Positions 1 to 62,316 are shown, counted from the stretch's first letter. The stretch is 62,316 nt of DNA from Alloprevotella sp. (GCA_963627615.1 CAVGBV010000002.1:1-62316), one strand, 5' to 3'. A program made the numbers and translations. The notes: generated by a model not told the origin, from the letters alone.

Positions 1-42
1 CCGGTTTCAAGACGCGGCAATACCTTTTTTGGTATCGATAGT

Positions 43-1359
43 TTAGCCGATATGGTAGAAGTCTACATCTCCGACAGCGGTGCCTGACAAGCGGACACTC
101 CGGTCCTCTGCGTCGCAATAAGAAGTGGAGATGACATTTTCTCCGTCGTTGATAAAAATCTCCAGGCTGTATCGGTCGATGATGCAGCGAAGCTTCGCGA
201 CGGCAGTCGATACGGTGTGACGATCTACGGTGAGTGTGTGAGCCTGAGCGTCATAGATCACAGGTGTCTGGCCGACAGAAAGGGCAAAGGAGGCGTCTCC
301 CGAAAGGGCGATTGTCAGATCGGCACCGGCGGTGACAGACAGAACCGGAACATGATCGAGAGAAACGGCATGATGCTGTACAGGATCATGCCGATAGGCG
401 TCCAGCTCACGGATGGGATTTTGCAGAAGCTTGCCGTTCCGACAGGATAACTCCCGAGGCAGGGTCATCTGGCCGAACCAGGGCATGTGCCGGGGCAGGG
501 TGCGTGCGGTATCCCAGCTCTGCAGCCAGCCGATCAGAATCCGCCGGCCATCCGGCGCGAGGAGGGTCTGAGGCGCATAGAAATCCATGCCGAGGTCCAG
601 AGGCAGTACCTGATCATAGGAAAAGACATCATCTTCCCAGCGTCCGATAAAAGCCAGAACCGCGCGCTTGCTGGGCAGGTGAAAGAGCTCCTGCGGAAGA
701 TCCATAACGCTGACCAGCAGAAGATGAGAACCGTCCAGAGAAAAGAAGTCCGGGCACTCCCACATGCCTCCCCATTGGTTATGGCTAGCGGCCAGAATGG
801 AGCGGAATTCCCAATGAAACGCGTCCGAACTCTCGTAGAGACGAACTTCACCGGAACCGTCTTCGGCACGATGAACGGCTACTGTATAGTATCGACCGTT
901 TTCTTCCCAGATTTTCGGGTCGCGGAAGTCTTCACAGCCTTCAATGACAGGATTGCCGGTGTATTTTTCATAGTTGACGCCATCACCTACGGCAAGACAC
1001 TGGGATTGGATCTTCTCCTTCACGCCGGTGTACATCAGAAGATGTCGGCCATCCGGAAGAGTCAGGGCGCTTCCGGAAAAGCATCCGTTAGCGTCATAAG
1101 GCATATCCGGCGCAAGGGCAATGGGCAAACGGTCCCAATGGATCAGATCGTGACTTTTTACATGTCCCCAATGCATGGGCCCCCATTGCAGAGAGTAGGG
1201 ATGATATTGATAGAAAAGGTGATAAGCTCCGTCGTAATAGCTGAAGCCGTTGGGATCGTTGATCCAGCCAAGACCGCCGGTTACATGAAACACGGGACGG
1301 GAAGTCTCCGGAATCCGGGGCAGATTCTCCTCTTCATACATACGCGCTGTGTGCAGCAT
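43..1359 (-). CDS. Glycoside hydrolase family 32 (sucrose-6-phosphate hydrolase / beta-fructofuranosidase)
   Basis: 438-aa ORF with the GH32 signature blocks WINDPNG, FRDP and WECPD. Confidence 0.85.
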   Translation of the reverse strand: MLHTARMYEEENLPRIPETSRPVFHVTGGLGWINDPNGFSYYDGAYHLFYQYHPYSLQWGPMHWGHVKSHDLIHWDRLPIALAPDMPYDANGCFSGSALTLPDGRHLLMYTGVKEKIQSQCLAVGDGVNYEKYTGNPVIEGCEDFRDPKIWEENGRYYTVAVHRAEDGSGEVRLYESSDAFHWEFRSILAASHNQWGGMWECPDFFSLDGSHLLLVSVMDLPQELFHLPSKRAVLAFIGRWEDDVFSYDQVLPLDLGMDFYAPQTLLAPDGRRILIGWLQSWDTARTLPRHMPWFGQMTLPRELSCRNGKLLQNPIRELDAYRHDPVQHHAVSLDHVPVLSVTAGADLTIALSGDASFALSVGQTPVIYDAQAHTLTVDRHTVSTAVAKLRCIIDRYSLEIFINDGENVISTSYCDAEDRSVRLSGTAVGDVDFYHIG

Positions 1360-1450
1360 AGAGACACCTCCAAAATATAGTTTTTTTTATTGTAGTACAG
1401 AATGCAGGGAAGTACAAGAAGAAAAAGTGATAAGAAAATGAAAAAAAGTG

Positions 1451-1479
1451 TTGCATTGCGTCAAGATGTATGGTATTAT
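1451..1479 (+). promoter_or_regulatory. SigA-type promoter upstream of carA
   Basis: TTGCAT (1451-1456), 17 nt, TATTAT (1474-1479), with TG at 1471-1472. Confidence 0.45.
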
Positions 1480-1607
1480 CCTATGAAGGCAGGGTGTGAG
1501 CAGGCTGCGGTTAGAGAGAATCGATAGTAGTTGCGCTGCGCAGTCGGAGAACCCCAGGTTCGCGATTGCGTTATTGTCCTGCTGCAATTTTCACGGGAGG
1601 TACAGGA

Positions 1608-2690
1608 ATGGAGAAAGAAATGTATCTGGCGCTTGAAAACGGCGAGGTTTTTAAGGGCAAAAGCTTCGGTGCAGAGGGCGGCGCGGCTGGTGAGGTCGTT
1701 TTTACAACGGGGATGGTTGGATATCTTGAGACATTGACAGATCCCAGCTATTGCGGACAGATTTTAGTTCAGACATTTCCGATGATTGGTAATTACGGAT
1801 TGATTCCCTCCGATTTTGAGAGTCAAAAGTCTTATTTAAAAGCGTATATTGTAAGAGAATGGTGTCACGATCCTTCGAATTTCAGATGTGAGGGAACGAT
1901 TGACACCTTTTTAAAAGAGCAGGGAGTGGTAGGTCTCTGCGGAATCGACACCCGTAAGCTGACCCGGATCCTCAGGGAGAACGGTACAATGCGCGGATGT
2001 ATTGCACAGACGGAAGAAGAAGCCAAAAAGGGCCTGGAGCAAAAGGCGGAGAACAGCGGGGTACTGGAAGCCACCTGTAAGCACACAAGAATCGAAGGAT
2101 CCGAAAAGGCAGAGAAAACGGTTGTGATTCTGGATTATGGCATGACACATTGTTTCAGTGAGTATCTGCTGAAGCGTGGGATGGGGGTTGTAATCATGCC
2201 GGCGGACAGTAAGGCCGAGACGGTGTTGAGTTACCATCCGGACGGAATCCTGCTGTCCAATGGTCCCGGCAGTGCGCAGGAGTATCCGGAACTGGTAGCG
2301 GAGGTCGCGAAGCTGAGTCAGTCCGGGGTTCCGATCTTCGGAATCGATCTGGGGCATCTGATTCTGGCAGCGGCCAGAGGCGGCAAGGAGCAGAAGCTGA
2401 AGCACGGCCACCGCGGCGCGAACCAGCCGGTACGCCGTCTGGCAACGGACAGAGTATATATCTCAAGCCAGAACCACGGATATACTGTGGATATGGAGCA
2501 GCTGCCGGAAAATGCAAAAGTAACCTTTGTTAATCTGAACGACGGGACCTGCGAGGGACTGGAGTATACCGATATCCCCGCGATTTCCGTACAGTTCCGT
2601 CCCGGAGACGGCGAGGATAAGCTCGATACAGGATTCTTGTTTGATCAGTTCACTAACATGATGGAGGGAAAAGTACATGCCGCTGAATAA
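1608..2690 (+). CDS. carA: Carbamoyl-phosphate synthase small subunit homologue (glutaminase triad positions substituted)
   Basis: Start set at ATG 1608 (MEKEMYLALENGEVF), preceded by GGGAGG. Collinear with CarA over its full length (EVVFTTGMVGYLETLTDPSY, GIDTRKLTR, LSNGPG). The 3' end overlaps carB. GICLGHQ reads GIDLGHL and FQGHPEA reads VQFRPGD. Confidence 0.85.
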   Translation: MEKEMYLALENGEVFKGKSFGAEGGAAGEVVFTTGMVGYLETLTDPSYCGQILVQTFPMIGNYGLIPSDFESQKSYLKAYIVREWCHDPSNFRCEGTIDTFLKEQGVVGLCGIDTRKLTRILRENGTMRGCIAQTEEEAKKGLEQKAENSGVLEATCKHTRIEGSEKAEKTVVILDYGMTHCFSEYLLKRGMGVVIMPADSKAETVLSYHPDGILLSNGPGSAQEYPELVAEVAKLSQSGVPIFGIDLGHLILAAARGGKEQKLKHGHRGANQPVRRLATDRVYISSQNHGYTVDMEQLPENAKVTFVNLNDGTCEGLEYTDIPAISVQFRPGDGEDKLDTGFLFDQFTNMMEGKVHAAE

Positions 2691-5600
2691 AGAATTAAAG
2701 AAAGTAATGGTGATTGGTTCCGGCCCGATCGTAATCGGTCAGGCGGCCGAATTTGACTACGCTGGCACACAGGCCTGCCGGGCACTGCAGGAAGAGGGCC
2801 TGGAGGTCGTTCTGATCAACTCCAATCCCGCGACGATCATGACGGATGAAGCGATGGCGGATCATATTTACATCGAGCCGCTGACGCTGGAGACAGTCAA
2901 GAGGATCATTGAGAAGGAGAAGCCGGACAGCATCCTGTCCACGCTTGGAGGACAGACGGGATTGACACTGTCCATGCAGCTGGCTAAGGAAGGATTCCTG
3001 AAGAGCCATGGCGTACGGCTTCTGGGCGCGCGTCCGGAGACCATCGACAAGGCAGAAGACCGTCAGATGTTTAAGGATACGATGATTTCCATTGGAGAAC
3101 CCTGTATTCCTTCTGAGGTCGTAACGGATCTGGAATCCGGCCTGGCTTTTGCAGAGAAGATCGGCTATCCGGTAATCATTCGTCCGGCCTTTACACTGGG
3201 CGGAACCGGCGGCGGTATTGCCAATAATGTAGAAGAGATGAAAGAGATTGCCTCCAACGGTCTGAATCTGTCCCCGATTACGCAGATTCTGGTAGAAAAA
3301 TGCATCTCTGGCTGGAAGGAGATCGAGTTTGAGGTAATCCGCGACGCCAAGGGCAACAGCATCACCGTCTGCAGCATGGAAAATGTGGATCCGGTCGGCG
3401 TTCATACCGGTGATTCCGTCGTTCTGGCACCGGCAGTTACGCTGTCCAATAAAGAGTATCAGATGCTCCGTACGGCTGCGATCAATATCGTAGAGGCGCT
3501 GGGCGTAGAGGGCGGCTGCAATGTACAGTTCGCTCTGCATCCGGAGAGCATGGAGTATGCCGTCATCGAGGTTAACCCCCGTGTATCCCGCTCTTCCGCA
3601 CTGGCATCCAAGGCGACCGGTTATCCCATCGCTAAGGTTGCGACCAAGATTGCGATCGGCTATACGCTGGACGAGATCAAAAACGCGGTTACGGGCACGA
3701 CTTACGCATGCTTTGAGCCGTCGATCGATTATGCGGTAGTTAAGCTTCCCAAGTGGCCTTTTGATAAGTTTGTCTACGCGAAGAGAACCCTGGGTACACA
3801 GATGAAGGCGACCGGTGAAGTCATGGCCATCGGCACCAGTTTTGAGCAGGCCCTGATGAAGGCAGTCCGCGGTGCGGAGATCTCTCTGGATACGCTGAAT
3901 ATGCCCAGACTCAAGAAGCTGTCCGATGAAGAGGTGTTCGCAAAGGTCGCGGATTGTAACGATGAGCGTCTGTTCGTGATCTTTGAAGCGATGAAGCGTG
4001 GAATGAGCGTGGATAAGATCCACGAGATCACGATGATCGACGAATGGTTTTTGAATAAGCTGCTGCATCTGGTTAAGTTTGAGGAGCGCCTGGCGGCGGA
4101 GCCTCTGACACAGGAGCTGTATCATGAAGCCAAGGTTCTGGGATATCCGGACAAGGCCATCGAGCGCATCAGTGGAAAGAAGATTCCGCAGCACGAAAAC
4201 GCGGTATTCAAAATGGTAGATACCTGCGCGGCCGAGTTCGCGGCACAGACACCGTACTTCTACTCTACTTATGATGAAGAGAATGAAGCGGCAGAGTTTA
4301 TTGCCGATAAAAATGATAAGAAGCCGACCATCATCGTATTTGGTTCCGGCCCGATCCGTATCGGACAGGGAATCGAGTTTGACTATGCGTCTGTTCACTG
4401 TGTATGGTCTCTGAAAAAGGCAGGATTCCAGGTGGTCATTGTCAACAACAACCCGGAGACTGTTTCTACGGACTTCGATACGGCAGATCGCCTGTATTTT
4501 GAGCCGCTGACACCGGAAGACGTGATGAACATCATTCAGGTAGAAAAGCCCTATGGCGTAGTAGTAGCCTTTGGCGGACAGACAGCCATCAAGCTGACCA
4601 AGTTCCTGGATGAGTCCGGAGTTCGGATCCTGGGAACACAGGCAGACAGCATTGACGCGGCAGAGGACAGAGAGCGTTTTGATGAGCTGCTGGAGGAGCT
4701 GAAGATCAAGCGTCCGCAGGGACATACGGTATTCACGCTGGAAGAAGCGCTGAACGCAGCGCATGATCTGGAGTATCCGGTGCTGATGCGTCCTTCTTAT
4801 GTACTGGGCGGTCAGAACATGATCATCGCCTTTACGGATGACGACATCAAGGAATACATGGGGATCATCTTGTCGCACAACATTGAGAATCCGGTTCTGA
4901 TCGACAAGTATTATATGGGAACCGAAATCGAAGTCGACGCGATCTGCGACGGCGAGGAGATCCTGATTCCGGGAATCATGGAGCACATCGAGCGTGCCGG
5001 TGTTCACTCCGGCGACTCGATCGCGGTGTATCCGGCATGGAACATCAGCGACAGTCTGCGTCAGAAGATCGTCAACTATTCCAAGAAGCTGGCTATCGCG
5101 TTAAAGACCAAGGGCCTGGTTAATATCCAGTATGTTATCTATAATAATGAGGTCTATGTAATTGAGGTAAATCCGCGTTCGTCCAGAACGATTCCGTACA
5201 TCAGTAAGGTTTCGGGTGTTCCGATGGTAGATCTGGCAACACGCTGCATGCTGGGCGAGAAGCTCAAAGATATGGGATATGGTACCGGTTTGTACCGCCG
5301 TCCGGCATACATGTGCGTCAAGGTGCCGGTATTCTCCTTTGCGAAGCTGATTGATGTAGACGTACAGCTCGGCCCTGAAATGAAGTCCACCGGAGAGGTG
5401 CTGGGAATTGGCCGTACATTGGATGAGGCACTGTATAAGGGACTTGTAGCGGCAGGCTATAAGATGAAGAAGAACGGCGGTATCTTTATCACGGTTCGGG
5501 ATCGAGACAAGAACGAGATCGCGGAGATTGCGGAAAAGTACGCGAAGCTGGGCTTCCGGCTGTATGCGACCAAGGGAACGGCGGCCGTACTGAAGGCGGC

Positions 5601-5877
5601 TGGCCTGGATGTGATCGAGGTGCCGAAGATTCATGAGTGTGCTGAGCACAATACCATGAAGCTGGTAGAGAGCGGAGAGGTCAACTACATTATCTCGTCC
5701 TCCGCCAAGGGACGTCTGCCGCAGCGAGACAGTGTAAAGATCCGCAGAAAAGCGGTAGAACACTCCATCCCCTGCCTGACTTCTCTGGACACGGCGAACG
5801 CGTTGGCAGAGAGCCTGATGAGCGAATATTCCGAAGAGAATACGGAACTTGTCGAATTGAAGGATATGAAGCGGTAA
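2677..5877 (+). CDS. carB: Carbamoyl-phosphate synthase large subunit
   Basis: 1066 aa with duplicated ATP-grasp halves (VIGSGPIVIGQAAEFDYAG and VFGSGPIRIGQGIEFDYA; EVNPRVSRSSALASKATG and EVNPRSSRTIPYISK) and a C-terminal MGS-like domain. Confidence 0.96.
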   Translation: MPLNKELKKVMVIGSGPIVIGQAAEFDYAGTQACRALQEEGLEVVLINSNPATIMTDEAMADHIYIEPLTLETVKRIIEKEKPDSILSTLGGQTGLTLSMQLAKEGFLKSHGVRLLGARPETIDKAEDRQMFKDTMISIGEPCIPSEVVTDLESGLAFAEKIGYPVIIRPAFTLGGTGGGIANNVEEMKEIASNGLNLSPITQILVEKCISGWKEIEFEVIRDAKGNSITVCSMENVDPVGVHTGDSVVLAPAVTLSNKEYQMLRTAAINIVEALGVEGGCNVQFALHPESMEYAVIEVNPRVSRSSALASKATGYPIAKVATKIAIGYTLDEIKNAVTGTTYACFEPSIDYAVVKLPKWPFDKFVYAKRTLGTQMKATGEVMAIGTSFEQALMKAVRGAEISLDTLNMPRLKKLSDEEVFAKVADCNDERLFVIFEAMKRGMSVDKIHEITMIDEWFLNKLLHLVKFEERLAAEPLTQELYHEAKVLGYPDKAIERISGKKIPQHENAVFKMVDTCAAEFAAQTPYFYSTYDEENEAAEFIADKNDKKPTIIVFGSGPIRIGQGIEFDYASVHCVWSLKKAGFQVVIVNNNPETVSTDFDTADRLYFEPLTPEDVMNIIQVEKPYGVVVAFGGQTAIKLTKFLDESGVRILGTQADSIDAAEDRERFDELLEELKIKRPQGHTVFTLEEALNAAHDLEYPVLMRPSYVLGGQNMIIAFTDDDIKEYMGIILSHNIENPVLIDKYYMGTEIEVDAICDGEEILIPGIMEHIERAGVHSGDSIAVYPAWNISDSLRQKIVNYSKKLAIALKTKGLVNIQYVIYNNEVYVIEVNPRSSRTIPYISKVSGVPMVDLATRCMLGEKLKDMGYGTGLYRRPAYMCVKVPVFSFAKLIDVDVQLGPEMKSTGEVLGIGRTLDEALYKGLVAAGYKMKKNGGIFITVRDRDKNEIAEIAEKYAKLGFRLYATKGTAAVLKAAGLDVIEVPKIHECAEHNTMKLVESGEVNYIISSSAKGRLPQRDSVKIRRKAVEHSIPCLTSLDTANALAESLMSEYSEENTELVELKDMKR

Positions 5878-5898
5878 AAGCTTAGAAATTGTTTAAGA

Positions 5899-5941
5899 AG
5901 CCCTGGGTATTGCGAAAAAACATTGCATGCCCGGGGCTTTT
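5899..5941 (+). terminator. Hairpin terminator after carB
   Basis: Imperfect ~14-bp stem (AGCCCTGGGTATTGC / GCATGCCCGGGGCT, with G-U pairs) followed by TTTT. Confidence 0.5.
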
Positions 5942-5951
5942 ATGCTATACT
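5923..5951 (+). promoter_or_regulatory. Promoter for the 5994 membrane-protein gene, embedded in the carB terminator
   Basis: TTGCAT (5923-5928), 17 nt, TATACT (5946-5951), with TG at 5943-5944. Confidence 0.4.
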
Positions 5952-5993
5952 TTACAGAGTATCGGCTATCAATTGTGCGGGAGGATCAGGACG

Positions 5994-6695
5994 ATGAGTA
6001 AAACAGAAGAGAAAGAACAGCTGATTCTCTCGGATGAGAAAGTTTTTGCAGAGGGACTGTGTTTTACTAAACTATTTTGGGTGTTTTTTGTGGGATGCAT
6101 CATTGGTTTCATTGCGGAGACTCTGTATTGCATCTTTATCGAGCACAAATTTGAGCTGCGCGGGGGGCTTCTGTATGGGCCGTTCAACCCAGTCTACGGT
6201 TCCGGAGCGGTGCTGATTACACTGGTTTTATCTGCGATTCCGAAAAAGGCGCGGACGCCGGTGGGATATTTTCTGATTACAATGGTGCTGGGCGCCGCGT
6301 TTGAATATACACTGAGCGTGCTGCAGGAGAAGTTTTTCGGGACGGTTTCGTGGCAGTACGACGATACCTTCTGGAATATCGGAGGCCGGACCAATCTGGC
6401 TTTTGCTGCCTGCTGGGGCTTTTTGGGCGTCATGTGGATGTCGGTGATATACCCGGCTTTTACCAAGCAGATTGAGAGGATACCGATCCGGCTGGGCAGA
6501 ATTCTTACGGTGATTGCCTGTACATTTATGGCGTTCAATATAACCATGTCCACATTGGCGGCCAGCCGGCATACGTCCAGGCGGGCGGGCCAGCCGCCGT
6601 CCAACGCGGTAGAGGAGTGGCTGGATCAGCATTATCCGGATGAAGTGATGGATCGGATCTATCCGAACGCAGTGCCGGTAGACGGACAGAAATAG
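5994..6695 (+). CDS. Polytopic membrane protein (putative ABC-transporter type IV / DUF1113-like family)
   Basis: Start set at ATG 5994 after GGGAGG. Several hydrophobic helices. Family assignment is by recollection only. Confidence 0.45.
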   Translation: MSKTEEKEQLILSDEKVFAEGLCFTKLFWVFFVGCIIGFIAETLYCIFIEHKFELRGGLLYGPFNPVYGSGAVLITLVLSAIPKKARTPVGYFLITMVLGAAFEYTLSVLQEKFFGTVSWQYDDTFWNIGGRTNLAFAACWGFLGVMWMSVIYPAFTKQIERIPIRLGRILTVIACTFMAFNITMSTLAASRHTSRRAGQPPSNAVEEWLDQHYPDEVMDRIYPNAVPVDGQK

Positions 6696-6722
6696 GACGA
6701 TATGCGACAGGAGGAAGGGCCA

Positions 6723-9266
6723 ATGGAAGAGGAAAAGAAGGTAGAGCTTACCGCGGGAGCCGCGCCGGCGCCGGAGGTTCGGCTGTCGGAGTATAAGGTG
6801 GATAAGGATAAAGGATTGACGGCGGAAGAGGTTGCCAGGCGCCACGAAGAGGGACGGGACAATGTGGACGATATGGGACAGACCAAGACGGTCAAGGAGA
6901 TCATCCGAGGCCATGTGTGTACCCTGTTCAACCTGGTCAATATCGTTCTGGCGATTGCGGTCATCGCCGTGGGATCCTTCAAGAATGTCACGTTTATGGC
7001 GATTATTATAGCCAATACGGCGATAGGGATCTTTCAGGAGATTCGTTCGAAGCGGACGATGGACCGGCTGACCTTTCTCTCGGCCAGTAAGGTCAAGGTG
7101 GTGCGTGACGGCCGGGAAGAGGAAGTTGTAAGCTCTGAGGTGGTTCAGGATGATGTGATGATCCTGGAGCCGGGCAATCAGGTGCAGGCGGACGCTCTGG
7201 TGCTGGAAGGCCAGTGCCAGGTGGATGAGTCCTTTATTACAGGGGAAGCCGACGCGATTGTCAAGGAGCCGGGAGATACGATGATGGCGGGCTCATACCT
7301 GATCAACGGTAAATGCCGCGCGCAGGCGGTACAGGTCGGTAAGGAGAAGTACGTATCGTCCATCTCCAGCGGCGCTAAATTTGTAAAGAAAATCAATTCT
7401 GAGATTATGACATCTTTGCAGTGGATTGTACGCGTGATCTCGGTGCTGATCGTTCCGTTGGGCGTGGTTATTTTTATCAAGCAGTACGGACTGGAAGGAG
7501 CGACGATTCAGAGTGCGGTCGTCTCTACGACGGCGTCCCTGATCGGTATGATTCCGGAGGGATTGATGCTCTTGACCAGTACGGCGCTGGCGGTCAGCGT
7601 TATACGGCTGTCACGCTATAAGGTGCTGGTACAGCAGCTGTATTGTATTGAGACATTGGCGAGGGTGGATACCCTGTGTCTGGATAAGACGGGGACCCTG
7701 ACGGAAGGCTATATGGAGGTAGTGGACACGATGATGCTTGGCGAGCAGTATGCCAAGTGGATTCCCAAGGCACTGGTATCTCTGACGCAGGCGATTCCGG
7801 ACAAGAACGCGACGTTCAAGGCTATCGCGGAAAAATACAAGGATGACGGCAGCGCACCGTGGAAGTGCGTACAGGCGGTGTCTTTCTCCAGTAAAACCAA
7901 ATGGTCCGGCGCCACGTTTGAGGAGCAGGGGACATTCTGTATCGGCGCCGCGGAGTTCCTGTACCCCTCCATGAGCGAAGAGCTGCATAAGAAGATCAAT
8001 GAATACGCGATGGAATACCGTGTGCTGCTGGTTGTGCATTCCAAGGATGGTTTTCAGGGCGAGGCGCTGCCGGACGCGGCGTCGATCGAGCCGATCGGAC
8101 TGATTCTCCTGAGGGATAAGGTCCGTGAGGCGGCCAAGCCGACACTGGAGTATTTTGCGCAGCAGGGCGTGGATATCAAGGTGATCTCCGGAGACAGCCC
8201 GCATACGGTAGCGGGGATCGCCAAGTATACAGGAGTTAAGAACTGGGATAAGATGGTGGACGCCAGCACGCTTACGACCGAGGAAGAGCTGGCGCAGGCG
8301 GCCAATGAGTATACCGTTTTCGGACGGGTGACACCGCAGCAGAAAAAGCAGCTGGTTACGGCCATGAAAAGGGCGGGCCATACGGTTGCCATGACAGGAG
8401 ACGGCGTTAACGATGTATTGGCGCTGAAGGAAGCTGATTGCAGTATCGCGATGGCATCCGGTACGGACGCGGCGAGAAACGCGGCGGAGCTGGTACTGTT
8501 GGAGTCCAATTTTGACGCGATGCCGCAGGTCGTAGCGGAAGGACGCAGGTGTATCAACAATGTCGAGCGGTCCTCTTCTCTGTTTTTGACCAAAACCGTG
8601 TATTCGGGATTATTGGCGCTGCTCTTCGCGTTTATCACGCTGCAGTATCCATTTATTCCGATTCAGATGAGCCTGATCAGTACAAGCTGTATCGGCGTCC
8701 CGGCCTTTTTCCTGGCGCTGCAGCCAAACCGGGAGCGTGTGCAGGGACGATTCCTGAAAAACGTCCTACTAAAAGCAATCCCAGGCGGTCTGTCCGTTGT
8801 CGTCAATATCTGTTTTATTCTGTTTTGCGCCGGGCGTTTCAGCCTGGAATCCAGTATGGTATCCACTCTTTGCGTGGTGGTCGCAGGTTTTACCGGCCTG
8901 CTGATTCTGTTCCGAATCAGTAAACCCTTTAACTGGCTGCGAACTCTTGTATTTATTGCGATGAATCTTATTTTCTGGGGCGGAATCGCGTTCTTCCCGG
9001 AGTTCTTCTCTTTGCAGAGAGCCAATCCGGATCTGCTGGTGTTCATGCTGCTCTTTATGTCCGCAGGTTATGGTCTGCTGAACTTCATGTTCCGTCTGTT
9101 TGAGGATCGGTCCCAGCAGATTCGTCAGTTTAAGGAAAACCGCAGAATTCACAAGGAGGAGCGGATCCAGAGGCGGATCGATAAAAAGGCCGCGAAAGCG
9201 GCGGAGAGAGAAGCCAGAAGAGAGGCAAGGAAGAATAAGCATGGAGGAAAGAACCGGGAAAAATAA
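6723..9266 (+). CDS. Cation-transporting P-type ATPase (type II-like, Ca2+/Mg2+ class)
   Basis: TGE actuator motif, DKTGTLT phosphorylation site, PEGL, TGDGVNDVLALKEAD. ATG 6723 is preferred over 6702 because GGAGGA lies 7 nt upstream. Lys/Arg/Glu-rich C-terminal tail. Confidence 0.85.
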   Translation: MEEEKKVELTAGAAPAPEVRLSEYKVDKDKGLTAEEVARRHEEGRDNVDDMGQTKTVKEIIRGHVCTLFNLVNIVLAIAVIAVGSFKNVTFMAIIIANTAIGIFQEIRSKRTMDRLTFLSASKVKVVRDGREEEVVSSEVVQDDVMILEPGNQVQADALVLEGQCQVDESFITGEADAIVKEPGDTMMAGSYLINGKCRAQAVQVGKEKYVSSISSGAKFVKKINSEIMTSLQWIVRVISVLIVPLGVVIFIKQYGLEGATIQSAVVSTTASLIGMIPEGLMLLTSTALAVSVIRLSRYKVLVQQLYCIETLARVDTLCLDKTGTLTEGYMEVVDTMMLGEQYAKWIPKALVSLTQAIPDKNATFKAIAEKYKDDGSAPWKCVQAVSFSSKTKWSGATFEEQGTFCIGAAEFLYPSMSEELHKKINEYAMEYRVLLVVHSKDGFQGEALPDAASIEPIGLILLRDKVREAAKPTLEYFAQQGVDIKVISGDSPHTVAGIAKYTGVKNWDKMVDASTLTTEEELAQAANEYTVFGRVTPQQKKQLVTAMKRAGHTVAMTGDGVNDVLALKEADCSIAMASGTDAARNAAELVLLESNFDAMPQVVAEGRRCINNVERSSSLFLTKTVYSGLLALLFAFITLQYPFIPIQMSLISTSCIGVPAFFLALQPNRERVQGRFLKNVLLKAIPGGLSVVVNICFILFCAGRFSLESSMVSTLCVVVAGFTGLLILFRISKPFNWLRTLVFIAMNLIFWGGIAFFPEFFSLQRANPDLLVFMLLFMSAGYGLLNFMFRLFEDRSQQIRQFKENRRIHKEERIQRRIDKKAAKAAEREARREARKNKHGGKNREK

Positions 9267-10188
9267 GACACTGCGGACTTCGGTAGAGGAGGGACGGGAG
9301 TATCTGGAACGCTGCGTTTGCGTAAGGGAAGGACAGACGCTGGAACAGGTTTTGGATCGGACTCTATGGGGGAGCATGTTCGAAGTGTGTCCCCTGCTGC
9401 CGGAAAAGTCAGTGGACCTGATCATTGCGGATCCGCCGTATAATCTGACCAAGAACTATAACGGCAGCCGCTTTCAGAAGAAAAAAGCAGAAGAATACGA
9501 AGATTATACGCGGCGATGGCTGCGGGCAGTGTACCCGCTCTTAAAAGAAGACGGCTCTATCTATGTCTGCTGTGACTGGGAGAGCAGTCTGATTATCGGC
9601 CGGGTTCTAAGCGAGATGTTTCAGGTGCGTAACAGAATCACCTGGCAGAGAGAAAAAGGGCGCGGCGCCAAGAGAAACTGGAAGAACGGGATGGAGGATA
9701 TCTGGTTCGCGACCAAAGGCAGCAGTTATACCTTCCATCTGGACGCTGTAAAGCTGCGGCGGAAGGTGTTGGCGCCATACCGGACAGAAGGAGTTCCTAA
9801 GGACTGGACCGAGAGTGATGGCAACCGTTACCGCGATACCTGCCCGTCCAACTTCTGGGATGATATCACGATTCCCTTTTGGTCCATGGCGGAAAATACA
9901 GCGCATCCGACACAGAAGCCGGAGAAGCTGATCGCGAAGATCCTTCTGGCGAGTTCGTCGGAGGGGGACGTCGTGCTGGACCCTTTTTTGGGATCCGGGA
10001 CGACCAGCGTCGCAGCCAGGAAGCTGGGACGGCATTATATTGGAATTGAGTCCGAGGCTCGGTACTGCGTATGGGCGGAACAGCGCCTGGAGGCGGCAGA
10101 AACGGATACCAGGATTCAGGGATATCAGGATGGTGTATTTTGGGAGAGAAATTCTGTCCCGGCAGAGAAAAAGGCTGGTCATCCATAA
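9241..10188 (+). CDS. Beta-class DNA methyltransferase (N6-adenine / N4-cytosine family), apparently orphan
   Basis: Motif IV IIADPPYNL lies upstream of motif I DPFLGSGTT, the beta-class order. HPTQKPEKL is also present. ATG 9241 overlaps the ATPase 3' end by 26 nt. The 9100 start in the ORF track is an Arg-rich readthrough of the ATPase tail. Confidence 0.8.
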   Translation: MEERTGKNKTLRTSVEEGREYLERCVCVREGQTLEQVLDRTLWGSMFEVCPLLPEKSVDLIIADPPYNLTKNYNGSRFQKKKAEEYEDYTRRWLRAVYPLLKEDGSIYVCCDWESSLIIGRVLSEMFQVRNRITWQREKGRGAKRNWKNGMEDIWFATKGSSYTFHLDAVKLRRKVLAPYRTEGVPKDWTESDGNRYRDTCPSNFWDDITIPFWSMAENTAHPTQKPEKLIAKILLASSSEGDVVLDPFLGSGTTSVAARKLGRHYIGIESEARYCVWAEQRLEAAETDTRIQGYQDGVFWERNSVPAEKKAGHP

Positions 10189-10205
10189 CGGAGAGACCAG
10201 CCTTT
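10167..10205. terminator. Bidirectional hairpin between convergent methyltransferase and esterase genes
   Basis: 8-bp stem GGCTGGTC / GACCAGCC (10173-10180 / 10195-10202) flanked by an A-run and TTT. Confidence 0.4.
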
Positions 10206-10209
10206 GCTG

Positions 10210-11271
10210 TTATTGATCATGCCGGGTCAGGAAGTTCAGAAAATGATCCCAGTCATAGCGGCTTAAGAAGTGTGTGCCGCGCCGGATATGGTAGCCAATG
10301 CGTCCTTCCGGGTAACTGTCCGGGGGGACGGGAAGCCGGTCTTCACACACAAGAGGCTGGACGCCGAGAAGCGTGTAGACACGCCCGGCTTCCACCGCGC
10401 TTAAGAATTCTGACGCGGGATCCGCCCAGGTATCTTCCTCAGCACTGGCGACATACAGGAGACGGGGCGCAACCAGGGCCAGAAGAAAATGCTGATCAAA
10501 GGGCATAGCGTCCTCGCGGCCTTTGTACTGCTGATAATTGGGACAGAACCAGTAGGGGAAGTTGGTGCTGATTACCTGTACATTTTCACCAACTTTGCCG
10601 CGGGTAATTGCGGCGCCGCTGCATCCGGAATTATTGGAGTATACAGCATAGAAGCGAGTGTCGCAGGCTCCGGCCCACAGGGCGGTTTTGCCAAGACGGG
10701 AATGTCCGGCAACCGCGATTTTTTCATGGCAGATCTCGGGACGTGTCAACAGGTAATCCAATACACGCGATGCGGCAAAGGACCACAGGCTGATGGTTCC
10801 GGGATCCTCCGGCTGACGCGGCACCGTGATGTAGAGCGGACCCAGGCCGGAAGTGAAACCATCGTTCGTATCGTTGGCAACATCGCGGTAGAAGAAGCCG
10901 GCAATGGCAAAACCATGGTCGATCAATTCTTCCATGGGAGAGGAATCGTTATCCGGAAGGGGAGAGAACGAGATGTGTACTACGGCCGGAACAGGCTGCT
11001 CTGACTTGGGAACTACCAGATAGAATGGGAAAGTAAACGGACCCTTGGGCGTATCAAAGGTCAGCGCGATTTGCTGACGCACAGCTTTTCCGGCGTAAGC
11101 GGCTTTTTCTTCCAGAATCTGAGCGTGTACGCATTCCGGCGCAGGCGGGATGGCGCCGTAGATCTCCTTTTCCAGTATTTTTTGAATCTCCGCGCGCCGA
11201 ACGGGCCAGGGAGTATCATCCGGGAGAATCTCCGGTAGATGACGAAGCTGCAATTCTGTTTGTAGTGACAT
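10210..11271 (-). CDS. Alpha/beta hydrolase, glucuronoyl-esterase (CE15)-like
   Basis: 353 aa. GHSRLGKTALWAG resembles the CE15 G-C-S-R-x-G nucleophile motif. AAGGAGG RBS. Confidence 0.5.
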   Translation of the reverse strand: MSLQTELQLRHLPEILPDDTPWPVRRAEIQKILEKEIYGAIPPAPECVHAQILEEKAAYAGKAVRQQIALTFDTPKGPFTFPFYLVVPKSEQPVPAVVHISFSPLPDNDSSPMEELIDHGFAIAGFFYRDVANDTNDGFTSGLGPLYITVPRQPEDPGTISLWSFAASRVLDYLLTRPEICHEKIAVAGHSRLGKTALWAGACDTRFYAVYSNNSGCSGAAITRGKVGENVQVISTNFPYWFCPNYQQYKGREDAMPFDQHFLLALVAPRLLYVASAEEDTWADPASEFLSAVEAGRVYTLLGVQPLVCEDRLPVPPDSYPEGRIGYHIRRGTHFLSRYDWDHFLNFLTRHDQ

Positions 11272-11285
11272 AGTGTGACCTCCTT

Positions 11286-11320
11286 TGATATAAAAATAAA
11301 AGGGCGCAAAAACAGCACCC
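11286..11320 (-). terminator. Rho-independent terminator after the HIT gene
   Basis: On the minus strand, AGGGTGC / GCGCCCT stem followed by TTTATTTTTAT. Confidence 0.5.
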
Positions 11321-11327
11321 TTTAGAG

Positions 11328-11753
11328 TTACAGGTTGTCCTTGATCTTCTGGATCAGCTCTGCGTATTCAGCGTCGCTCAAGGTCTTGACACCGGGATTC
11401 ATGGCAAATACACCGCCCCACTCATATTCGTCTTTGTATTTGGGAACGAGGTGGAAGTGCAGATGATGTCCGGTATCGCCATAAGCGCCGTAGTTGACCT
11501 TGTCCGGATGGAAGGCGGCCTGCAGCGCACGGGAAACATGGGCGATGTCAGCAAAGAAAGCGTTCCGCTCCTCGTCAGAGAGCAGGGTCATATCGCCAAG
11601 ATGGCGCTTGTGAGCAACAATAACACGGCCGGGATGGCTCTGCTCCTTAAAAAGGTACAGCTTACTGGTGGGAAGCTCGCAGATCTTGATGCCGAACTGA
11701 TCCAGCTTCTCGTCCTCCATGCAATATGCGCAATTGGTATCTTTGATGTCCAT
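11328..11753 (-). CDS. HIT (histidine triad) family protein
   Basis: HLHFHLVP histidine-triad motif; 141 aa. Confidence 0.85.
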   Translation of the reverse strand: MDIKDTNCAYCMEDEKLDQFGIKICELPTSKLYLFKEQSHPGRVIVAHKRHLGDMTLLSDEERNAFFADIAHVSRALQAAFHPDKVNYGAYGDTGHHLHFHLVPKYKDEYEWGGVFAMNPGVKTLSDAEYAELIQKIKDNL

Positions 11754-11834
11754 AGTTAAGTCCTTTCTCCGCGTGAGCGGTTTCAGTTGATATTAGGATT
11801 GTAGTACAAAGTTGGGTTTTTGTCAATAAAACGG

Positions 11835-11862
11835 TTGACATTTCGGGAGGAATCGGTACAAT
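11835..11862 (+). promoter_or_regulatory. Near-consensus SigA promoter for the CYTH/NERD gene pair
   Basis: TTGACA (11835-11840), 16 nt, TACAAT (11857-11862). Confidence 0.55.
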
Positions 11863-11884
11863 AAATAGGAGGGAGGGGAGTCAG

Positions 11885-12337
11885 ATGGAGATCGAACGAA
11901 AATTCCTGGTAGAGAAGCTGCCGGAAATGCCGGCGGCGGAAGCGATTCATATAGAACAGGGGTATATCAGTACGGATCCGGTGATTCGAATCCGCTCCTG
12001 GAACAACGGAAGAGAACAGCGGTATATCCTGACGGTCAAAGGCGGCGGAATGATCGTCCGCGAAGAATACGAATTGGAGATTACTTCTCGCCAATTTGAG
12101 GGGCTGAAGGAAAAGTGTACAGGACGGTTTATCGATAAAACACGATATATATATCCTTTAGAGAACGGCCTGAAGGCCGAAGTAGATGTGTTCGGGGGCA
12201 CGCAGCAGGGATTGATCCTGGCTGAGGTGGAATTTTTGAGTGAGGACGGGATGCGGGAGTTTCAGAAGCCGGAGTGGTTCGGTGAGGAGGTATCCCAGGA
12301 TCCGCGCTATCACAATAGTAATATGACGAGGGCATAA
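11885..12337 (+). CDS. CYTH-domain protein (CyaB-type cyclase / triphosphatase fold)
   Basis: The N-terminal MEIERKFLV contains the ExExK CYTH signature. 150 aa. Strong RBS and a near-consensus promoter upstream. Confidence 0.75.
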   Translation: MEIERKFLVEKLPEMPAAEAIHIEQGYISTDPVIRIRSWNNGREQRYILTVKGGGMIVREEYELEITSRQFEGLKEKCTGRFIDKTRYIYPLENGLKAEVDVFGGTQQGLILAEVEFLSEDGMREFQKPEWFGEEVSQDPRYHNSNMTRA

Positions 12338-12356
12338 AGAGCAGGAGGAATTCGAT

Positions 12357-13823
12357 ATGATTATGGCGGCGGACGAGCTGCGGCAAAGGGCGGAAGCGGG
12401 GGACGCCAACGCACAGTATCTGTTGGCGCTGAAATATTACAAGGGAAGCGGAGAGGTCAAGGATCCGCGGCAGGGATATCTCTGGATCAAGGTGGCGGCA
12501 GAGGGCGGATGCCTGAAAGCACAGAAGGCATTGGGTCTGTTGTATACCAGTGCGCAGCATGCGCCGTATCCGGATGAGAATCCGGAGGAGGCCATCCGGA
12601 TGTATCAGATGGCAGCGCTTCAGGATGACGCGGAAGCGCAGTATTGGCTGGGAAAATGTTATCTGACCGGTTATGGTACGCCGGTTTCCGAAGAAGAGGG
12701 CAAGCGGTGGATTAGTGCGGCGCGGGCCAAGGGCTATGACGAGGAGCCGGACCAGCTGGTCAGCCGACCGGAGGGAGAAGAGGCGTCCAAGAGTGCCTGG
12801 GAATTCTCCAAGGGGGAAGGAACGCCGGACAGTGTGCGCTACGGTGTGCCGACGGATGAGGAGGATAAACCGCGCAGCATGGCGATCGGAGAGGCGAAGC
12901 CGGTGGAAAAAGCGCCGGCATTCGCGATGGATTACCTCAAGACCGGGTTGATTTTTGCTGGCGTTGGTTTGCTGGCCGGCCTTTTGTTGGCCGGCCTGGC
13001 GGCGTTGATCCTGACGCTGTTATCCGGAGGGAGTTCTCTGTACGGCATTATAACGGCGGGACTTGCTATATTGGGCGCCGGAATCGGATTCTATTATGGC
13101 TATCAGGTCGCGCATCAGCGGGCGGTGGACCGGATCTATTTCCGCGGTACCCCCTTTTATCAGCAGCACCAGAAGGACTATGAAGAGATGGATCGGGCCG
13201 GGCAGAGTCAGTATGAGATCTACGTCACTTTGCAGAAGGAACTGCAGCCTTTTTGCTATAACAGTCAGCGGCTGCCGCGGTCGCCTTTTGGAAATTACCG
13301 GGGATACATGATACCGTCTATGATTCTGCCGGGCAGAAAGGCAATGACGGTGATCGATCTTCTGCTGGTCAGTGAGAAGGGGATCTATGTGATCAATGTG
13401 AGCGGAATCACAGGAAACATCAGCGGGCGGGCGGATGATGAAGAGTGGAAGGTGCAGGGCTATACGGGCCGTGTGCGATATATGGCCAATCCGCTTCTGA
13501 AAAACGAAGCTGACATTCAGTCGCTGCAGGACGCGCTCAGAGCCCTTTGCCCGGGCTTCTGGCTGCATGATATTCCAATCTACTCGGTTGTGGTTTTCGG
13601 CGGGCATACCAATGTGGACAAGATTGAGGGGATCTCCAAAGAGGAGAATGTTCATGTGCTGGTCGGCGGCGGAGAGAAGGTCCGGGGATTTATGGAGATG
13701 CAGGAGAGCCGTCACGTCCTGCGGACTGGGGAGATGGCGCAGGTTATGAAGGCGATTGAGCATCTGCTGCGGCAGTATCCGGAGAATAAGAGAATCGCGG
13801 ATCGGGAGAAAAAGTACAATTAA
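12357..13823 (+). CDS. Sel1-repeat / two-TM / degenerate NERD-domain membrane protein
   Basis: N-terminal Sel1-like repeats (AEAGDANAQYLLALKYY, AAEGGCLKAQKALGLLY, DDAEAQYWLGKCYLTGYG). Two hydrophobic helices. The C-terminal NERD-like block VIDLLLVSEKGIYVINVSGITGNISG...EEW has N/S where the NERD E-x-K is expected. Confidence 0.55.
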   Translation: MIMAADELRQRAEAGDANAQYLLALKYYKGSGEVKDPRQGYLWIKVAAEGGCLKAQKALGLLYTSAQHAPYPDENPEEAIRMYQMAALQDDAEAQYWLGKCYLTGYGTPVSEEEGKRWISAARAKGYDEEPDQLVSRPEGEEASKSAWEFSKGEGTPDSVRYGVPTDEEDKPRSMAIGEAKPVEKAPAFAMDYLKTGLIFAGVGLLAGLLLAGLAALILTLLSGGSSLYGIITAGLAILGAGIGFYYGYQVAHQRAVDRIYFRGTPFYQQHQKDYEEMDRAGQSQYEIYVTLQKELQPFCYNSQRLPRSPFGNYRGYMIPSMILPGRKAMTVIDLLLVSEKGIYVINVSGITGNISGRADDEEWKVQGYTGRVRYMANPLLKNEADIQSLQDALRALCPGFWLHDIPIYSVVVFGGHTNVDKIEGISKEENVHVLVGGGEKVRGFMEMQESRHVLRTGEMAQVMKAIEHLLRQYPENKRIADREKKYN

Positions 13824-13837
13824 GAACGATAAAACGG

Positions 13838-13869
13838 GCGAACAACAGCGAATTGTTGTTCGCTTTTTT
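13838..13869 (+). terminator. Rho-independent terminator after the Sel1-NERD gene
   Basis: GCGAACAAC / GTTGTTCGC stem (13838-13846 / 13855-13863) followed by TTTTTT. Confidence 0.75.
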
Positions 13870-13992
13870 ATGTTTTTCGCTGTAAAAAACTGTTAAAATG
13901 ACGCGAAAGTATGCCATATATTTAGAAAAGTGAAGGAGAAAGCATATGTTGGAAAAGGTGAAATAGTGCGAAAATATAGACGGTGGAAAGAA

Positions 13993-14158
13993 TGTGGAGT
14001 ATATGTGGATAAGAAAAGATAAAAAAGCTATAAAAAAGGGTTATTCACAAAGTTGTCCACATTGTCCACATTACTGGGGATAAAATGTGGAGGATTTAAA
14101 AATGCAAGTGGAGTTGTCCGCCTCTTGCAAAGAGTTATCCACTTGAAAATGTGGATAA
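13993..14158. promoter_or_regulatory. DnaA-box cluster
   Basis: Two perfect TTATCCACA boxes, read as TGTGGATAA at 14004-14012 and 14150-14158. One-mismatch boxes: TTATTCACA 14041-14049, TTGTCCACA 14053-14061 and 14062-14070, TTATCCACT 14135-14143. Two-mismatch boxes at 13993-14001 and 14086-14094. Confidence 0.65.
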
Positions 14159-14294
14159 CTTCATACAAATTTGTGTTCGTATAAAAGAGGATTCCGATGT
14201 TCCGTGTCGAATAGAGAAAATACAGGCGGTCGGAAGGACACGGAAGACCGGGTTCCTGATGGACGTTTGAGAATTGAAGTAAGGGAGTGTTTTT

Positions 14295-14831
14295 ATGAGG
14301 TACGAGTTTAAGGGCCGCGACATTGAGATCACAGAGAATCTGAAGGAAATGTCTGAGAAGAAGCTGGAGCGGCTGAGCAAGTTCTTTTCTCCCGATACTA
14401 AAGTTTATGTGACATACAGAGTGGAGAATCGAAGTGTGGCGGCAGAAGTTACGATTCCGGTACAGGGCGCGTCTCCGATACGGGCCGAAGCCAGGGATGC
14501 GGACAAATACGCGGCGTTGGATCAGGCGATGGACAAGCTGGAACGTCAGATTGTCCGTTATAGAAAGAAGCTGCAGACAAGAGCCAAAGCAGACAGGACA
14601 TGGAATACAAAATATTTTGAGGATGTTCCCGGTGAAGAGGAAGAGGCCATGGTCATCCGCAGAATCAAGAGGGTACCGGCCAAGCCGATGGATGTCAATG
14701 AAGCCTGCCTGCAGATGGAGCTTCTGGGACATGATTTCTTTGTGTTCCGTAATGTGGCCAATCAGCAGATCAGCGTGGTGTACAAGCGGAAGGAGCCTGG
14801 CACCTATGGACTGATCGAGCCGGAGGAATGA
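14295..14831 (+). CDS. hpf: Ribosome hibernation promoting factor (long form)
   Basis: 178 aa with an N-terminal S30AE/RaiA domain and a C-terminal dimerisation domain (HDFFVFRN...SVVYKRK..YGLIEP). Sits upstream of secA-prfB, as in Bacillus. Confidence 0.9.
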   Translation: MRYEFKGRDIEITENLKEMSEKKLERLSKFFSPDTKVYVTYRVENRSVAAEVTIPVQGASPIRAEARDADKYAALDQAMDKLERQIVRYRKKLQTRAKADRTWNTKYFEDVPGEEEEAMVIRRIKRVPAKPMDVNEACLQMELLGHDFFVFRNVANQQISVVYKRKEPGTYGLIEPEE

Positions 14832-15119
14832 CAATCGGTTCATAATAATATAGAATATTGAGACCCAGGGAGGAGTGTGATGCCCATGCAGACACCAGGC
14901 GAACAGCATTAGAGTGTCAGGAAAGGGGGAATGCCTTCTAACAAAATATGAGATTCGTGTATAAGATCTGTTGAATAGAAGCCCGTCCAGGAGAATCCAT
15001 CCAATACGCACAGCCCTTTTTACAGAAAAGGGAAGAAAATGTGAAGCGGCCGGAGCGGTCGGAGTGTGGAGAAGCCTGGACGGGCCTTGTATTTCGCATA
15101 TTTGTTTACAAAATAGAGG

Positions 15120-15148
15120 TTGCATGAAATGGGGATTGGTGTTACAAT
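15120..15148 (+). promoter_or_regulatory. SigA-type promoter upstream of secA
   Basis: TTGCAT (15120-15125), 17 nt, TACAAT (15143-15148), preceded by TGT. Confidence 0.45.
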
Positions 15149-15217
15149 AACTAGGATGGCATAGTGCCAGTTTTTTGTGATTCTTTGCAGATTTGAATAT
15201 AAATACGAGGTGGAAGA

Positions 15218-17806
15218 ATGGGATGGATTGAAAAGATCTTTGGCAATACGAGCGCCAAGGAGATCCGGAGGATTGAACCGATCGTCCGCAAGATTGAGAG
15301 CTATGACGAAGCCATGCAGAAGCTCAGCGACAGTGAGCTGGCGGCCAAGACAGACGAGTTTAAAAAGAGACTGGCTGAAGGGGAGACATTGGATGACCTT
15401 TTGCCGGAGGCATATGCCGTAGTACGGGAAGCGACAGGGAGAGTGCTCCATACCAAGCATTTCCGCGTACAGCTCATGGGCGGTATTGTCCTGCATCAGG
15501 GCCGAATCGCCGAGATGAAAACCGGTGAAGGTAAGACGCAGGTAGCCCTTCTTCCGGCGTATCTGAACGCGCTGGAGGGGAAGGGCGTACATGTGGTCAC
15601 TGTCAACGACTACCTGGCCAGCCGTGACGCGCAGTGGATGGGACAGGTACACCGTTTCCTTGGCCTGACGGTGGGCTGTATTCTGAATGATATGAATAAC
15701 GACCAGCGTCGGGAAGCCTACCAGTGTGATATCACTTACGGTACCAACAATGAATTCGGATTTGACTATCTGCGGGACAATATGGTCGTTTACAAGAATC
15801 GGATGGTACAGCGCGGTCTGCATTACGCGATCATCGATGAGGTGGACTCCGTATTGATCGATGAAGCCAGAACTCCGCTGATTATTTCCGGCCGCAGCGG
15901 TAAGTCTACCAATCTTTATAAGCAGGCGGATCTGTTGGCATCCCGCCTGAAGAAGGGCCGCATTGTCGGGGATCAGAGCAAGCTGGCAATGATGATGAAT
16001 GAAGAGGTCCAGGAAGAGGGAGACTTTGTTGTAGATGAAAAGGAAAAGTCCTGCACACTGACAGCGGATGGTATCCGCAAGGCGGAGCAGTACTTCAAGC
16101 TGGAGAATCTGGGAGATCCGGAGAACGCGGAGATTCTGCACCATATCAATACAGCCTTAAAGGCGCGGTATCTGATGGCGCGGGATAAGGACTACGTGGT
16201 CAAGGACGGACAGATCATCATCGTAGATGAGTTTACGGGCCGCCTGATGCCCGGCCGCCGCTATTCGGACGGTCTGCACCAGGCAATCGAGGCGAAGGAA
16301 GATGTAGAGGTAAAGCGGGAGAGCAAGACGCTGGCGACCATTACCTTCCAGAACTATTTTAATAAATATGACAAAAAAGCAGGTATGACCGGTACGGCCA
16401 AGACGGAAGAGGGAGAATTCCAGGATATATACGGTATGGACGTTGTGGAGATCCCGACCAACCGTCCGGTGGCGCGTAAGGATTATCCGGATATGGTCTT
16501 TAAGACCAAAAAAGAAAAATATCAGGCGGCGGTGGAGGAGATCGTGGAGTCTCATGCCAAGGGCCAGCCGGTGCTGGTCGGCACGATCACTATCGAGGAT
16601 TCCGAATTGGTCAGCGGCATGCTGAAGCGTGCCGGCATTCCGCACAATGTACTGAATGCCAAGTTCCATGAGAGAGAGGCCGAGATTGTAGCGTTGGCTG
16701 GTCAGAAGGGCGCGGTTACGATCGCGACCAACATGGCAGGACGAGGTACGGATATCAAGCTGGGAGAAGGCGTGGCGGATCTGGGAGGACTGAAGATCAT
16801 CGGTACCGAACGGCATGAGGCGAGACGTATCGATAATCAGCTCCGCGGACGTGCAGGACGTCAGGGGGATAAGGGTGAATCCCGTTTCTATATCTCTATG
16901 GAAGACGATCTGATGCGTATTTTCGGCGGGGAGCGTATGAAGGCGATTCTGGAGAGGCTTCGGCTGCCGGAAGGCCAGCCCATCAGCGATAAGACGCTGT
17001 CCGGCGCGATCGAGCGTTCCCAGAAGCGCGTGGAGGAGAACAACTTCGGAATTCGTAAGCGCCTGCTGGAATACGATCAGGTAATGAACGAACAGCGCGA
17101 GATTATCTATGAGCAGCGCCGTCAGGTGCTGGAGGGCGAGAATCTGCGCCCGACGTTGATGAAGATGCTGGAGGATATCATTCATTATTATGTAAATGAT
17201 ATGGCCAAGGAGTCCAAGTTCTCCGGCGATTGGAATATGGCGCATCTGAATGAGGAGATTCGGCGGATTGTTCCGTTCCGTCAGATGATCACGATTCCGG
17301 AAGAGGAAAAGGATAAGATCTCGCCGGAAGAACTGAGTGAGAGAATCATTCAGGATGCCAAAAAGATGTATGAGGCCAAGGAGGAGGAACTGGCGCCGGA
17401 GGAGCGTGTGCGCGAGATTGAGCGTGTGATCATGCTGCAGGTGGTCGATCAGCATTGGACGGAGCACATCGATCTGATGGATCAGATGCGCCAGGGAATC
17501 GGTCTGCAGGCATATGCGCAGAAGAATCCTCTGGATGAGTACAAGATCGCTTCTTATGATATGTTTGAGGAGCTGGCGATGAATATTCAGGAGGATACGC
17601 TCAAGGCGATGTTCCATGTGCATATCGCGCAGAATCAGGAAGTGGAGCGTAAGGAAGTCTCCAAGGATATTTCGACCAACCGCGGAAGCGATACCAGCAA
17701 GGTGAAAAAGCCGGTCAAGCGTGCGGAAGCCAAAGTAGGGCGCAATGATCTGTGCCCCTGCGGCAGCGGGAAAAAGTATAAGAACTGCTGCGGCCGCAAT
17801 GTATAA
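15218..17806 (+). CDS. secA: Preprotein translocase ATPase SecA
   Basis: 862 aa. MKTGEGKT Walker [30 protein letters not shown]-terminal zinc finger [14 protein letters not shown]. Confidence 0.97.
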
Positions 17807-17867
17807 TCTGTGAAATCGGGCGATGGCCCTGTTTCTATAAAAATAACGACAGGAAAGGGTGAGATCT

Positions 17868-18993
17868 TTGCTTGCATTTGACGAGTACAAATTAGAGCTG
17901 GAAAAATACAAGGGAGCTGTTGAAGAACTGGGTGAGTCCCTTTAACCCGGCTGAGCTGAGGAATAAGATCGAAGAGTACGACCTCATGGCATCGGAACCG
18001 GATTTTTGGAACGATGCGGAGCGCAGTCAGAGAATTCTGCAGGAAGCGGGAGCGCTGAAGAACAAGCTGGCGGATTATGAGCATGTGATTCAGAGCTATG
18101 AAGATGCCTGCACGCTTCTGGAGATGGCGACGGAGGAGGAAGACGAATCCATGGCCGAGGAGCTGGAGCAGGAGATTCAGGACTTTAAGGACAGTTATGA
18201 GAAGTATCGTCTGAGGGCGCTTCTGTGCGACGAGTTTGACAGTAAGAACGCGATTGTGACGCTTCATGCGGGCGCGGGCGGAACAGAAGCCTGCGACTGG
18301 ACGGAGATGCTGTACAGAATGTACACAAGATGGGCGGAGAAGCAGGGCTATAAGCTGGAACTCCTGGACTATCAGGAAGGTGATGAAGCCGGAATCAAAT
18401 CCGTAACCTTCCAGGTGAACGGAGAAAACGCGTTTGGATATCTGAAGTCCGAGAAGGGAATCCACCGTCTGGTGCGGATTTCACCTTTTGACTCTTCCGG
18501 CCGCCGTCATACTTCTTTTTCTTCCTGCGATGTCATGCCGGAACTGGATGATACGATCCAGGTCGATATCGATCCGGATGATCTGCGGATTGATACCTAT
18601 CGTTCCAGCGGCGCGGGCGGACAGAAGGTTAACAAGACCAGTTCGGCGATCCGTATTACGCATCTGCCGACCGGAATCGTGGTACAGTGTCAGAATGAGC
18701 GTTCGCAGTTCCAGAACAAGGACAAGGCGATGCAGATGCTGAAGGCCAAGCTGTACGAAGTAGAGCAGGAAAAGCAGATGGAGAAGATGGCGGATATCCG
18801 GGGCGAGGTCAAGGATATTGCCTGGGGCAGCCAGATTCGGTCTTATGTATTCCATCCCTACAGTATGGTCAAGGACCTTCGGACAGGAGAAGAGACGGCA
18901 AATATTCAAGGTGTTATGGATGGAGATCTGACACCGTTTATGAATGCCTATCTGATGTGGAAGAGCAAGAAAGCAACCGGTCAGGAGGAATAA
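17868..18993 (+). CDS. prfB: Peptide chain release factor 2 (requires programmed +1 frameshift at 17940-17946)
   Basis: A short frame-0 ORF runs from TTG 17868 (LAFDEYKLELEKYKGAVEELGESL) to TAA at 17943-17945. The +1 frame continues NPAELRNKIEEYD...FWND and carries the SPF and GGQ motifs. Confidence 0.9.
17940..17946 (+). other. RF2 programmed +1 ribosomal frameshift site CTT TAA C
   Basis: CTT(17940-42) TAA(17943-45) C(17946). A purine-rich GGTGAG lies 3 nt upstream, where the internal SD-like stimulator would sit. Confidence 0.8.
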
Positions 18994-19017
18994 CCGGACC
19001 GGGAAAGGGTGAAAGCG

Positions 19018-20418
19018 ATGAAGAGATATCTGCGGCGGGGCCTGGCGCTCCTGCTGGCTGCGTGCCTGCTGCTTGGCATGGCGGGCTGTACGGAAAAATA
19101 CTACAACGGCGGAAAAGCCGTGATTGCGATGGAGAGCAGTACCGAGTCCGAGGTAGATTCCGCGGTGTCCAAGATCAATCGGATCCTGAAGGAAGGCACG
19201 TTGGAGGATCTGATCGCACAGCTTCCTAAAGAAGCGGGAGAGGCGGAAGTGAATCTGACGGACGGCTGGAGTCAGTGGCAGGAGATTCTCGCGCAGCATG
19301 GAGAGCTGAAAAATACCTCCGTTATCGACAGATTTTATTATTGTTATGCCGGGGCGGCGGTAGTCAACTATGAGTTCGAGGATATTACCATGTCCGCGGA
19401 TATGCTGTTCACCAGCGATTACAATCTGGTCTATCTGGACTTCTATGAATCAGCGCTGTCAGCGGAAGCTGCCTATACGCTGCCGGAGGGGCTGGAGGAA
19501 AAGACTGTTAAGATCGGAGAAGGAACCGAATATGAGCTGGAAGGGACGCTGACCTATCCTAAGGGCGGCACAAATCTTCCGGCGGTAGTATTGGTGCATG
19601 GAGTCGGAGCCAATGACCGGGATGAGACGGCGCTCGCGACCAAGATGTTCCGTGATCTGGCCAATGGCCTGGCGCAGCAGGGAATCGCCGTGTTGAGATA
19701 TGATAAGCGGGCGTATACCTATCCGGAGGGATACAGCATTACAGACCTGGATACGCTGACTATTGATTTTCAGACCATCGATGACGCGGTTCTGGCGACA
19801 GAGGTGCTGCGGAAGCAGTCCTGTGTGGATCCGGAGCAGGTCTACATGATCGGACATGATCTGGGCGGATATGTAGCGCCCAGAATCGACTTGCAGGCAG
19901 ATTATGCCGGATACGCGATGATCGCGGTACCCTCCAGAGAGTGGTCGGAGGCCGCGTATGATCAGACCATACGGTACGGCATGAACGGCATGGAGGCGGA
20001 AACAGCGAAATATCTGGAGCCCATGCTGAAGTCCGAGATCGAGTCCATCCGTAAGGTGGATACTTTGGAGGACGATAAGATGACAACGGTCATGCTGAAT
20101 CAGTACGCCTACTTCTGGAAGGATCTGAACGCATATGATTATCCGCAGATGGTTGCGGATACGGATAAGCCGGTAATGATCCTGCAAGGCGGCGCGGACT
20201 ATCAGATTGAAGCGGATGTGGATTATACCGGCTGGCAGGAAAAGCTGGCGGGCAAATCCAATGTTGTCATGAAGCTTTATGACGGCCTCAATCATATGAT
20301 GATGCAGCCGGAAGGATTATACGGCGATGTAACCAAACAATATGCCCGTCCGCTGCATGTCGCGGATGAGGTGATTGCGGATTTGAGCCAGTGGATTTTA
20401 ACACAGTCGGGCAGATAA
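19018..20418 (+). CDS. Lipoprotein, alpha/beta-hydrolase fold with N-terminal accessory domain
   Basis: Lipobox LLLGMAGC after a basic N-terminus. ATG 19018 is preferred over GTG 19009. Hydrolase core VVLVHGVGAND. The nucleophile elbow reads GHDLGG, with Asp rather than Ser. Confidence 0.6.
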   Translation: MKRYLRRGLALLLAACLLLGMAGCTEKYYNGGKAVIAMESSTESEVDSAVSKINRILKEGTLEDLIAQLPKEAGEAEVNLTDGWSQWQEILAQHGELKNTSVIDRFYYCYAGAAVVNYEFEDITMSADMLFTSDYNLVYLDFYESALSAEAAYTLPEGLEEKTVKIGEGTEYELEGTLTYPKGGTNLPAVVLVHGVGANDRDETALATKMFRDLANGLAQQGIAVLRYDKRAYTYPEGYSITDLDTLTIDFQTIDDAVLATEVLRKQSCVDPEQVYMIGHDLGGYVAPRIDLQADYAGYAMIAVPSREWSEAAYDQTIRYGMNGMEAETAKYLEPMLKSEIESIRKVDTLEDDKMTTVMLNQYAYFWKDLNAYDYPQMVADTDKPVMILQGGADYQIEADVDYTGWQEKLAGKSNVVMKLYDGLNHMMMQPEGLYGDVTKQYARPLHVADEVIADLSQWILTQSGR

Positions 20419-20421
20419 AAG

Positions 20422-20442
20422 ACGGGGGATTCCCCGTTTTTT
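20422..20442 (+). terminator. Rho-independent terminator after the lipoprotein hydrolase gene
   Basis: ACGGGG / CCCCGT stem with a GATT loop, followed by TTTTTT. Confidence 0.65.
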
Positions 20443-20468
20443 GTTCTACATAAAGAGGAGGAGGCGCC

Positions 20469-23400
20469 ATGGGATTTACTCACTTGCATGTACATACGGA
20501 ATACAGCCTTTTGGACGGATCATCCAAGATCACGGAAATCGTAAAGCAGGCGAAAGCGCTGGGAATGGAGAATCTGGCCATCACGGATCATGGAGCGATG
20601 TATGGCGTGATTGATTTCTATAAGGAGTGTAAGGCGCAAGGCGTACACCCTGTAATCGGCTGTGAGGTCTATGTGGCGGAGCGGAGCCGTTTTCAGAAGG
20701 AAGGCCGCTCGGATGCAGAGTATTATCATCTGGTGCTTCTGGCAGAGACTCAGCAGGGCTATGAAAATCTGATCAAGATGGTTTCCCTGGGCTTTATAGA
20801 AGGCTTTTACTATAAACCCAGGATTGATCTGGATCTTTTGCGGGAGAATCATGAAGGAATTATTGCCCTGAGCGCCTGTTTGGCCGGGGCTGTTCCGCGT
20901 GCCTTGATCGGCTCGGGCTATGAAAAGGCCAAGGAGGTCGCACTGGAATATGCCGAAATCATGGGAGAGGGCAATTTCTATCTGGAGCTCCAGGATCATG
21001 GGATTCCGGAGCAGGCACAGGTCAATCAGCAGCTGCTGCGGATGAGCCGGGAGACCGGTTTGCCGCTGGTGGCGACCAACGACGTACATTATACATACAA
21101 AGAAGATGCGGCGGCTCATGATATTTTGCTGTGCATTCAGACTGGGAAAAAGGTGGATGATCAGGACCGAATGCGCTATGAGGGCGGACAGTTCTACCTG
21201 AAATCTCCGGAAGAGATGGCGGAGCTTTTTCCCTATGCGCCGCAGGCGATTGCCAACACCGAGGAGATTGCCAGGCGCTGCCAGGTGGAATTTAAATTTC
21301 ATGAGCTGAAGCTCCCTGCTTATGATGTGCCGCAGGGGTATGATGCCCGCGGGTATCTGCGGATGCTCTGTGAAAAAGGACTTTCGGAGCGTTATGCGCA
21401 GGAGACGCCGGAACTGAGAGAACGGCTGGAATATGAGCTGGGCGTCATCGAGAAGATGGGATATGTGGATTATTTCCTGATTGTATGGGATTTTATCAAC
21501 TATGCCAAATCCCAGGGGATCATGGTAGGACCGGGCCGCGGATCGGCTGCGGGCAGTGTGGTGGCGTATTGTCTGCGGATTACGGATATTGAGCCGACAC
21601 AGTACAGTCTGATTTTTGAGCGTTTCCTGAATCCGGAACGAGTCAGTATGCCGGATATCGACGTGGATTTCTGCTACCGCAGGCGGCAGGAAGTGATCGA
21701 GTATGTGACCAGAAAGTACGGAGCGGACCGGGTAAGTCAGATCATCACGTTTGGTACCATGGCGGCGCGGCTCGTGATTCGGGATGTAGGACGGGCGCTG
21801 GACATGCCTTACGGCGAGGTGGATAAGATTGCCAAGATGATTCCGCGGGACCTGGGAATGACAATTGATAAAGCGCTGGAAGTCAATCCGGAATTGGCGG
21901 GACTCTATAAGAGCGATGAGCGGATCAAGAAGCTGATTGATATGTCGCTGCGTCTGGAAGGACTGCCGCGTCATGCTTCGACCCATGCGGCCGGCGTCGT
22001 GATCTCCAAGCGCCCGGTCATGGATTATGTACCGCTGGCGACCAATGACGGAGCACCGGTGACGCAGTTCACGATGACGACTATCGAGGAGCTGGGTCTT
22101 CTGAAGATGGACTTTCTGGGACTGCGGACACTGACTGTGATTCAGGACGCGTTGGATCTGGTGGAAAAGCAGTATGGGAAAAAGATCAAGACGGACGAGA
22201 TCCCTATGAATGATCCGGAAGTATACCAGACGATCGGCGCGGGCAAAACCGTGGGAATCTTTCAGCTGGAGAGCGGCGGCATGACTTCTTTTATGAAGGA
22301 GCTGCGCCCGGAGGGGATTGAGGACATCATCGCCGGAATCTCCCTCTATCGCCCGGGGCCGATGGACTTTATCCCGAAATATGTAGAAGGGAAAAAACAT
22401 CCGGAAGCGGTGAAGTATACGGCGCCGCAGCTGGAACCGATCCTGAGCGCCACCTACGGCTGCATTGTCTATCAGGAGCAGGTCATGCAGATCGTTCGGG
22501 ACTTGGCAGGCTATACCATGGGACGTGCGGACCTGGTACGTAAGGCAATGTCCAAGAAAAAAGCGGACGTGATGGCCAGAGAGCGGCAGTTTTTCGTCTA
22601 TGGCAATGAAGAAGAAGGCGTTCCGGGATGCGTCAAAAGGGGCGTCAGCGCGGAGCAGGCGGAGAAGATCTTTGACGAGATGACTGATTTTGCCAAGTAT
22701 GCCTTTAATAAGGCCCACGCGGCTTGCTATGCCGTGGTGGCATATCAGACCGCCTGGCTCAAGGTGCATTATCCGGTGGAATTTATGGCGGCGCTGCTGA
22801 CATCTGTCATCGATCATCCGGGAAAAGTCGCGGAATACATCCAGAGTCTCAAGGCGATGAATATCGAGTTGACTTCTCCGGATATCAATGAAGGATATAC
22901 CGGATTTTCCGTGTCAGCGGATCATCGGATCCGGTATGGATTGTCGTCGATTAAAGGTGTCGGCCAGTCCATAGTTGACAGGATTGTAGCAGAACGGGAA
23001 AAAGCGGGGCCGTTCCGGAGTATGACGGACTTTTGCCGTAGAATGCAGGGAGCGGATATGAACCGGAAAGTGCTGGAGAATCTGATCAAGGCGGGAGCCT
23101 TTGATTCTTTCGGCGGGAGCCGGCGGGAGTATCTTGAGCAGAGCGGCACGGCGATCGCGGCGGCTGCGCAATGGTACAAAAATCAGCTTTCTGGACAGAT
23201 GGATCTGTTTGGTATGGGAGATGAAGAAGGAGAAAAGGACGTAGCGGACCGGCTGCAGGGATTAGCGGAATATCCGCAGGAACAGAAGCTGGCGCTGGAG
23301 AAAGAGGTTCTGGGAATCTATCTGACAGGACATCCGCTGCAGGAGTACGAAGAAGAGTGGCGCAGGGTGATCAGCCGCAACGCGGGGGATTTCCGATGGG

Positions 23401-24023
23401 ATGAAGAAGAGGAACGATGCGGAGTGATAGATGGTGAAACCGCGACGATCGGCGGCGTCATCATGAATCTGCAGACCAAGATCACCAAGAGTAATAAGAT
23501 GATGGCGTTTGTCACACTGGAGGATCTCTACGGCAGTGTAGAGGTGCTGCTCTTTCCGAATGTCTATGAAGAAGCGAGGCAGTATCTCGCGACAGATGCC
23601 AGAGTGTTTGTGCGGGGGCGAGTGAGCGTAGGCGATGATGAGAACGCCAAGATGGTTGCCCAGGCGGTAGCGCCCTTTGGGCAGGCTGCGGCGTTGGGCA
23701 GTGAACAGCAGGTGTACCGCAGACGGTATGAGGGACGCGGAACGCAGGTGGCTCCGGCGGCGATGGCTGCGGCAGAGGCGGCGCAGAAGGAGAATACCAA
23801 AGTGCTGTGGCTGCGGCTGGCAGGACAGGCGGATTGGGAGAGCAAGCAGCAGGAGCTGCTGAATCTTTTCCGGCAGTATCCGGGACCGTACGATCTGTAT
23901 CTGTATCTGACAGCGGAGAAGCAGCGCTTAAAAGCTCCGGCGGCATACAGGATCTCTAAGAGCTCAGAATTGTATAATAAGCTGGAGACGCTGTTGGGAG
24001 CCGGATCCGTCGTCTGGCGCTGA
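20469..24023 (+). CDS. dnaE: DNA polymerase III alpha subunit (DnaE type)
   Basis: 1184 aa. PHP domain HLHVHTEYSLLDG, catalytic MPDIDVDF, C-terminal OB fold. Confidence 0.96.
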   Translation: MGFTHLHVHTEYSLLDGSSKITEIVKQAKALGMENLAITDHGAMYGVIDFYKECKAQGVHPVIGCEVYVAERSRFQKEGRSDAEYYHLVLLAETQQGYENLIKMVSLGFIEGFYYKPRIDLDLLRENHEGIIALSACLAGAVPRALIGSGYEKAKEVALEYAEIMGEGNFYLELQDHGIPEQAQVNQQLLRMSRETGLPLVATNDVHYTYKEDAAAHDILLCIQTGKKVDDQDRMRYEGGQFYLKSPEEMAELFPYAPQAIANTEEIARRCQVEFKFHELKLPAYDVPQGYDARGYLRMLCEKGLSERYAQETPELRERLEYELGVIEKMGYVDYFLIVWDFINYAKSQGIMVGPGRGSAAGSVVAYCLRITDIEPTQYSLIFERFLNPERVSMPDIDVDFCYRRRQEVIEYVTRKYGADRVSQIITFGTMAARLVIRDVGRALDMPYGEVDKIAKMIPRDLGMTIDKALEVNPELAGLYKSDERIKKLIDMSLRLEGLPRHASTHAAGVVISKRPVMDYVPLATNDGAPVTQFTMTTIEELGLLKMDFLGLRTLTVIQDALDLVEKQYGKKIKTDEIPMNDPEVYQTIGAGKTVGIFQLESGGMTSFMKELRPEGIEDIIAGISLYRPGPMDFIPKYVEGKKHPEAVKYTAPQLEPILSATYGCIVYQEQVMQIVRDLAGYTMGRADLVRKAMSKKKADVMARERQFFVYGNEEEGVPGCVKRGVSAEQAEKIFDEMTDFAKYAFNKAHAACYAVVAYQTAWLKVHYPVEFMAALLTSVIDHPGKVAEYIQSLKAMNIELTSPDINEGYTGFSVSADHRIRYGLSSIKGVGQSIVDRIVAEREKAGPFRSMTDFCRRMQGADMNRKVLENLIKAGAFDSFGGSRREYLEQSGTAIAAAAQWYKNQLSGQMDLFGMGDEEGEKDVADRLQGLAEYPQEQKLALEKEVLGIYLTGHPLQEYEEEWRRVISRNAGDFRWDEEEERCGVIDGETATIGGVIMNLQTKITKSNKMMAFVTLEDLYGSVEVLLFPNVYEEARQYLATDARVFVRGRVSVGDDENAKMVAQAVAPFGQAAALGSEQQVYRRRYEGRGTQVAPAAMAAAEAAQKENTKVLWLRLAGQADWESKQQELLNLFRQYPGPYDLYLYLTAEKQRLKAPAAYRISKSSELYNKLETLLGAGSVVWR

Positions 24024-24050
24024 AGGCCGCGAGTTTTCATAAAAAAGGAC

Positions 24051-24079
24051 TTGAAATTTGATCTTTCATCGTGTACAAT
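24051..24079 (+). promoter_or_regulatory. SigA-type promoter upstream of pfkA
   Basis: TTGAAA (24051-24056), 17 nt, TACAAT (24074-24079), preceded by GTG (extended -10). Confidence 0.45.
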
Positions 24080-24159
24080 AAAATCGGAGGGATTTGCGAT
24101 TCATGCGTCCCTTGAAATCTGAATAGGAATGTGCCGTTATATAGAAAGGATGATTAGTC

Positions 24160-25140
24160 ATGGAGGGCAGTCTCAGAACGGTTGGAGTGTTGACCAGCGG
24201 AGGAGATGCACCGGGAATGAACGCGTGTATTCGTGCGGTAGTCAGAAGCGCCCTGAACAGGGGATGCCGTGTTATGGGAATCCGTAAGGGGTATGCCGGA
24301 TTGCTGAAGGGCGACGTGCTGGATATGCATGCCAACAGTGTCGCGGATATTATTCATCGTGGCGGTACGATTTTATATACCGCACGGTGTCCGGAGTTCC
24401 TGGAGGCGGAGTATCAGGACCGCGCGGCGGAGATGTGCCGTATTTTCGGAATCGATGGATTGGTGATCATTGGCGGAGACGGTTCTTTCCGCGGAGCGCA
24501 GAAGCTGTCCCAGAGAGGCATCAGCGTGGTAGGTGTTCCCGGTACGATCGATCTGGATATCGCCTGTTCCGAGTATACGATAGGATTTGATACAGCGACG
24601 AATATCGCGGTAGAAGCGGTCGCGAGACTGCGGGATACTTCCACATCCCATGAGCGCTGCAGCGTTGTTGAGGTTATGGGCCGTAACTGCGGAGAATTGG
24701 CTCTGTGGACAGGAATCTCTACGGGAGCGGACGCGATCATGATTCCGGAGGACGCGGAGTCTCAGAGTTTTGACCATCTGATCCGCGTGATTATGGAGAA
24801 CCGTGCCCGCGGCAAGAAGCATAACATTATCATCGTTGCGGAGGGCGTAGGACATGCCGAGGAATTGGCGCAGCGGATTCATGAGGTAACAGGCATTGAG
24901 TCCCGGGCAACGATTCTGGGCCATGTACAGCGCGGCGGACGTCCGACGGCGCTGGATATCAAGCATGCTTCCATGATGGGATATCTGGCGGTAGAGGCGT
25001 TGTACCGCGGAGAGACCAATCGGATTATCGGCGTGCAGAAGGGACAGTATGTGGATCTGGACATCGACGAGGCTCTGGCAATGAAGCGGAAGCCGTCAAT
25101 GGATATCTGGAATGCCAACCTGCACATAAGTACATATTAA
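24160..25140 (+). CDS. pfkA: ATP-dependent 6-phosphofructokinase
   Basis: GVLTSGGDAPGMNA, IGGDGS, PGTIDLD, VEVMGR, GHVQRGG. Confidence 0.93.
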   Translation: MEGSLRTVGVLTSGGDAPGMNACIRAVVRSALNRGCRVMGIRKGYAGLLKGDVLDMHANSVADIIHRGGTILYTARCPEFLEAEYQDRAAEMCRIFGIDGLVIIGGDGSFRGAQKLSQRGISVVGVPGTIDLDIACSEYTIGFDTATNIAVEAVARLRDTSTSHERCSVVEVMGRNCGELALWTGISTGADAIMIPEDAESQSFDHLIRVIMENRARGKKHNIIIVAEGVGHAEELAQRIHEVTGIESRATILGHVQRGGRPTALDIKHASMMGYLAVEALYRGETNRIIGVQKGQYVDLDIDEALAMKRKPSMDIWNANLHISTY

Positions 25141-25153
25141 TAAGGATCTGTCA

Positions 25154-27844
25154 ATGAAAAAGAGGGAAATTCTGATACCGGTCATTTTGACCGGTATCCT
25201 TAGTTCTATTGTTTATTTGCTGTTTCAGCTGTTTCCGTATGGAAAGCTGACGTTGGCCTGGTGCGACGCAAGACAGCAAGTCGTGCCGTTGCTGCTGGAT
25301 CTGAAGGATATGCTGTGTGGGGAACAGTCCGTATTCTTAAATCTGCAGAATGCCGGTGGTATGGATATGTGGGGCGTGCTGTTCTTCTTTGTAGCAAGCC
25401 CGCTGCATATGCTGACAGTTTTTGTGCCGGATGAGGGGATGTTCGGCTTTTTTAATATTCTGGTTGTCATGAAGCTGATGCTTTGCGCGGCTTCAGCATA
25501 TTGGTTCTTTCGGAGGAAGTTCCCGGAGCTGGGGATGGGGCTGGTCTCCGCGCTGGCGCTGATGTATGCGTTCTGCGGATTTAATATGATGTTCTACCAG
25601 AATGTGATCTGGCTGGATACGGCGTATTTGTTCCCGGTGCTCCTGATGGGGCTGGACAGATTGCTGCGCGAGGCAAAACCGGGACTCTATATCGGTGTTC
25701 TGTGTGCGGAGCTGTTTGTCAATTATTATATGAGTTATATGGTGGTCCTGTTTCTGCTGATTGGATCGGGACTGTATCTGTGTATGTGCTGCAGCCGCGC
25801 GGAGAGACGCCGCGGGGCGCTGCTCTTTATTCTGTCCAGTGCTGTGGCGGCTTGTCTTACCGCTTGTATCTGGCTGCCCTGTCTGGGAGCCTATCTGGAG
25901 TCCGCCAGAGGGTCAAATCTGATGCAGAATTTGAAGAGAAGTCCCCTGCTGCCATCCTTGGTGACTACGATACCGCTTCTGTTTTGTACGGGGATCTTTG
26001 TGCCGTCCCTGCTCTTTTTCCCGTATCACCGGATGAAAAAACGGCCGGGATTGGTATGGATTCTGATTATGACGATTCTGATGATCCTGCCGCTTTGTCT
26101 GGAACCGATCAACAAGATCTGGCATACGGGCAGCTATCAGTGCTTCCCGGCCAGGTACGGGTATATCACATCTTTTTTGATGCTGATGACTGCGGCCTGC
26201 GCGTTGTCGGAGATTCTTCGGAGTAAGTCGGCCCAGCCCGCGCCGGAATCGGTACAGGACGCGGCACGGTCGGGCGTCCGCATGATGGCGGCATCTGTCA
26301 TCTGCGTGGCCTGTGTGGCATTGTTGGCCGCTTTTTTGCTGCCCTATATGCAGGAAGAAAAAGAGACCATGAATGCGTATACCACGGGACTATGGGGAGA
26401 TGCGGAATCCTTCCGCGCACTGGCCTACGCTGCGGCGGCTGTGAGTGCGGTATACCTGATCGTGTTGGCTCTGGGACGCTTGGGCTGGCTGCATAAAGGG
26501 GCGCTGGCTGCGGCGCTGTTGGGCGTGCTGTTGGTTGAGAGCGTTTTCAACGGCGGTGTGTACATGGGGTATCCGGCGGCGGATCAGAGCGGATACAATG
26601 ATATTCTGGATCTGGGGCAGCATCTGCAGGAGCAGGGATTTTACCGGGTCAAGACGCAGCGTAGGGAGGTGGAGGCCAACTGGATGGGCGCGGCCGGACT
26701 GCCAACGCTGTCGCACTATACGTCGCTTACAGGAGAAGATTATCTGTTTGCTATGAAGAAGTTGGGCTATTCCGCCTATTGGATGGAGGCGGATTCTCAG
26801 GGCGGAACTCAGTTTACGGATGCGCTCCTGTCCAATCTATATACAGTTAAGCGGATACAGGAAGTCGCGGCAGGGGATACGGTCGTGTATCAGAATGCGA
26901 GATATGCTCTCATTCTGAATCCTTATCGGCTGCCGTCCGCGCTGATCAGCGATGTCAGCTGGCCCGCGGTGGCGCAGATGGGGACGGGAGATCGCTTTGA
27001 AGCGCAGAACCGTCTGTATCAGAGCCTGTTAGGGACGCAGGAGAATTTGTTTGTCCGTTACGATCCGGCAGAATGGAAGAATCTGACCTATGAGAATGGA
27101 AAAATCACCCTGGCAGAGGGTGAGAAGATCGGGATGATTACCTATTATATTCGTGTAGAAGGACGGCAGACACTGTATTTCGACTGCTTTGGCGGGCGGT
27201 ATACGACAAGGCTGTCCGAGGCGGAGAATGGGGCTTGTACGGTCATGGTGAATAACCGGCTGCTTGAGTCGGATTACCCGGCTAAAAAGATCAACGGCAT
27301 CCTGGAGCTGGGAACCTTTGAAGACGAAGAGGTCAAGATAGAGATCGGGATCAGTAAAAATATCAGTCCGGCATCTTTTGGCGTGGCGGGACTCTCAGAA
27401 GAAACGATGCAGAACCTGGAAAAGGAAGCTAGAGGGACGGAATTGGAGATTCTGGGGAGTACGGTTCGCGCCTATGTACAGAATGGAAGGGCAGGACAGA
27501 CCATGCTGATTCCGTTGGCATACCATAAAGGGTATGAAGTGCGGATCAATGGAAAAAAAGCGCAGGTGAATGAAGCTCTGGGCGGATTCATGTCGGTAAC
27601 GCTGGTGAGCGGAGAAAACAGGGTGGAACTGATATACCATACGCCGGGATTGCGCCTGGGGCTCGGAATTGGTGTTTTGGGACTGGGAGCGGCCGGGCTT
27701 CTGCTCTGGAAACGAAAGCGCGTCGCGGCGTATAAAGGCAGAGGCTATAAGATTGCAGGCGTTTTGCCCTATCTGTGGCTTGTGGGAATGATTGCGGTAA
27801 TATATATTATGCCAATGCTAGTAGCACGAGGAGGGTGGAAGTAA
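25154..27844 (+). CDS. YfhO-family polytopic membrane protein (putative glycosyl/lipid-linked sugar transferase)
   Basis: 896 aa. More than 10 N-terminal TM helices, a large extracytoplasmic domain and a terminal TM helix; this architecture and the N-terminal block are typical of YfhO. Confidence 0.65.
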   Translation: MKKREILIPVILTGILSSIVYLLFQLFPYGKLTLAWCDARQQVVPLLLDLKDMLCGEQSVFLNLQNAGGMDMWGVLFFFVASPLHMLTVFVPDEGMFGFFNILVVMKLMLCAASAYWFFRRKFPELGMGLVSALALMYAFCGFNMMFYQNVIWLDTAYLFPVLLMGLDRLLREAKPGLYIGVLCAELFVNYYMSYMVVLFLLIGSGLYLCMCCSRAERRRGALLFILSSAVAACLTACIWLPCLGAYLESARGSNLMQNLKRSPLLPSLVTTIPLLFCTGIFVPSLLFFPYHRMKKRPGLVWILIMTILMILPLCLEPINKIWHTGSYQCFPARYGYITSFLMLMTAACALSEILRSKSAQPAPESVQDAARSGVRMMAASVICVACVALLAAFLLPYMQEEKETMNAYTTGLWGDAESFRALAYAAAAVSAVYLIVLALGRLGWLHKGALAAALLGVLLVESVFNGGVYMGYPAADQSGYNDILDLGQHLQEQGFYRVKTQRREVEANWMGAAGLPTLSHYTSLTGEDYLFAMKKLGYSAYWMEADSQGGTQFTDALLSNLYTVKRIQEVAAGDTVVYQNARYALILNPYRLPSALISDVSWPAVAQMGTGDRFEAQNRLYQSLLGTQENLFVRYDPAEWKNLTYENGKITLAEGEKIGMITYYIRVEGRQTLYFDCFGGRYTTRLSEAENGACTVMVNNRLLESDYPAKKINGILELGTFEDEEVKIEIGISKNISPASFGVAGLSEETMQNLEKEARGTELEILGSTVRAYVQNGRAGQTMLIPLAYHKGYEVRINGKKAQVNEALGGFMSVTLVSGENRVELIYHTPGLRLGLGIGVLGLGAAGLLLWKRKRVAAYKGRGYKIAGVLPYLWLVGMIAVIYIMPMLVARGGWK

Positions 27845-28969
27845 ATGAAAAAGATTCATGTGGATGTGCGGGTAAAGCCGTTGAGCTATGAGGTGCGGAT
27901 CGGGACAGGAATTCTGACAGAGCTTGCCTCGGATCTGCGGGAGAGGCCCTTGGGCAAACGGTATGCCGTTATTACGGACAGCCAGGTTGGACGGCTGCAC
28001 GGGGACACGCTTATGGGGGCTCTGGAGCATGCTGGATTGAAGGCGCAGCTTTTTGTGTTTCCGGCGGGAGAGTCCAGCAAGAACCGACAGGAGAAGGAAC
28101 GCCTGGAGGACGCGATGCTGGAGGCGGGATTGGGCCGGGATTCGGCAGTGATTGCTCTTGGCGGCGGAGTTGTCGGAGACCTTGCGGGTTTTGTGGCGGC
28201 GACGTATATGCGGGGAGTTCCGGTGATTCAGGTGCCGACTACGACGCTGGCGATGGCAGATTCCGCGATTGGCAGCAAGACAGCGGTGGATGTACCCTAC
28301 GGCAAGAATTTGATCGGAGCCTTTCATAGTCCGGAAGCTGTATACATGGATATGAACCTTTTAAGTACGCTGGACGAGCGCAATTATTATGCAGGACTGG
28401 TGGAGCTGATTAAGCACGGGTTTATTCAGCGGCCGTCGCTGCAGGAGTATCTTGCGGAGCATAAGGAGACAATTGTTTCCAGAGGCGGAGCGGAGTATCC
28501 GGTGGTGATGGAGGAGCTGCTGTATCAGAACAGCGCCGTCAAAAATGATGTGGTCAGTCAGGATCAGAAGGAGAATAATCTTCGTAAGATTCTGAACTAT
28601 GGACATACACTGGGGCACGCGGTGGAGATGAGCAGTAATTTTCAGATGATCCATGGAGAGTGTGTGGCGGTCGGTATCGCGTACGCGGCATATCTCGCGC
28701 ACAAGCTGGGATTGTGCGATGAGGATTGGGCCGGAGAGCAGATTCGGATCCTCAGGGAATATCACCAGGGATGCCGGATTCCGGAAGGAATTTCGACGGA
28801 TACGCTGATTGAGGTCATGAAGCATGATAAAAAAGCAAGAAACGGCCAGATAGAGTTTGTCCTTTTGGCAGGTCCCGGACAACCGGTACAACAGAATGGA
28901 GAGTACGGTATACCTGTAAAAGAAGATGTACTGCGCCAGACGATTGAAGAATTCAGAAAAATTCAATAA
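27845..28969 (+). CDS. aroB: 3-dehydroquinate synthase family protein
   Basis: GGGVVGDLAGFVAATYMRG nucleotide-binding motif and metal-ligand block YGHTLGHAVE. The ATG immediately follows the yfhO-like stop. Confidence 0.8.
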   Translation: MKKIHVDVRVKPLSYEVRIGTGILTELASDLRERPLGKRYAVITDSQVGRLHGDTLMGALEHAGLKAQLFVFPAGESSKNRQEKERLEDAMLEAGLGRDSAVIALGGGVVGDLAGFVAATYMRGVPVIQVPTTTLAMADSAIGSKTAVDVPYGKNLIGAFHSPEAVYMDMNLLSTLDERNYYAGLVELIKHGFIQRPSLQEYLAEHKETIVSRGGAEYPVVMEELLYQNSAVKNDVVSQDQKENNLRKILNYGHTLGHAVEMSSNFQMIHGECVAVGIAYAAYLAHKLGLCDEDWAGEQIRILREYHQGCRIPEGISTDTLIEVMKHDKKARNGQIEFVLLAGPGQPVQQNGEYGIPVKEDVLRQTIEEFRKIQ

Positions 28970-28983
28970 TTTCAAAAAAACTA

Positions 28984-29012
28984 TTGCGATTGGATGGAGA
29001 GTATGGTATACT
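28984..29012 (+). promoter_or_regulatory. Distal promoter upstream of rpsF
   Basis: TTGCGA (28984-28989), 17 nt, TATACT (29007-29012). Confidence 0.4.
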
Positions 29013-29066
29013 GGAGACATCTGGGAGATGCGCCGGCAAAATTTCTCTAGAATTTTAAAATAATCC

Positions 29067-29095
29067 TTGCTATTCACTCAAAGATATAGTATAAT
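29067..29095 (+). promoter_or_regulatory. Proximal promoter upstream of rpsF-ssb-rpsR
   Basis: TTGCTA (29067-29072), 17 nt, TATAAT (29090-29095). Confidence 0.5.
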
Positions 29096-29162
29096 AAAAA
29101 ACTGAACGATTATCCTTGCTCTTGCCAGTGCAAGGGCCAAAGTCCAAAAGGAGGTGTAGACG

Positions 29163-29450
29163 ATGAACAAGTACGAGGTTGCAGTTGTAGTATCCGCTCA
29201 GATTACAGATGAGGAGCGTGCTGCAGTTGTAGAGCAGGTTAAGGCTTACATCGCACGTCGTGGTGGTAATGTTACGGAAGTCGAAGATTGGGGCAAGCGC
29301 CGTCTTGCTTACGAGATCGCTAAGCAGTCCGAGGGTTACTATTACTTCGTAAAGGTAGATGCAGAGCCGACAATGAGCGTTGAGCTGGAGAAGGACCTGC
29401 GTATCATGGAGAACGTGCTTCGCTATCTGATCGTAAGAGAAGAAGAGTGA
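29163..29450 (+). CDS. rpsF: 30S ribosomal protein S6
   Basis: 95 aa, MNKYEVAVVV...WGKRRLAYEI; rpsF-ssb-rpsR order. Confidence 0.95.
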   Translation: MNKYEVAVVVSAQITDEERAAVVEQVKAYIARRGGNVTEVEDWGKRRLAYEIAKQSEGYYYFVKVDAEPTMSVELEKDLRIMENVLRYLIVREEE

Positions 29451-29478
29451 GCAGCATTGAAGCCGGGGAGGTTTTTCA

Positions 29479-30039
29479 ATGAATAAAGTGATTTTGATGG
29501 GTCGTTTGACCCGTGATCCGGAAGTGCGTTATTCTCAGTCCGGACAGGCCGTATGCCGTTATACTCTGGCAGTGAACCGCTCTTATAAGAGAGAGGGCGA
29601 GCCGGATGCTGATTTCTTCAATGTTATTGCATTTGCGCAGCGTGGTGAGTTTGCGGGAAAGTATTTCCGTAAAGGCATGATGGTTGCGGTGTGTGGCGAG
29701 TTGAGAAACAGCAGCTACGAACAGAACGGTGTTAAGCGCTATGTAACGGACATTATTGTAACGGACCAGTATTTTGCAGAGAGCAAGGCATCTTTTGAGG
29801 GACGCAGCCAGGGCGGAAGCCATGCGCAGTCGTCCGGCGGCTATCAGAATTACCAGTCGGTAGCCCCGCAGAACAACAATTTTGCTCCGCAGAATAATGG
29901 CTTCGCACCGCAGGGCAATCCGTATCAGCAGCCTTCTTATGGGGCGGCTCCGATGGATTCTCAGACCGGTGCGGGTGGCCCGGAAGGCTTTACGCCTGTA
30001 GATGCAACATTAGAAGGTGACGCGGATCTGCCGTTTTAA
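29479..30039 (+). CDS. ssb: Single-stranded DNA-binding protein
   Basis: OB-fold N-terminus MNKVILMGRLTRDPEVRY, a Gly/Gln/Pro-rich linker, and an acidic DADLPF tip. Confidence 0.95.
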   Translation: MNKVILMGRLTRDPEVRYSQSGQAVCRYTLAVNRSYKREGEPDADFFNVIAFAQRGEFAGKYFRKGMMVAVCGELRNSSYEQNGVKRYVTDIIVTDQYFAESKASFEGRSQGGSHAQSSGGYQNYQSVAPQNNNFAPQNNGFAPQGNPYQQPSYGAAPMDSQTGAGGPEGFTPVDATLEGDADLPF

Positions 30040-30076
30040 GGCAGGCCGCTCCGATTAAGAATAGGAGGTTTTTGTC

Positions 30077-30319
30077 ATGGCAGTTCCTCAGAAGAAGAGA
30101 CCCACCATGCGCCGCAAAAAGCGTGTTTGCAGCTTCTGCGCCGAGAATGGCGAGACGCTGAGCTATAAGGATGTAGCAAAGCTTAGAAGATATGTATCTG
30201 AGCGGGGCAAGATTCTGCCTCGTCGTATCAACGGCAACTGTGCTAAGCATCAGCGTGTGCTGACGATCGCTGTAAAGCGTGCCCGCCATCTGGCTTTGAT
30301 GCCGTACACCGTAGATTAA
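30077..30319 (+). CDS. rpsR: 30S ribosomal protein S18
   Basis: 80 aa with conserved [22 protein letters not shown]. Confidence 0.95.
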
Positions 30320-30334
30320 TACAGAGTATGAGAG

Positions 30335-30365
30335 ACGCCGGTCATCTATTGACCGGCGTTTTTTA
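30335..30365 (+). terminator. Rho-independent terminator after rpsR
   Basis: ACGCCGGTC / GACCGGCGT stem followed by TTTTT. Confidence 0.78.
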
Positions 30366-30434
30366 CTTGATAAATACACATGGATTTGTTATAATAAGAC
30401 CAGCCTTATGGCGAATCCCAAAAGGAGAGCTGGA

Positions 30435-31829
30435 ATGTTGAATAAAAGACAACGGACCATGATGCCTGCGCAGGTTTTGACGCTGGGCTTCGCGATCATT
30501 ATTATAATAGGTACGATGTTGTTGATGCTGCCTGCGGCAAGTGCGGCGGGACAGTGGACGGATCCGCTTACCGCGCTGTTTACGGCGACGACATCTGTGT
30601 GCGTAACAGGGCTGGTTACCGTGCCGACCTACAGTCATTGGTCTGCAGCGGGACAGTGGATCATTCTGCTCCTTGTAGAACTGGGAGGCCTGGGGTTTAT
30701 GACCTTTGCGACCATGGCCATTCTGGTAGCGGGACGCAGGGTCACGCTGAAGAGAAAGCTTCTGATCCAGGAGGCGTTGAGTCAGAATACGCCCGGAGGA
30801 GTGACACAGCTGGTTCGGCAGGTCTTTTTTGGAACCATTTTCGTGCAGGGAGTGGGAGCATTGCTTCTGGCAATGCGTTTCTGCCCGGAATATGGATTGG
30901 CAAGAGGAATTTATTATGGAATCTTTCATTCGATCAGCGCCTTTTGTAATGCGGGTCTGGATATTTTGGGGCCGGACAGTCTAATCCCATATGCGGGTGA
31001 TGCCTATGTAAACACGGTGATCATTCTGCTGATTGTGCTGGGAGGGCTGGGGTATGTCGTATGGCTGGATGTGTGCAAGGCCCTGAAAGAAGCTTATAAG
31101 CCGTCAAGAGGTCTTAGACGGTATTGTTATGTCCGGCGGGTGTGGCGGCATTGTTCGCTGTATTCTAAGTTGGTGCTGACAATGACAGCAGGGCTGATCA
31201 TCCTGGGGTGGCTGGGATTTATCATAATGGAGTGGAAGAATCCGGAGACCTTAGGGAGCATGCCGATCGCGGAACGATTTCAGGCCGCTTTTTTTCAGTC
31301 AGTGACAACCCGTACGGCAGGATTTGCGGGAATCGCGCAGGGAGGTCTGACGGATAATTCCAAGGTGCTGACCAGTATCCTGATGTTTATCGGCGGGTCC
31401 TCCGGCGGTACTGCCGGTGGAATCAAGACAGTGACGGTGGCGGTAATGCTTCTGACGATCGGTTCTTATATCCGGGGGCATGGCGATGTCGAGGTATTTG
31501 GCCGAAGGATTGTGCCGTCAGCGGTGCGTCGGGCATTTTCCCTTGGAATCTGTGCCTTTTTGCTGGGGATCCTGTTTACGATGGTGATTGGAGGGATAGA
31601 AGGGCTGCCTTTTGTGGATGTCCTGTTTGAAGTCGCGTCGGCGATCGGGACGACAGGACTCAGCGTCGGGATCACTCCGGGGCTTACGCCCATCAGTCAG
31701 ATCCTGTTGATCGTATTGATGTATATCGGGCGTTTAGGTCCATTGACTATTATGATGGCGTTAAAGATTCGGCAGGAGGAATCCCGGACCAATATACGCT
31801 GTCCGGAGGAGGAGGTTATGATCGGATGA
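30435..31829 (+). CDS. TrkH/KtrB-family K+ uptake membrane subunit
   Basis: Repeated pore-loop motifs (TTSVCVTGL, SAFCNAGLD, TTRTAGF, IGTTGLSVG). ATG 30435 is preferred (AAAGGAGAG RBS); 30408 is possible. Confidence 0.85.
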   Translation: MLNKRQRTMMPAQVLTLGFAIIIIIGTMLLMLPAASAAGQWTDPLTALFTATTSVCVTGLVTVPTYSHWSAAGQWIILLLVELGGLGFMTFATMAILVAGRRVTLKRKLLIQEALSQNTPGGVTQLVRQVFFGTIFVQGVGALLLAMRFCPEYGLARGIYYGIFHSISAFCNAGLDILGPDSLIPYAGDAYVNTVIILLIVLGGLGYVVWLDVCKALKEAYKPSRGLRRYCYVRRVWRHCSLYSKLVLTMTAGLIILGWLGFIIMEWKNPETLGSMPIAERFQAAFFQSVTTRTAGFAGIAQGGLTDNSKVLTSILMFIGGSSGGTAGGIKTVTVAVMLLTIGSYIRGHGDVEVFGRRIVPSAVRRAFSLGICAFLLGILFTMVIGGIEGLPFVDVLFEVASAIGTTGLSVGITPGLTPISQILLIVLMYIGRLGPLTIMMALKIRQEESRTNIRCPEEEVMIG

Positions 31830-32485
31830 AGAAAGAGGCCAAGAGTTTCGCAGTCCTGGGGTTGGGACGGTTCGGCAGTAATATTGCCAGAACATTGGAG
31901 GAGTACGGCGCTCAGGTGCTGGCGGTAGATTCGCGGGAGGAAAAGGTCGAGGAGATTGCCGATGAGGTGACCCATGCGGTTCAGGCGGATGTGACGGATC
32001 TGTCGGCGCTGCGGTCCATGGGAATGGCAGAGTTTGACGGAGTCATTGTCGCGATTGGCGAAAACATGGAGACCAGTATCATCACGATTATGCATCTGAA
32101 GGATCTGGGCGCGAAGCATATCATTGCCAAGGCCCAGAACGAGCTGCATGCCAAGGTGTTGAAAAGGATCGGAGCCAATCGGGTGATTCTCCCGGAGAAG
32201 GATATGGCGGTACGTGTAGGACATGGCCTGGTCAACGGCAATATTCTGGACTATATAGAGCTGTCTGAAGAATACGGTATCTACGAGATCGCGGCGCCTA
32301 AGGAGTGGCAGGGAAATACGCTGGTTCAGCTCAATCTCCGGGCCCGCCTGGGGATCAATGTCATGGCGGTACATAAGAGCGGCGGAGAATTTGTCGTATC
32401 TCCGGGGGCGGAATATCTGGTGAGCGCCGGAGATCAGATGGTTGTAATCGCGAAAAAAGATATCGTAGATCAGTTGGTGGATTGA
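31826..32485 (+). CDS. TrkA/KtrA-family K+ uptake regulatory (RCK) subunit
   Basis: GLGRFG Rossmann motif. 219 aa. ATGA start/stop overlap with the upstream membrane subunit. Confidence 0.85.
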   Translation: MKKEAKSFAVLGLGRFGSNIARTLEEYGAQVLAVDSREEKVEEIADEVTHAVQADVTDLSALRSMGMAEFDGVIVAIGENMETSIITIMHLKDLGAKHIIAKAQNELHAKVLKRIGANRVILPEKDMAVRVGHGLVNGNILDYIELSEEYGIYEIAAPKEWQGNTLVQLNLRARLGINVMAVHKSGGEFVVSPGAEYLVSAGDQMVVIAKKDIVDQLVD

Positions 32486-32486
32486 G

Positions 32487-33302
32487 ATGGCAGAGTATAT
32501 ATCCAGTATGCAAAATCCCGTAGTTAAGCTGTTAAAAAGCCTGCACAGCAAAAAGGGCAGATATGAAAATGGCCTGTTTCTGGTAGAAGGAATGCGCCTG
32601 TGCGGTGAAATATGCCCGCCATGGCAGACGGAGTTCTTGATATTCAGTGAGAAGTTCTATGAACAGAATGCGGAGAAGGAAGCGCTGATTGCGGAATGCC
32701 CCGACGCTAAGGTACGGATCCTGCCGGAGGAAGTTTTTGCGGCGGTATCAGATACACAGCATCCGCAGGGAGTGTTGGCGGCAGTCCGGATGCGGCAGTT
32801 TGATCTGAGCACACTCACTCAGAAGGAGAATCCGTTTCTGGTGGTATTGGAGGATTTGCAGGATCCTGGCAATGCAGGGACAATTCTGCGGACGGCGGAT
32901 GCTGCCGGAGCGGATGGGATTCTTTGCTCCAAGGGAACGGTGGATTTTTACAGTCCCAAAACGGTACGTGCTTCCATGGGATCCATTTTCCATTTGCCGA
33001 TAGTGCAGGCGGCAGATTTTGCTGAAGGGTTGAGAGAACTTCAAGCGCAGGGAATCCATCTGTTGGCGGCGCACCTGCAGGGCAGCCGGCCGCATTTTGA
33101 GGCGGATTATACCGGGGGCTGCGCCATTATGATAGGAAATGAAGGAAAAGGATTGACACCGGAGGCCGCGTCCATGGCGGATGAGCGGATCCGGATCCCG
33201 CAGCCGGGCCGGGCAGAGTCCCTGAATGCTTCGGTTGCGGCCGGAATATTGATCTATGAAGCGCTGAGACAACGTACAGGAGGAGAGATATCATGCATAT
33301 GA
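32487..33302 (+). CDS. TrmH/SpoU-family RNA 2'-O-methyltransferase
   Basis: SpoU blocks LEDLQDPGNAGTILRTADAAG, IGNEGKGL and SLNASVAAGILIYE. Confidence 0.8.
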   Translation: MAEYISSMQNPVVKLLKSLHSKKGRYENGLFLVEGMRLCGEICPPWQTEFLIFSEKFYEQNAEKEALIAECPDAKVRILPEEVFAAVSDTQHPQGVLAAVRMRQFDLSTLTQKENPFLVVLEDLQDPGNAGTILRTADAAGADGILCSKGTVDFYSPKTVRASMGSIFHLPIVQAADFAEGLRELQAQGIHLLAAHLQGSRPHFEADYTGGCAIMIGNEGKGLTPEAASMADERIRIPQPGRAESLNASVAAGILIYEALRQRTGGEISCI

Positions 33303-34195
33303 AGTTGTTTTCGATTGGTCCGTTGAATGTGTACAGCTACGGACTGATGATCGCGGTTGGGATCATCGCGGCGGTATGGCTGGCAATGCGGCGCTGCCCG
33401 GATCGCGGATTGGATAAGGATCAGATGTTCAATATGGGATTTCTGGGGATTGTGGTAGGTGTGATCGGCGCCAAACTGATGTACTATATCGTCGAATTAC
33501 CGGCAATCCTTCAGGATCCGTCGCTGCTGCTGGATATTACCAATGGTTTTGTGGTATACGGCGGAATCATCACCGGAATTCTGGCGCCGTATATTTATGC
33601 TCGGGTCAAGAAGCTGCCCTTTTTGAAGTATTTGGATACGGCGATTCCGTCCATTCCATTGGCACAGGGATTGGGCAGAATCGGATGCTTTTTGGCGGGA
33701 TGCTGTTACGGACGGCCGACGGACGCGTGGTTTGGCGTAATCTTCCCGGCGGATGGTCTTGCGCCGGCCGGAGTTTCCTTGATACCGACCCAGCTCTTTT
33801 CCAGCATCGGTGATTTTGCGATAGCGGCCTTTTTGCTGTGGTATACCCGTAAGGGCAAGGAACGACAGGAGGGACTGGCAGCGGGATGGTATACGGCACT
33901 CTATGCGGTCGGGAGATTCATTATTGAGTTCTTCCGCGATGACCCCAGAGGAAGTGTTGGATTCCTATCCACTTCACAGTTTATCTCAGTAATTATGCTG
34001 ATTGCGGCAATTGTCTGGATTAGCATGTGCCTGAAAAAACGCAAAGCAAAAGAAGAGGCGGAAGCCGAGAAGAAGGTGGATGCGGAATTGGCCGCGGAAC
34101 AGGAAGAGCGGGAACAGCGCGAACAGGAATGGAAGAAGATCGGAAAGGCTTTGAGTCCGGAAGAACCTGAGGAAGACAGTCAGGATTCCGAATAA
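33293..34195 (+). CDS. lgt: Prolipoprotein diacylglyceryl transferase with charged C-terminal extension
   Basis: GRIGCFLAGCCYGRP and PTQLFSS motifs. About 50 aa of Lys/Glu-rich tail follow the last TM helix. Confidence 0.85.
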   Translation: MHMKLFSIGPLNVYSYGLMIAVGIIAAVWLAMRRCPDRGLDKDQMFNMGFLGIVVGVIGAKLMYYIVELPAILQDPSLLLDITNGFVVYGGIITGILAPYIYARVKKLPFLKYLDTAIPSIPLAQGLGRIGCFLAGCCYGRPTDAWFGVIFPADGLAPAGVSLIPTQLFSSIGDFAIAAFLLWYTRKGKERQEGLAAGWYTALYAVGRFIIEFFRDDPRGSVGFLSTSQFISVIMLIAAIVWISMCLKKRKAKEEAEAEKKVDAELAAEQEEREQREQEWKKIGKALSPEEPEEDSQDSE

Positions 34196-34209
34196 GAATA
34201 TGTAAGGAA

Positions 34210-34253
34210 CAGAACAGGCCTTTGCTGCTGGATAGCAGCAAGGGCCTGTTCTG
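34210..34253. terminator. 20-bp hairpin after lgt
   Basis: CAGAACAGGCCTTTGCTGCT / AGCAGCAAGGGCCTGTTCTG with a GGAT loop. There is no clean T-run on the + strand. Confidence 0.5.
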
Positions 34254-34275
34254 GCTTGAAGCGGAGAATAAAAAG

Positions 34276-34302
34276 CATGTACTCCGGCGGACGGAGTACA
34301 TG
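34276..34302 (-). terminator. Hairpin with a T-run only on the minus strand
   Basis: CATGTACTCCG / CGGAGTACATG 11-bp stem. The minus strand continues CTTTTTATTCT. Confidence 0.35.
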
Positions 34303-34372
34303 GCGATAATGACGGAACGGATTGATTTTAACATGCCGGATTTGTCACCGTATTAAAAAATATATCATAATT

Positions 34373-34398
34373 TATTCGAAAACTATTGATTTCGAATA
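34373..34398. promoter_or_regulatory. Inverted repeat (candidate TetR operator) overlapping the -35 of the tetR-sipW promoter
   Basis: TATTCGAAA (34373-34381) and TTTCGAATA (34390-34398), a perfect 9-bp inverted repeat with an 8-nt spacer. Confidence 0.4.
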
Positions 34399-34414
34399 GC
34401 AGATATGCTATACT
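34386..34414 (+). promoter_or_regulatory. SigA-type promoter of the tetR-sipW-...-sortase operon
   Basis: TTGATT (34386-34391), 17 nt, TATACT (34409-34414). Confidence 0.5.
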
Positions 34415-34562
34415 CCATGTATGCAGAGGAAGGTCACTGCAGAATGGTGTTGTATAAGAAGCTGCAGAGCCTTGGCAAATCCCATAATCCAGTTTTTTGG
34501 CGATTTGCTTTTTTCAGGCTTCTCATAAGTAATCACTTATTTTAATCAGAGGGAGTATTTGT

Positions 34563-35162
34563 ATGGAGCCGAACAACATGAAGCAGGTTTTTATAAGGAG
34601 TGTTGTGCGCGTTGTCGCCAGAGAAGGTCTGGGGAAGGCAACGACCAAAGCGATTGCCGCAGAGGCCAAACTCAATGAAGCCTACATCTATCAGTGTTTC
34701 TCCAATAAGGACGAGCTTCTGAGCGAGGCGTTCTATCTGGAGGATAAGAATTTTGCACAATATCTGCATGAAGCGCTGCGGGTCATGAAAACAAAGGGGA
34801 CATCCTGGAGGGACCGGGCGTATCAGCTATGGATAGGCAGCTGGAGATATATGCTGGAAAAAGAAGATGACTGCTGCTTTTATCTTCGGTATTATTATTC
34901 TGCCCAGTGCCGGACACATGCATACGCCACGCATCTGAAGTTCTTTCATGATCTGATTGACAGTACGAGGCCGACATTTAAGCCGGAGACCAATGTGGAT
35001 ATGCTGATCCATCAGATCTTTGATACGATGCTCTCTTTTGCGGCGAGAGTACTTGGCGGCGAGATGGAGAACAATGAAGAGACAGCAAAGTGGGCCTTTG
35101 AGCAGATCTACAGCTTTGTAATACCCAATGTCAGGCCGGAAGTGCTAGAGGCGATTTTATGA
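34563..35162 (+). CDS. TetR/AcrR-family transcriptional regulator
   Basis: N-terminal HTH (REGLGKATTKAIAAEAKLNEAYIYQCFSNKDEL). 199 aa. The stop overlaps the sipW start (ATGA). Confidence 0.75.
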   Translation: MEPNNMKQVFIRSVVRVVAREGLGKATTKAIAAEAKLNEAYIYQCFSNKDELLSEAFYLEDKNFAQYLHEALRVMKTKGTSWRDRAYQLWIGSWRYMLEKEDDCCFYLRYYYSAQCRTHAYATHLKFFHDLIDSTRPTFKPETNVDMLIHQIFDTMLSFAARVLGGEMENNEETAKWAFEQIYSFVIPNVRPEVLEAIL

Positions 35163-35689
35163 ATGGAAAGCTAAGAAAAGTATGGAATGGGATCAGCAGC
35201 GTTCTGGTAGCAGTGGTTGTCCTGCTGGCGGTCCTGCTGGTTGGCGTAAGATTGGTTGGTTTTCAGGTATTTACCGTATTGTCCGGTTCGATGGAGCCTA
35301 CATATCATACCGGAGCCTTGATCTATGTCAAGGAGGTGGATCCGTATACCATTCAGGTAGGCCAACCGATTACCTTTCTGCTGACGGAAGATACGGTCGC
35401 GACACATCGGGTTGTAGAGATCGTCAAGGACGAGTCCGATCCGGCCGTGATTCGCTTCCGCACCAAGGGAGATGCCAATGAAGTGGAGGACGGCAGTCTG
35501 GTGCATTATAAAAATGTGATTGGTGTTCCCGTCTTTTCGATCCCGTATCTGGGCTATGTCGCGGATTTCATCCAGCATCCGCCCGGAATCTACATTGCGA
35601 TTGCAGTTGGGGCAGTTCTCCTGCTGCTGGTGCTGCTGCCGGACCTCTTACATGGAGGCAAGGGTAGCGGTACATCACAACAAGGGTAA
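35159..35689 (+). CDS. sipW: SipW-type (archaeal/ER-type) signal peptidase I
   Basis: N-terminal TM helix, SGSMEP catalytic Ser box, THRV His box, KGDAN box, C-terminal TM helix. 176 aa. Confidence 0.85.
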   Translation: MNGKLRKVWNGISSVLVAVVVLLAVLLVGVRLVGFQVFTVLSGSMEPTYHTGALIYVKEVDPYTIQVGQPITFLLTEDTVATHRVVEIVKDESDPAVIRFRTKGDANEVEDGSLVHYKNVIGVPVFSIPYLGYVADFIQHPPGIYIAIAVGAVLLLLVLLPDLLHGGKGSGTSQQG

Positions 35690-35737
35690 AGCCATACGGC
35701 TCCCTATAGATTATTATTGCTTAAGGAGGTTTTCACG

Positions 35738-36313
35738 ATGAAGACAAAAAGCAAGGCTTTGCTCTTGACTCTCTGTGCAGCACTGTTGGTTGCAGCATCC
35801 GTGTTGGGCACACTGGCATATCTGACCGTGCAGTCAAAGCCAGTAGTGAATACATTCAAGGGCAGCAATGTGCAGGTAGATCTCACAGAGACGACGACAG
35901 ATTATAAGATGGTTCCCGGTTGTAAAATTGCCAAAGATCCTACGGCAAAGGTCCTGGCGGGCAGCGTGGAATGTTATCTGTTCGTTGAATTGGAGAAGTC
36001 CGAGAATTTTGATGATTATCTATCCTACACGGTGGATACATCAGAAGGAGAATGGACCCTGTTGAAGACAGAGGGACGGAAGAGTATTTACTACCGAGAG
36101 ATTCGGACAGCGGATATTGGCAAGGAATTTCCCGTACTGGCGGGCGCTGGCGGCGGGGAAGTCACCGTCAAGGAGAACGTAACGAAGGAAATGATGGATG
36201 GTTTAACAGAGAAGACATATCCGACCCTGACCGTTACGGCCTATGCGTCTCAGCTGTATAAAAATAACACGGATATCTTTACTCCGGCGCAGGCCTGGGA
36301 TAATATCGGCTGA
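35738..36313 (+). CDS. TasA/BsaA/camelysin-superfamily protein with SipW-cognate signal peptide (paralogue 1)
   Basis: Signal MKTKSKALLL...VLGTLAYLTVQ..NTF, matching the SipW-cognate pattern GT-x-A-x-F/L-T. Shares the VPG..KDP and C-terminal LTVTAYASQ blocks with the paralogues. AAGGAGG RBS. Confidence 0.65.
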   Translation: MKTKSKALLLTLCAALLVAASVLGTLAYLTVQSKPVVNTFKGSNVQVDLTETTTDYKMVPGCKIAKDPTAKVLAGSVECYLFVELEKSENFDDYLSYTVDTSEGEWTLLKTEGRKSIYYREIRTADIGKEFPVLAGAGGGEVTVKENVTKEMMDGLTEKTYPTLTVTAYASQLYKNNTDIFTPAQAWDNIG

Positions 36314-36346
36314 TAGTGCGGAAGAGATTTGTAAGGAGGGAAAAAT

Positions 36347-36952
36347 ATGAAAAAGAAGATTATGGCGCTCTGCCTGTGTGTGATGCTGATGGCAATCGCT
36401 GTTGTGGGAACTTCTCTTGCATACTTTACAGATGTGAAGACCGCCAAAAATACATTTACCATTGGAAATGTGGACATTGAGCTGGACGAGGCAGATGTGA
36501 ACAATCCGAACAAGCGTGTTACGGAGAATGAGTACGAAGTATATCCGGGCATGACCGTGACCAAGGACCCGACAGTTCATAACGTAGGGGCAAATGATGC
36601 GTATATTCGTGCCACTGTTACCGTTCAGAACTGGATGGTGGAGTGTCCGGCATATTTCCCGGGCAGCAGCGCGACAGACAGCGATTCCCTGCTGTTAATT
36701 GTGGATGCGTTTGGCGAGGGATGGAGCGTTGTAAAGGTCACCACCCAAGAGAAGGACGTAAGTTTTGTTCTGAAGTATGATAAGGTTCTGGAATCCGGCA
36801 AGGATACGACACCGATCTTTAAAGAGGTGACCATCCCGACCGCGATTAAGAACGATGATTCTTTTGGAGACATTACGGTTCAGGCAGAGGCCATACAGGC
36901 GGAAAACCTTAGCACCTGGGAAGAGGCGTTTGCCGAATATGATGCTCAGTAA
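36347..36952 (+). CDS. TasA/BsaA/camelysin-superfamily protein with SipW-cognate signal peptide (paralogue 2)
   Basis: GTSLAYFTDVKTAKNTFTIGNVDIEL is a near-textbook SipW-cognate signal/N-terminus. Also YPGMTVTKDPTVHNVGANDAYIRATV and ITVQAEAIQ. Confidence 0.78.
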   Translation: MKKKIMALCLCVMLMAIAVVGTSLAYFTDVKTAKNTFTIGNVDIELDEADVNNPNKRVTENEYEVYPGMTVTKDPTVHNVGANDAYIRATVTVQNWMVECPAYFPGSSATDSDSLLLIVDAFGEGWSVVKVTTQEKDVSFVLKYDKVLESGKDTTPIFKEVTIPTAIKNDDSFGDITVQAEAIQAENLSTWEEAFAEYDAQ

Positions 36953-36975
36953 TTTTTCTGGGAGGAGTAAAGACT

Positions 36976-37530
36976 ATGAAGCGAAAACTATTGATTCTAT
37001 CGGTATTGGTTATATGTATCGCCTCATTGACGGCCGGAACCGTTGCGTTCTTTACCTCAGAGGATAAGGCGCATAATGTCATTACGACCGGCAGTGTCGA
37101 GATTGCCGTACAGGAATGGGCCGATGAAGCGAAGCAGGTGCCGTTTGCGGATCTGGAAGGGGTTTTACCGGGCGCGGCAGTGACGAAGATCGCGGAGGTT
37201 AAGAATATCGGCGCGTCCGAGGCATGGATTCGTGTCCGGGTCGAGAAGAGCATGCAATTAGGAAATGAACTGATACCGGATAGCGGAGTCATCGGATTGA
37301 ATCTGAATACCGAGGACTGGACGGTGGGACAAGATGGCTATCTGTATTATAATGAAGCGTTAAAGCCCGGTGAAGTCACGGCTCCGATATTTACGACGGT
37401 GACCTTTTCTGCCAAAATGGGGAATGAATACCGGGATGTAAAAGTAAATGTAGATGTTGAGGCGGAGGCTGTACAGACTGCCAACAACGGCACGTCTGCG
37501 ATGAACGCACAGGGCTGGCCCCGTAGTTAA
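36976..37530 (+). CDS. TasA/BsaA/camelysin-superfamily protein with SipW-cognate signal peptide (paralogue 3)
   Basis: AGTVAFFTSEDKAHNVITTGSVEIAV, LPGAAVTKIAEVKNIGASEAWIRVRV, VDVEAEAVQ. Confidence 0.75.
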   Translation: MKRKLLILSVLVICIASLTAGTVAFFTSEDKAHNVITTGSVEIAVQEWADEAKQVPFADLEGVLPGAAVTKIAEVKNIGASEAWIRVRVEKSMQLGNELIPDSGVIGLNLNTEDWTVGQDGYLYYNEALKPGEVTAPIFTTVTFSAKMGNEYRDVKVNVDVEAEAVQTANNGTSAMNAQGWPRS

Positions 37531-37546
37531 TGAAGGAGGCAGAACA

Positions 37547-37993
37547 ATGAATATGAAAAAAGTATTGGCAGTAGTCATCGGTTTTGCCTTAATGCTTACC
37601 ATGACCCTTCCGGGAGCACTGGCGGAATCCACTGATTCGGAGCCTGAGACGACAGAAGCTTCGGCTCATATTGAGACATGCTCGGAGGAGTGTGTGGATG
37701 AGGAATGCAGCTGCGGATGCCATCTGTTTGATCGCATCATGAGATGTGAGACGCTGGACGATCTCTGGACCAGGATCGAAGCGGCAACGGATGAAGAGTG
37801 GAGTGTACTGACCGAAGAAGAAAACGCGCAGATCGAAGCGAAGATCACGGCCATGGAGCCCGCTCCGGAACCGGAAGTGGTCCTCGTTCAGGATGATGTG
37901 GAAGAGACGGCTCCCAGTGAGATCGAATCTCAGACCGTTGATTATACCAATGTTGCTCCTTTTGGCGCTCCCGTCATTGGCGGTCAAGAGTAA
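37547..37993 (+). CDS. Secreted acidic protein with Cys cluster (unknown function)
   Basis: Sec-type signal peptide ending LPGALA/ES. The mature part is strongly acidic and carries CSEECVDEECSCGCH plus one further Cys. Good RBS and tight operon spacing. Confidence 0.5.
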   Translation: MNMKKVLAVVIGFALMLTMTLPGALAESTDSEPETTEASAHIETCSEECVDEECSCGCHLFDRIMRCETLDDLWTRIEAATDEEWSVLTEEENAQIEAKITAMEPAPEPEVVLVQDDVEETAPSEIESQTVDYTNVAPFGAPVIGGQE

Positions 37994-38005
37994 GGAGGAA
38001 ACGGG

Positions 38006-45942: not shown

Positions 45943-46764
45943 TTAATAATTCTGGGTCATCAGATACATGCGGCTGATGCTTACAGCCTCTTCGGCGGTT
46001 TGTCCAACCGGGGGACGATCGAGTTCAACAATCAGCCATTCGGCTCCGGCGTCTTCGCTGGCGCGCAGAATTCCGGGCATATCCTGTAGACCGCTGCCCA
46101 GTGCACGGAATTCAAAGGAAGAACGATCCTTGGGGGCGGGCTGAGAAGCGGTGCCGATCAGTTCATATTTGGGCCCCGCATCGGCGCCTTCCATATAATA
46201 GTCCTTCAGGTGTACGATGGGAGCGCGACCGGCATATTTTCTCAGGTAAGCGCAGGGATCCTCGCCGCCCACGCTGACCCAGCAGGTATCCAGCTCCGTC
46301 TGTAAAAGCTCTGCCGGGATCCGTTCATACATCCGGTCAAGAGCGTACTGACCATCGATTTTGGTGAATTCAAAGTCATGATTGTGGTAAAGCAGCTGAA
46401 GCCCTTGACGGCGGCACTCCTCGGCAATGGCCTGAATGCCCTCCAGAGTCTCTTCGTAGAGAGCGTGGCCAGGACGGCGCGCTTCCTCCAGCCAGGGAAT
46501 GGCGATATAAGGGCAGCCGATCTCTTTGTAGGTACGGACGGTCCCGGGAATATCCGCCATCAATTCAGCGTAGGGGACATGTGCGGAGACAGGGATCAGG
46601 TCATAACGGGACATCAGAGTCTTGACCTCTTCCGCGGTATGACCGTACAGTCCGGCAAATTCGATACCGGTGTATCCCATGTTCCGAATTTTTTCCAATG
46701 TACCGGCCAGGTCTGCCGCGGCCAGTTCACGCAGCGAATATAATTGAAGTCCGACAGGAATCAT
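45943..46764 (-). CDS. Sugar phosphate isomerase/epimerase (xylose-isomerase-like TIM barrel)
   Basis: 273 aa. The N-terminal GLQLYSLRE and the HNHDFEF / HLKD metal-site-like blocks are typical of the AP-endonuclease-2/xylose-isomerase-like TIM family. Confidence 0.8.
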   Translation of the reverse strand: MIPVGLQLYSLRELAAADLAGTLEKIRNMGYTGIEFAGLYGHTAEEVKTLMSRYDLIPVSAHVPYAELMADIPGTVRTYKEIGCPYIAIPWLEEARRPGHALYEETLEGIQAIAEECRRQGLQLLYHNHDFEFTKIDGQYALDRMYERIPAELLQTELDTCWVSVGGEDPCAYLRKYAGRAPIVHLKDYYMEGADAGPKYELIGTASQPAPKDRSSFEFRALGSGLQDMPGILRASEDAGAEWLIVELDRPPVGQTAEEAVSISRMYLMTQNY

Positions 46765-46775
46765 TTTGTACCTCC

Positions 46776-48095
46776 TCAGTGATATTCAGGAAGCCAATCT
46801 TTGTGGGCCTCCAATAGTTCGTCGCACATAGCGACAATGTCATCAATCGAGAGCTCGGCTGCCGTATGAGGCTCCAGCATTGCGGCCTGATATACAGTGT
46901 CACGGCTGCGGGTCACGGCTGCCTCAATGGTCAGAAGCTGGCAGTTGATATTGGTCATATTCATCGCGGCAAGCTGCAGAGGCAGGCGGCCGACATGACA
47001 GGGAGTGATGCCGCTGTTGTCCACAAGACAAGGAACTTCGACGCAGGCGTCCTCCGGAAGGTTATCGATAAGATGGGTGTTCAGGACATTGCCGCCGATC
47101 TTATACGGAACGCCTGTTACAATGGCTTCCATGATATGGGACGCATATTCGCGGGAACGCGTATGTGTCACCTGTCCGCCATTCATGATCTCATCCCGTT
47201 CCTTGGCCCAGCGTTCGATCTGGTTGACGCAGCGGCGTGGGTATTCATCCAGAGGAATATTATAGCGGTCGATCAATTCCGGATAATTGCGCTTGATAAA
47301 GAAAGGATTATACTCCGCGTTATGCTCACTGGACTCGGTACAATAGTAGCCCAGACGGCGGATGTATTCATAGCGTACCATATCCGTATGCTTTTCGGTA
47401 TCATTTTTGGCCAGTGCTCTGCGACGGATTTCAGGATACAGATCGTTGCCGTCCTTGTCATAGATGTTGAGCAGCCATGCCATATGATTGATTCCGGCAA
47501 TCAATTCGCTGCGCCCCTCCAGGCGGTCCTCCATACCCAGATCCCGCAGCAGCCGGTCTGAGCAGACCTGTACGCTGTGGCAGAGTCCAACCGTTTTGAC
47601 ATGGGTGTAACGCTGCATATAGCCGCTCAGAATGGCCATAGGATTGGTATAATTCAGAAACCAGGCATTGGGGCAAACGGCCTCCATATCGTTGGCGAAG
47701 TCTTCCATAACGGGAATCGTACGCAGTCCGCGCATAATTCCGCCGATGCCTAACGTATCGGCGATGGTCTGGCGCAGACCGTATTTTTTCGGGATTTCAA
47801 AGTCGGTGATGGTACAGGGATCATATCCGCCGACCTGGATCGCATTGACAACAAAATCCGCTCCGCGCAGCGCTTCACGGCGATTGGGAATACCCAGGTA
47901 GGTTTTGATTACGGCACGTCCCTCATTGCAATTACGGTTTAGAGCAGTGAGCAGCAGTTCTGATTCTTTAAGTCGCTGCTCATCGATGTCGTACAGCGCG
48001 ATCTCTGCCGTTTGCAGAGCTTCTGTACACATACAGTCTCCAAGTACATTTTTGGCAAAAACTGTACTTCCAGCCCCCATAAATGTAATTTTCAT
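46776..48095 (-). CDS. Glycoside hydrolase family 4 (NAD+/Mn2+-dependent alpha-glucosidase/alpha-galactosidase type)
   Basis: Start set at MKITFMGAGSTVFAKN (ATG at 48093-48095, AAAGGAGAG RBS). VGLCHSVQ motif. 439 aa. Confidence 0.85.
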   Translation of the reverse strand: MKITFMGAGSTVFAKNVLGDCMCTEALQTAEIALYDIDEQRLKESELLLTALNRNCNEGRAVIKTYLGIPNRREALRGADFVVNAIQVGGYDPCTITDFEIPKKYGLRQTIADTLGIGGIMRGLRTIPVMEDFANDMEAVCPNAWFLNYTNPMAILSGYMQRYTHVKTVGLCHSVQVCSDRLLRDLGMEDRLEGRSELIAGINHMAWLLNIYDKDGNDLYPEIRRRALAKNDTEKHTDMVRYEYIRRLGYYCTESSEHNAEYNPFFIKRNYPELIDRYNIPLDEYPRRCVNQIERWAKERDEIMNGGQVTHTRSREYASHIMEAIVTGVPYKIGGNVLNTHLIDNLPEDACVEVPCLVDNSGITPCHVGRLPLQLAAMNMTNINCQLLTIEAAVTRSRDTVYQAAMLEPHTAAELSIDDIVAMCDELLEAHKDWLPEYH

Positions 48096-48265
48096 AAAAT
48101 ACTCTCCTTTCGCACTAAGAAAATAGTACAGAACGACAATAGGATTCCTTTGCATCATATCAGATTTTACAAAAAAACGCAAGAGAAAAAGAAGAAAAAT
48201 TGACATGGAGGGCACTGACAGATATTACGAAAGTATTACAAACTGTGTAAAATATTAAAAAGTTG

Positions 48266-48294
48266 TTGACAGATGAGAGGAAAAGTGTTACAGT
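48266..48294 (+). promoter_or_regulatory. SigA-type promoter upstream of the CHAP hydrolase gene
   Basis: TTGACA (48266-48271), 17 nt, TACAGT (48289-48294), preceded by TGT. Confidence 0.45.
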
Positions 48295-48335
48295 ATATCC
48301 GTGCTTTTTTAGAAGCAAAGAAAGGAAGTTTGAGC

Positions 48336-49748
48336 ATGAAGAAGATAGCTAAGGTTGCCGTATCATTTTGCCTAGCGTTTGTATTGCTGGTCGCGAGTCT
48401 TCCCGCGATGGCTGTGCATGCGGAATCCGCGTTTGTTCCAAGGACGGAGACGCCCAGCAGTGACAACCCCTACTATTTCAGTGATTTGAATCTATACTAC
48501 AGATATGGATATGGGATGCCCAACTGCACGGCCTATGCGTATGGCCGTATTTATGAGATTTTAGGACATGAGCCCAACCTGAGCCGGTGGAATGCCGGAC
48601 AGTGGTGGTTCGATAATATCAACTACGGCTGGTATTCTTACGGCAGTGTGCCGAAGGTAGGTTCTGTAGTCTGTTGGGACCGTTGGGACCAGAATACGGG
48701 ACATGTCGCGGTGGTAGAGGCAGTGTACTCCAATGGTACGATTCTGATCTCTGAGTCCGCGTGGGGTGGTACGATGTTCCGTACACGTGTGATGAATGCG
48801 GATGGTTCCGGATATCTGACGGGATACCGTTTCCTGGGATACATTTACGCATCGGAAGAGCTGGGATCCGGCACAGTACAGGAGCCGGACAATACGGAAG
48901 ATTCTGATACCGTAGTAGAGCGGCCGGTGCTTGCGATCGGCAGCCGCGGAAGCTATGTAACGGAGCTGCAGCAGAAGCTGTATGAGCTTGGATATATGAA
49001 TACGGCGCCGGATGGTGCGTTTGGGTCTATGACGTACAGTGCGGTCCGTGTATTTCAGACAGCCAACGGGCTGGTCGCGGACGGAATCGTAGGACCCGCA
49101 AGCTGGGCTAAGCTGCTTAGCAGTGATGTGATCGGAGCAGGCGGCAATGGTATCGGAGAGGATCCGGATGAGCCGAAGGAAGAGCCGGAGGTAAAGCCGA
49201 CAGAGCCTTCGGTACCGGAGGATAACACGACCATCAGCGAGTTTGATCCTGCTTCCATGCCGCTGCTGCGTTGGGGCAGCAGAAACAGCTCGGTTGTTCT
49301 TCTTCAGCAGAAGCTCAATGAGAAGGGATACAATGCCGGAAGCGCCGACGGAATCTTTGGCGGCGGGACATACAACGCGGTTGTTGCCTTCCAGAAAGCC
49401 AATGGCTTGGATGCCGACGGAATCGTGGGATATAACACTTGGAAGGCTTTGGCCGGAAACAGTGTAGAAGCACCGGCAGAGACGCCGGAGGATACAGTCG
49501 AACCGGAACCGGACAATTCTACGGATACGTTCGATCCTGCTTCCATGCCTCTGTTATACATGTGGAAGACAGGCGACAGTGTCAAGCGTCTGCAGGAGCT
49601 GTTGAATGCTAAGGGTTATAATGCAGGAACAGCAGACGGCATCTTCGGAGGAGCAACCTACAATGCGGTCACCGCGTTCCAGAAGGCCAATGGACTTGTC
49701 GCAGATGGTTATGTAGGAACCATGACATGGACTGCACTTGCCAAATAA
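48336..49748 (+). CDS. Secreted CHAP-domain peptidoglycan hydrolase with three PG_binding_1 repeats
   Basis: Signal peptide ..AMAVHA/ES. CHAP Cys (PNCTAYAYGR) and His (TGHVAVVE). Three repeats of the type ..LQQKLNEKGYNAGSADGIFGGGTYNAVVAFQKANGLDADGIVG. Confidence 0.82.
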   Translation: MKKIAKVAVSFCLAFVLLVASLPAMAVHAESAFVPRTETPSSDNPYYFSDLNLYYRYGYGMPNCTAYAYGRIYEILGHEPNLSRWNAGQWWFDNINYGWYSYGSVPKVGSVVCWDRWDQNTGHVAVVEAVYSNGTILISESAWGGTMFRTRVMNADGSGYLTGYRFLGYIYASEELGSGTVQEPDNTEDSDTVVERPVLAIGSRGSYVTELQQKLYELGYMNTAPDGAFGSMTYSAVRVFQTANGLVADGIVGPASWAKLLSSDVIGAGGNGIGEDPDEPKEEPEVKPTEPSVPEDNTTISEFDPASMPLLRWGSRNSSVVLLQQKLNEKGYNAGSADGIFGGGTYNAVVAFQKANGLDADGIVGYNTWKALAGNSVEAPAETPEDTVEPEPDNSTDTFDPASMPLLYMWKTGDSVKRLQELLNAKGYNAGTADGIFGGATYNAVTAFQKANGLVADGYVGTMTWTALAK

Positions 49749-49766
49749 AATATATAGAGGATTATG

Positions 49767-49797
49767 AACCGGAGCCGAAAGTTGGCTCCGGTTTTTT
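49767..49797 (+). terminator. Rho-independent terminator after the CHAP hydrolase gene
   Basis: AACCGGAGCC / GGCTCCGGTT stem followed by a T-run. Confidence 0.78.
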
Positions 49798-50044
49798 GTA
49801 TGGAAAAAACAGCGGCATGTCGGTAGGACGGAGACATTGTCACATGCCGGTATATCCCATAGACAAGCGGAAAACGACGCCTTAAGGCGGCACGGACAAA
49901 AAAGAATATAATAGAAAAAAACGACTTTAAGATGGCAAGATGGTTGGAACCAGGGAAAATCATGTATGATATATGCGGAGTCGAAAATGGCATAAGGGAG
50001 GGATGAGCTTAACGGAGTACTGAGTGGAACAAGATTCTTTGGCA

Positions 50045-50074
50045 GCGGGCGGCTTGCCGCCCGCACACTTTTTT
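50045..50074 (+). terminator. Terminator-like GC hairpin plus T6, about 20 nt upstream of the first Tad gene
   Basis: GCGGGCGG - CTTG - CCGCCCGC (50045-50064), then ACAC, then TTTTTT (50069-74). The RBS GAGAGGAG and ATG 50094 follow directly. Confidence 0.5.
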
Positions 50075-50093
50075 AGAAGGGCAGAGAGGAGAT

Positions 50094-51140
50094 ATGAGAA
50101 TGAACAGGATTCCAGTCCGGATTCGGCTGAGAGATAAGGAATATGAACAAAAGATGGAAGAGTATCTGTCTATGCGGTATGGGGAACGGATAGAGATGGG
50201 AGGCGAAGGCGGCAATGGCGTTGTCATAACCGATCGGCCAGAGGATACAGAAGGCAGCGGAATCCTTCTGAACTTTGATAATGAGAGTTCAGAAGGTATC
50301 AGTGCGTATCAGAGCATGGATGAAATTGCGAGGATGATATTGAAACAAGGGGAGAAGCAGGGGTATGAGCTGACAGAAGACGTGCCGGAAAAACTGGAAG
50401 AGGGAGTGGGGCAATATAGTGAAGAGCAACCTTTTTCAGGGCTTAGAGGTGTTTTTTCTCCGGTCGGAGGCTGCGGTAAAACAACCTTTTCGATTGCGTA
50501 TTGTGAAGCGGCAGCGCAGAAGTATCCGGGAAAAAAGATATTGTACTGGAATGCGGAGGGGGCAGCGGATTGGCAGATGTTTTTTGAAAGCTCATGCCCT
50601 TATACAATGTCGGATTTGATCTATTGCCTGTTGATGAAGGAGGAACATATGCAGGAGTATGTCCGGGAGATTGCGGTGGGTCAGGATAATGGTATCTTTT
50701 TTATCAAGCCCTGTACCTCCTTTCAGGATCTGAACGTGTTGGAGGGGAAGGAATTGAGCCAACTGCTCAGGGTGCTGACAGAGCATTTTGATCTTGTCAT
50801 ATGCGATATGAATACGGCCTTTGAAAATATCAACCGGCAGATTCTCCGCCTGAGCCAGACAAGGTATTACCTTGTCAGCGATATGCCGGGAGGATGGCTG
50901 AAGCTGCAGGACTTTGCCGAGAATCTTCGACGCCAGAATCTGACGGCTGAGTATATGGAAAAAGGAAGTACAGTGGTGTGCATAGGAGAACGCGGAGAAG
51001 AATGGAGGCTTCCGGAGGCATGGAAGGGCGCTGACAGCGTGGTCCTGCCATGGTGCAGCCGATTGTTTTATGAAGAAGGGGGCCGCCTGCATTTGAGGCG
51101 GGACAGTAATTACTATGAACGAATACGGCAGCTTATATGA
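50094..51140 (+). CDS. TadZ/CpaE-like ParA/MinD-fold pilus-localisation protein
   Basis: The C-terminal ParA-like domain has a deviant Walker A VFSPVGGCGKTT lacking the signature Lys. The N-terminal domain is unassigned. Sits immediately upstream of the CpaF-type ATPase and overlaps it. Confidence 0.55.
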   Translation: MRMNRIPVRIRLRDKEYEQKMEEYLSMRYGERIEMGGEGGNGVVITDRPEDTEGSGILLNFDNESSEGISAYQSMDEIARMILKQGEKQGYELTEDVPEKLEEGVGQYSEEQPFSGLRGVFSPVGGCGKTTFSIAYCEAAAQKYPGKKILYWNAEGAADWQMFFESSCPYTMSDLIYCLLMKEEHMQEYVREIAVGQDNGIFFIKPCTSFQDLNVLEGKELSQLLRVLTEHFDLVICDMNTAFENINRQILRLSQTRYYLVSDMPGGWLKLQDFAENLRRQNLTAEYMEKGSTVVCIGERGEEWRLPEAWKGADSVVLPWCSRLFYEEGGRLHLRRDSNYYERIRQLI

Positions 51141-52314
51141 TCCGGCAGAAGAGGGGTATTCGGAGCTTCGAGGAAAGATTCAGAAGAGGCTGGGGATGGA
51201 AAAGGAAGGAAGCGACATACAGGTAAAGCGGCAGATCTATGAGGTGCTCTCTGCGGAAACACGCCGGAAGTATATCCCGGTGCAAAAGAGAGTACAGATG
51301 GGGCGGAGACTTTTTAATTCTCTGCGGAGACTTGATATTTTGCAGCCCATGCTGGAGGATCCGGAGGTTACGGAGATCATGGTCAACGGCCCGGAACATA
51401 TTTATGTCGAGCGCCAGGGGAGATTGTACAGGGCCAGGGCTCGTTTTGAATCCCGACAGAGGTTAGAGGATGTGATTCAACAGATTGTGGGACAGGTCAA
51501 CCGGCGTGTGAATGAGCTAGTACCGATTGTGGATGCCAGGCTGGCAGACGGATCCAGAATCAATGTGATCTTACCGCCGATCGCGTTGAACGGACCGATA
51601 TTGACAATTCGAAAATTCCGTAGTCAGCCGATTACCTTGCAGGAGATGATTCAATGGGGGACGTTGACAGAAGAAGCCTCCGTGTTTTTGAAGAAGCTGG
51701 TACAGAATCGTTATAATCTGTTTGTATGCGGAGGAACCGGCGCAGGCAAGACTACACTGCTGAATGTACTTGGCAATCTGATCCCGGAAGGGGAGAGGAT
51801 TATTACCATCGAGGACGCGGCGGAACTACGGTTGTCAGCACTGGACAATGTGGTAACGCTGGAGGCGCGCAGCGGAGGAATTGACGGTAAAGGGGCGGTG
51901 ACCATACGGGATCTGATCAAAACCAGTCTTCGGGCCAGGCCGGACCGTATTATTGTGGGAGAAGTGCGGGGAGCGGAAGCATTGGATATGCTAAGCGCAA
52001 TGAATACAGGGCATGAAGGGTCTCTGTCTACAGGACATGCGAATTCTACAGAAGATATGCTGTCCAGAATCGAAACCATGGTACTCATGGGAGCGGAACT
52101 TCCGGTGGAGGCGATTCGGCAGCAGATCGCCTCAGCGTTGGATATTTTTATTTATATCAGCCGAAGCGGGGGTGTACGGCGGATTACACAGATTCAACAG
52201 GTTCTGGGAATGGAGGACGGAAAGGTTCGGCTCCAGCCATTGTTTGAAATGCGGGATGGCAAGCTATGCCGTACACCAGAGCCGCTATACCGCAAAAAGG
52301 GAGAGATGCGATGA
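51115..52314 (+). CDS. CpaF/TadA-type type II/IV secretion ATPase
   Basis: Walker A VCGGTGAGKTTLLN, Walker B/Asp box RIIVGEVRGAEA, His box GHEGSLSTGHAN. Confidence 0.9.
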   Translation: MNEYGSLYDPAEEGYSELRGKIQKRLGMEKEGSDIQVKRQIYEVLSAETRRKYIPVQKRVQMGRRLFNSLRRLDILQPMLEDPEVTEIMVNGPEHIYVERQGRLYRARARFESRQRLEDVIQQIVGQVNRRVNELVPIVDARLADGSRINVILPPIALNGPILTIRKFRSQPITLQEMIQWGTLTEEASVFLKKLVQNRYNLFVCGGTGAGKTTLLNVLGNLIPEGERIITIEDAAELRLSALDNVVTLEARSGGIDGKGAVTIRDLIKTSLRARPDRIIVGEVRGAEALDMLSAMNTGHEGSLSTGHANSTEDMLSRIETMVLMGAELPVEAIRQQIASALDIFIYISRSGGVRRITQIQQVLGMEDGKVRLQPLFEMRDGKLCRTPEPLYRKKGEMR

Positions 52315-53048
52315 AGGACTATAGAAAGTACCGGATGAGCGGGAGAGAATGTTTGGCAGCAGCGGGAGCAGGTGGGGGGATAGCGTATGCCGCGGCAGTC
52401 CTTTTCTTTCCCAATCTGCTGCTGAGATGGAGTGCTGTGCTGGCAAGTGGCGGGGCCGCTGTTTACTTCTGGAGAAGATACCGATGTGTGCAGCAACAAA
52501 AGCAACTGCGGTATGAATTCCGAGAATTCCTGGGGATGATGGCTGCTGTTCTACGGGCAGGCAGATCGGTAGAGGGCGCGGTGGCTGCGGTATATGAGGA
52601 TATGGAAGAGGCCGAATCTACATTGATGTATGAAGAAACGCGGGGAATTCTGCATGGTCTGCAGCTTCAGATCCCTGTAGAGAAGTTGTTTCGTGAGTTG
52701 GGAGAACGCAGTGGGCTTTCAGAGATACAGGAGTTTGCGGAGATCTTGTATATCAGTAAACGGAGTCGGGGAGAACTTACAGATGTTATGGAACATACAG
52801 TACAGATACTGGAGGATAAGATGGAGGCCGAAGAGGAACTGCGAGTTGTCTTGGCCAAGAGAAAGATGGAACAAAGGATTTTGACAGGAATGCCATTTGG
52901 CGTGATCGCGATGCTTTTTGTCATGTCTCCGGAGTACCTGGAACCATTATATACATATACAGGAGGGCGCATAGTAATGGTAGCGTGCGCAGGACTTATG
53001 GCAGTCAGCCTGTGGATGGCCGGCAGAATTATGAGGGTGCAGATATAA
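52311..53048 (+). CDS. TadB-like type II secretion system F-domain membrane protein
   Basis: ATGA overlap with the ATPase stop. T2SSF-like block FREFLGMMAAVLRAGRSVEGAV flanked by TM helices. Confidence 0.7.
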   Translation: MKDYRKYRMSGRECLAAAGAGGGIAYAAAVLFFPNLLLRWSAVLASGGAAVYFWRRYRCVQQQKQLRYEFREFLGMMAAVLRAGRSVEGAVAAVYEDMEEAESTLMYEETRGILHGLQLQIPVEKLFRELGERSGLSEIQEFAEILYISKRSRGELTDVMEHTVQILEDKMEAEEELRVVLAKRKMEQRILTGMPFGVIAMLFVMSPEYLEPLYTYTGGRIVMVACAGLMAVSLWMAGRIMRVQI

Positions 53049-54433
53049 TGCTGCGGATGTGGGTACTATTAGTGCTGATCGGGATATGGATCGCTGCATG
53101 CTGTATGAAAGGAAAAGAAACACGAGAAGGAGCGAAAACACAGGTGATGCCGGAGTGGTGGCTGCGGCCGTTTTATCCCGTAGGGAAGCTCTGGATTCGG
53201 GTGTACCGGAGACAACCGGCACAGAATCCGTCATTGATCCGGCAGTTGACGTACTTATATCCGGAAGCGCCGGAAGAGAAGCTGTATCAGGAATATCGCG
53301 CTCGGATGGCGACGCAGGTTTTTACGGGACTTTTGCTGAGCGGCATCCTTTTGGCAGCTGCGGGAGGGACAACGCACTCAGAGGAGATGTATACACTACC
53401 CCGCCCGGCATACGGGAAAAAGGATCAGACACGGACGATGCTTGTATCGGCAGAAGGAGAGGAAGAAATACAGATACGGGTCAAGGTCCCGCAAAAAGAA
53501 GTGGACAGTGAACAGGCGGGAGAGAATATCAAGTCGGCAATCCGCCAACTGGAAGAATACGTACAGGGGATGGAGAAGCTTCAGCTTCCGGCAAAAATAG
53601 GGGATGTGGCAATACAATATGAGGACACGGGTGAGGTTCGGATACGGGAGGATGGGAGCATACGATTGACGGGAGCGGGAAACGGCCCGTTCCGGATAAC
53701 GGCGCTTCTAAGCTGCGGCCAATATCATGCAGCGTATGATTTGGATTTTACAGTGCCGGAGGCGGAAGAGGTTAGCTTTACACAGCAGGTGCAGGAGGCT
53801 CTGCAAGGAGCGGAATTGACAGAAGAGACATTGATCCTGCCGTCATTATTGGGACAGAAGCAGTTGTCCTGGTACCTTCCGGAAAAGCAGTCTGAGGGGC
53901 GAAGCGGTATTCTGCTTGTGGTGCTGCTGCCTGTTATACTGCCAATAGTTCGGCGATTGGAGTTAAGACGGCAGGAAAAGAAGAAAAAAAGGCAAATGGA
54001 GCGGGCCTATCCGTTGATGATTCAAAAGCTGACAGTCTACCTGGGGGCGGGGCTTAGCATACAGAACGCGTGGGATCGCATAACAGAATCCGGCGACAGG
54101 AGGGAGCCGCTGATTATGGAGATGAACGCGACCAGGGTCCAGATGCGCAACGGCATGCCGCAGCAGGAAGCACTACGGCAGTTTGGACGTAGAGTTCAGG
54201 ATCCGCAGCTGCGCAGGCTGGCGAATATGTTATATCGAAACCTCCGAAGGGGTGACGAATTTTTGTTGGAGCGGTTAAAGGAGATGAACAGTGAGGCGTG
54301 GGAGGAACATAAGAAAAGGGTCCGGATCCAGTCGGAAGAAGCGGAAACCAAGCTGCTTGTACCGATGATTCTCATGCTGACAGTCATCCTGATGATCATT
54401 CTTACACCAGCCATGCTGACGATGAATTTGTAA
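53048..54433 (+). CDS. TadC-like T2SSF-domain membrane protein with ~290-aa N-terminal extension
   Basis: TAATG overlap start. N-terminal TM helices plus a soluble region, then the T2SSF block QKLTVYLGAGLSIQNAWDRI and terminal TM helices. Confidence 0.65.
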   Translation: MLRMWVLLVLIGIWIAACCMKGKETREGAKTQVMPEWWLRPFYPVGKLWIRVYRRQPAQNPSLIRQLTYLYPEAPEEKLYQEYRARMATQVFTGLLLSGILLAAAGGTTHSEEMYTLPRPAYGKKDQTRTMLVSAEGEEEIQIRVKVPQKEVDSEQAGENIKSAIRQLEEYVQGMEKLQLPAKIGDVAIQYEDTGEVRIREDGSIRLTGAGNGPFRITALLSCGQYHAAYDLDFTVPEAEEVSFTQQVQEALQGAELTEETLILPSLLGQKQLSWYLPEKQSEGRSGILLVVLLPVILPIVRRLELRRQEKKKKRQMERAYPLMIQKLTVYLGAGLSIQNAWDRITESGDRREPLIMEMNATRVQMRNGMPQQEALRQFGRRVQDPQLRRLANMLYRNLRRGDEFLLERLKEMNSEAWEEHKKRVRIQSEEAETKLLVPMILMLTVILMIILTPAMLTMNL

Positions 54434-54445
54434 GGAGGGAATAAC

Positions 54446-54652
54446 ATGAAGCAAGGAGAGAAAATGACACATCCGCATTGGCTCTGGCAGAGCTACAGGG
54501 CAATGGGCACGATTGAGGTTACGTTGATCATTATTATTCTGATCGCGTTGGTCCTGATGTTCAAAGGGACAATTGTTGATTTTGTCGCGGGGATTTTGGA
54601 TGGAATTGAACTACAGGGCGAGGATTTCGATCCGGCGCAGATTGCAAAGTAA
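54446..54652 (+). CDS. Flp-family type IVb-like prepilin
   Basis: 68 aa. Leader ...SYRAMG / TIEVTLIIIILIALVLMF resembles the Flp G/xxxE-hydrophobic processing motif. AAGGAGGG RBS. Confidence 0.6.
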   Translation: MKQGEKMTHPHWLWQSYRAMGTIEVTLIIIILIALVLMFKGTIVDFVAGILDGIELQGEDFDPAQIAK

Positions 54653-54653
54653 A

Positions 54654-55145
54654 ATGAGAAAAGGCTGTGCGGGTGAAATGGTATTGGAGATGGCGATCTT
54701 ATTCCCGGTGCTGTTTCTATTGTGGATGGGATTATTGTATGTTCTGATTGAAATCGCGGAAAAGGGCATGACAGAGGCGATCTGCAACCAAAGCGTCATG
54801 ATGTGCAGAGAACTGGAGAGAGGAGACATGCAATCTGCGGTGGAAAAACTGGCACAGCAGTATTGTTCCGGCTCCGGACTGCCGATCCGATTTGTCAGGG
54901 CGGAAGTATCGGTGCAGGAGGAGGTGTTTCACACCCGAATTACGGTATCTTTGGAAACGGAGAACCTTCTATGGCGGCACAAGAGTTTTTATACGGCACA
55001 TACAGCATATAGGACTGGAAATGCGGACCTGCGGAATCGGATGGATCTCATCTGGGAGGCAGGAGAAAAGCTGCCGATCGTGGGAGACGTGTTGAGAAAG
55101 TATCAGGAGGAGCTCGCAAGGATTAAGGAACAATTATCGGAGTAG
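54654..55145 (+). CDS. TadE-like pseudopilin
   Basis: The N-terminal GEMVLEMAILFPVLFLL matches the TadE-like motif (x-VE-x-A-x-x-x-P). Starts 1 nt after the flp stop. Confidence 0.6.
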   Translation: MRKGCAGEMVLEMAILFPVLFLLWMGLLYVLIEIAEKGMTEAICNQSVMMCRELERGDMQSAVEKLAQQYCSGSGLPIRFVRAEVSVQEEVFHTRITVSLETENLLWRHKSFYTAHTAYRTGNADLRNRMDLIWEAGEKLPIVGDVLRKYQEELARIKEQLSE

Positions 55146-55155
55146 GAGGAATACG

Positions 55156-57180
55156 ATGCACAGGAAAAGGTATCAGGGAAGCTTTACGGTGTACTTTGTA
55201 TTGATTGTGACAGTGGCGCTGAGCCTTTTCCTGATTCTGCTGTGGGCGGCAAAGCAGTGGATTGGGCATAACGATGCGTTTCGGGCAACGCAGACGGCGG
55301 GACAAAGTGTTCTTAGCAGCTATCATGGAGAGCTTGCGGAGCGTTACGGACTGTATGGAACAAGTATCGAGAAGCTGCGACAGAGGCTGGAGGGCTGGAT
55401 TGAGGCCAATATTCAGTTCCCTGTCGAACGGCTGTATCAGCAGCCGGCCTATCTGGTATCGCCGCGGAAGCTTTGGAACGGGATATTTCATTATGAGCTT
55501 CAATCCGTAGAGGTAACAGGAATAGAGAGCCTCAGGGAACCAGAAGCATTGCTGCGGCAGGTGGAGAACTTTATGAAATACAGGCTTGCACAGGAGGGAC
55601 TGGAGATTTTGATGGAGCAACTGGGAATGGTCCGTCAGTCTTCAGAGGGAGCGGGACTGCAGGCACAGTATGCAGGAATACAGAGAATCCTGGGGGATTA
55701 CAACAACGATTATGGCCAGTTGATTCGGCTGCTGTACCCGGAAGGAGAAGCCGTATATGTGACGATGACACAACAGGAAGAATACCGGCCGCAAAGACTT
55801 CTGGAGGCAGTCAGGAGCATGCGGGACAGGGTGACTGATGAAGCTGTGGAGATACTGGCGTTATGGCAGGAAAATGGATATGACCTTATGTGTAAGAATC
55901 AGGAAGCACTCTCATGTCTGGAGCAATTGGAGGAACTTCTCGAAGACTTACAGAGAAGAATCGCGCATTGGGAGAATACCCTGCAGCAACTATCAGAAGA
56001 GAGAAGAAACGAAGAGAGCGTACAGAGGATGATTCGGAAAATCAGTCAGGTGCAGCAGGAGTTGTGGGGGCTTCATGATGAGATACCACAGCTTCGGCAG
56101 ATTCTGAAGAAAAACCAGACAGTAGTGGAGCCGCTGGAGGCGAGCGCGCAGCGGATCCTTGGACAGTTGAATACGTCCGAGAACGCGGATGAAAATGCGT
56201 TGGAGCAAATGGAGGAGGCCGCAGAACGGTTCCTGCAATATGACGGGAAAATAGAACTGCAATATGAAAAAAATGAAGGGAGCGGGAAGATGGAGCTTGG
56301 GAGGCTCTGGAAGTGGTTGAAAAAGTGGAGGGTCGATCTGAAAAAATATGGAGAGGATACGGCGCTGTTTGAGGGCGGTACGGAGTATCAGGAGGATGAA
56401 GACCTGGAGAAAGCCCTGGGGCAGTCAATGGAAAGAGTGGAGGAAGGAAGCGGACAAGGGATTATAGAAAAGCTGCTGTTGGTTGAATATGCGGTTGGGA
56501 TGTTTCAGAGCCTGGAAGATCAGATACGCAGAGAAGAGGGGAAGACTGCGCAGAATCTCAGAGGTAAGAATTATGGAGAGGGGATCTTTCGGAATGAAAC
56601 GGAATATTTGATACAGGGCAGTGCCAATGAATATGATAACCTTCGGAGTGTTGAGATGCAGATCCTGGGGATACGGATGGTTATGAATATGGCGTATCTG
56701 GCATCAAGCCCGGAGAAACAGACGGTATTGCAAGGTGCGGCCGCGGGAATCGGAGGAATTATTGCACCCGGGATAGGAACGACAGTGATCTATGGCGCAC
56801 TGATGTTTTTGTGGAGCGCCGCGGAATCCTATGTGGATTACGCCTCTTTGGTACAGGGAGGCAGAGTCCCGATCTTCAAGACAGAGGTTTCGTGGAGAAC
56901 CGATCTGGAATCAATCCTTAAAGAAGCTGCGGATGTGATGGAAGGAAACACGGAACGAGAGGAGGAGGGCCTGGACTACGAGATGTATCTGCGAATGTTG
57001 CTGCTTATGCAGGATACAGATACGCTCCTGGAACGGATAGGAAGTGTAATACAGTTTAATCTTCATAAAAATGATAGAGATTTTTTGCTTGCGGACATGG
57101 CGGTCGCTTTTGAAGTCCGGACGGTATTGCAGGGATGGGACGGAGTATATGGAGCAAAGGCATTTTTGGAATATCGGTAA
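55156..57180 (+). CDS. Large TadG-like / DUF5702-like pilus-associated protein
   Basis: N-terminal GSFTVYFVLIVTVALSLFLILL hydrophobic segment typical of TadG-type proteins, a long predicted coiled-coil middle, and a hydrophobic segment near the C-terminus. Confidence 0.5.
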   Translation: MHRKRYQGSFTVYFVLIVTVALSLFLILLWAAKQWIGHNDAFRATQTAGQSVLSSYHGELAERYGLYGTSIEKLRQRLEGWIEANIQFPVERLYQQPAYLVSPRKLWNGIFHYELQSVEVTGIESLREPEALLRQVENFMKYRLAQEGLEILMEQLGMVRQSSEGAGLQAQYAGIQRILGDYNNDYGQLIRLLYPEGEAVYVTMTQQEEYRPQRLLEAVRSMRDRVTDEAVEILALWQENGYDLMCKNQEALSCLEQLEELLEDLQRRIAHWENTLQQLSEERRNEESVQRMIRKISQVQQELWGLHDEIPQLRQILKKNQTVVEPLEASAQRILGQLNTSENADENALEQMEEAAERFLQYDGKIELQYEKNEGSGKMELGRLWKWLKKWRVDLKKYGEDTALFEGGTEYQEDEDLEKALGQSMERVEEGSGQGIIEKLLLVEYAVGMFQSLEDQIRREEGKTAQNLRGKNYGEGIFRNETEYLIQGSANEYDNLRSVEMQILGIRMVMNMAYLASSPEKQTVLQGAAAGIGGIIAPGIGTTVIYGALMFLWSAAESYVDYASLVQGGRVPIFKTEVSWRTDLESILKEAADVMEGNTEREEEGLDYEMYLRMLLLMQDTDTLLERIGSVIQFNLHKNDRDFLLADMAVAFEVRTVLQGWDGVYGAKAFLEYR

Positions 57181-58129
57181 AAAGGGTTCCTATACAGTAG
57201 AGGCGGCAATGATATTCCCGGTATTTATTCTTATGTGGGTACCTTTTCTGTATTTGATGCGGTATTGTATCCTGTATGAGAATCTGCGCGCGGAGATTCA
57301 CCAGACAGCGATGGTTCTGTCAGACACAGGTTATCTGTTTCAGAGAGCAGGGCTAAAAGAAATTCAGGATACTGTGTGGAGAGAGGAAGAAGCGGCAGGA
57401 ACGCCGGAAACGGCATCGGTATGGCTGAATCATTTTGGAGAAGCAGGAAGATGGATTCAAGGAGCATTGTCCTTATGCAGCCGTATTCTGGAAGGCGGAA
57501 TCGACCGGGAGATTTGGCAGTTTACAGTGAATCAGGCAGGTCAGTGGATTACAGGCCAATGGCTGGCAGATCTTCGGACAGAGGAAGATTGGATCGCACT
57601 GGGAGGCGACCAGGCGCCGCAGCTGACATATTCTGAATTCTTTTACACGGATTCCTATGGAGACGACCAGATATGCCTGATTGCTTATGTTGATGTCCAT
57701 TGGCCGGATCCCGCCGGCTTTTTCAAAGAGCGGCGGATTGCCGTCAGCACACGGATCCGGGCTTTTACAGGGTTCTATACAATGACAGAAGCGGATGAGG
57801 ATGCGGACTCGACGGGAAAGGATCCGGAACAGAAGGTATACTATCGAATTGGAAACGGAAAACGATATCATACATTGGATTGCTATTTGATTCAAAAAGA
57901 CATTCGAACATTGGAGAAAAAGAGCGCAGAAGCGCAGGGATATCAGGTATGCGAGGATTGCGGCGGCGATTCGGATATGGTTTGGGTAACGCTAAGGGGG
58001 ACAAGGTATCATAAAAAGGGCTGTGCACACCTCTTTCCGGCAGTCCACGCACTGACAGAAGCAGAATTGCGCAGTGGAAAATATACGCCATGCAGACTCT
58101 GCCAAGGAGAACAACAATGGTTTTCATGA
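57149..58129 (+). CDS. TadE-like pseudopilin fused to two C-terminal Cys/His modules
   Basis: N-terminal GSYTVEAAMIFPVFILMW (TadE-like). The C-terminus has RYHTLDC...YQVCEDCGG and RYHKKGC...YTPCRLCQG. The start (ATG 57149) overlaps the upstream gene by 32 nt and is uncertain. Confidence 0.55.
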   Translation: MEQRHFWNIGKKGSYTVEAAMIFPVFILMWVPFLYLMRYCILYENLRAEIHQTAMVLSDTGYLFQRAGLKEIQDTVWREEEAAGTPETASVWLNHFGEAGRWIQGALSLCSRILEGGIDREIWQFTVNQAGQWITGQWLADLRTEEDWIALGGDQAPQLTYSEFFYTDSYGDDQICLIAYVDVHWPDPAGFFKERRIAVSTRIRAFTGFYTMTEADEDADSTGKDPEQKVYYRIGNGKRYHTLDCYLIQKDIRTLEKKSAEAQGYQVCEDCGGDSDMVWVTLRGTRYHKKGCAHLFPAVHALTEAELRSGKYTPCRLCQGEQQWFS

Positions 58130-58557
58130 TAATTCTTGTGGGGATACTGTTTATGATGGCTTTGCAGGATATAAGGGTACAGGAGATACAGGGGAGAACG
58201 CTGGTCTTCTATAGTGTTACAGGAATTGTTACAGCAGGAATTCGTTTCTTTGGATATGGGCAGATACCGGCAGGGGCGGACGCGCTGCTGCTGGGGGGCT
58301 TGCTTCTTATTCTGCGCAGAGTATCCAGAGACGGAGTGGGGACTGCGGATTTTTGGATACTTGCCGGATTGCCGCTGTTTCTTGATGCCGATGCTATGTG
58401 GATGGGAATTGCGGCGTCCATGCCGTTGCTGCTGCTTACAGCATTGTGTACCTATTGGGAGGAAAGGGATAGATGCGCAGGAATTCCTTATATTCCTTTT
58501 TTGACGGCGGGCATGTTTATTGAAATGTGGAGGAGAATAGGAGATGGCTTTTTTTAA
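58117..58557 (+). CDS. A24-family prepilin peptidase (TadV/CpaA type)
   Basis: 146-aa polytopic protein with the two expected Asp contexts (ALQDIRVQEI and GVGTADFWILAG). Confidence 0.65.
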   Translation: MVFMIILVGILFMMALQDIRVQEIQGRTLVFYSVTGIVTAGIRFFGYGQIPAGADALLLGGLLLILRRVSRDGVGTADFWILAGLPLFLDADAMWMGIAASMPLLLLTALCTYWEERDRCAGIPYIPFLTAGMFIEMWRRIGDGFF

Positions 58558-59233
58558 GGACTTTTATACAGAACAGGGAAAACACTGTCTGCAAGTGACA
58601 ACAGAACGAGACGCATGGGTGGAATATCAGGCACAGATGATATACAGAGCGAGGCTGCCGTGGTTCCCGCCGTGTCAGATCTTTTCCGAGGAACAACGAG
58701 TAGTATATGATCTGTCCGAATGTATAGCGATCTCAGCATATCCTATTTTACCGTCCGGAGAATTGGAGAAAGTGGCTGAAATGCTCCGAAAATTTATAGA
58801 AGCATGCCAACCATATCTACTAAGCGCCGAAAATTGCAGCCGGGAACTCAAACACCTATTTTGGAACACAAGAACGGCTCAGCTGCAATGCATCTACATT
58901 CCGGAACCGAGCCGGGAAGAACCGGAAGAATGGCGCCGGGATATATGGAAAGGGATGATTCAAAATGCAGTGGAGCAATGCTGGCCGGAGGAAGAATTGC
59001 TCAGCTGTTATCGGTTTTATTTGGCGGTCGGAAAAGGAGAGAAAGAAGCCGCCGTTGAGGAGAAGCAGGAGCGCACAGGCATAGCGGAACAGCAGATCCA
59101 TGCGGCTAAGATGGCCAGGTTCGCGTTATGGGATGAACTGGCAGAAGAAGAGGATGCGGAGGAAGAACCCGGAGCGGTCGTACAGCGGGTAAAGGGGAAG
59201 GTGCGGCAGTTCTTCAACAGAAAAGAAAAATAA
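58544..59233 (+). CDS. Hypothetical protein, last gene of the Tad-like operon (DUF6382-like by recollection)
   Basis: Overlaps the peptidase gene by 14 nt. Acidic C-terminal half. No recognised catalytic motif. Confidence 0.4.
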   Translation: MAFFKDFYTEQGKHCLQVTTERDAWVEYQAQMIYRARLPWFPPCQIFSEEQRVVYDLSECIAISAYPILPSGELEKVAEMLRKFIEACQPYLLSAENCSRELKHLFWNTRTAQLQCIYIPEPSREEPEEWRRDIWKGMIQNAVEQCWPEEELLSCYRFYLAVGKGEKEAAVEEKQERTGIAEQQIHAAKMARFALWDELAEEEDAEEEPGAVVQRVKGKVRQFFNRKEK

Positions 59234-59298
59234 GTTGTTTTTTGGAGAGGAGATTGCTATAATATATAGAAGTAAAATATACAGCTGGAGGTGGAGCG

Positions 59299-60063
59299 AT
59301 GTACCAGCAATTTGCAGAGGTGTACGATGAGTTTATGCAAGAGGTGCCTTATTCCCAGTGGGCAGATTATATAGAGAAAATCTGGAGGAATCAGGGGCAG
59401 AGTCCGGAACTGGTGTTGGATCTTGCGTGTGGGACCGGGAGTCTGAGTATTGAATTGGCACAGCGCGGCTATGATATAATCGGAATCGATCAGTCGCAGG
59501 ACATGCTGGGACAAGCCAGAGAAAAGGCCGATGAAGCGGGGACATCCATTTTGTTTCTGGAACAGGATATGCAGGAGTTTGAGCTATATGGAACCGTGGA
59601 TTCTATTATCTGTACATGTGATAGCCTGAACTATTTGCTGGAAGCGGAGGATGTTCGTAAGGTCTTTCGGATGGCGGATAACTACCTCAATCCCGGCGGG
59701 CTCTTCATCTTTGATGTAAACACAGAATACAAGTTCCGGCAGATTCTCGGTGAAAGGACAATCGCGGAAACTTATGAAGATGCGGCTTATATCTGGCAGA
59801 ATTATTATTATGAAGATGAAAAAATAAATGAATATCAGGTGACTTTTTTTCAGAAGCAGGAAACGGGAGATCTGTACAGCCGTGAGGAAGAGACGCATTA
59901 TGAGAGAGCATATGACCGAGCGGAGCTGACAGACTGGTTGGAGGAGGCTGGACTTCGGGTAGTGGGAGTCTACGATGCTTTCACTATGGAGGAGCCGGGA
60001 CCGTCCAGTGAGCGGATCTGCTATGTGGCTGCGGAACAGAAAAAGGGGAAAAGGAGCGAATAA
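59299..60063 (+). CDS. Class I SAM-dependent methyltransferase
   Basis: Motif I VLDLACGTGSLS and post-I DQSQDML; 254 aa. Confidence 0.8.
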   Translation: MYQQFAEVYDEFMQEVPYSQWADYIEKIWRNQGQSPELVLDLACGTGSLSIELAQRGYDIIGIDQSQDMLGQAREKADEAGTSILFLEQDMQEFELYGTVDSIICTCDSLNYLLEAEDVRKVFRMADNYLNPGGLFIFDVNTEYKFRQILGERTIAETYEDAAYIWQNYYYEDEKINEYQVTFFQKQETGDLYSREEETHYERAYDRAELTDWLEEAGLRVVGVYDAFTMEEPGPSSERICYVAAEQKKGKRSE

Positions 60064-60065
60064 TA

Positions 60066-60956
60066 ATGGATTATATGCTGAGAGCGACGGCAGCGGACGA
60101 TCAAATTCGGGCGTTTGCCGTTGTAACGAAAGAAACAGTAGAAGAGGCAAGAAAGCGTCATAATACGAGTCCTGTCGTAACAGCGGCGTTAGGACGCTGC
60201 CTGACGGCGGCAGTAATGATGGGATGGCAGATGAAGGGAGAAAAGGATCAGCTGACGCTGAGAATTGAGGGGTCCGGCCCTATCGGGATGATCAATGTCA
60301 ATGCGAACAGCTTCGGAGAGGTATGGGGATATGCCAAGAATCCGCAGGTAGATCTGCCTCTGAATAATAAGGGAAAGCTGGATGTTGCCGGTGCGATTGG
60401 AATCGGTGTTTTGACAATCATTAAGGATTTGGGGCTGAAGGAGCCCTACAGCGGACAGACGCATCTGATCACAAGTGAAGTGGCGGAGGATTTGGCATAT
60501 TACTTTACGGCATCGGAACAGGTACCGTCAGCGGTATCGCTGGGAGTGCTGGTAGATCGGGATTATTCGGTAAAATGCGCCGGCGGGTTTATTTTCCAGA
60601 TGATGCCGGGCGCAAGTGATGAGACGGCGGCTAAGCTGCAGGACAGAGTTGTAGCATTTCCGTCGATTACACAATATCTATCAGAGGGGCATACCCCGGA
60701 GGAGCTGCTGCAGGATCTATTGGGAGATATGGATCTGCGGATTCTGGATCGGCAGGAGGTTCGCTTCCATTGCAATTGCAACAGGGAACGGGTCGAGAGA
60801 GCGCTGATCAGTATTGGAGAAAAGGATTTGAGAGAGTTGGCCTCAGAAGGAGAGGACATTGAGCTGCGCTGTGACTGCTGCAACGAACCCTATTCCTTTA
60901 CTTCCGAAGAACTGACCGCACTGGCAGAAATCGCTGCCGAAAGGAGACAAAAATGA
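60066..60956 (+). CDS. hslO: Redox-regulated chaperone Hsp33
   Basis: 296 aa. C-terminal zinc centre FHCNCNRE ... RCDCCNEPY. Confidence 0.9.
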   Translation: MDYMLRATAADDQIRAFAVVTKETVEEARKRHNTSPVVTAALGRCLTAAVMMGWQMKGEKDQLTLRIEGSGPIGMINVNANSFGEVWGYAKNPQVDLPLNNKGKLDVAGAIGIGVLTIIKDLGLKEPYSGQTHLITSEVAEDLAYYFTASEQVPSAVSLGVLVDRDYSVKCAGGFIFQMMPGASDETAAKLQDRVVAFPSITQYLSEGHTPEELLQDLLGDMDLRILDRQEVRFHCNCNRERVERALISIGEKDLRELASEGEDIELRCDCCNEPYSFTSEELTALAEIAAERRQK

Positions 60957-61954
60957 AACCGGAACAGGTAAAGAAGCTGTCTATGGGATACTATCCGACG
61001 CCGTTGCAGCGTATGACGCGTTTGGAGAAAAGGCTGGGTGCAGGGCCTCTGTATATAAAACGGGAAGATTTATCGGATATTGGTTTGGGCGGCAATAAGA
61101 TCCGCAAACTGGAATATTTGGTTCAAGACGCGGTGCAGCAGGGATGTACCGCTCTGTTGACTTACGGAGGGCCGCAGACCAATCATGGACGTCTGACAGT
61201 GGCAGCAGCGGTTCGGCAGGGAATGAAAGCTATTTTGCTGCTGGATGGAGAGAAGCCGGCATATTACAGCGGCAATCTTGTATTGGATGGACTGATGGAT
61301 GCGGATATACGGTTTATCGGAGATCAGAATGAAGAAGAATTGACGCAGAAGGTTGTTCGTGAATACGCGGAACGGAATGAAAAGGTCTATGTAATTCCTA
61401 TGGGCGGCAGTAATACATTGGGAGCGCTCGGGTACATTCAGATGATTCCGGAACTGATGGAGCAAATCGCGGCAGAACACCTTACGACAAAGGCACTGGT
61501 GTGCGGTGCGGGTTCTATGGGAACCTTCGCGGGACTCTGGCTCGGCGCGGCGTATTACCATGCCCCGTTCGAGGTCGTCGGAGTTACGATCAATCCATAT
61601 ACGACCTATACGCCCGAGGGAATCTGCCAATATATCAATGCAATCAGTCAGGAGTATGAAATGGGGATCGAATGCCGGCCGGAGCAGCTTCATCTGGAGC
61701 GGGCCTATGCCGGATTGGGATACAATGTACCGGATGAAAAGACGATGGATGCTATTGAGTTGTTGGCGCAGACAGAAGCGATTTTTCTGGATCCCTGTTA
61801 TACCGGTAAGGTTTTCAATGGATATGTGAACATGATCCAGAATGGGACAATTCCTGCTAAAGACGCAATTTTCCTGCACACAGGAGGAGTCCCGGGACTG
61901 TGGTCTACAGAACATATGGACGCGCTGCAAAAGAGAGTCGGCGGGCAGCAGTGA
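60953..61954 (+). CDS. PLP-dependent D-cysteine desulfhydrase / ACC-deaminase family protein
   Basis: GGNKIRKLEYL PLP-Lys motif and HTGG near the C-terminus. ATGA overlap with hslO. Confidence 0.8.
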   Translation: MKPEQVKKLSMGYYPTPLQRMTRLEKRLGAGPLYIKREDLSDIGLGGNKIRKLEYLVQDAVQQGCTALLTYGGPQTNHGRLTVAAAVRQGMKAILLLDGEKPAYYSGNLVLDGLMDADIRFIGDQNEEELTQKVVREYAERNEKVYVIPMGGSNTLGALGYIQMIPELMEQIAAEHLTTKALVCGAGSMGTFAGLWLGAAYYHAPFEVVGVTINPYTTYTPEGICQYINAISQEYEMGIECRPEQLHLERAYAGLGYNVPDEKTMDAIELLAQTEAIFLDPCYTGKVFNGYVNMIQNGTIPAKDAIFLHTGGVPGLWSTEHMDALQKRVGGQQ

Positions 61955-61960
61955 GAAAGG

Positions 61961-61999
61961 AAAAGCCGGAGGCATTTGCAGTCAAAAGCCTCCGGCTAT
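61961..61999. terminator. Bidirectional hairpin between convergent genes
   Basis: GCCGGAGGC / GCCTCCGGC 9-bp stem (61964-61972 / 61987-61995) flanked by A-rich and T-rich runs. Confidence 0.45.
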
Positions 62000-62005
62000 A
62001 AAATA

Positions 62006-62316
62006 TTATTCGTAATGAGCGCGTTCTCCGCCGATGTATTTGGGACGTGTTCTTGCGCACAGGATATTGGCTTCGCCAATTTTGCTCAGCGAAAGCCGAA
62101 CAGGAACGGCAACATCTTTTAGATGCATGCCGATGAGAGTGCCTCCGATATCCAGACCACAATGGGCGCGGATATGTTCAACGGCAACAGGGTTCTGCAT
62201 TTTCTGCCATGCAGTCGTTGCGAAGGAACCGCCGGCCTTGGGCTGCGGAACGACACAGACCGGTTCGTAACCGTATTTTTCAGCGGCTTCGGCTTCCAGA
62301 ATCAGCGCGCGGTTCA
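62006..62316 (-). CDS. TIGR01440/DUF436 (UPF0340) family protein, 5'-truncated by window edge
   Basis: The frame stays open from the window end to the stop at 62006. ...PKAGGSFATTAW..., GLDIGGTLIGMHLKDVAVPVR and RPKYIGGERAHY match my recollection of the family. Confidence 0.6.
   Translation of the reverse strand, partial: NRALILEAEAAEKYGYEPVCVVPQPKAGGSFATTAWQKMQNPVAVEHIRAHCGLDIGGTLIGMHLKDVAVPVRLSLSKIGEANILCARTRPKYIGGERAHYE

Follow-up and report, generated by a model that had tools for sequence, protein, structure and literature searches.

Introduction

In the Bacillota, the replication origin (oriC) is bipartite, flanks dnaA and contains DnaA-trios and a DUE. DnaA boxes may also be gathered at other sites; in E. 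coli, the datA locus titrates DnaA and is a site of DnaA-ATP hydrolysis, a process (DDAH) for which IHF and a specific box spacing are needed. To our knowledge, it is almost only in B. subtilis and E. coli that such secondary DnaA-box clusters have been characterised experimentally.

The B. subtilis DnaA-box clusters (DBCs) outside oriC are located at sda/yqeG, ywlC, ywcI-vpr, yydA, trmE/jag and gcp-ydiF (Okumura et al. 2012, PMC3245932; Smith & Grossman 2015, PMC4447404). Their functions are the control of neighbouring genes and the titration of DnaA: at such clusters DnaA activates sda and represses dnaA, ywlC and yydA, and the deletion of six DBCs leads to early initiation, which a single DBC rescues even when placed ectopically (PMC3245932). 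B. subtilis hpf (yvyD) is described as being transcribed by SigH and SigB (PMC12421865; Drzewiecki 1998).

Here we describe a cluster of DnaA boxes upstream of hpf in a 62,316-nucleotide stretch of DNA (the window, from the first letter of which all positions are counted). The cluster resembles the B. subtilis DBCs in being intergenic, in containing several consensus TTATCCACA boxes and, within a Bacillota genome, in lying apart from dnaA-dnaN and at a conserved syntenic position that adjoins a promoter which DnaA could regulate; in every sequence-level criterion of that kind of element, namely density, non-origin site and conserved address, the two agree. It differs from them in its location, as none of the eight in vivo regions of B. 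subtilis is at yvyD/hpf and yvyD is mentioned in neither DBC paper (PMC3245932, PMC4447404); in its lineage, which consists of uncultured gut Clostridia, Lachnospiraceae and Vallitaleaceae; and in having a stereotyped core (a reverse box, three head-to-tail boxes, a reverse box) accompanied by Spo0A-box 7-mers. The gene order hpf-secA-prfB is that of B. subtilis, and in both cases a SigH-type promoter (AGGAwww-N11-nnnGAATw) lies about 100 bp before the start codon of hpf. However, the B. subtilis gene has SigB control and a CodY site, whereas no SigB-type element was identified in the window, and no DnaA boxes have been reported at the B. subtilis hpf promoter, whereas a seven-box cluster abuts the promoter described here. 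With E. coli datA the locus shares a non-origin cluster of at least about five high-affinity boxes that could lower the level of free or active DnaA, but there is no sequence or positional homology between the two.

We found no paper that pairs a DnaA box with hibernation promoting factor among those retrieved, the papers on DnaA and yvyD having been examined in part, and no description of the hpf cluster in the literature on DnaA and yvyD and on DnaA boxes in Clostridia, consulted partly by title and abstract.

A dense cluster of DnaA boxes upstream of hpf

A scan of the window with TTATCCACA revealed seven DnaA boxes with at most one mismatch, two of them perfect, within 155 bp (14004-14158). 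The first, B1 (14004-14012, minus strand, TTATCCACA, no mismatches), is 85% conserved and is the reverse-oriented flank of a triple module that starts 37 bp further on. This core module (14041-14070, plus strand, TTATTCACAaagTTGTCCACATTGTCCACA) is composed of B2 (14041-14049, TTATTCACA), the trinucleotide aag, and the abutting boxes B3 (14053-14061) and B4 (14062-14070), both TTGTCCACA; all three are on the plus strand with one mismatch each, in a head-to-tail arrangement of box-3 bp-box-0 bp-box. A second reverse flank, B5 (14075-14083, minus strand, TTATCCCCA, one mismatch), lies 34 bp from the module start, and in the alignment of related genomes its position is occupied by a perfect TTATCCACA in L003-L006. 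The promoter-proximal part of the cluster is formed by B6 (14135-14143, plus strand, TTATCCACT, one mismatch) and B7 (14150-14158, minus strand, TTATCCACA, no mismatches), with centres at about -82 and -67 relative to the predicted transcription start. Together they are a convergent pair, a palindrome AGTTATCCAC-N8-GTGGATAACT with 10/10 complementary positions (14135-14158), which the alignment places in L001-L006 and which is missing from L007 and L008.

The first-pass annotation of the window had reported two perfect boxes, four with one mismatch, of which two abut, and two with two mismatches. The perfect boxes are those at 14004-14012 and 14150-14158, both on the minus strand, and the abutting ones are those at 14053 and 14062, both on the plus strand; the one-mismatch boxes turned out to number five (14041, 14053, 14062, 14075 and 14135). 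The two-mismatch boxes are present as well, at 13993-14001 (TACTCCACA) and 14086-14094 (TCCTCCACA), both on the minus strand. As their conservation (48% and 50%, respectively) is no better than background, they were not counted and are probably no genuine sites.

In the entire window, 25 boxes with at most one mismatch were found, as compared to 12.6 ± 3.3 in dinucleotide shuffles, none of which (0/100) reached 25; seven of the 25 lie within the 166 bp of 13993-14158. The density of boxes in the cluster is 42/kb, versus 0.18/kb in the other intergenic DNA of the window (5.6 kb) and 0.30/kb in its coding DNA, and the Poisson probability of at least seven boxes is 1.1e-13 against the window background. 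When scored in 200-bp windows the cluster reached 17, and the runner-up anywhere in the window 5.5. The existence of the cluster is thus confirmed, and with it a density above that of the other intergenic DNA of the window. Two one-mismatch boxes elsewhere, TTATCCGCA on the plus and TAATCCACA on the minus strand (20139-20225), make up the second-densest spot in the window, a weak one; they are located 250-330 bp 5' of dnaE, within the 3' end of an alpha/beta-hydrolase ORF.

The boxes might have arisen by chance, or might be bound by some other regulator with a similar 9-mer as its target, and a tandem duplication of a 9-mer could indeed have generated B3 and B4. We regard this explanation as highly unlikely in view of the probability of about 1e-13 against the window background, of a consensus across families that is exactly TTATCCACA, and of the conservation of the boxes but not of their spacers. 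That the cluster serves the binding of DnaA outside of an origin is a reading in which we have high confidence, and DnaA would be expected to occupy it in the cell.

Genetic context of the cluster

The gene upstream of the cluster (12357-13823) encodes a protein with Sel1 and NERD domains (Pfam) and is followed by an intrinsic terminator (13836-13865, plus strand; a 13-bp stem, then a T run), the stem of which is kept in the alignment of relatives and which bounds the hpf control region on its left side. The first gene 3' of the cluster is hpf itself (14295-14831, plus strand), encoding a long-form hibernation-promoting factor of 178 aa (Pfam Ribosomal_S30AE and Ribosom_S30AE_C), with a ribosome-binding site, AAGGGAG (14281-14287, plus strand), that is conserved in relatives. 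It is followed on the same strand by secA (15218-17806), which has a promoter-like element of its own, and by prfB (17920-18993), the Pfam assignments confirming the downstream order hpf, secA, prfB given earlier. A perfect 11-nt inverted repeat (14981-14991/15075-15085) with an 83-nt loop is found between hpf and secA, and the secA promoter-like sequence, TTGCAT...TGTTACAAT, lies 3' of it.

A scan of the spacer for sigma-70 promoters gave a single weak match 5' of the cluster, TTAAAA-18-TATATT (13893-13922, plus strand; 9/12 matches), at a frequency not exceeding that in shuffles. This match is speculative; its -10-like block, TAT(A/T)ATTT(A/G)GA, is partially conserved in relatives. A CodY-box match in a conserved block near 13915-13935 was dropped, as it agreed by eye at 8 of 15 positions.

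An inverted repeat, TGCAAG-N15-CTTGCA (14103-14129), encloses TTGTCCGCC, a box with three mismatches. The repeat is kept in L002-L006, with 65% identity across 14095-14134, and may be a candidate site for another regulator. A second inverted repeat, of 21 nt and 81% complementary, has one arm in the hpf promoter region and the other in the 5' UTR (14188-14208/14237-14257). The fold of the 5' UTR (14220-14300) was no better than that of shuffles (z=-0.61), and Rfam scans of 13700-14400 (E<=1) and of 16 module loci (gathering threshold) returned only noise and two tRNAs, with no known RNA element. Small ORFs 3' of the module (MLEKVK in the window, 11-aa ORFs in Lachnospiraceae) were rejected for want of conservation.

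Two other parts of the window were noted. The region 34563-43526 has the makeup of a sortase-dependent pilus or adhesin locus, containing genes for a TetR regulator, several small proteins without Pfam matches, a camelysin-like (Peptidase_M73) protein, a 1018-aa VWA-domain protein, a Cna_B-repeat protein and a sortase. An N6/N4 DNA methyltransferase ORF (9100-10188, plus strand) overlaps the end of a P-type ATPase gene (6702-9266) and covers a 191-aa minus-strand ORF (9607-10182) which has no Pfam match and is probably spurious.

The cluster is very unlikely to be an origin

In its many consensus boxes on both strands, some of them head-to-tail and closely spaced, the cluster is similar to a Bacillota oriC, and it also adjoins an A-rich tract; it could accordingly be suspected of being the true oriC, a second origin or the decayed remnant of one. 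What it lacks, however, are the other features of a Bacillota oriC: dnaA or dnaN, a switch of skew, DnaA-trios and an AT-rich unwinding element that is conserved. All 2-kb bins of 1-44 kb and 48-62 kb have a positive GC skew, which ranges from +0.12 to +0.32 on both sides of the cluster with the same sign across it, and accumulates monotonically up to 44 kb. Neither dnaA nor dnaN was found among approximately 39 Pfam-annotated proteins (most of the larger ORFs up to 49.7 kb). A scan of both strands for DnaA-trios gave no run of three or more. The A-rich tract (14013-14040, plus strand; 64% A), already described in the first-pass annotation, does exist and holds the 30-mer with the highest AT content in the spacer. 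However, it lacks conservation, unrelated and GC-richer sequence taking its place in relatives, and it is not a DUE. No conserved AT-rich unwinding element was found next to the boxes. Of the 120 metagenome matches to the triple module that were listed (see below), none showed a DnaA signature less than approximately 7 kb from the module, and the possibility that the module is the ordinary oriC layout of these taxa was rejected on this ground. The flanking genes, in addition, are co-oriented core genes. An origin of any of these kinds is, in our judgement, extremely improbable.

Two of the arguments earlier raised against an origin needed amendment. The statement that no replication gene is present holds for dnaA and dnaN among the annotated proteins but not for dnaE (20469-24023) and ssb (29479-30039), neither of which is an origin marker. 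The statement that gene orientation does not switch is incorrect for three minus-strand genes at 9.6-11.8 kb, although the GC skew stays positive. The preference expressed there for a secondary cluster, with a role in titration or in a DnaA-regulated hpf promoter, is nevertheless supported, as all of the origin criteria tested fail. Comparative data add strong support: 33 of 80 species have a cluster at hpf/secA, with a conserved SigH-type promoter downstream.

Conservation of the cluster among relatives

The window was assigned to an uncultured Clostridia MAG; L001 has 99% Hpf identity to it, and Candidatus Faecimorpha stercoravium is among its relatives. The NERD-hpf spacer of the window was aligned with those of L002 and six other related genomes, with Hpf identities down to 65%; L002, being near-identical, was excluded from the conservation counts. 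Box columns were 73% identical to the window, versus 52% for the non-box columns in the span of the cluster (Mann-Whitney p=1e-5). The triple module was conserved at 80-98%, and its boxes B2 and B4 at 93-98%. The locus is syntenic in eight related genomes, with core genes on both flanks.

In a wider survey, 80 species-level genomes were retrieved with Hpf, and a cluster was defined as at least three boxes (at most one mismatch each) in 200 bp. Of 33 clusters found, 29 lie up to 700 bp upstream of hpf and four (L009, L025, L028 and L033) between the hpf terminator and secA, the SigH-type hpf promoter being retained in all four; in the 615 kb of loci from the 80 genomes, no cluster of at least three boxes was found outside hpf/secA. 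Box density in the 500 bp 5' of hpf was 3.30/kb, as compared to 0.44/kb elsewhere in these loci. Clusters were present in Lachnospiraceae MAGs, Anaerostipes (L077, L078) and Vallitalea (L019), among others, and no boxes were found at the hpf genes of Agathobacter and Roseburia. The gene 5' of the cluster varies with lineage, being NERD/Sel1, thioredoxin reductase (TrxB), a short-chain dehydrogenase (SDR) or NlpC/P60. As the upstream gene changes while hpf stays downstream, the cluster travels with hpf/secA and not with the upstream gene.

The part of the cluster common to all carrier lineages is the triple module. In 677 kb of hpf loci 26 such modules were counted, all of them at 170-390 bp 5' of hpf. 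That of L030 is inverted, and the related L021 has an inverted near-module which falls outside the search pattern. In 70 non-redundant loci the usual flanks of the module were a reverse box approximately 40 bp before it and another 30-60 bp after it, a layout that B1 (-37) and B5 (+34) of the window match exactly.

The predicted hpf promoter carries SigH-type and Spo0A-box motifs

A SigH-type promoter is predicted at 14186-14214 (plus strand), with the -35 element AGAGGATTC (14186-14194), an 11-nt spacer and the -10 element GTCGAATAG (14206-14214); it fits the consensus applied (-35 RnAGGAwWW, N11/12, -10 RnnGAATww) and places the transcription start of hpf near 14221. The distance from the end of B7 to the -35 element is 27 bp. 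The looser pattern AGGAWW-N15/16-GAATW has 6 matches in the window, against 0.85 expected. In relatives the -10 element is 89% conserved, and a SigH-type pattern is located about 95-130 bp 5' of the hpf ATG in 15 genome loci, among them L001-L006, L008, the Vallitaleaceae L009, L010, L017 and L019, and L025, L028 and L033, and at -155 in the metagenome locus L158. Use of this promoter by SigH would be consistent with the SigH dependence of B. subtilis hpf/yvyD, which is established knowledge, the call itself being drawn here from the sequence.

The gap between the triple module and AGGA is 116-117 nt both in the clade of the window and in Vallitalea L019, the Hpf of which is only 46% identical; in other loci it is 103 nt (L008) or 203 nt (L158). 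These distances are modest evidence for a spatial coupling of module and promoter. In many Lachnospiraceae, the module is located at least 370 bp from hpf, and hpf has a sigma-A-type promoter there.

The -10 element coincides with a perfect match to the Spo0A-box 7-mer, TGTCGAA (14205-14211, plus strand), which occurs three times in the 62 kb. Among the metagenome matches listed, TGTCGAA/TTCGACA was present at 1.24/kb within -250/+350 of triple modules, compared to 0.035/kb, a 35-fold enrichment which, as the loci are phylogenetically related, is not an independent-sample statistic. The 7-mer ranked first of 630 7-mers of the same composition and was found in 50 of 91 dereplicated loci among these matches, in both orientations and both before and after the module. 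A pairing of Spo0A sites with DnaA-box clusters in Clostridia is thus suggested, and Spo0A, too, may act at the hpf promoter.

The triple module is also found at other addresses

An unbiased scan of metagenome contigs for the exact module pattern gave at least 120 loci. Among the 120 matches listed, hpf was located downstream, at 95-790 bp, in 33; seven were incomplete copies of the TrxB-hpf context, two had secA directly downstream, and in two more secA was divergent from the module with hpf downstream. Approximately 60 of the 120 had no hpf, and an exclusive association of the module with this gene was therefore rejected.

These hpf-less loci comprise a few recurrent settings and some single cases. 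In one setting (for example L081, L084, L093, L095, L116 and L140), an NlpC/P60 gene and an oppositely oriented V-ATPase operon converge, and the module occupies the gap between them. The module is found here ca. 130-300 bp after the NlpC/P60 gene and is followed by a conserved palindrome-like sequence, AAACAnATGTTTTG. A strong TTGACT-N17/18-TATAAT promoter with no obvious gene is also present in this setting, and an unannotated small RNA is possible. In another setting, in AT-rich Clostridium-like DNA, a DUF1294 gene precedes the module and TetR/rhodanese/GlyRS (glycyl-tRNA synthetase) genes follow it; the flanks in these contigs (L103, L113, L154, L124, L143, L149, L086 and L144) have repeated TTACATAA/ACATAAT motifs. 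Single cases adjoin genes for a DnaD-like protein, a YmdB-like protein and proA. In convergent gaps the module has no co-oriented gene downstream, so an obvious promoter to regulate is not needed for its persistence. As the listed modules recur in several contexts, none of them with a DnaA signature, the module is probably a general non-origin landing pad for DnaA in Clostridia, with hpf/secA as its most frequent address.

The triple module was also found in 28 IMG/VR viral contigs (L201-L228; also L136, L155, L171 and L191), 22 of which share TTATACACAGAGTTATCCACATTATCCACA, and hpf, secA or other chromosomal contexts were found in none of the 28. In these contigs the module lies in a non-coding gap of approximately 1 kb that separates divergent gene blocks, beside iteron-like repeats (aatgtcaata...gta(a/t)atgc(c/t)gacacta); in L211, for example, the gap spans 4251-5295 and the module 4352-4381. 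The viral region may act as a DnaA-dependent origin, of a phage or a plasmid, or may serve to capture DnaA. Given this identical triple-box design within a long, iteron-bearing non-coding region, one could suppose that the hpf cluster itself descends from a phage or plasmid, as the remnant of an origin or of an element that recruited DnaA. The chromosomal contexts are, however, absent from the viral contigs, and the window locus has core genes on either side, keeps its synteny in eight related genomes and has no integrase or phage genes adjoining it among its Pfam-annotated neighbours. Such a mobile-element origin was rejected on account of the synteny and the core-gene flanks, and we consider it very improbable.

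A possible role for DnaA in hpf control

The reading we propose is of a secondary DnaA-box cluster in the hpf control region, through which DnaA would modulate hpf transcription; we hold this to be an evenly balanced proposition. Regulation and titration are both plausible for the cluster, as both are known from the B. subtilis DBCs, and titration of DnaA would be a side effect of hpf regulation or an alternative to it. According to the proposed mechanism, DnaA would bind as a cooperative oligomer that nucleates on the triple module (14041-14070), with the inverted boxes at 14004 and 14075 flanking the nucleation site, and it would spread as far as the convergent pair at 14135-14158. The DnaA sites would thus span from about 45 to 215 bp 5' of a SigH-type promoter that overlaps a Spo0A-box. 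From there, bound DnaA might modulate the transcription of hpf, and possibly of hpf-secA-prfB, tying ribosome hibernation to DnaA/replication status in addition to the stationary-phase control exerted by SigH and Spo0A. With at least seven DnaA molecules held, the cluster could act as a DnaA sink as well. Should the weak promoter at 13893-13922 be genuine, transcription from it would have to cross the DnaA-bound cluster, which might then be a roadblock to read-through. Activation of hpf by DnaA is slightly favoured over repression, by analogy with B. subtilis sda, which DnaA activates and where the boxes are also 5' of the promoter, as the boxes here lie wholly 5' of the -35 element.

Regulation of hpf is favoured by the exclusive linkage of the cluster to hpf/secA across changes of gene order in the 80-genome loci, by the proximity of B6/B7 to the -35 element, by the conserved spacing between module and promoter, and by the co-occurrence of SigH and Spo0A motifs, which belong to the same physiological transition. 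Among the counterpoints are the inverted module of the L030/L021 group, the distant module of many Lachnospiraceae and the box-less hpf of Agathobacter and Roseburia. Furthermore, the position of the cluster 3' of hpf in L009, L025, L028 and L033 means that its link may be to the locus and not to the hpf promoter.

Several of these observations would suit a different role, that of a pure DnaA sink or architectural site which buffers the initiator, restrains re-initiation or organises the chromosome, with hpf/secA as a mere address. A single B. subtilis DBC, even an ectopic one, complements the early initiation caused by the six-DBC deletion, and the hpf cluster has many high-affinity boxes, can be found on either side of hpf, exists in inverted copies and occurs as a module in convergent gaps with no downstream gene. 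Nonetheless, an address-only role does not sit well with the repeated exclusive linkage to hpf/secA in spite of a changing upstream gene, nor with the conserved distance from module to promoter and a promoter-proximal box pair only 27 bp from the -35 element; we view it as possible but doubtful.

A broader version of hpf regulation can be put forward tentatively, as a scenario we lean against: in Lachnospirales-like Clostridia, DnaA, Spo0A and SigH would jointly control hpf, and in some species secA, in a circuit leading from replication status to the shutdown of translation. It would work through a portable landing pad (a reverse box, approximately 37 bp, three head-to-tail boxes, a reverse box) that would have been reused at a handful of chromosomal loci and co-opted by phages.

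Implications

The hpf cluster is not among the known B. subtilis sites, and on our best reading it would be a lineage-wide addition to the secondary clusters of the Bacillus type. It is conserved in many uncultured and cultured gut Clostridia, at a gene that decides ribosome hibernation. The triple-box module provides a simple search pattern for candidate DnaA-controlled sites in the genomes of Clostridia and in their phages. Confirmation would raise the interest of two features in particular, the connection between DnaA and ribosome hibernation and a portable triple-box design common to phages. Should titration of DnaA be the main role of the cluster, these anaerobes would have in it their first candidate for a titration element of the datA/DBC type; should DnaA act at hpf, the cluster would provide a direct link from replication-initiation status to translational shutdown, layered on the control by SigH and Spo0A.
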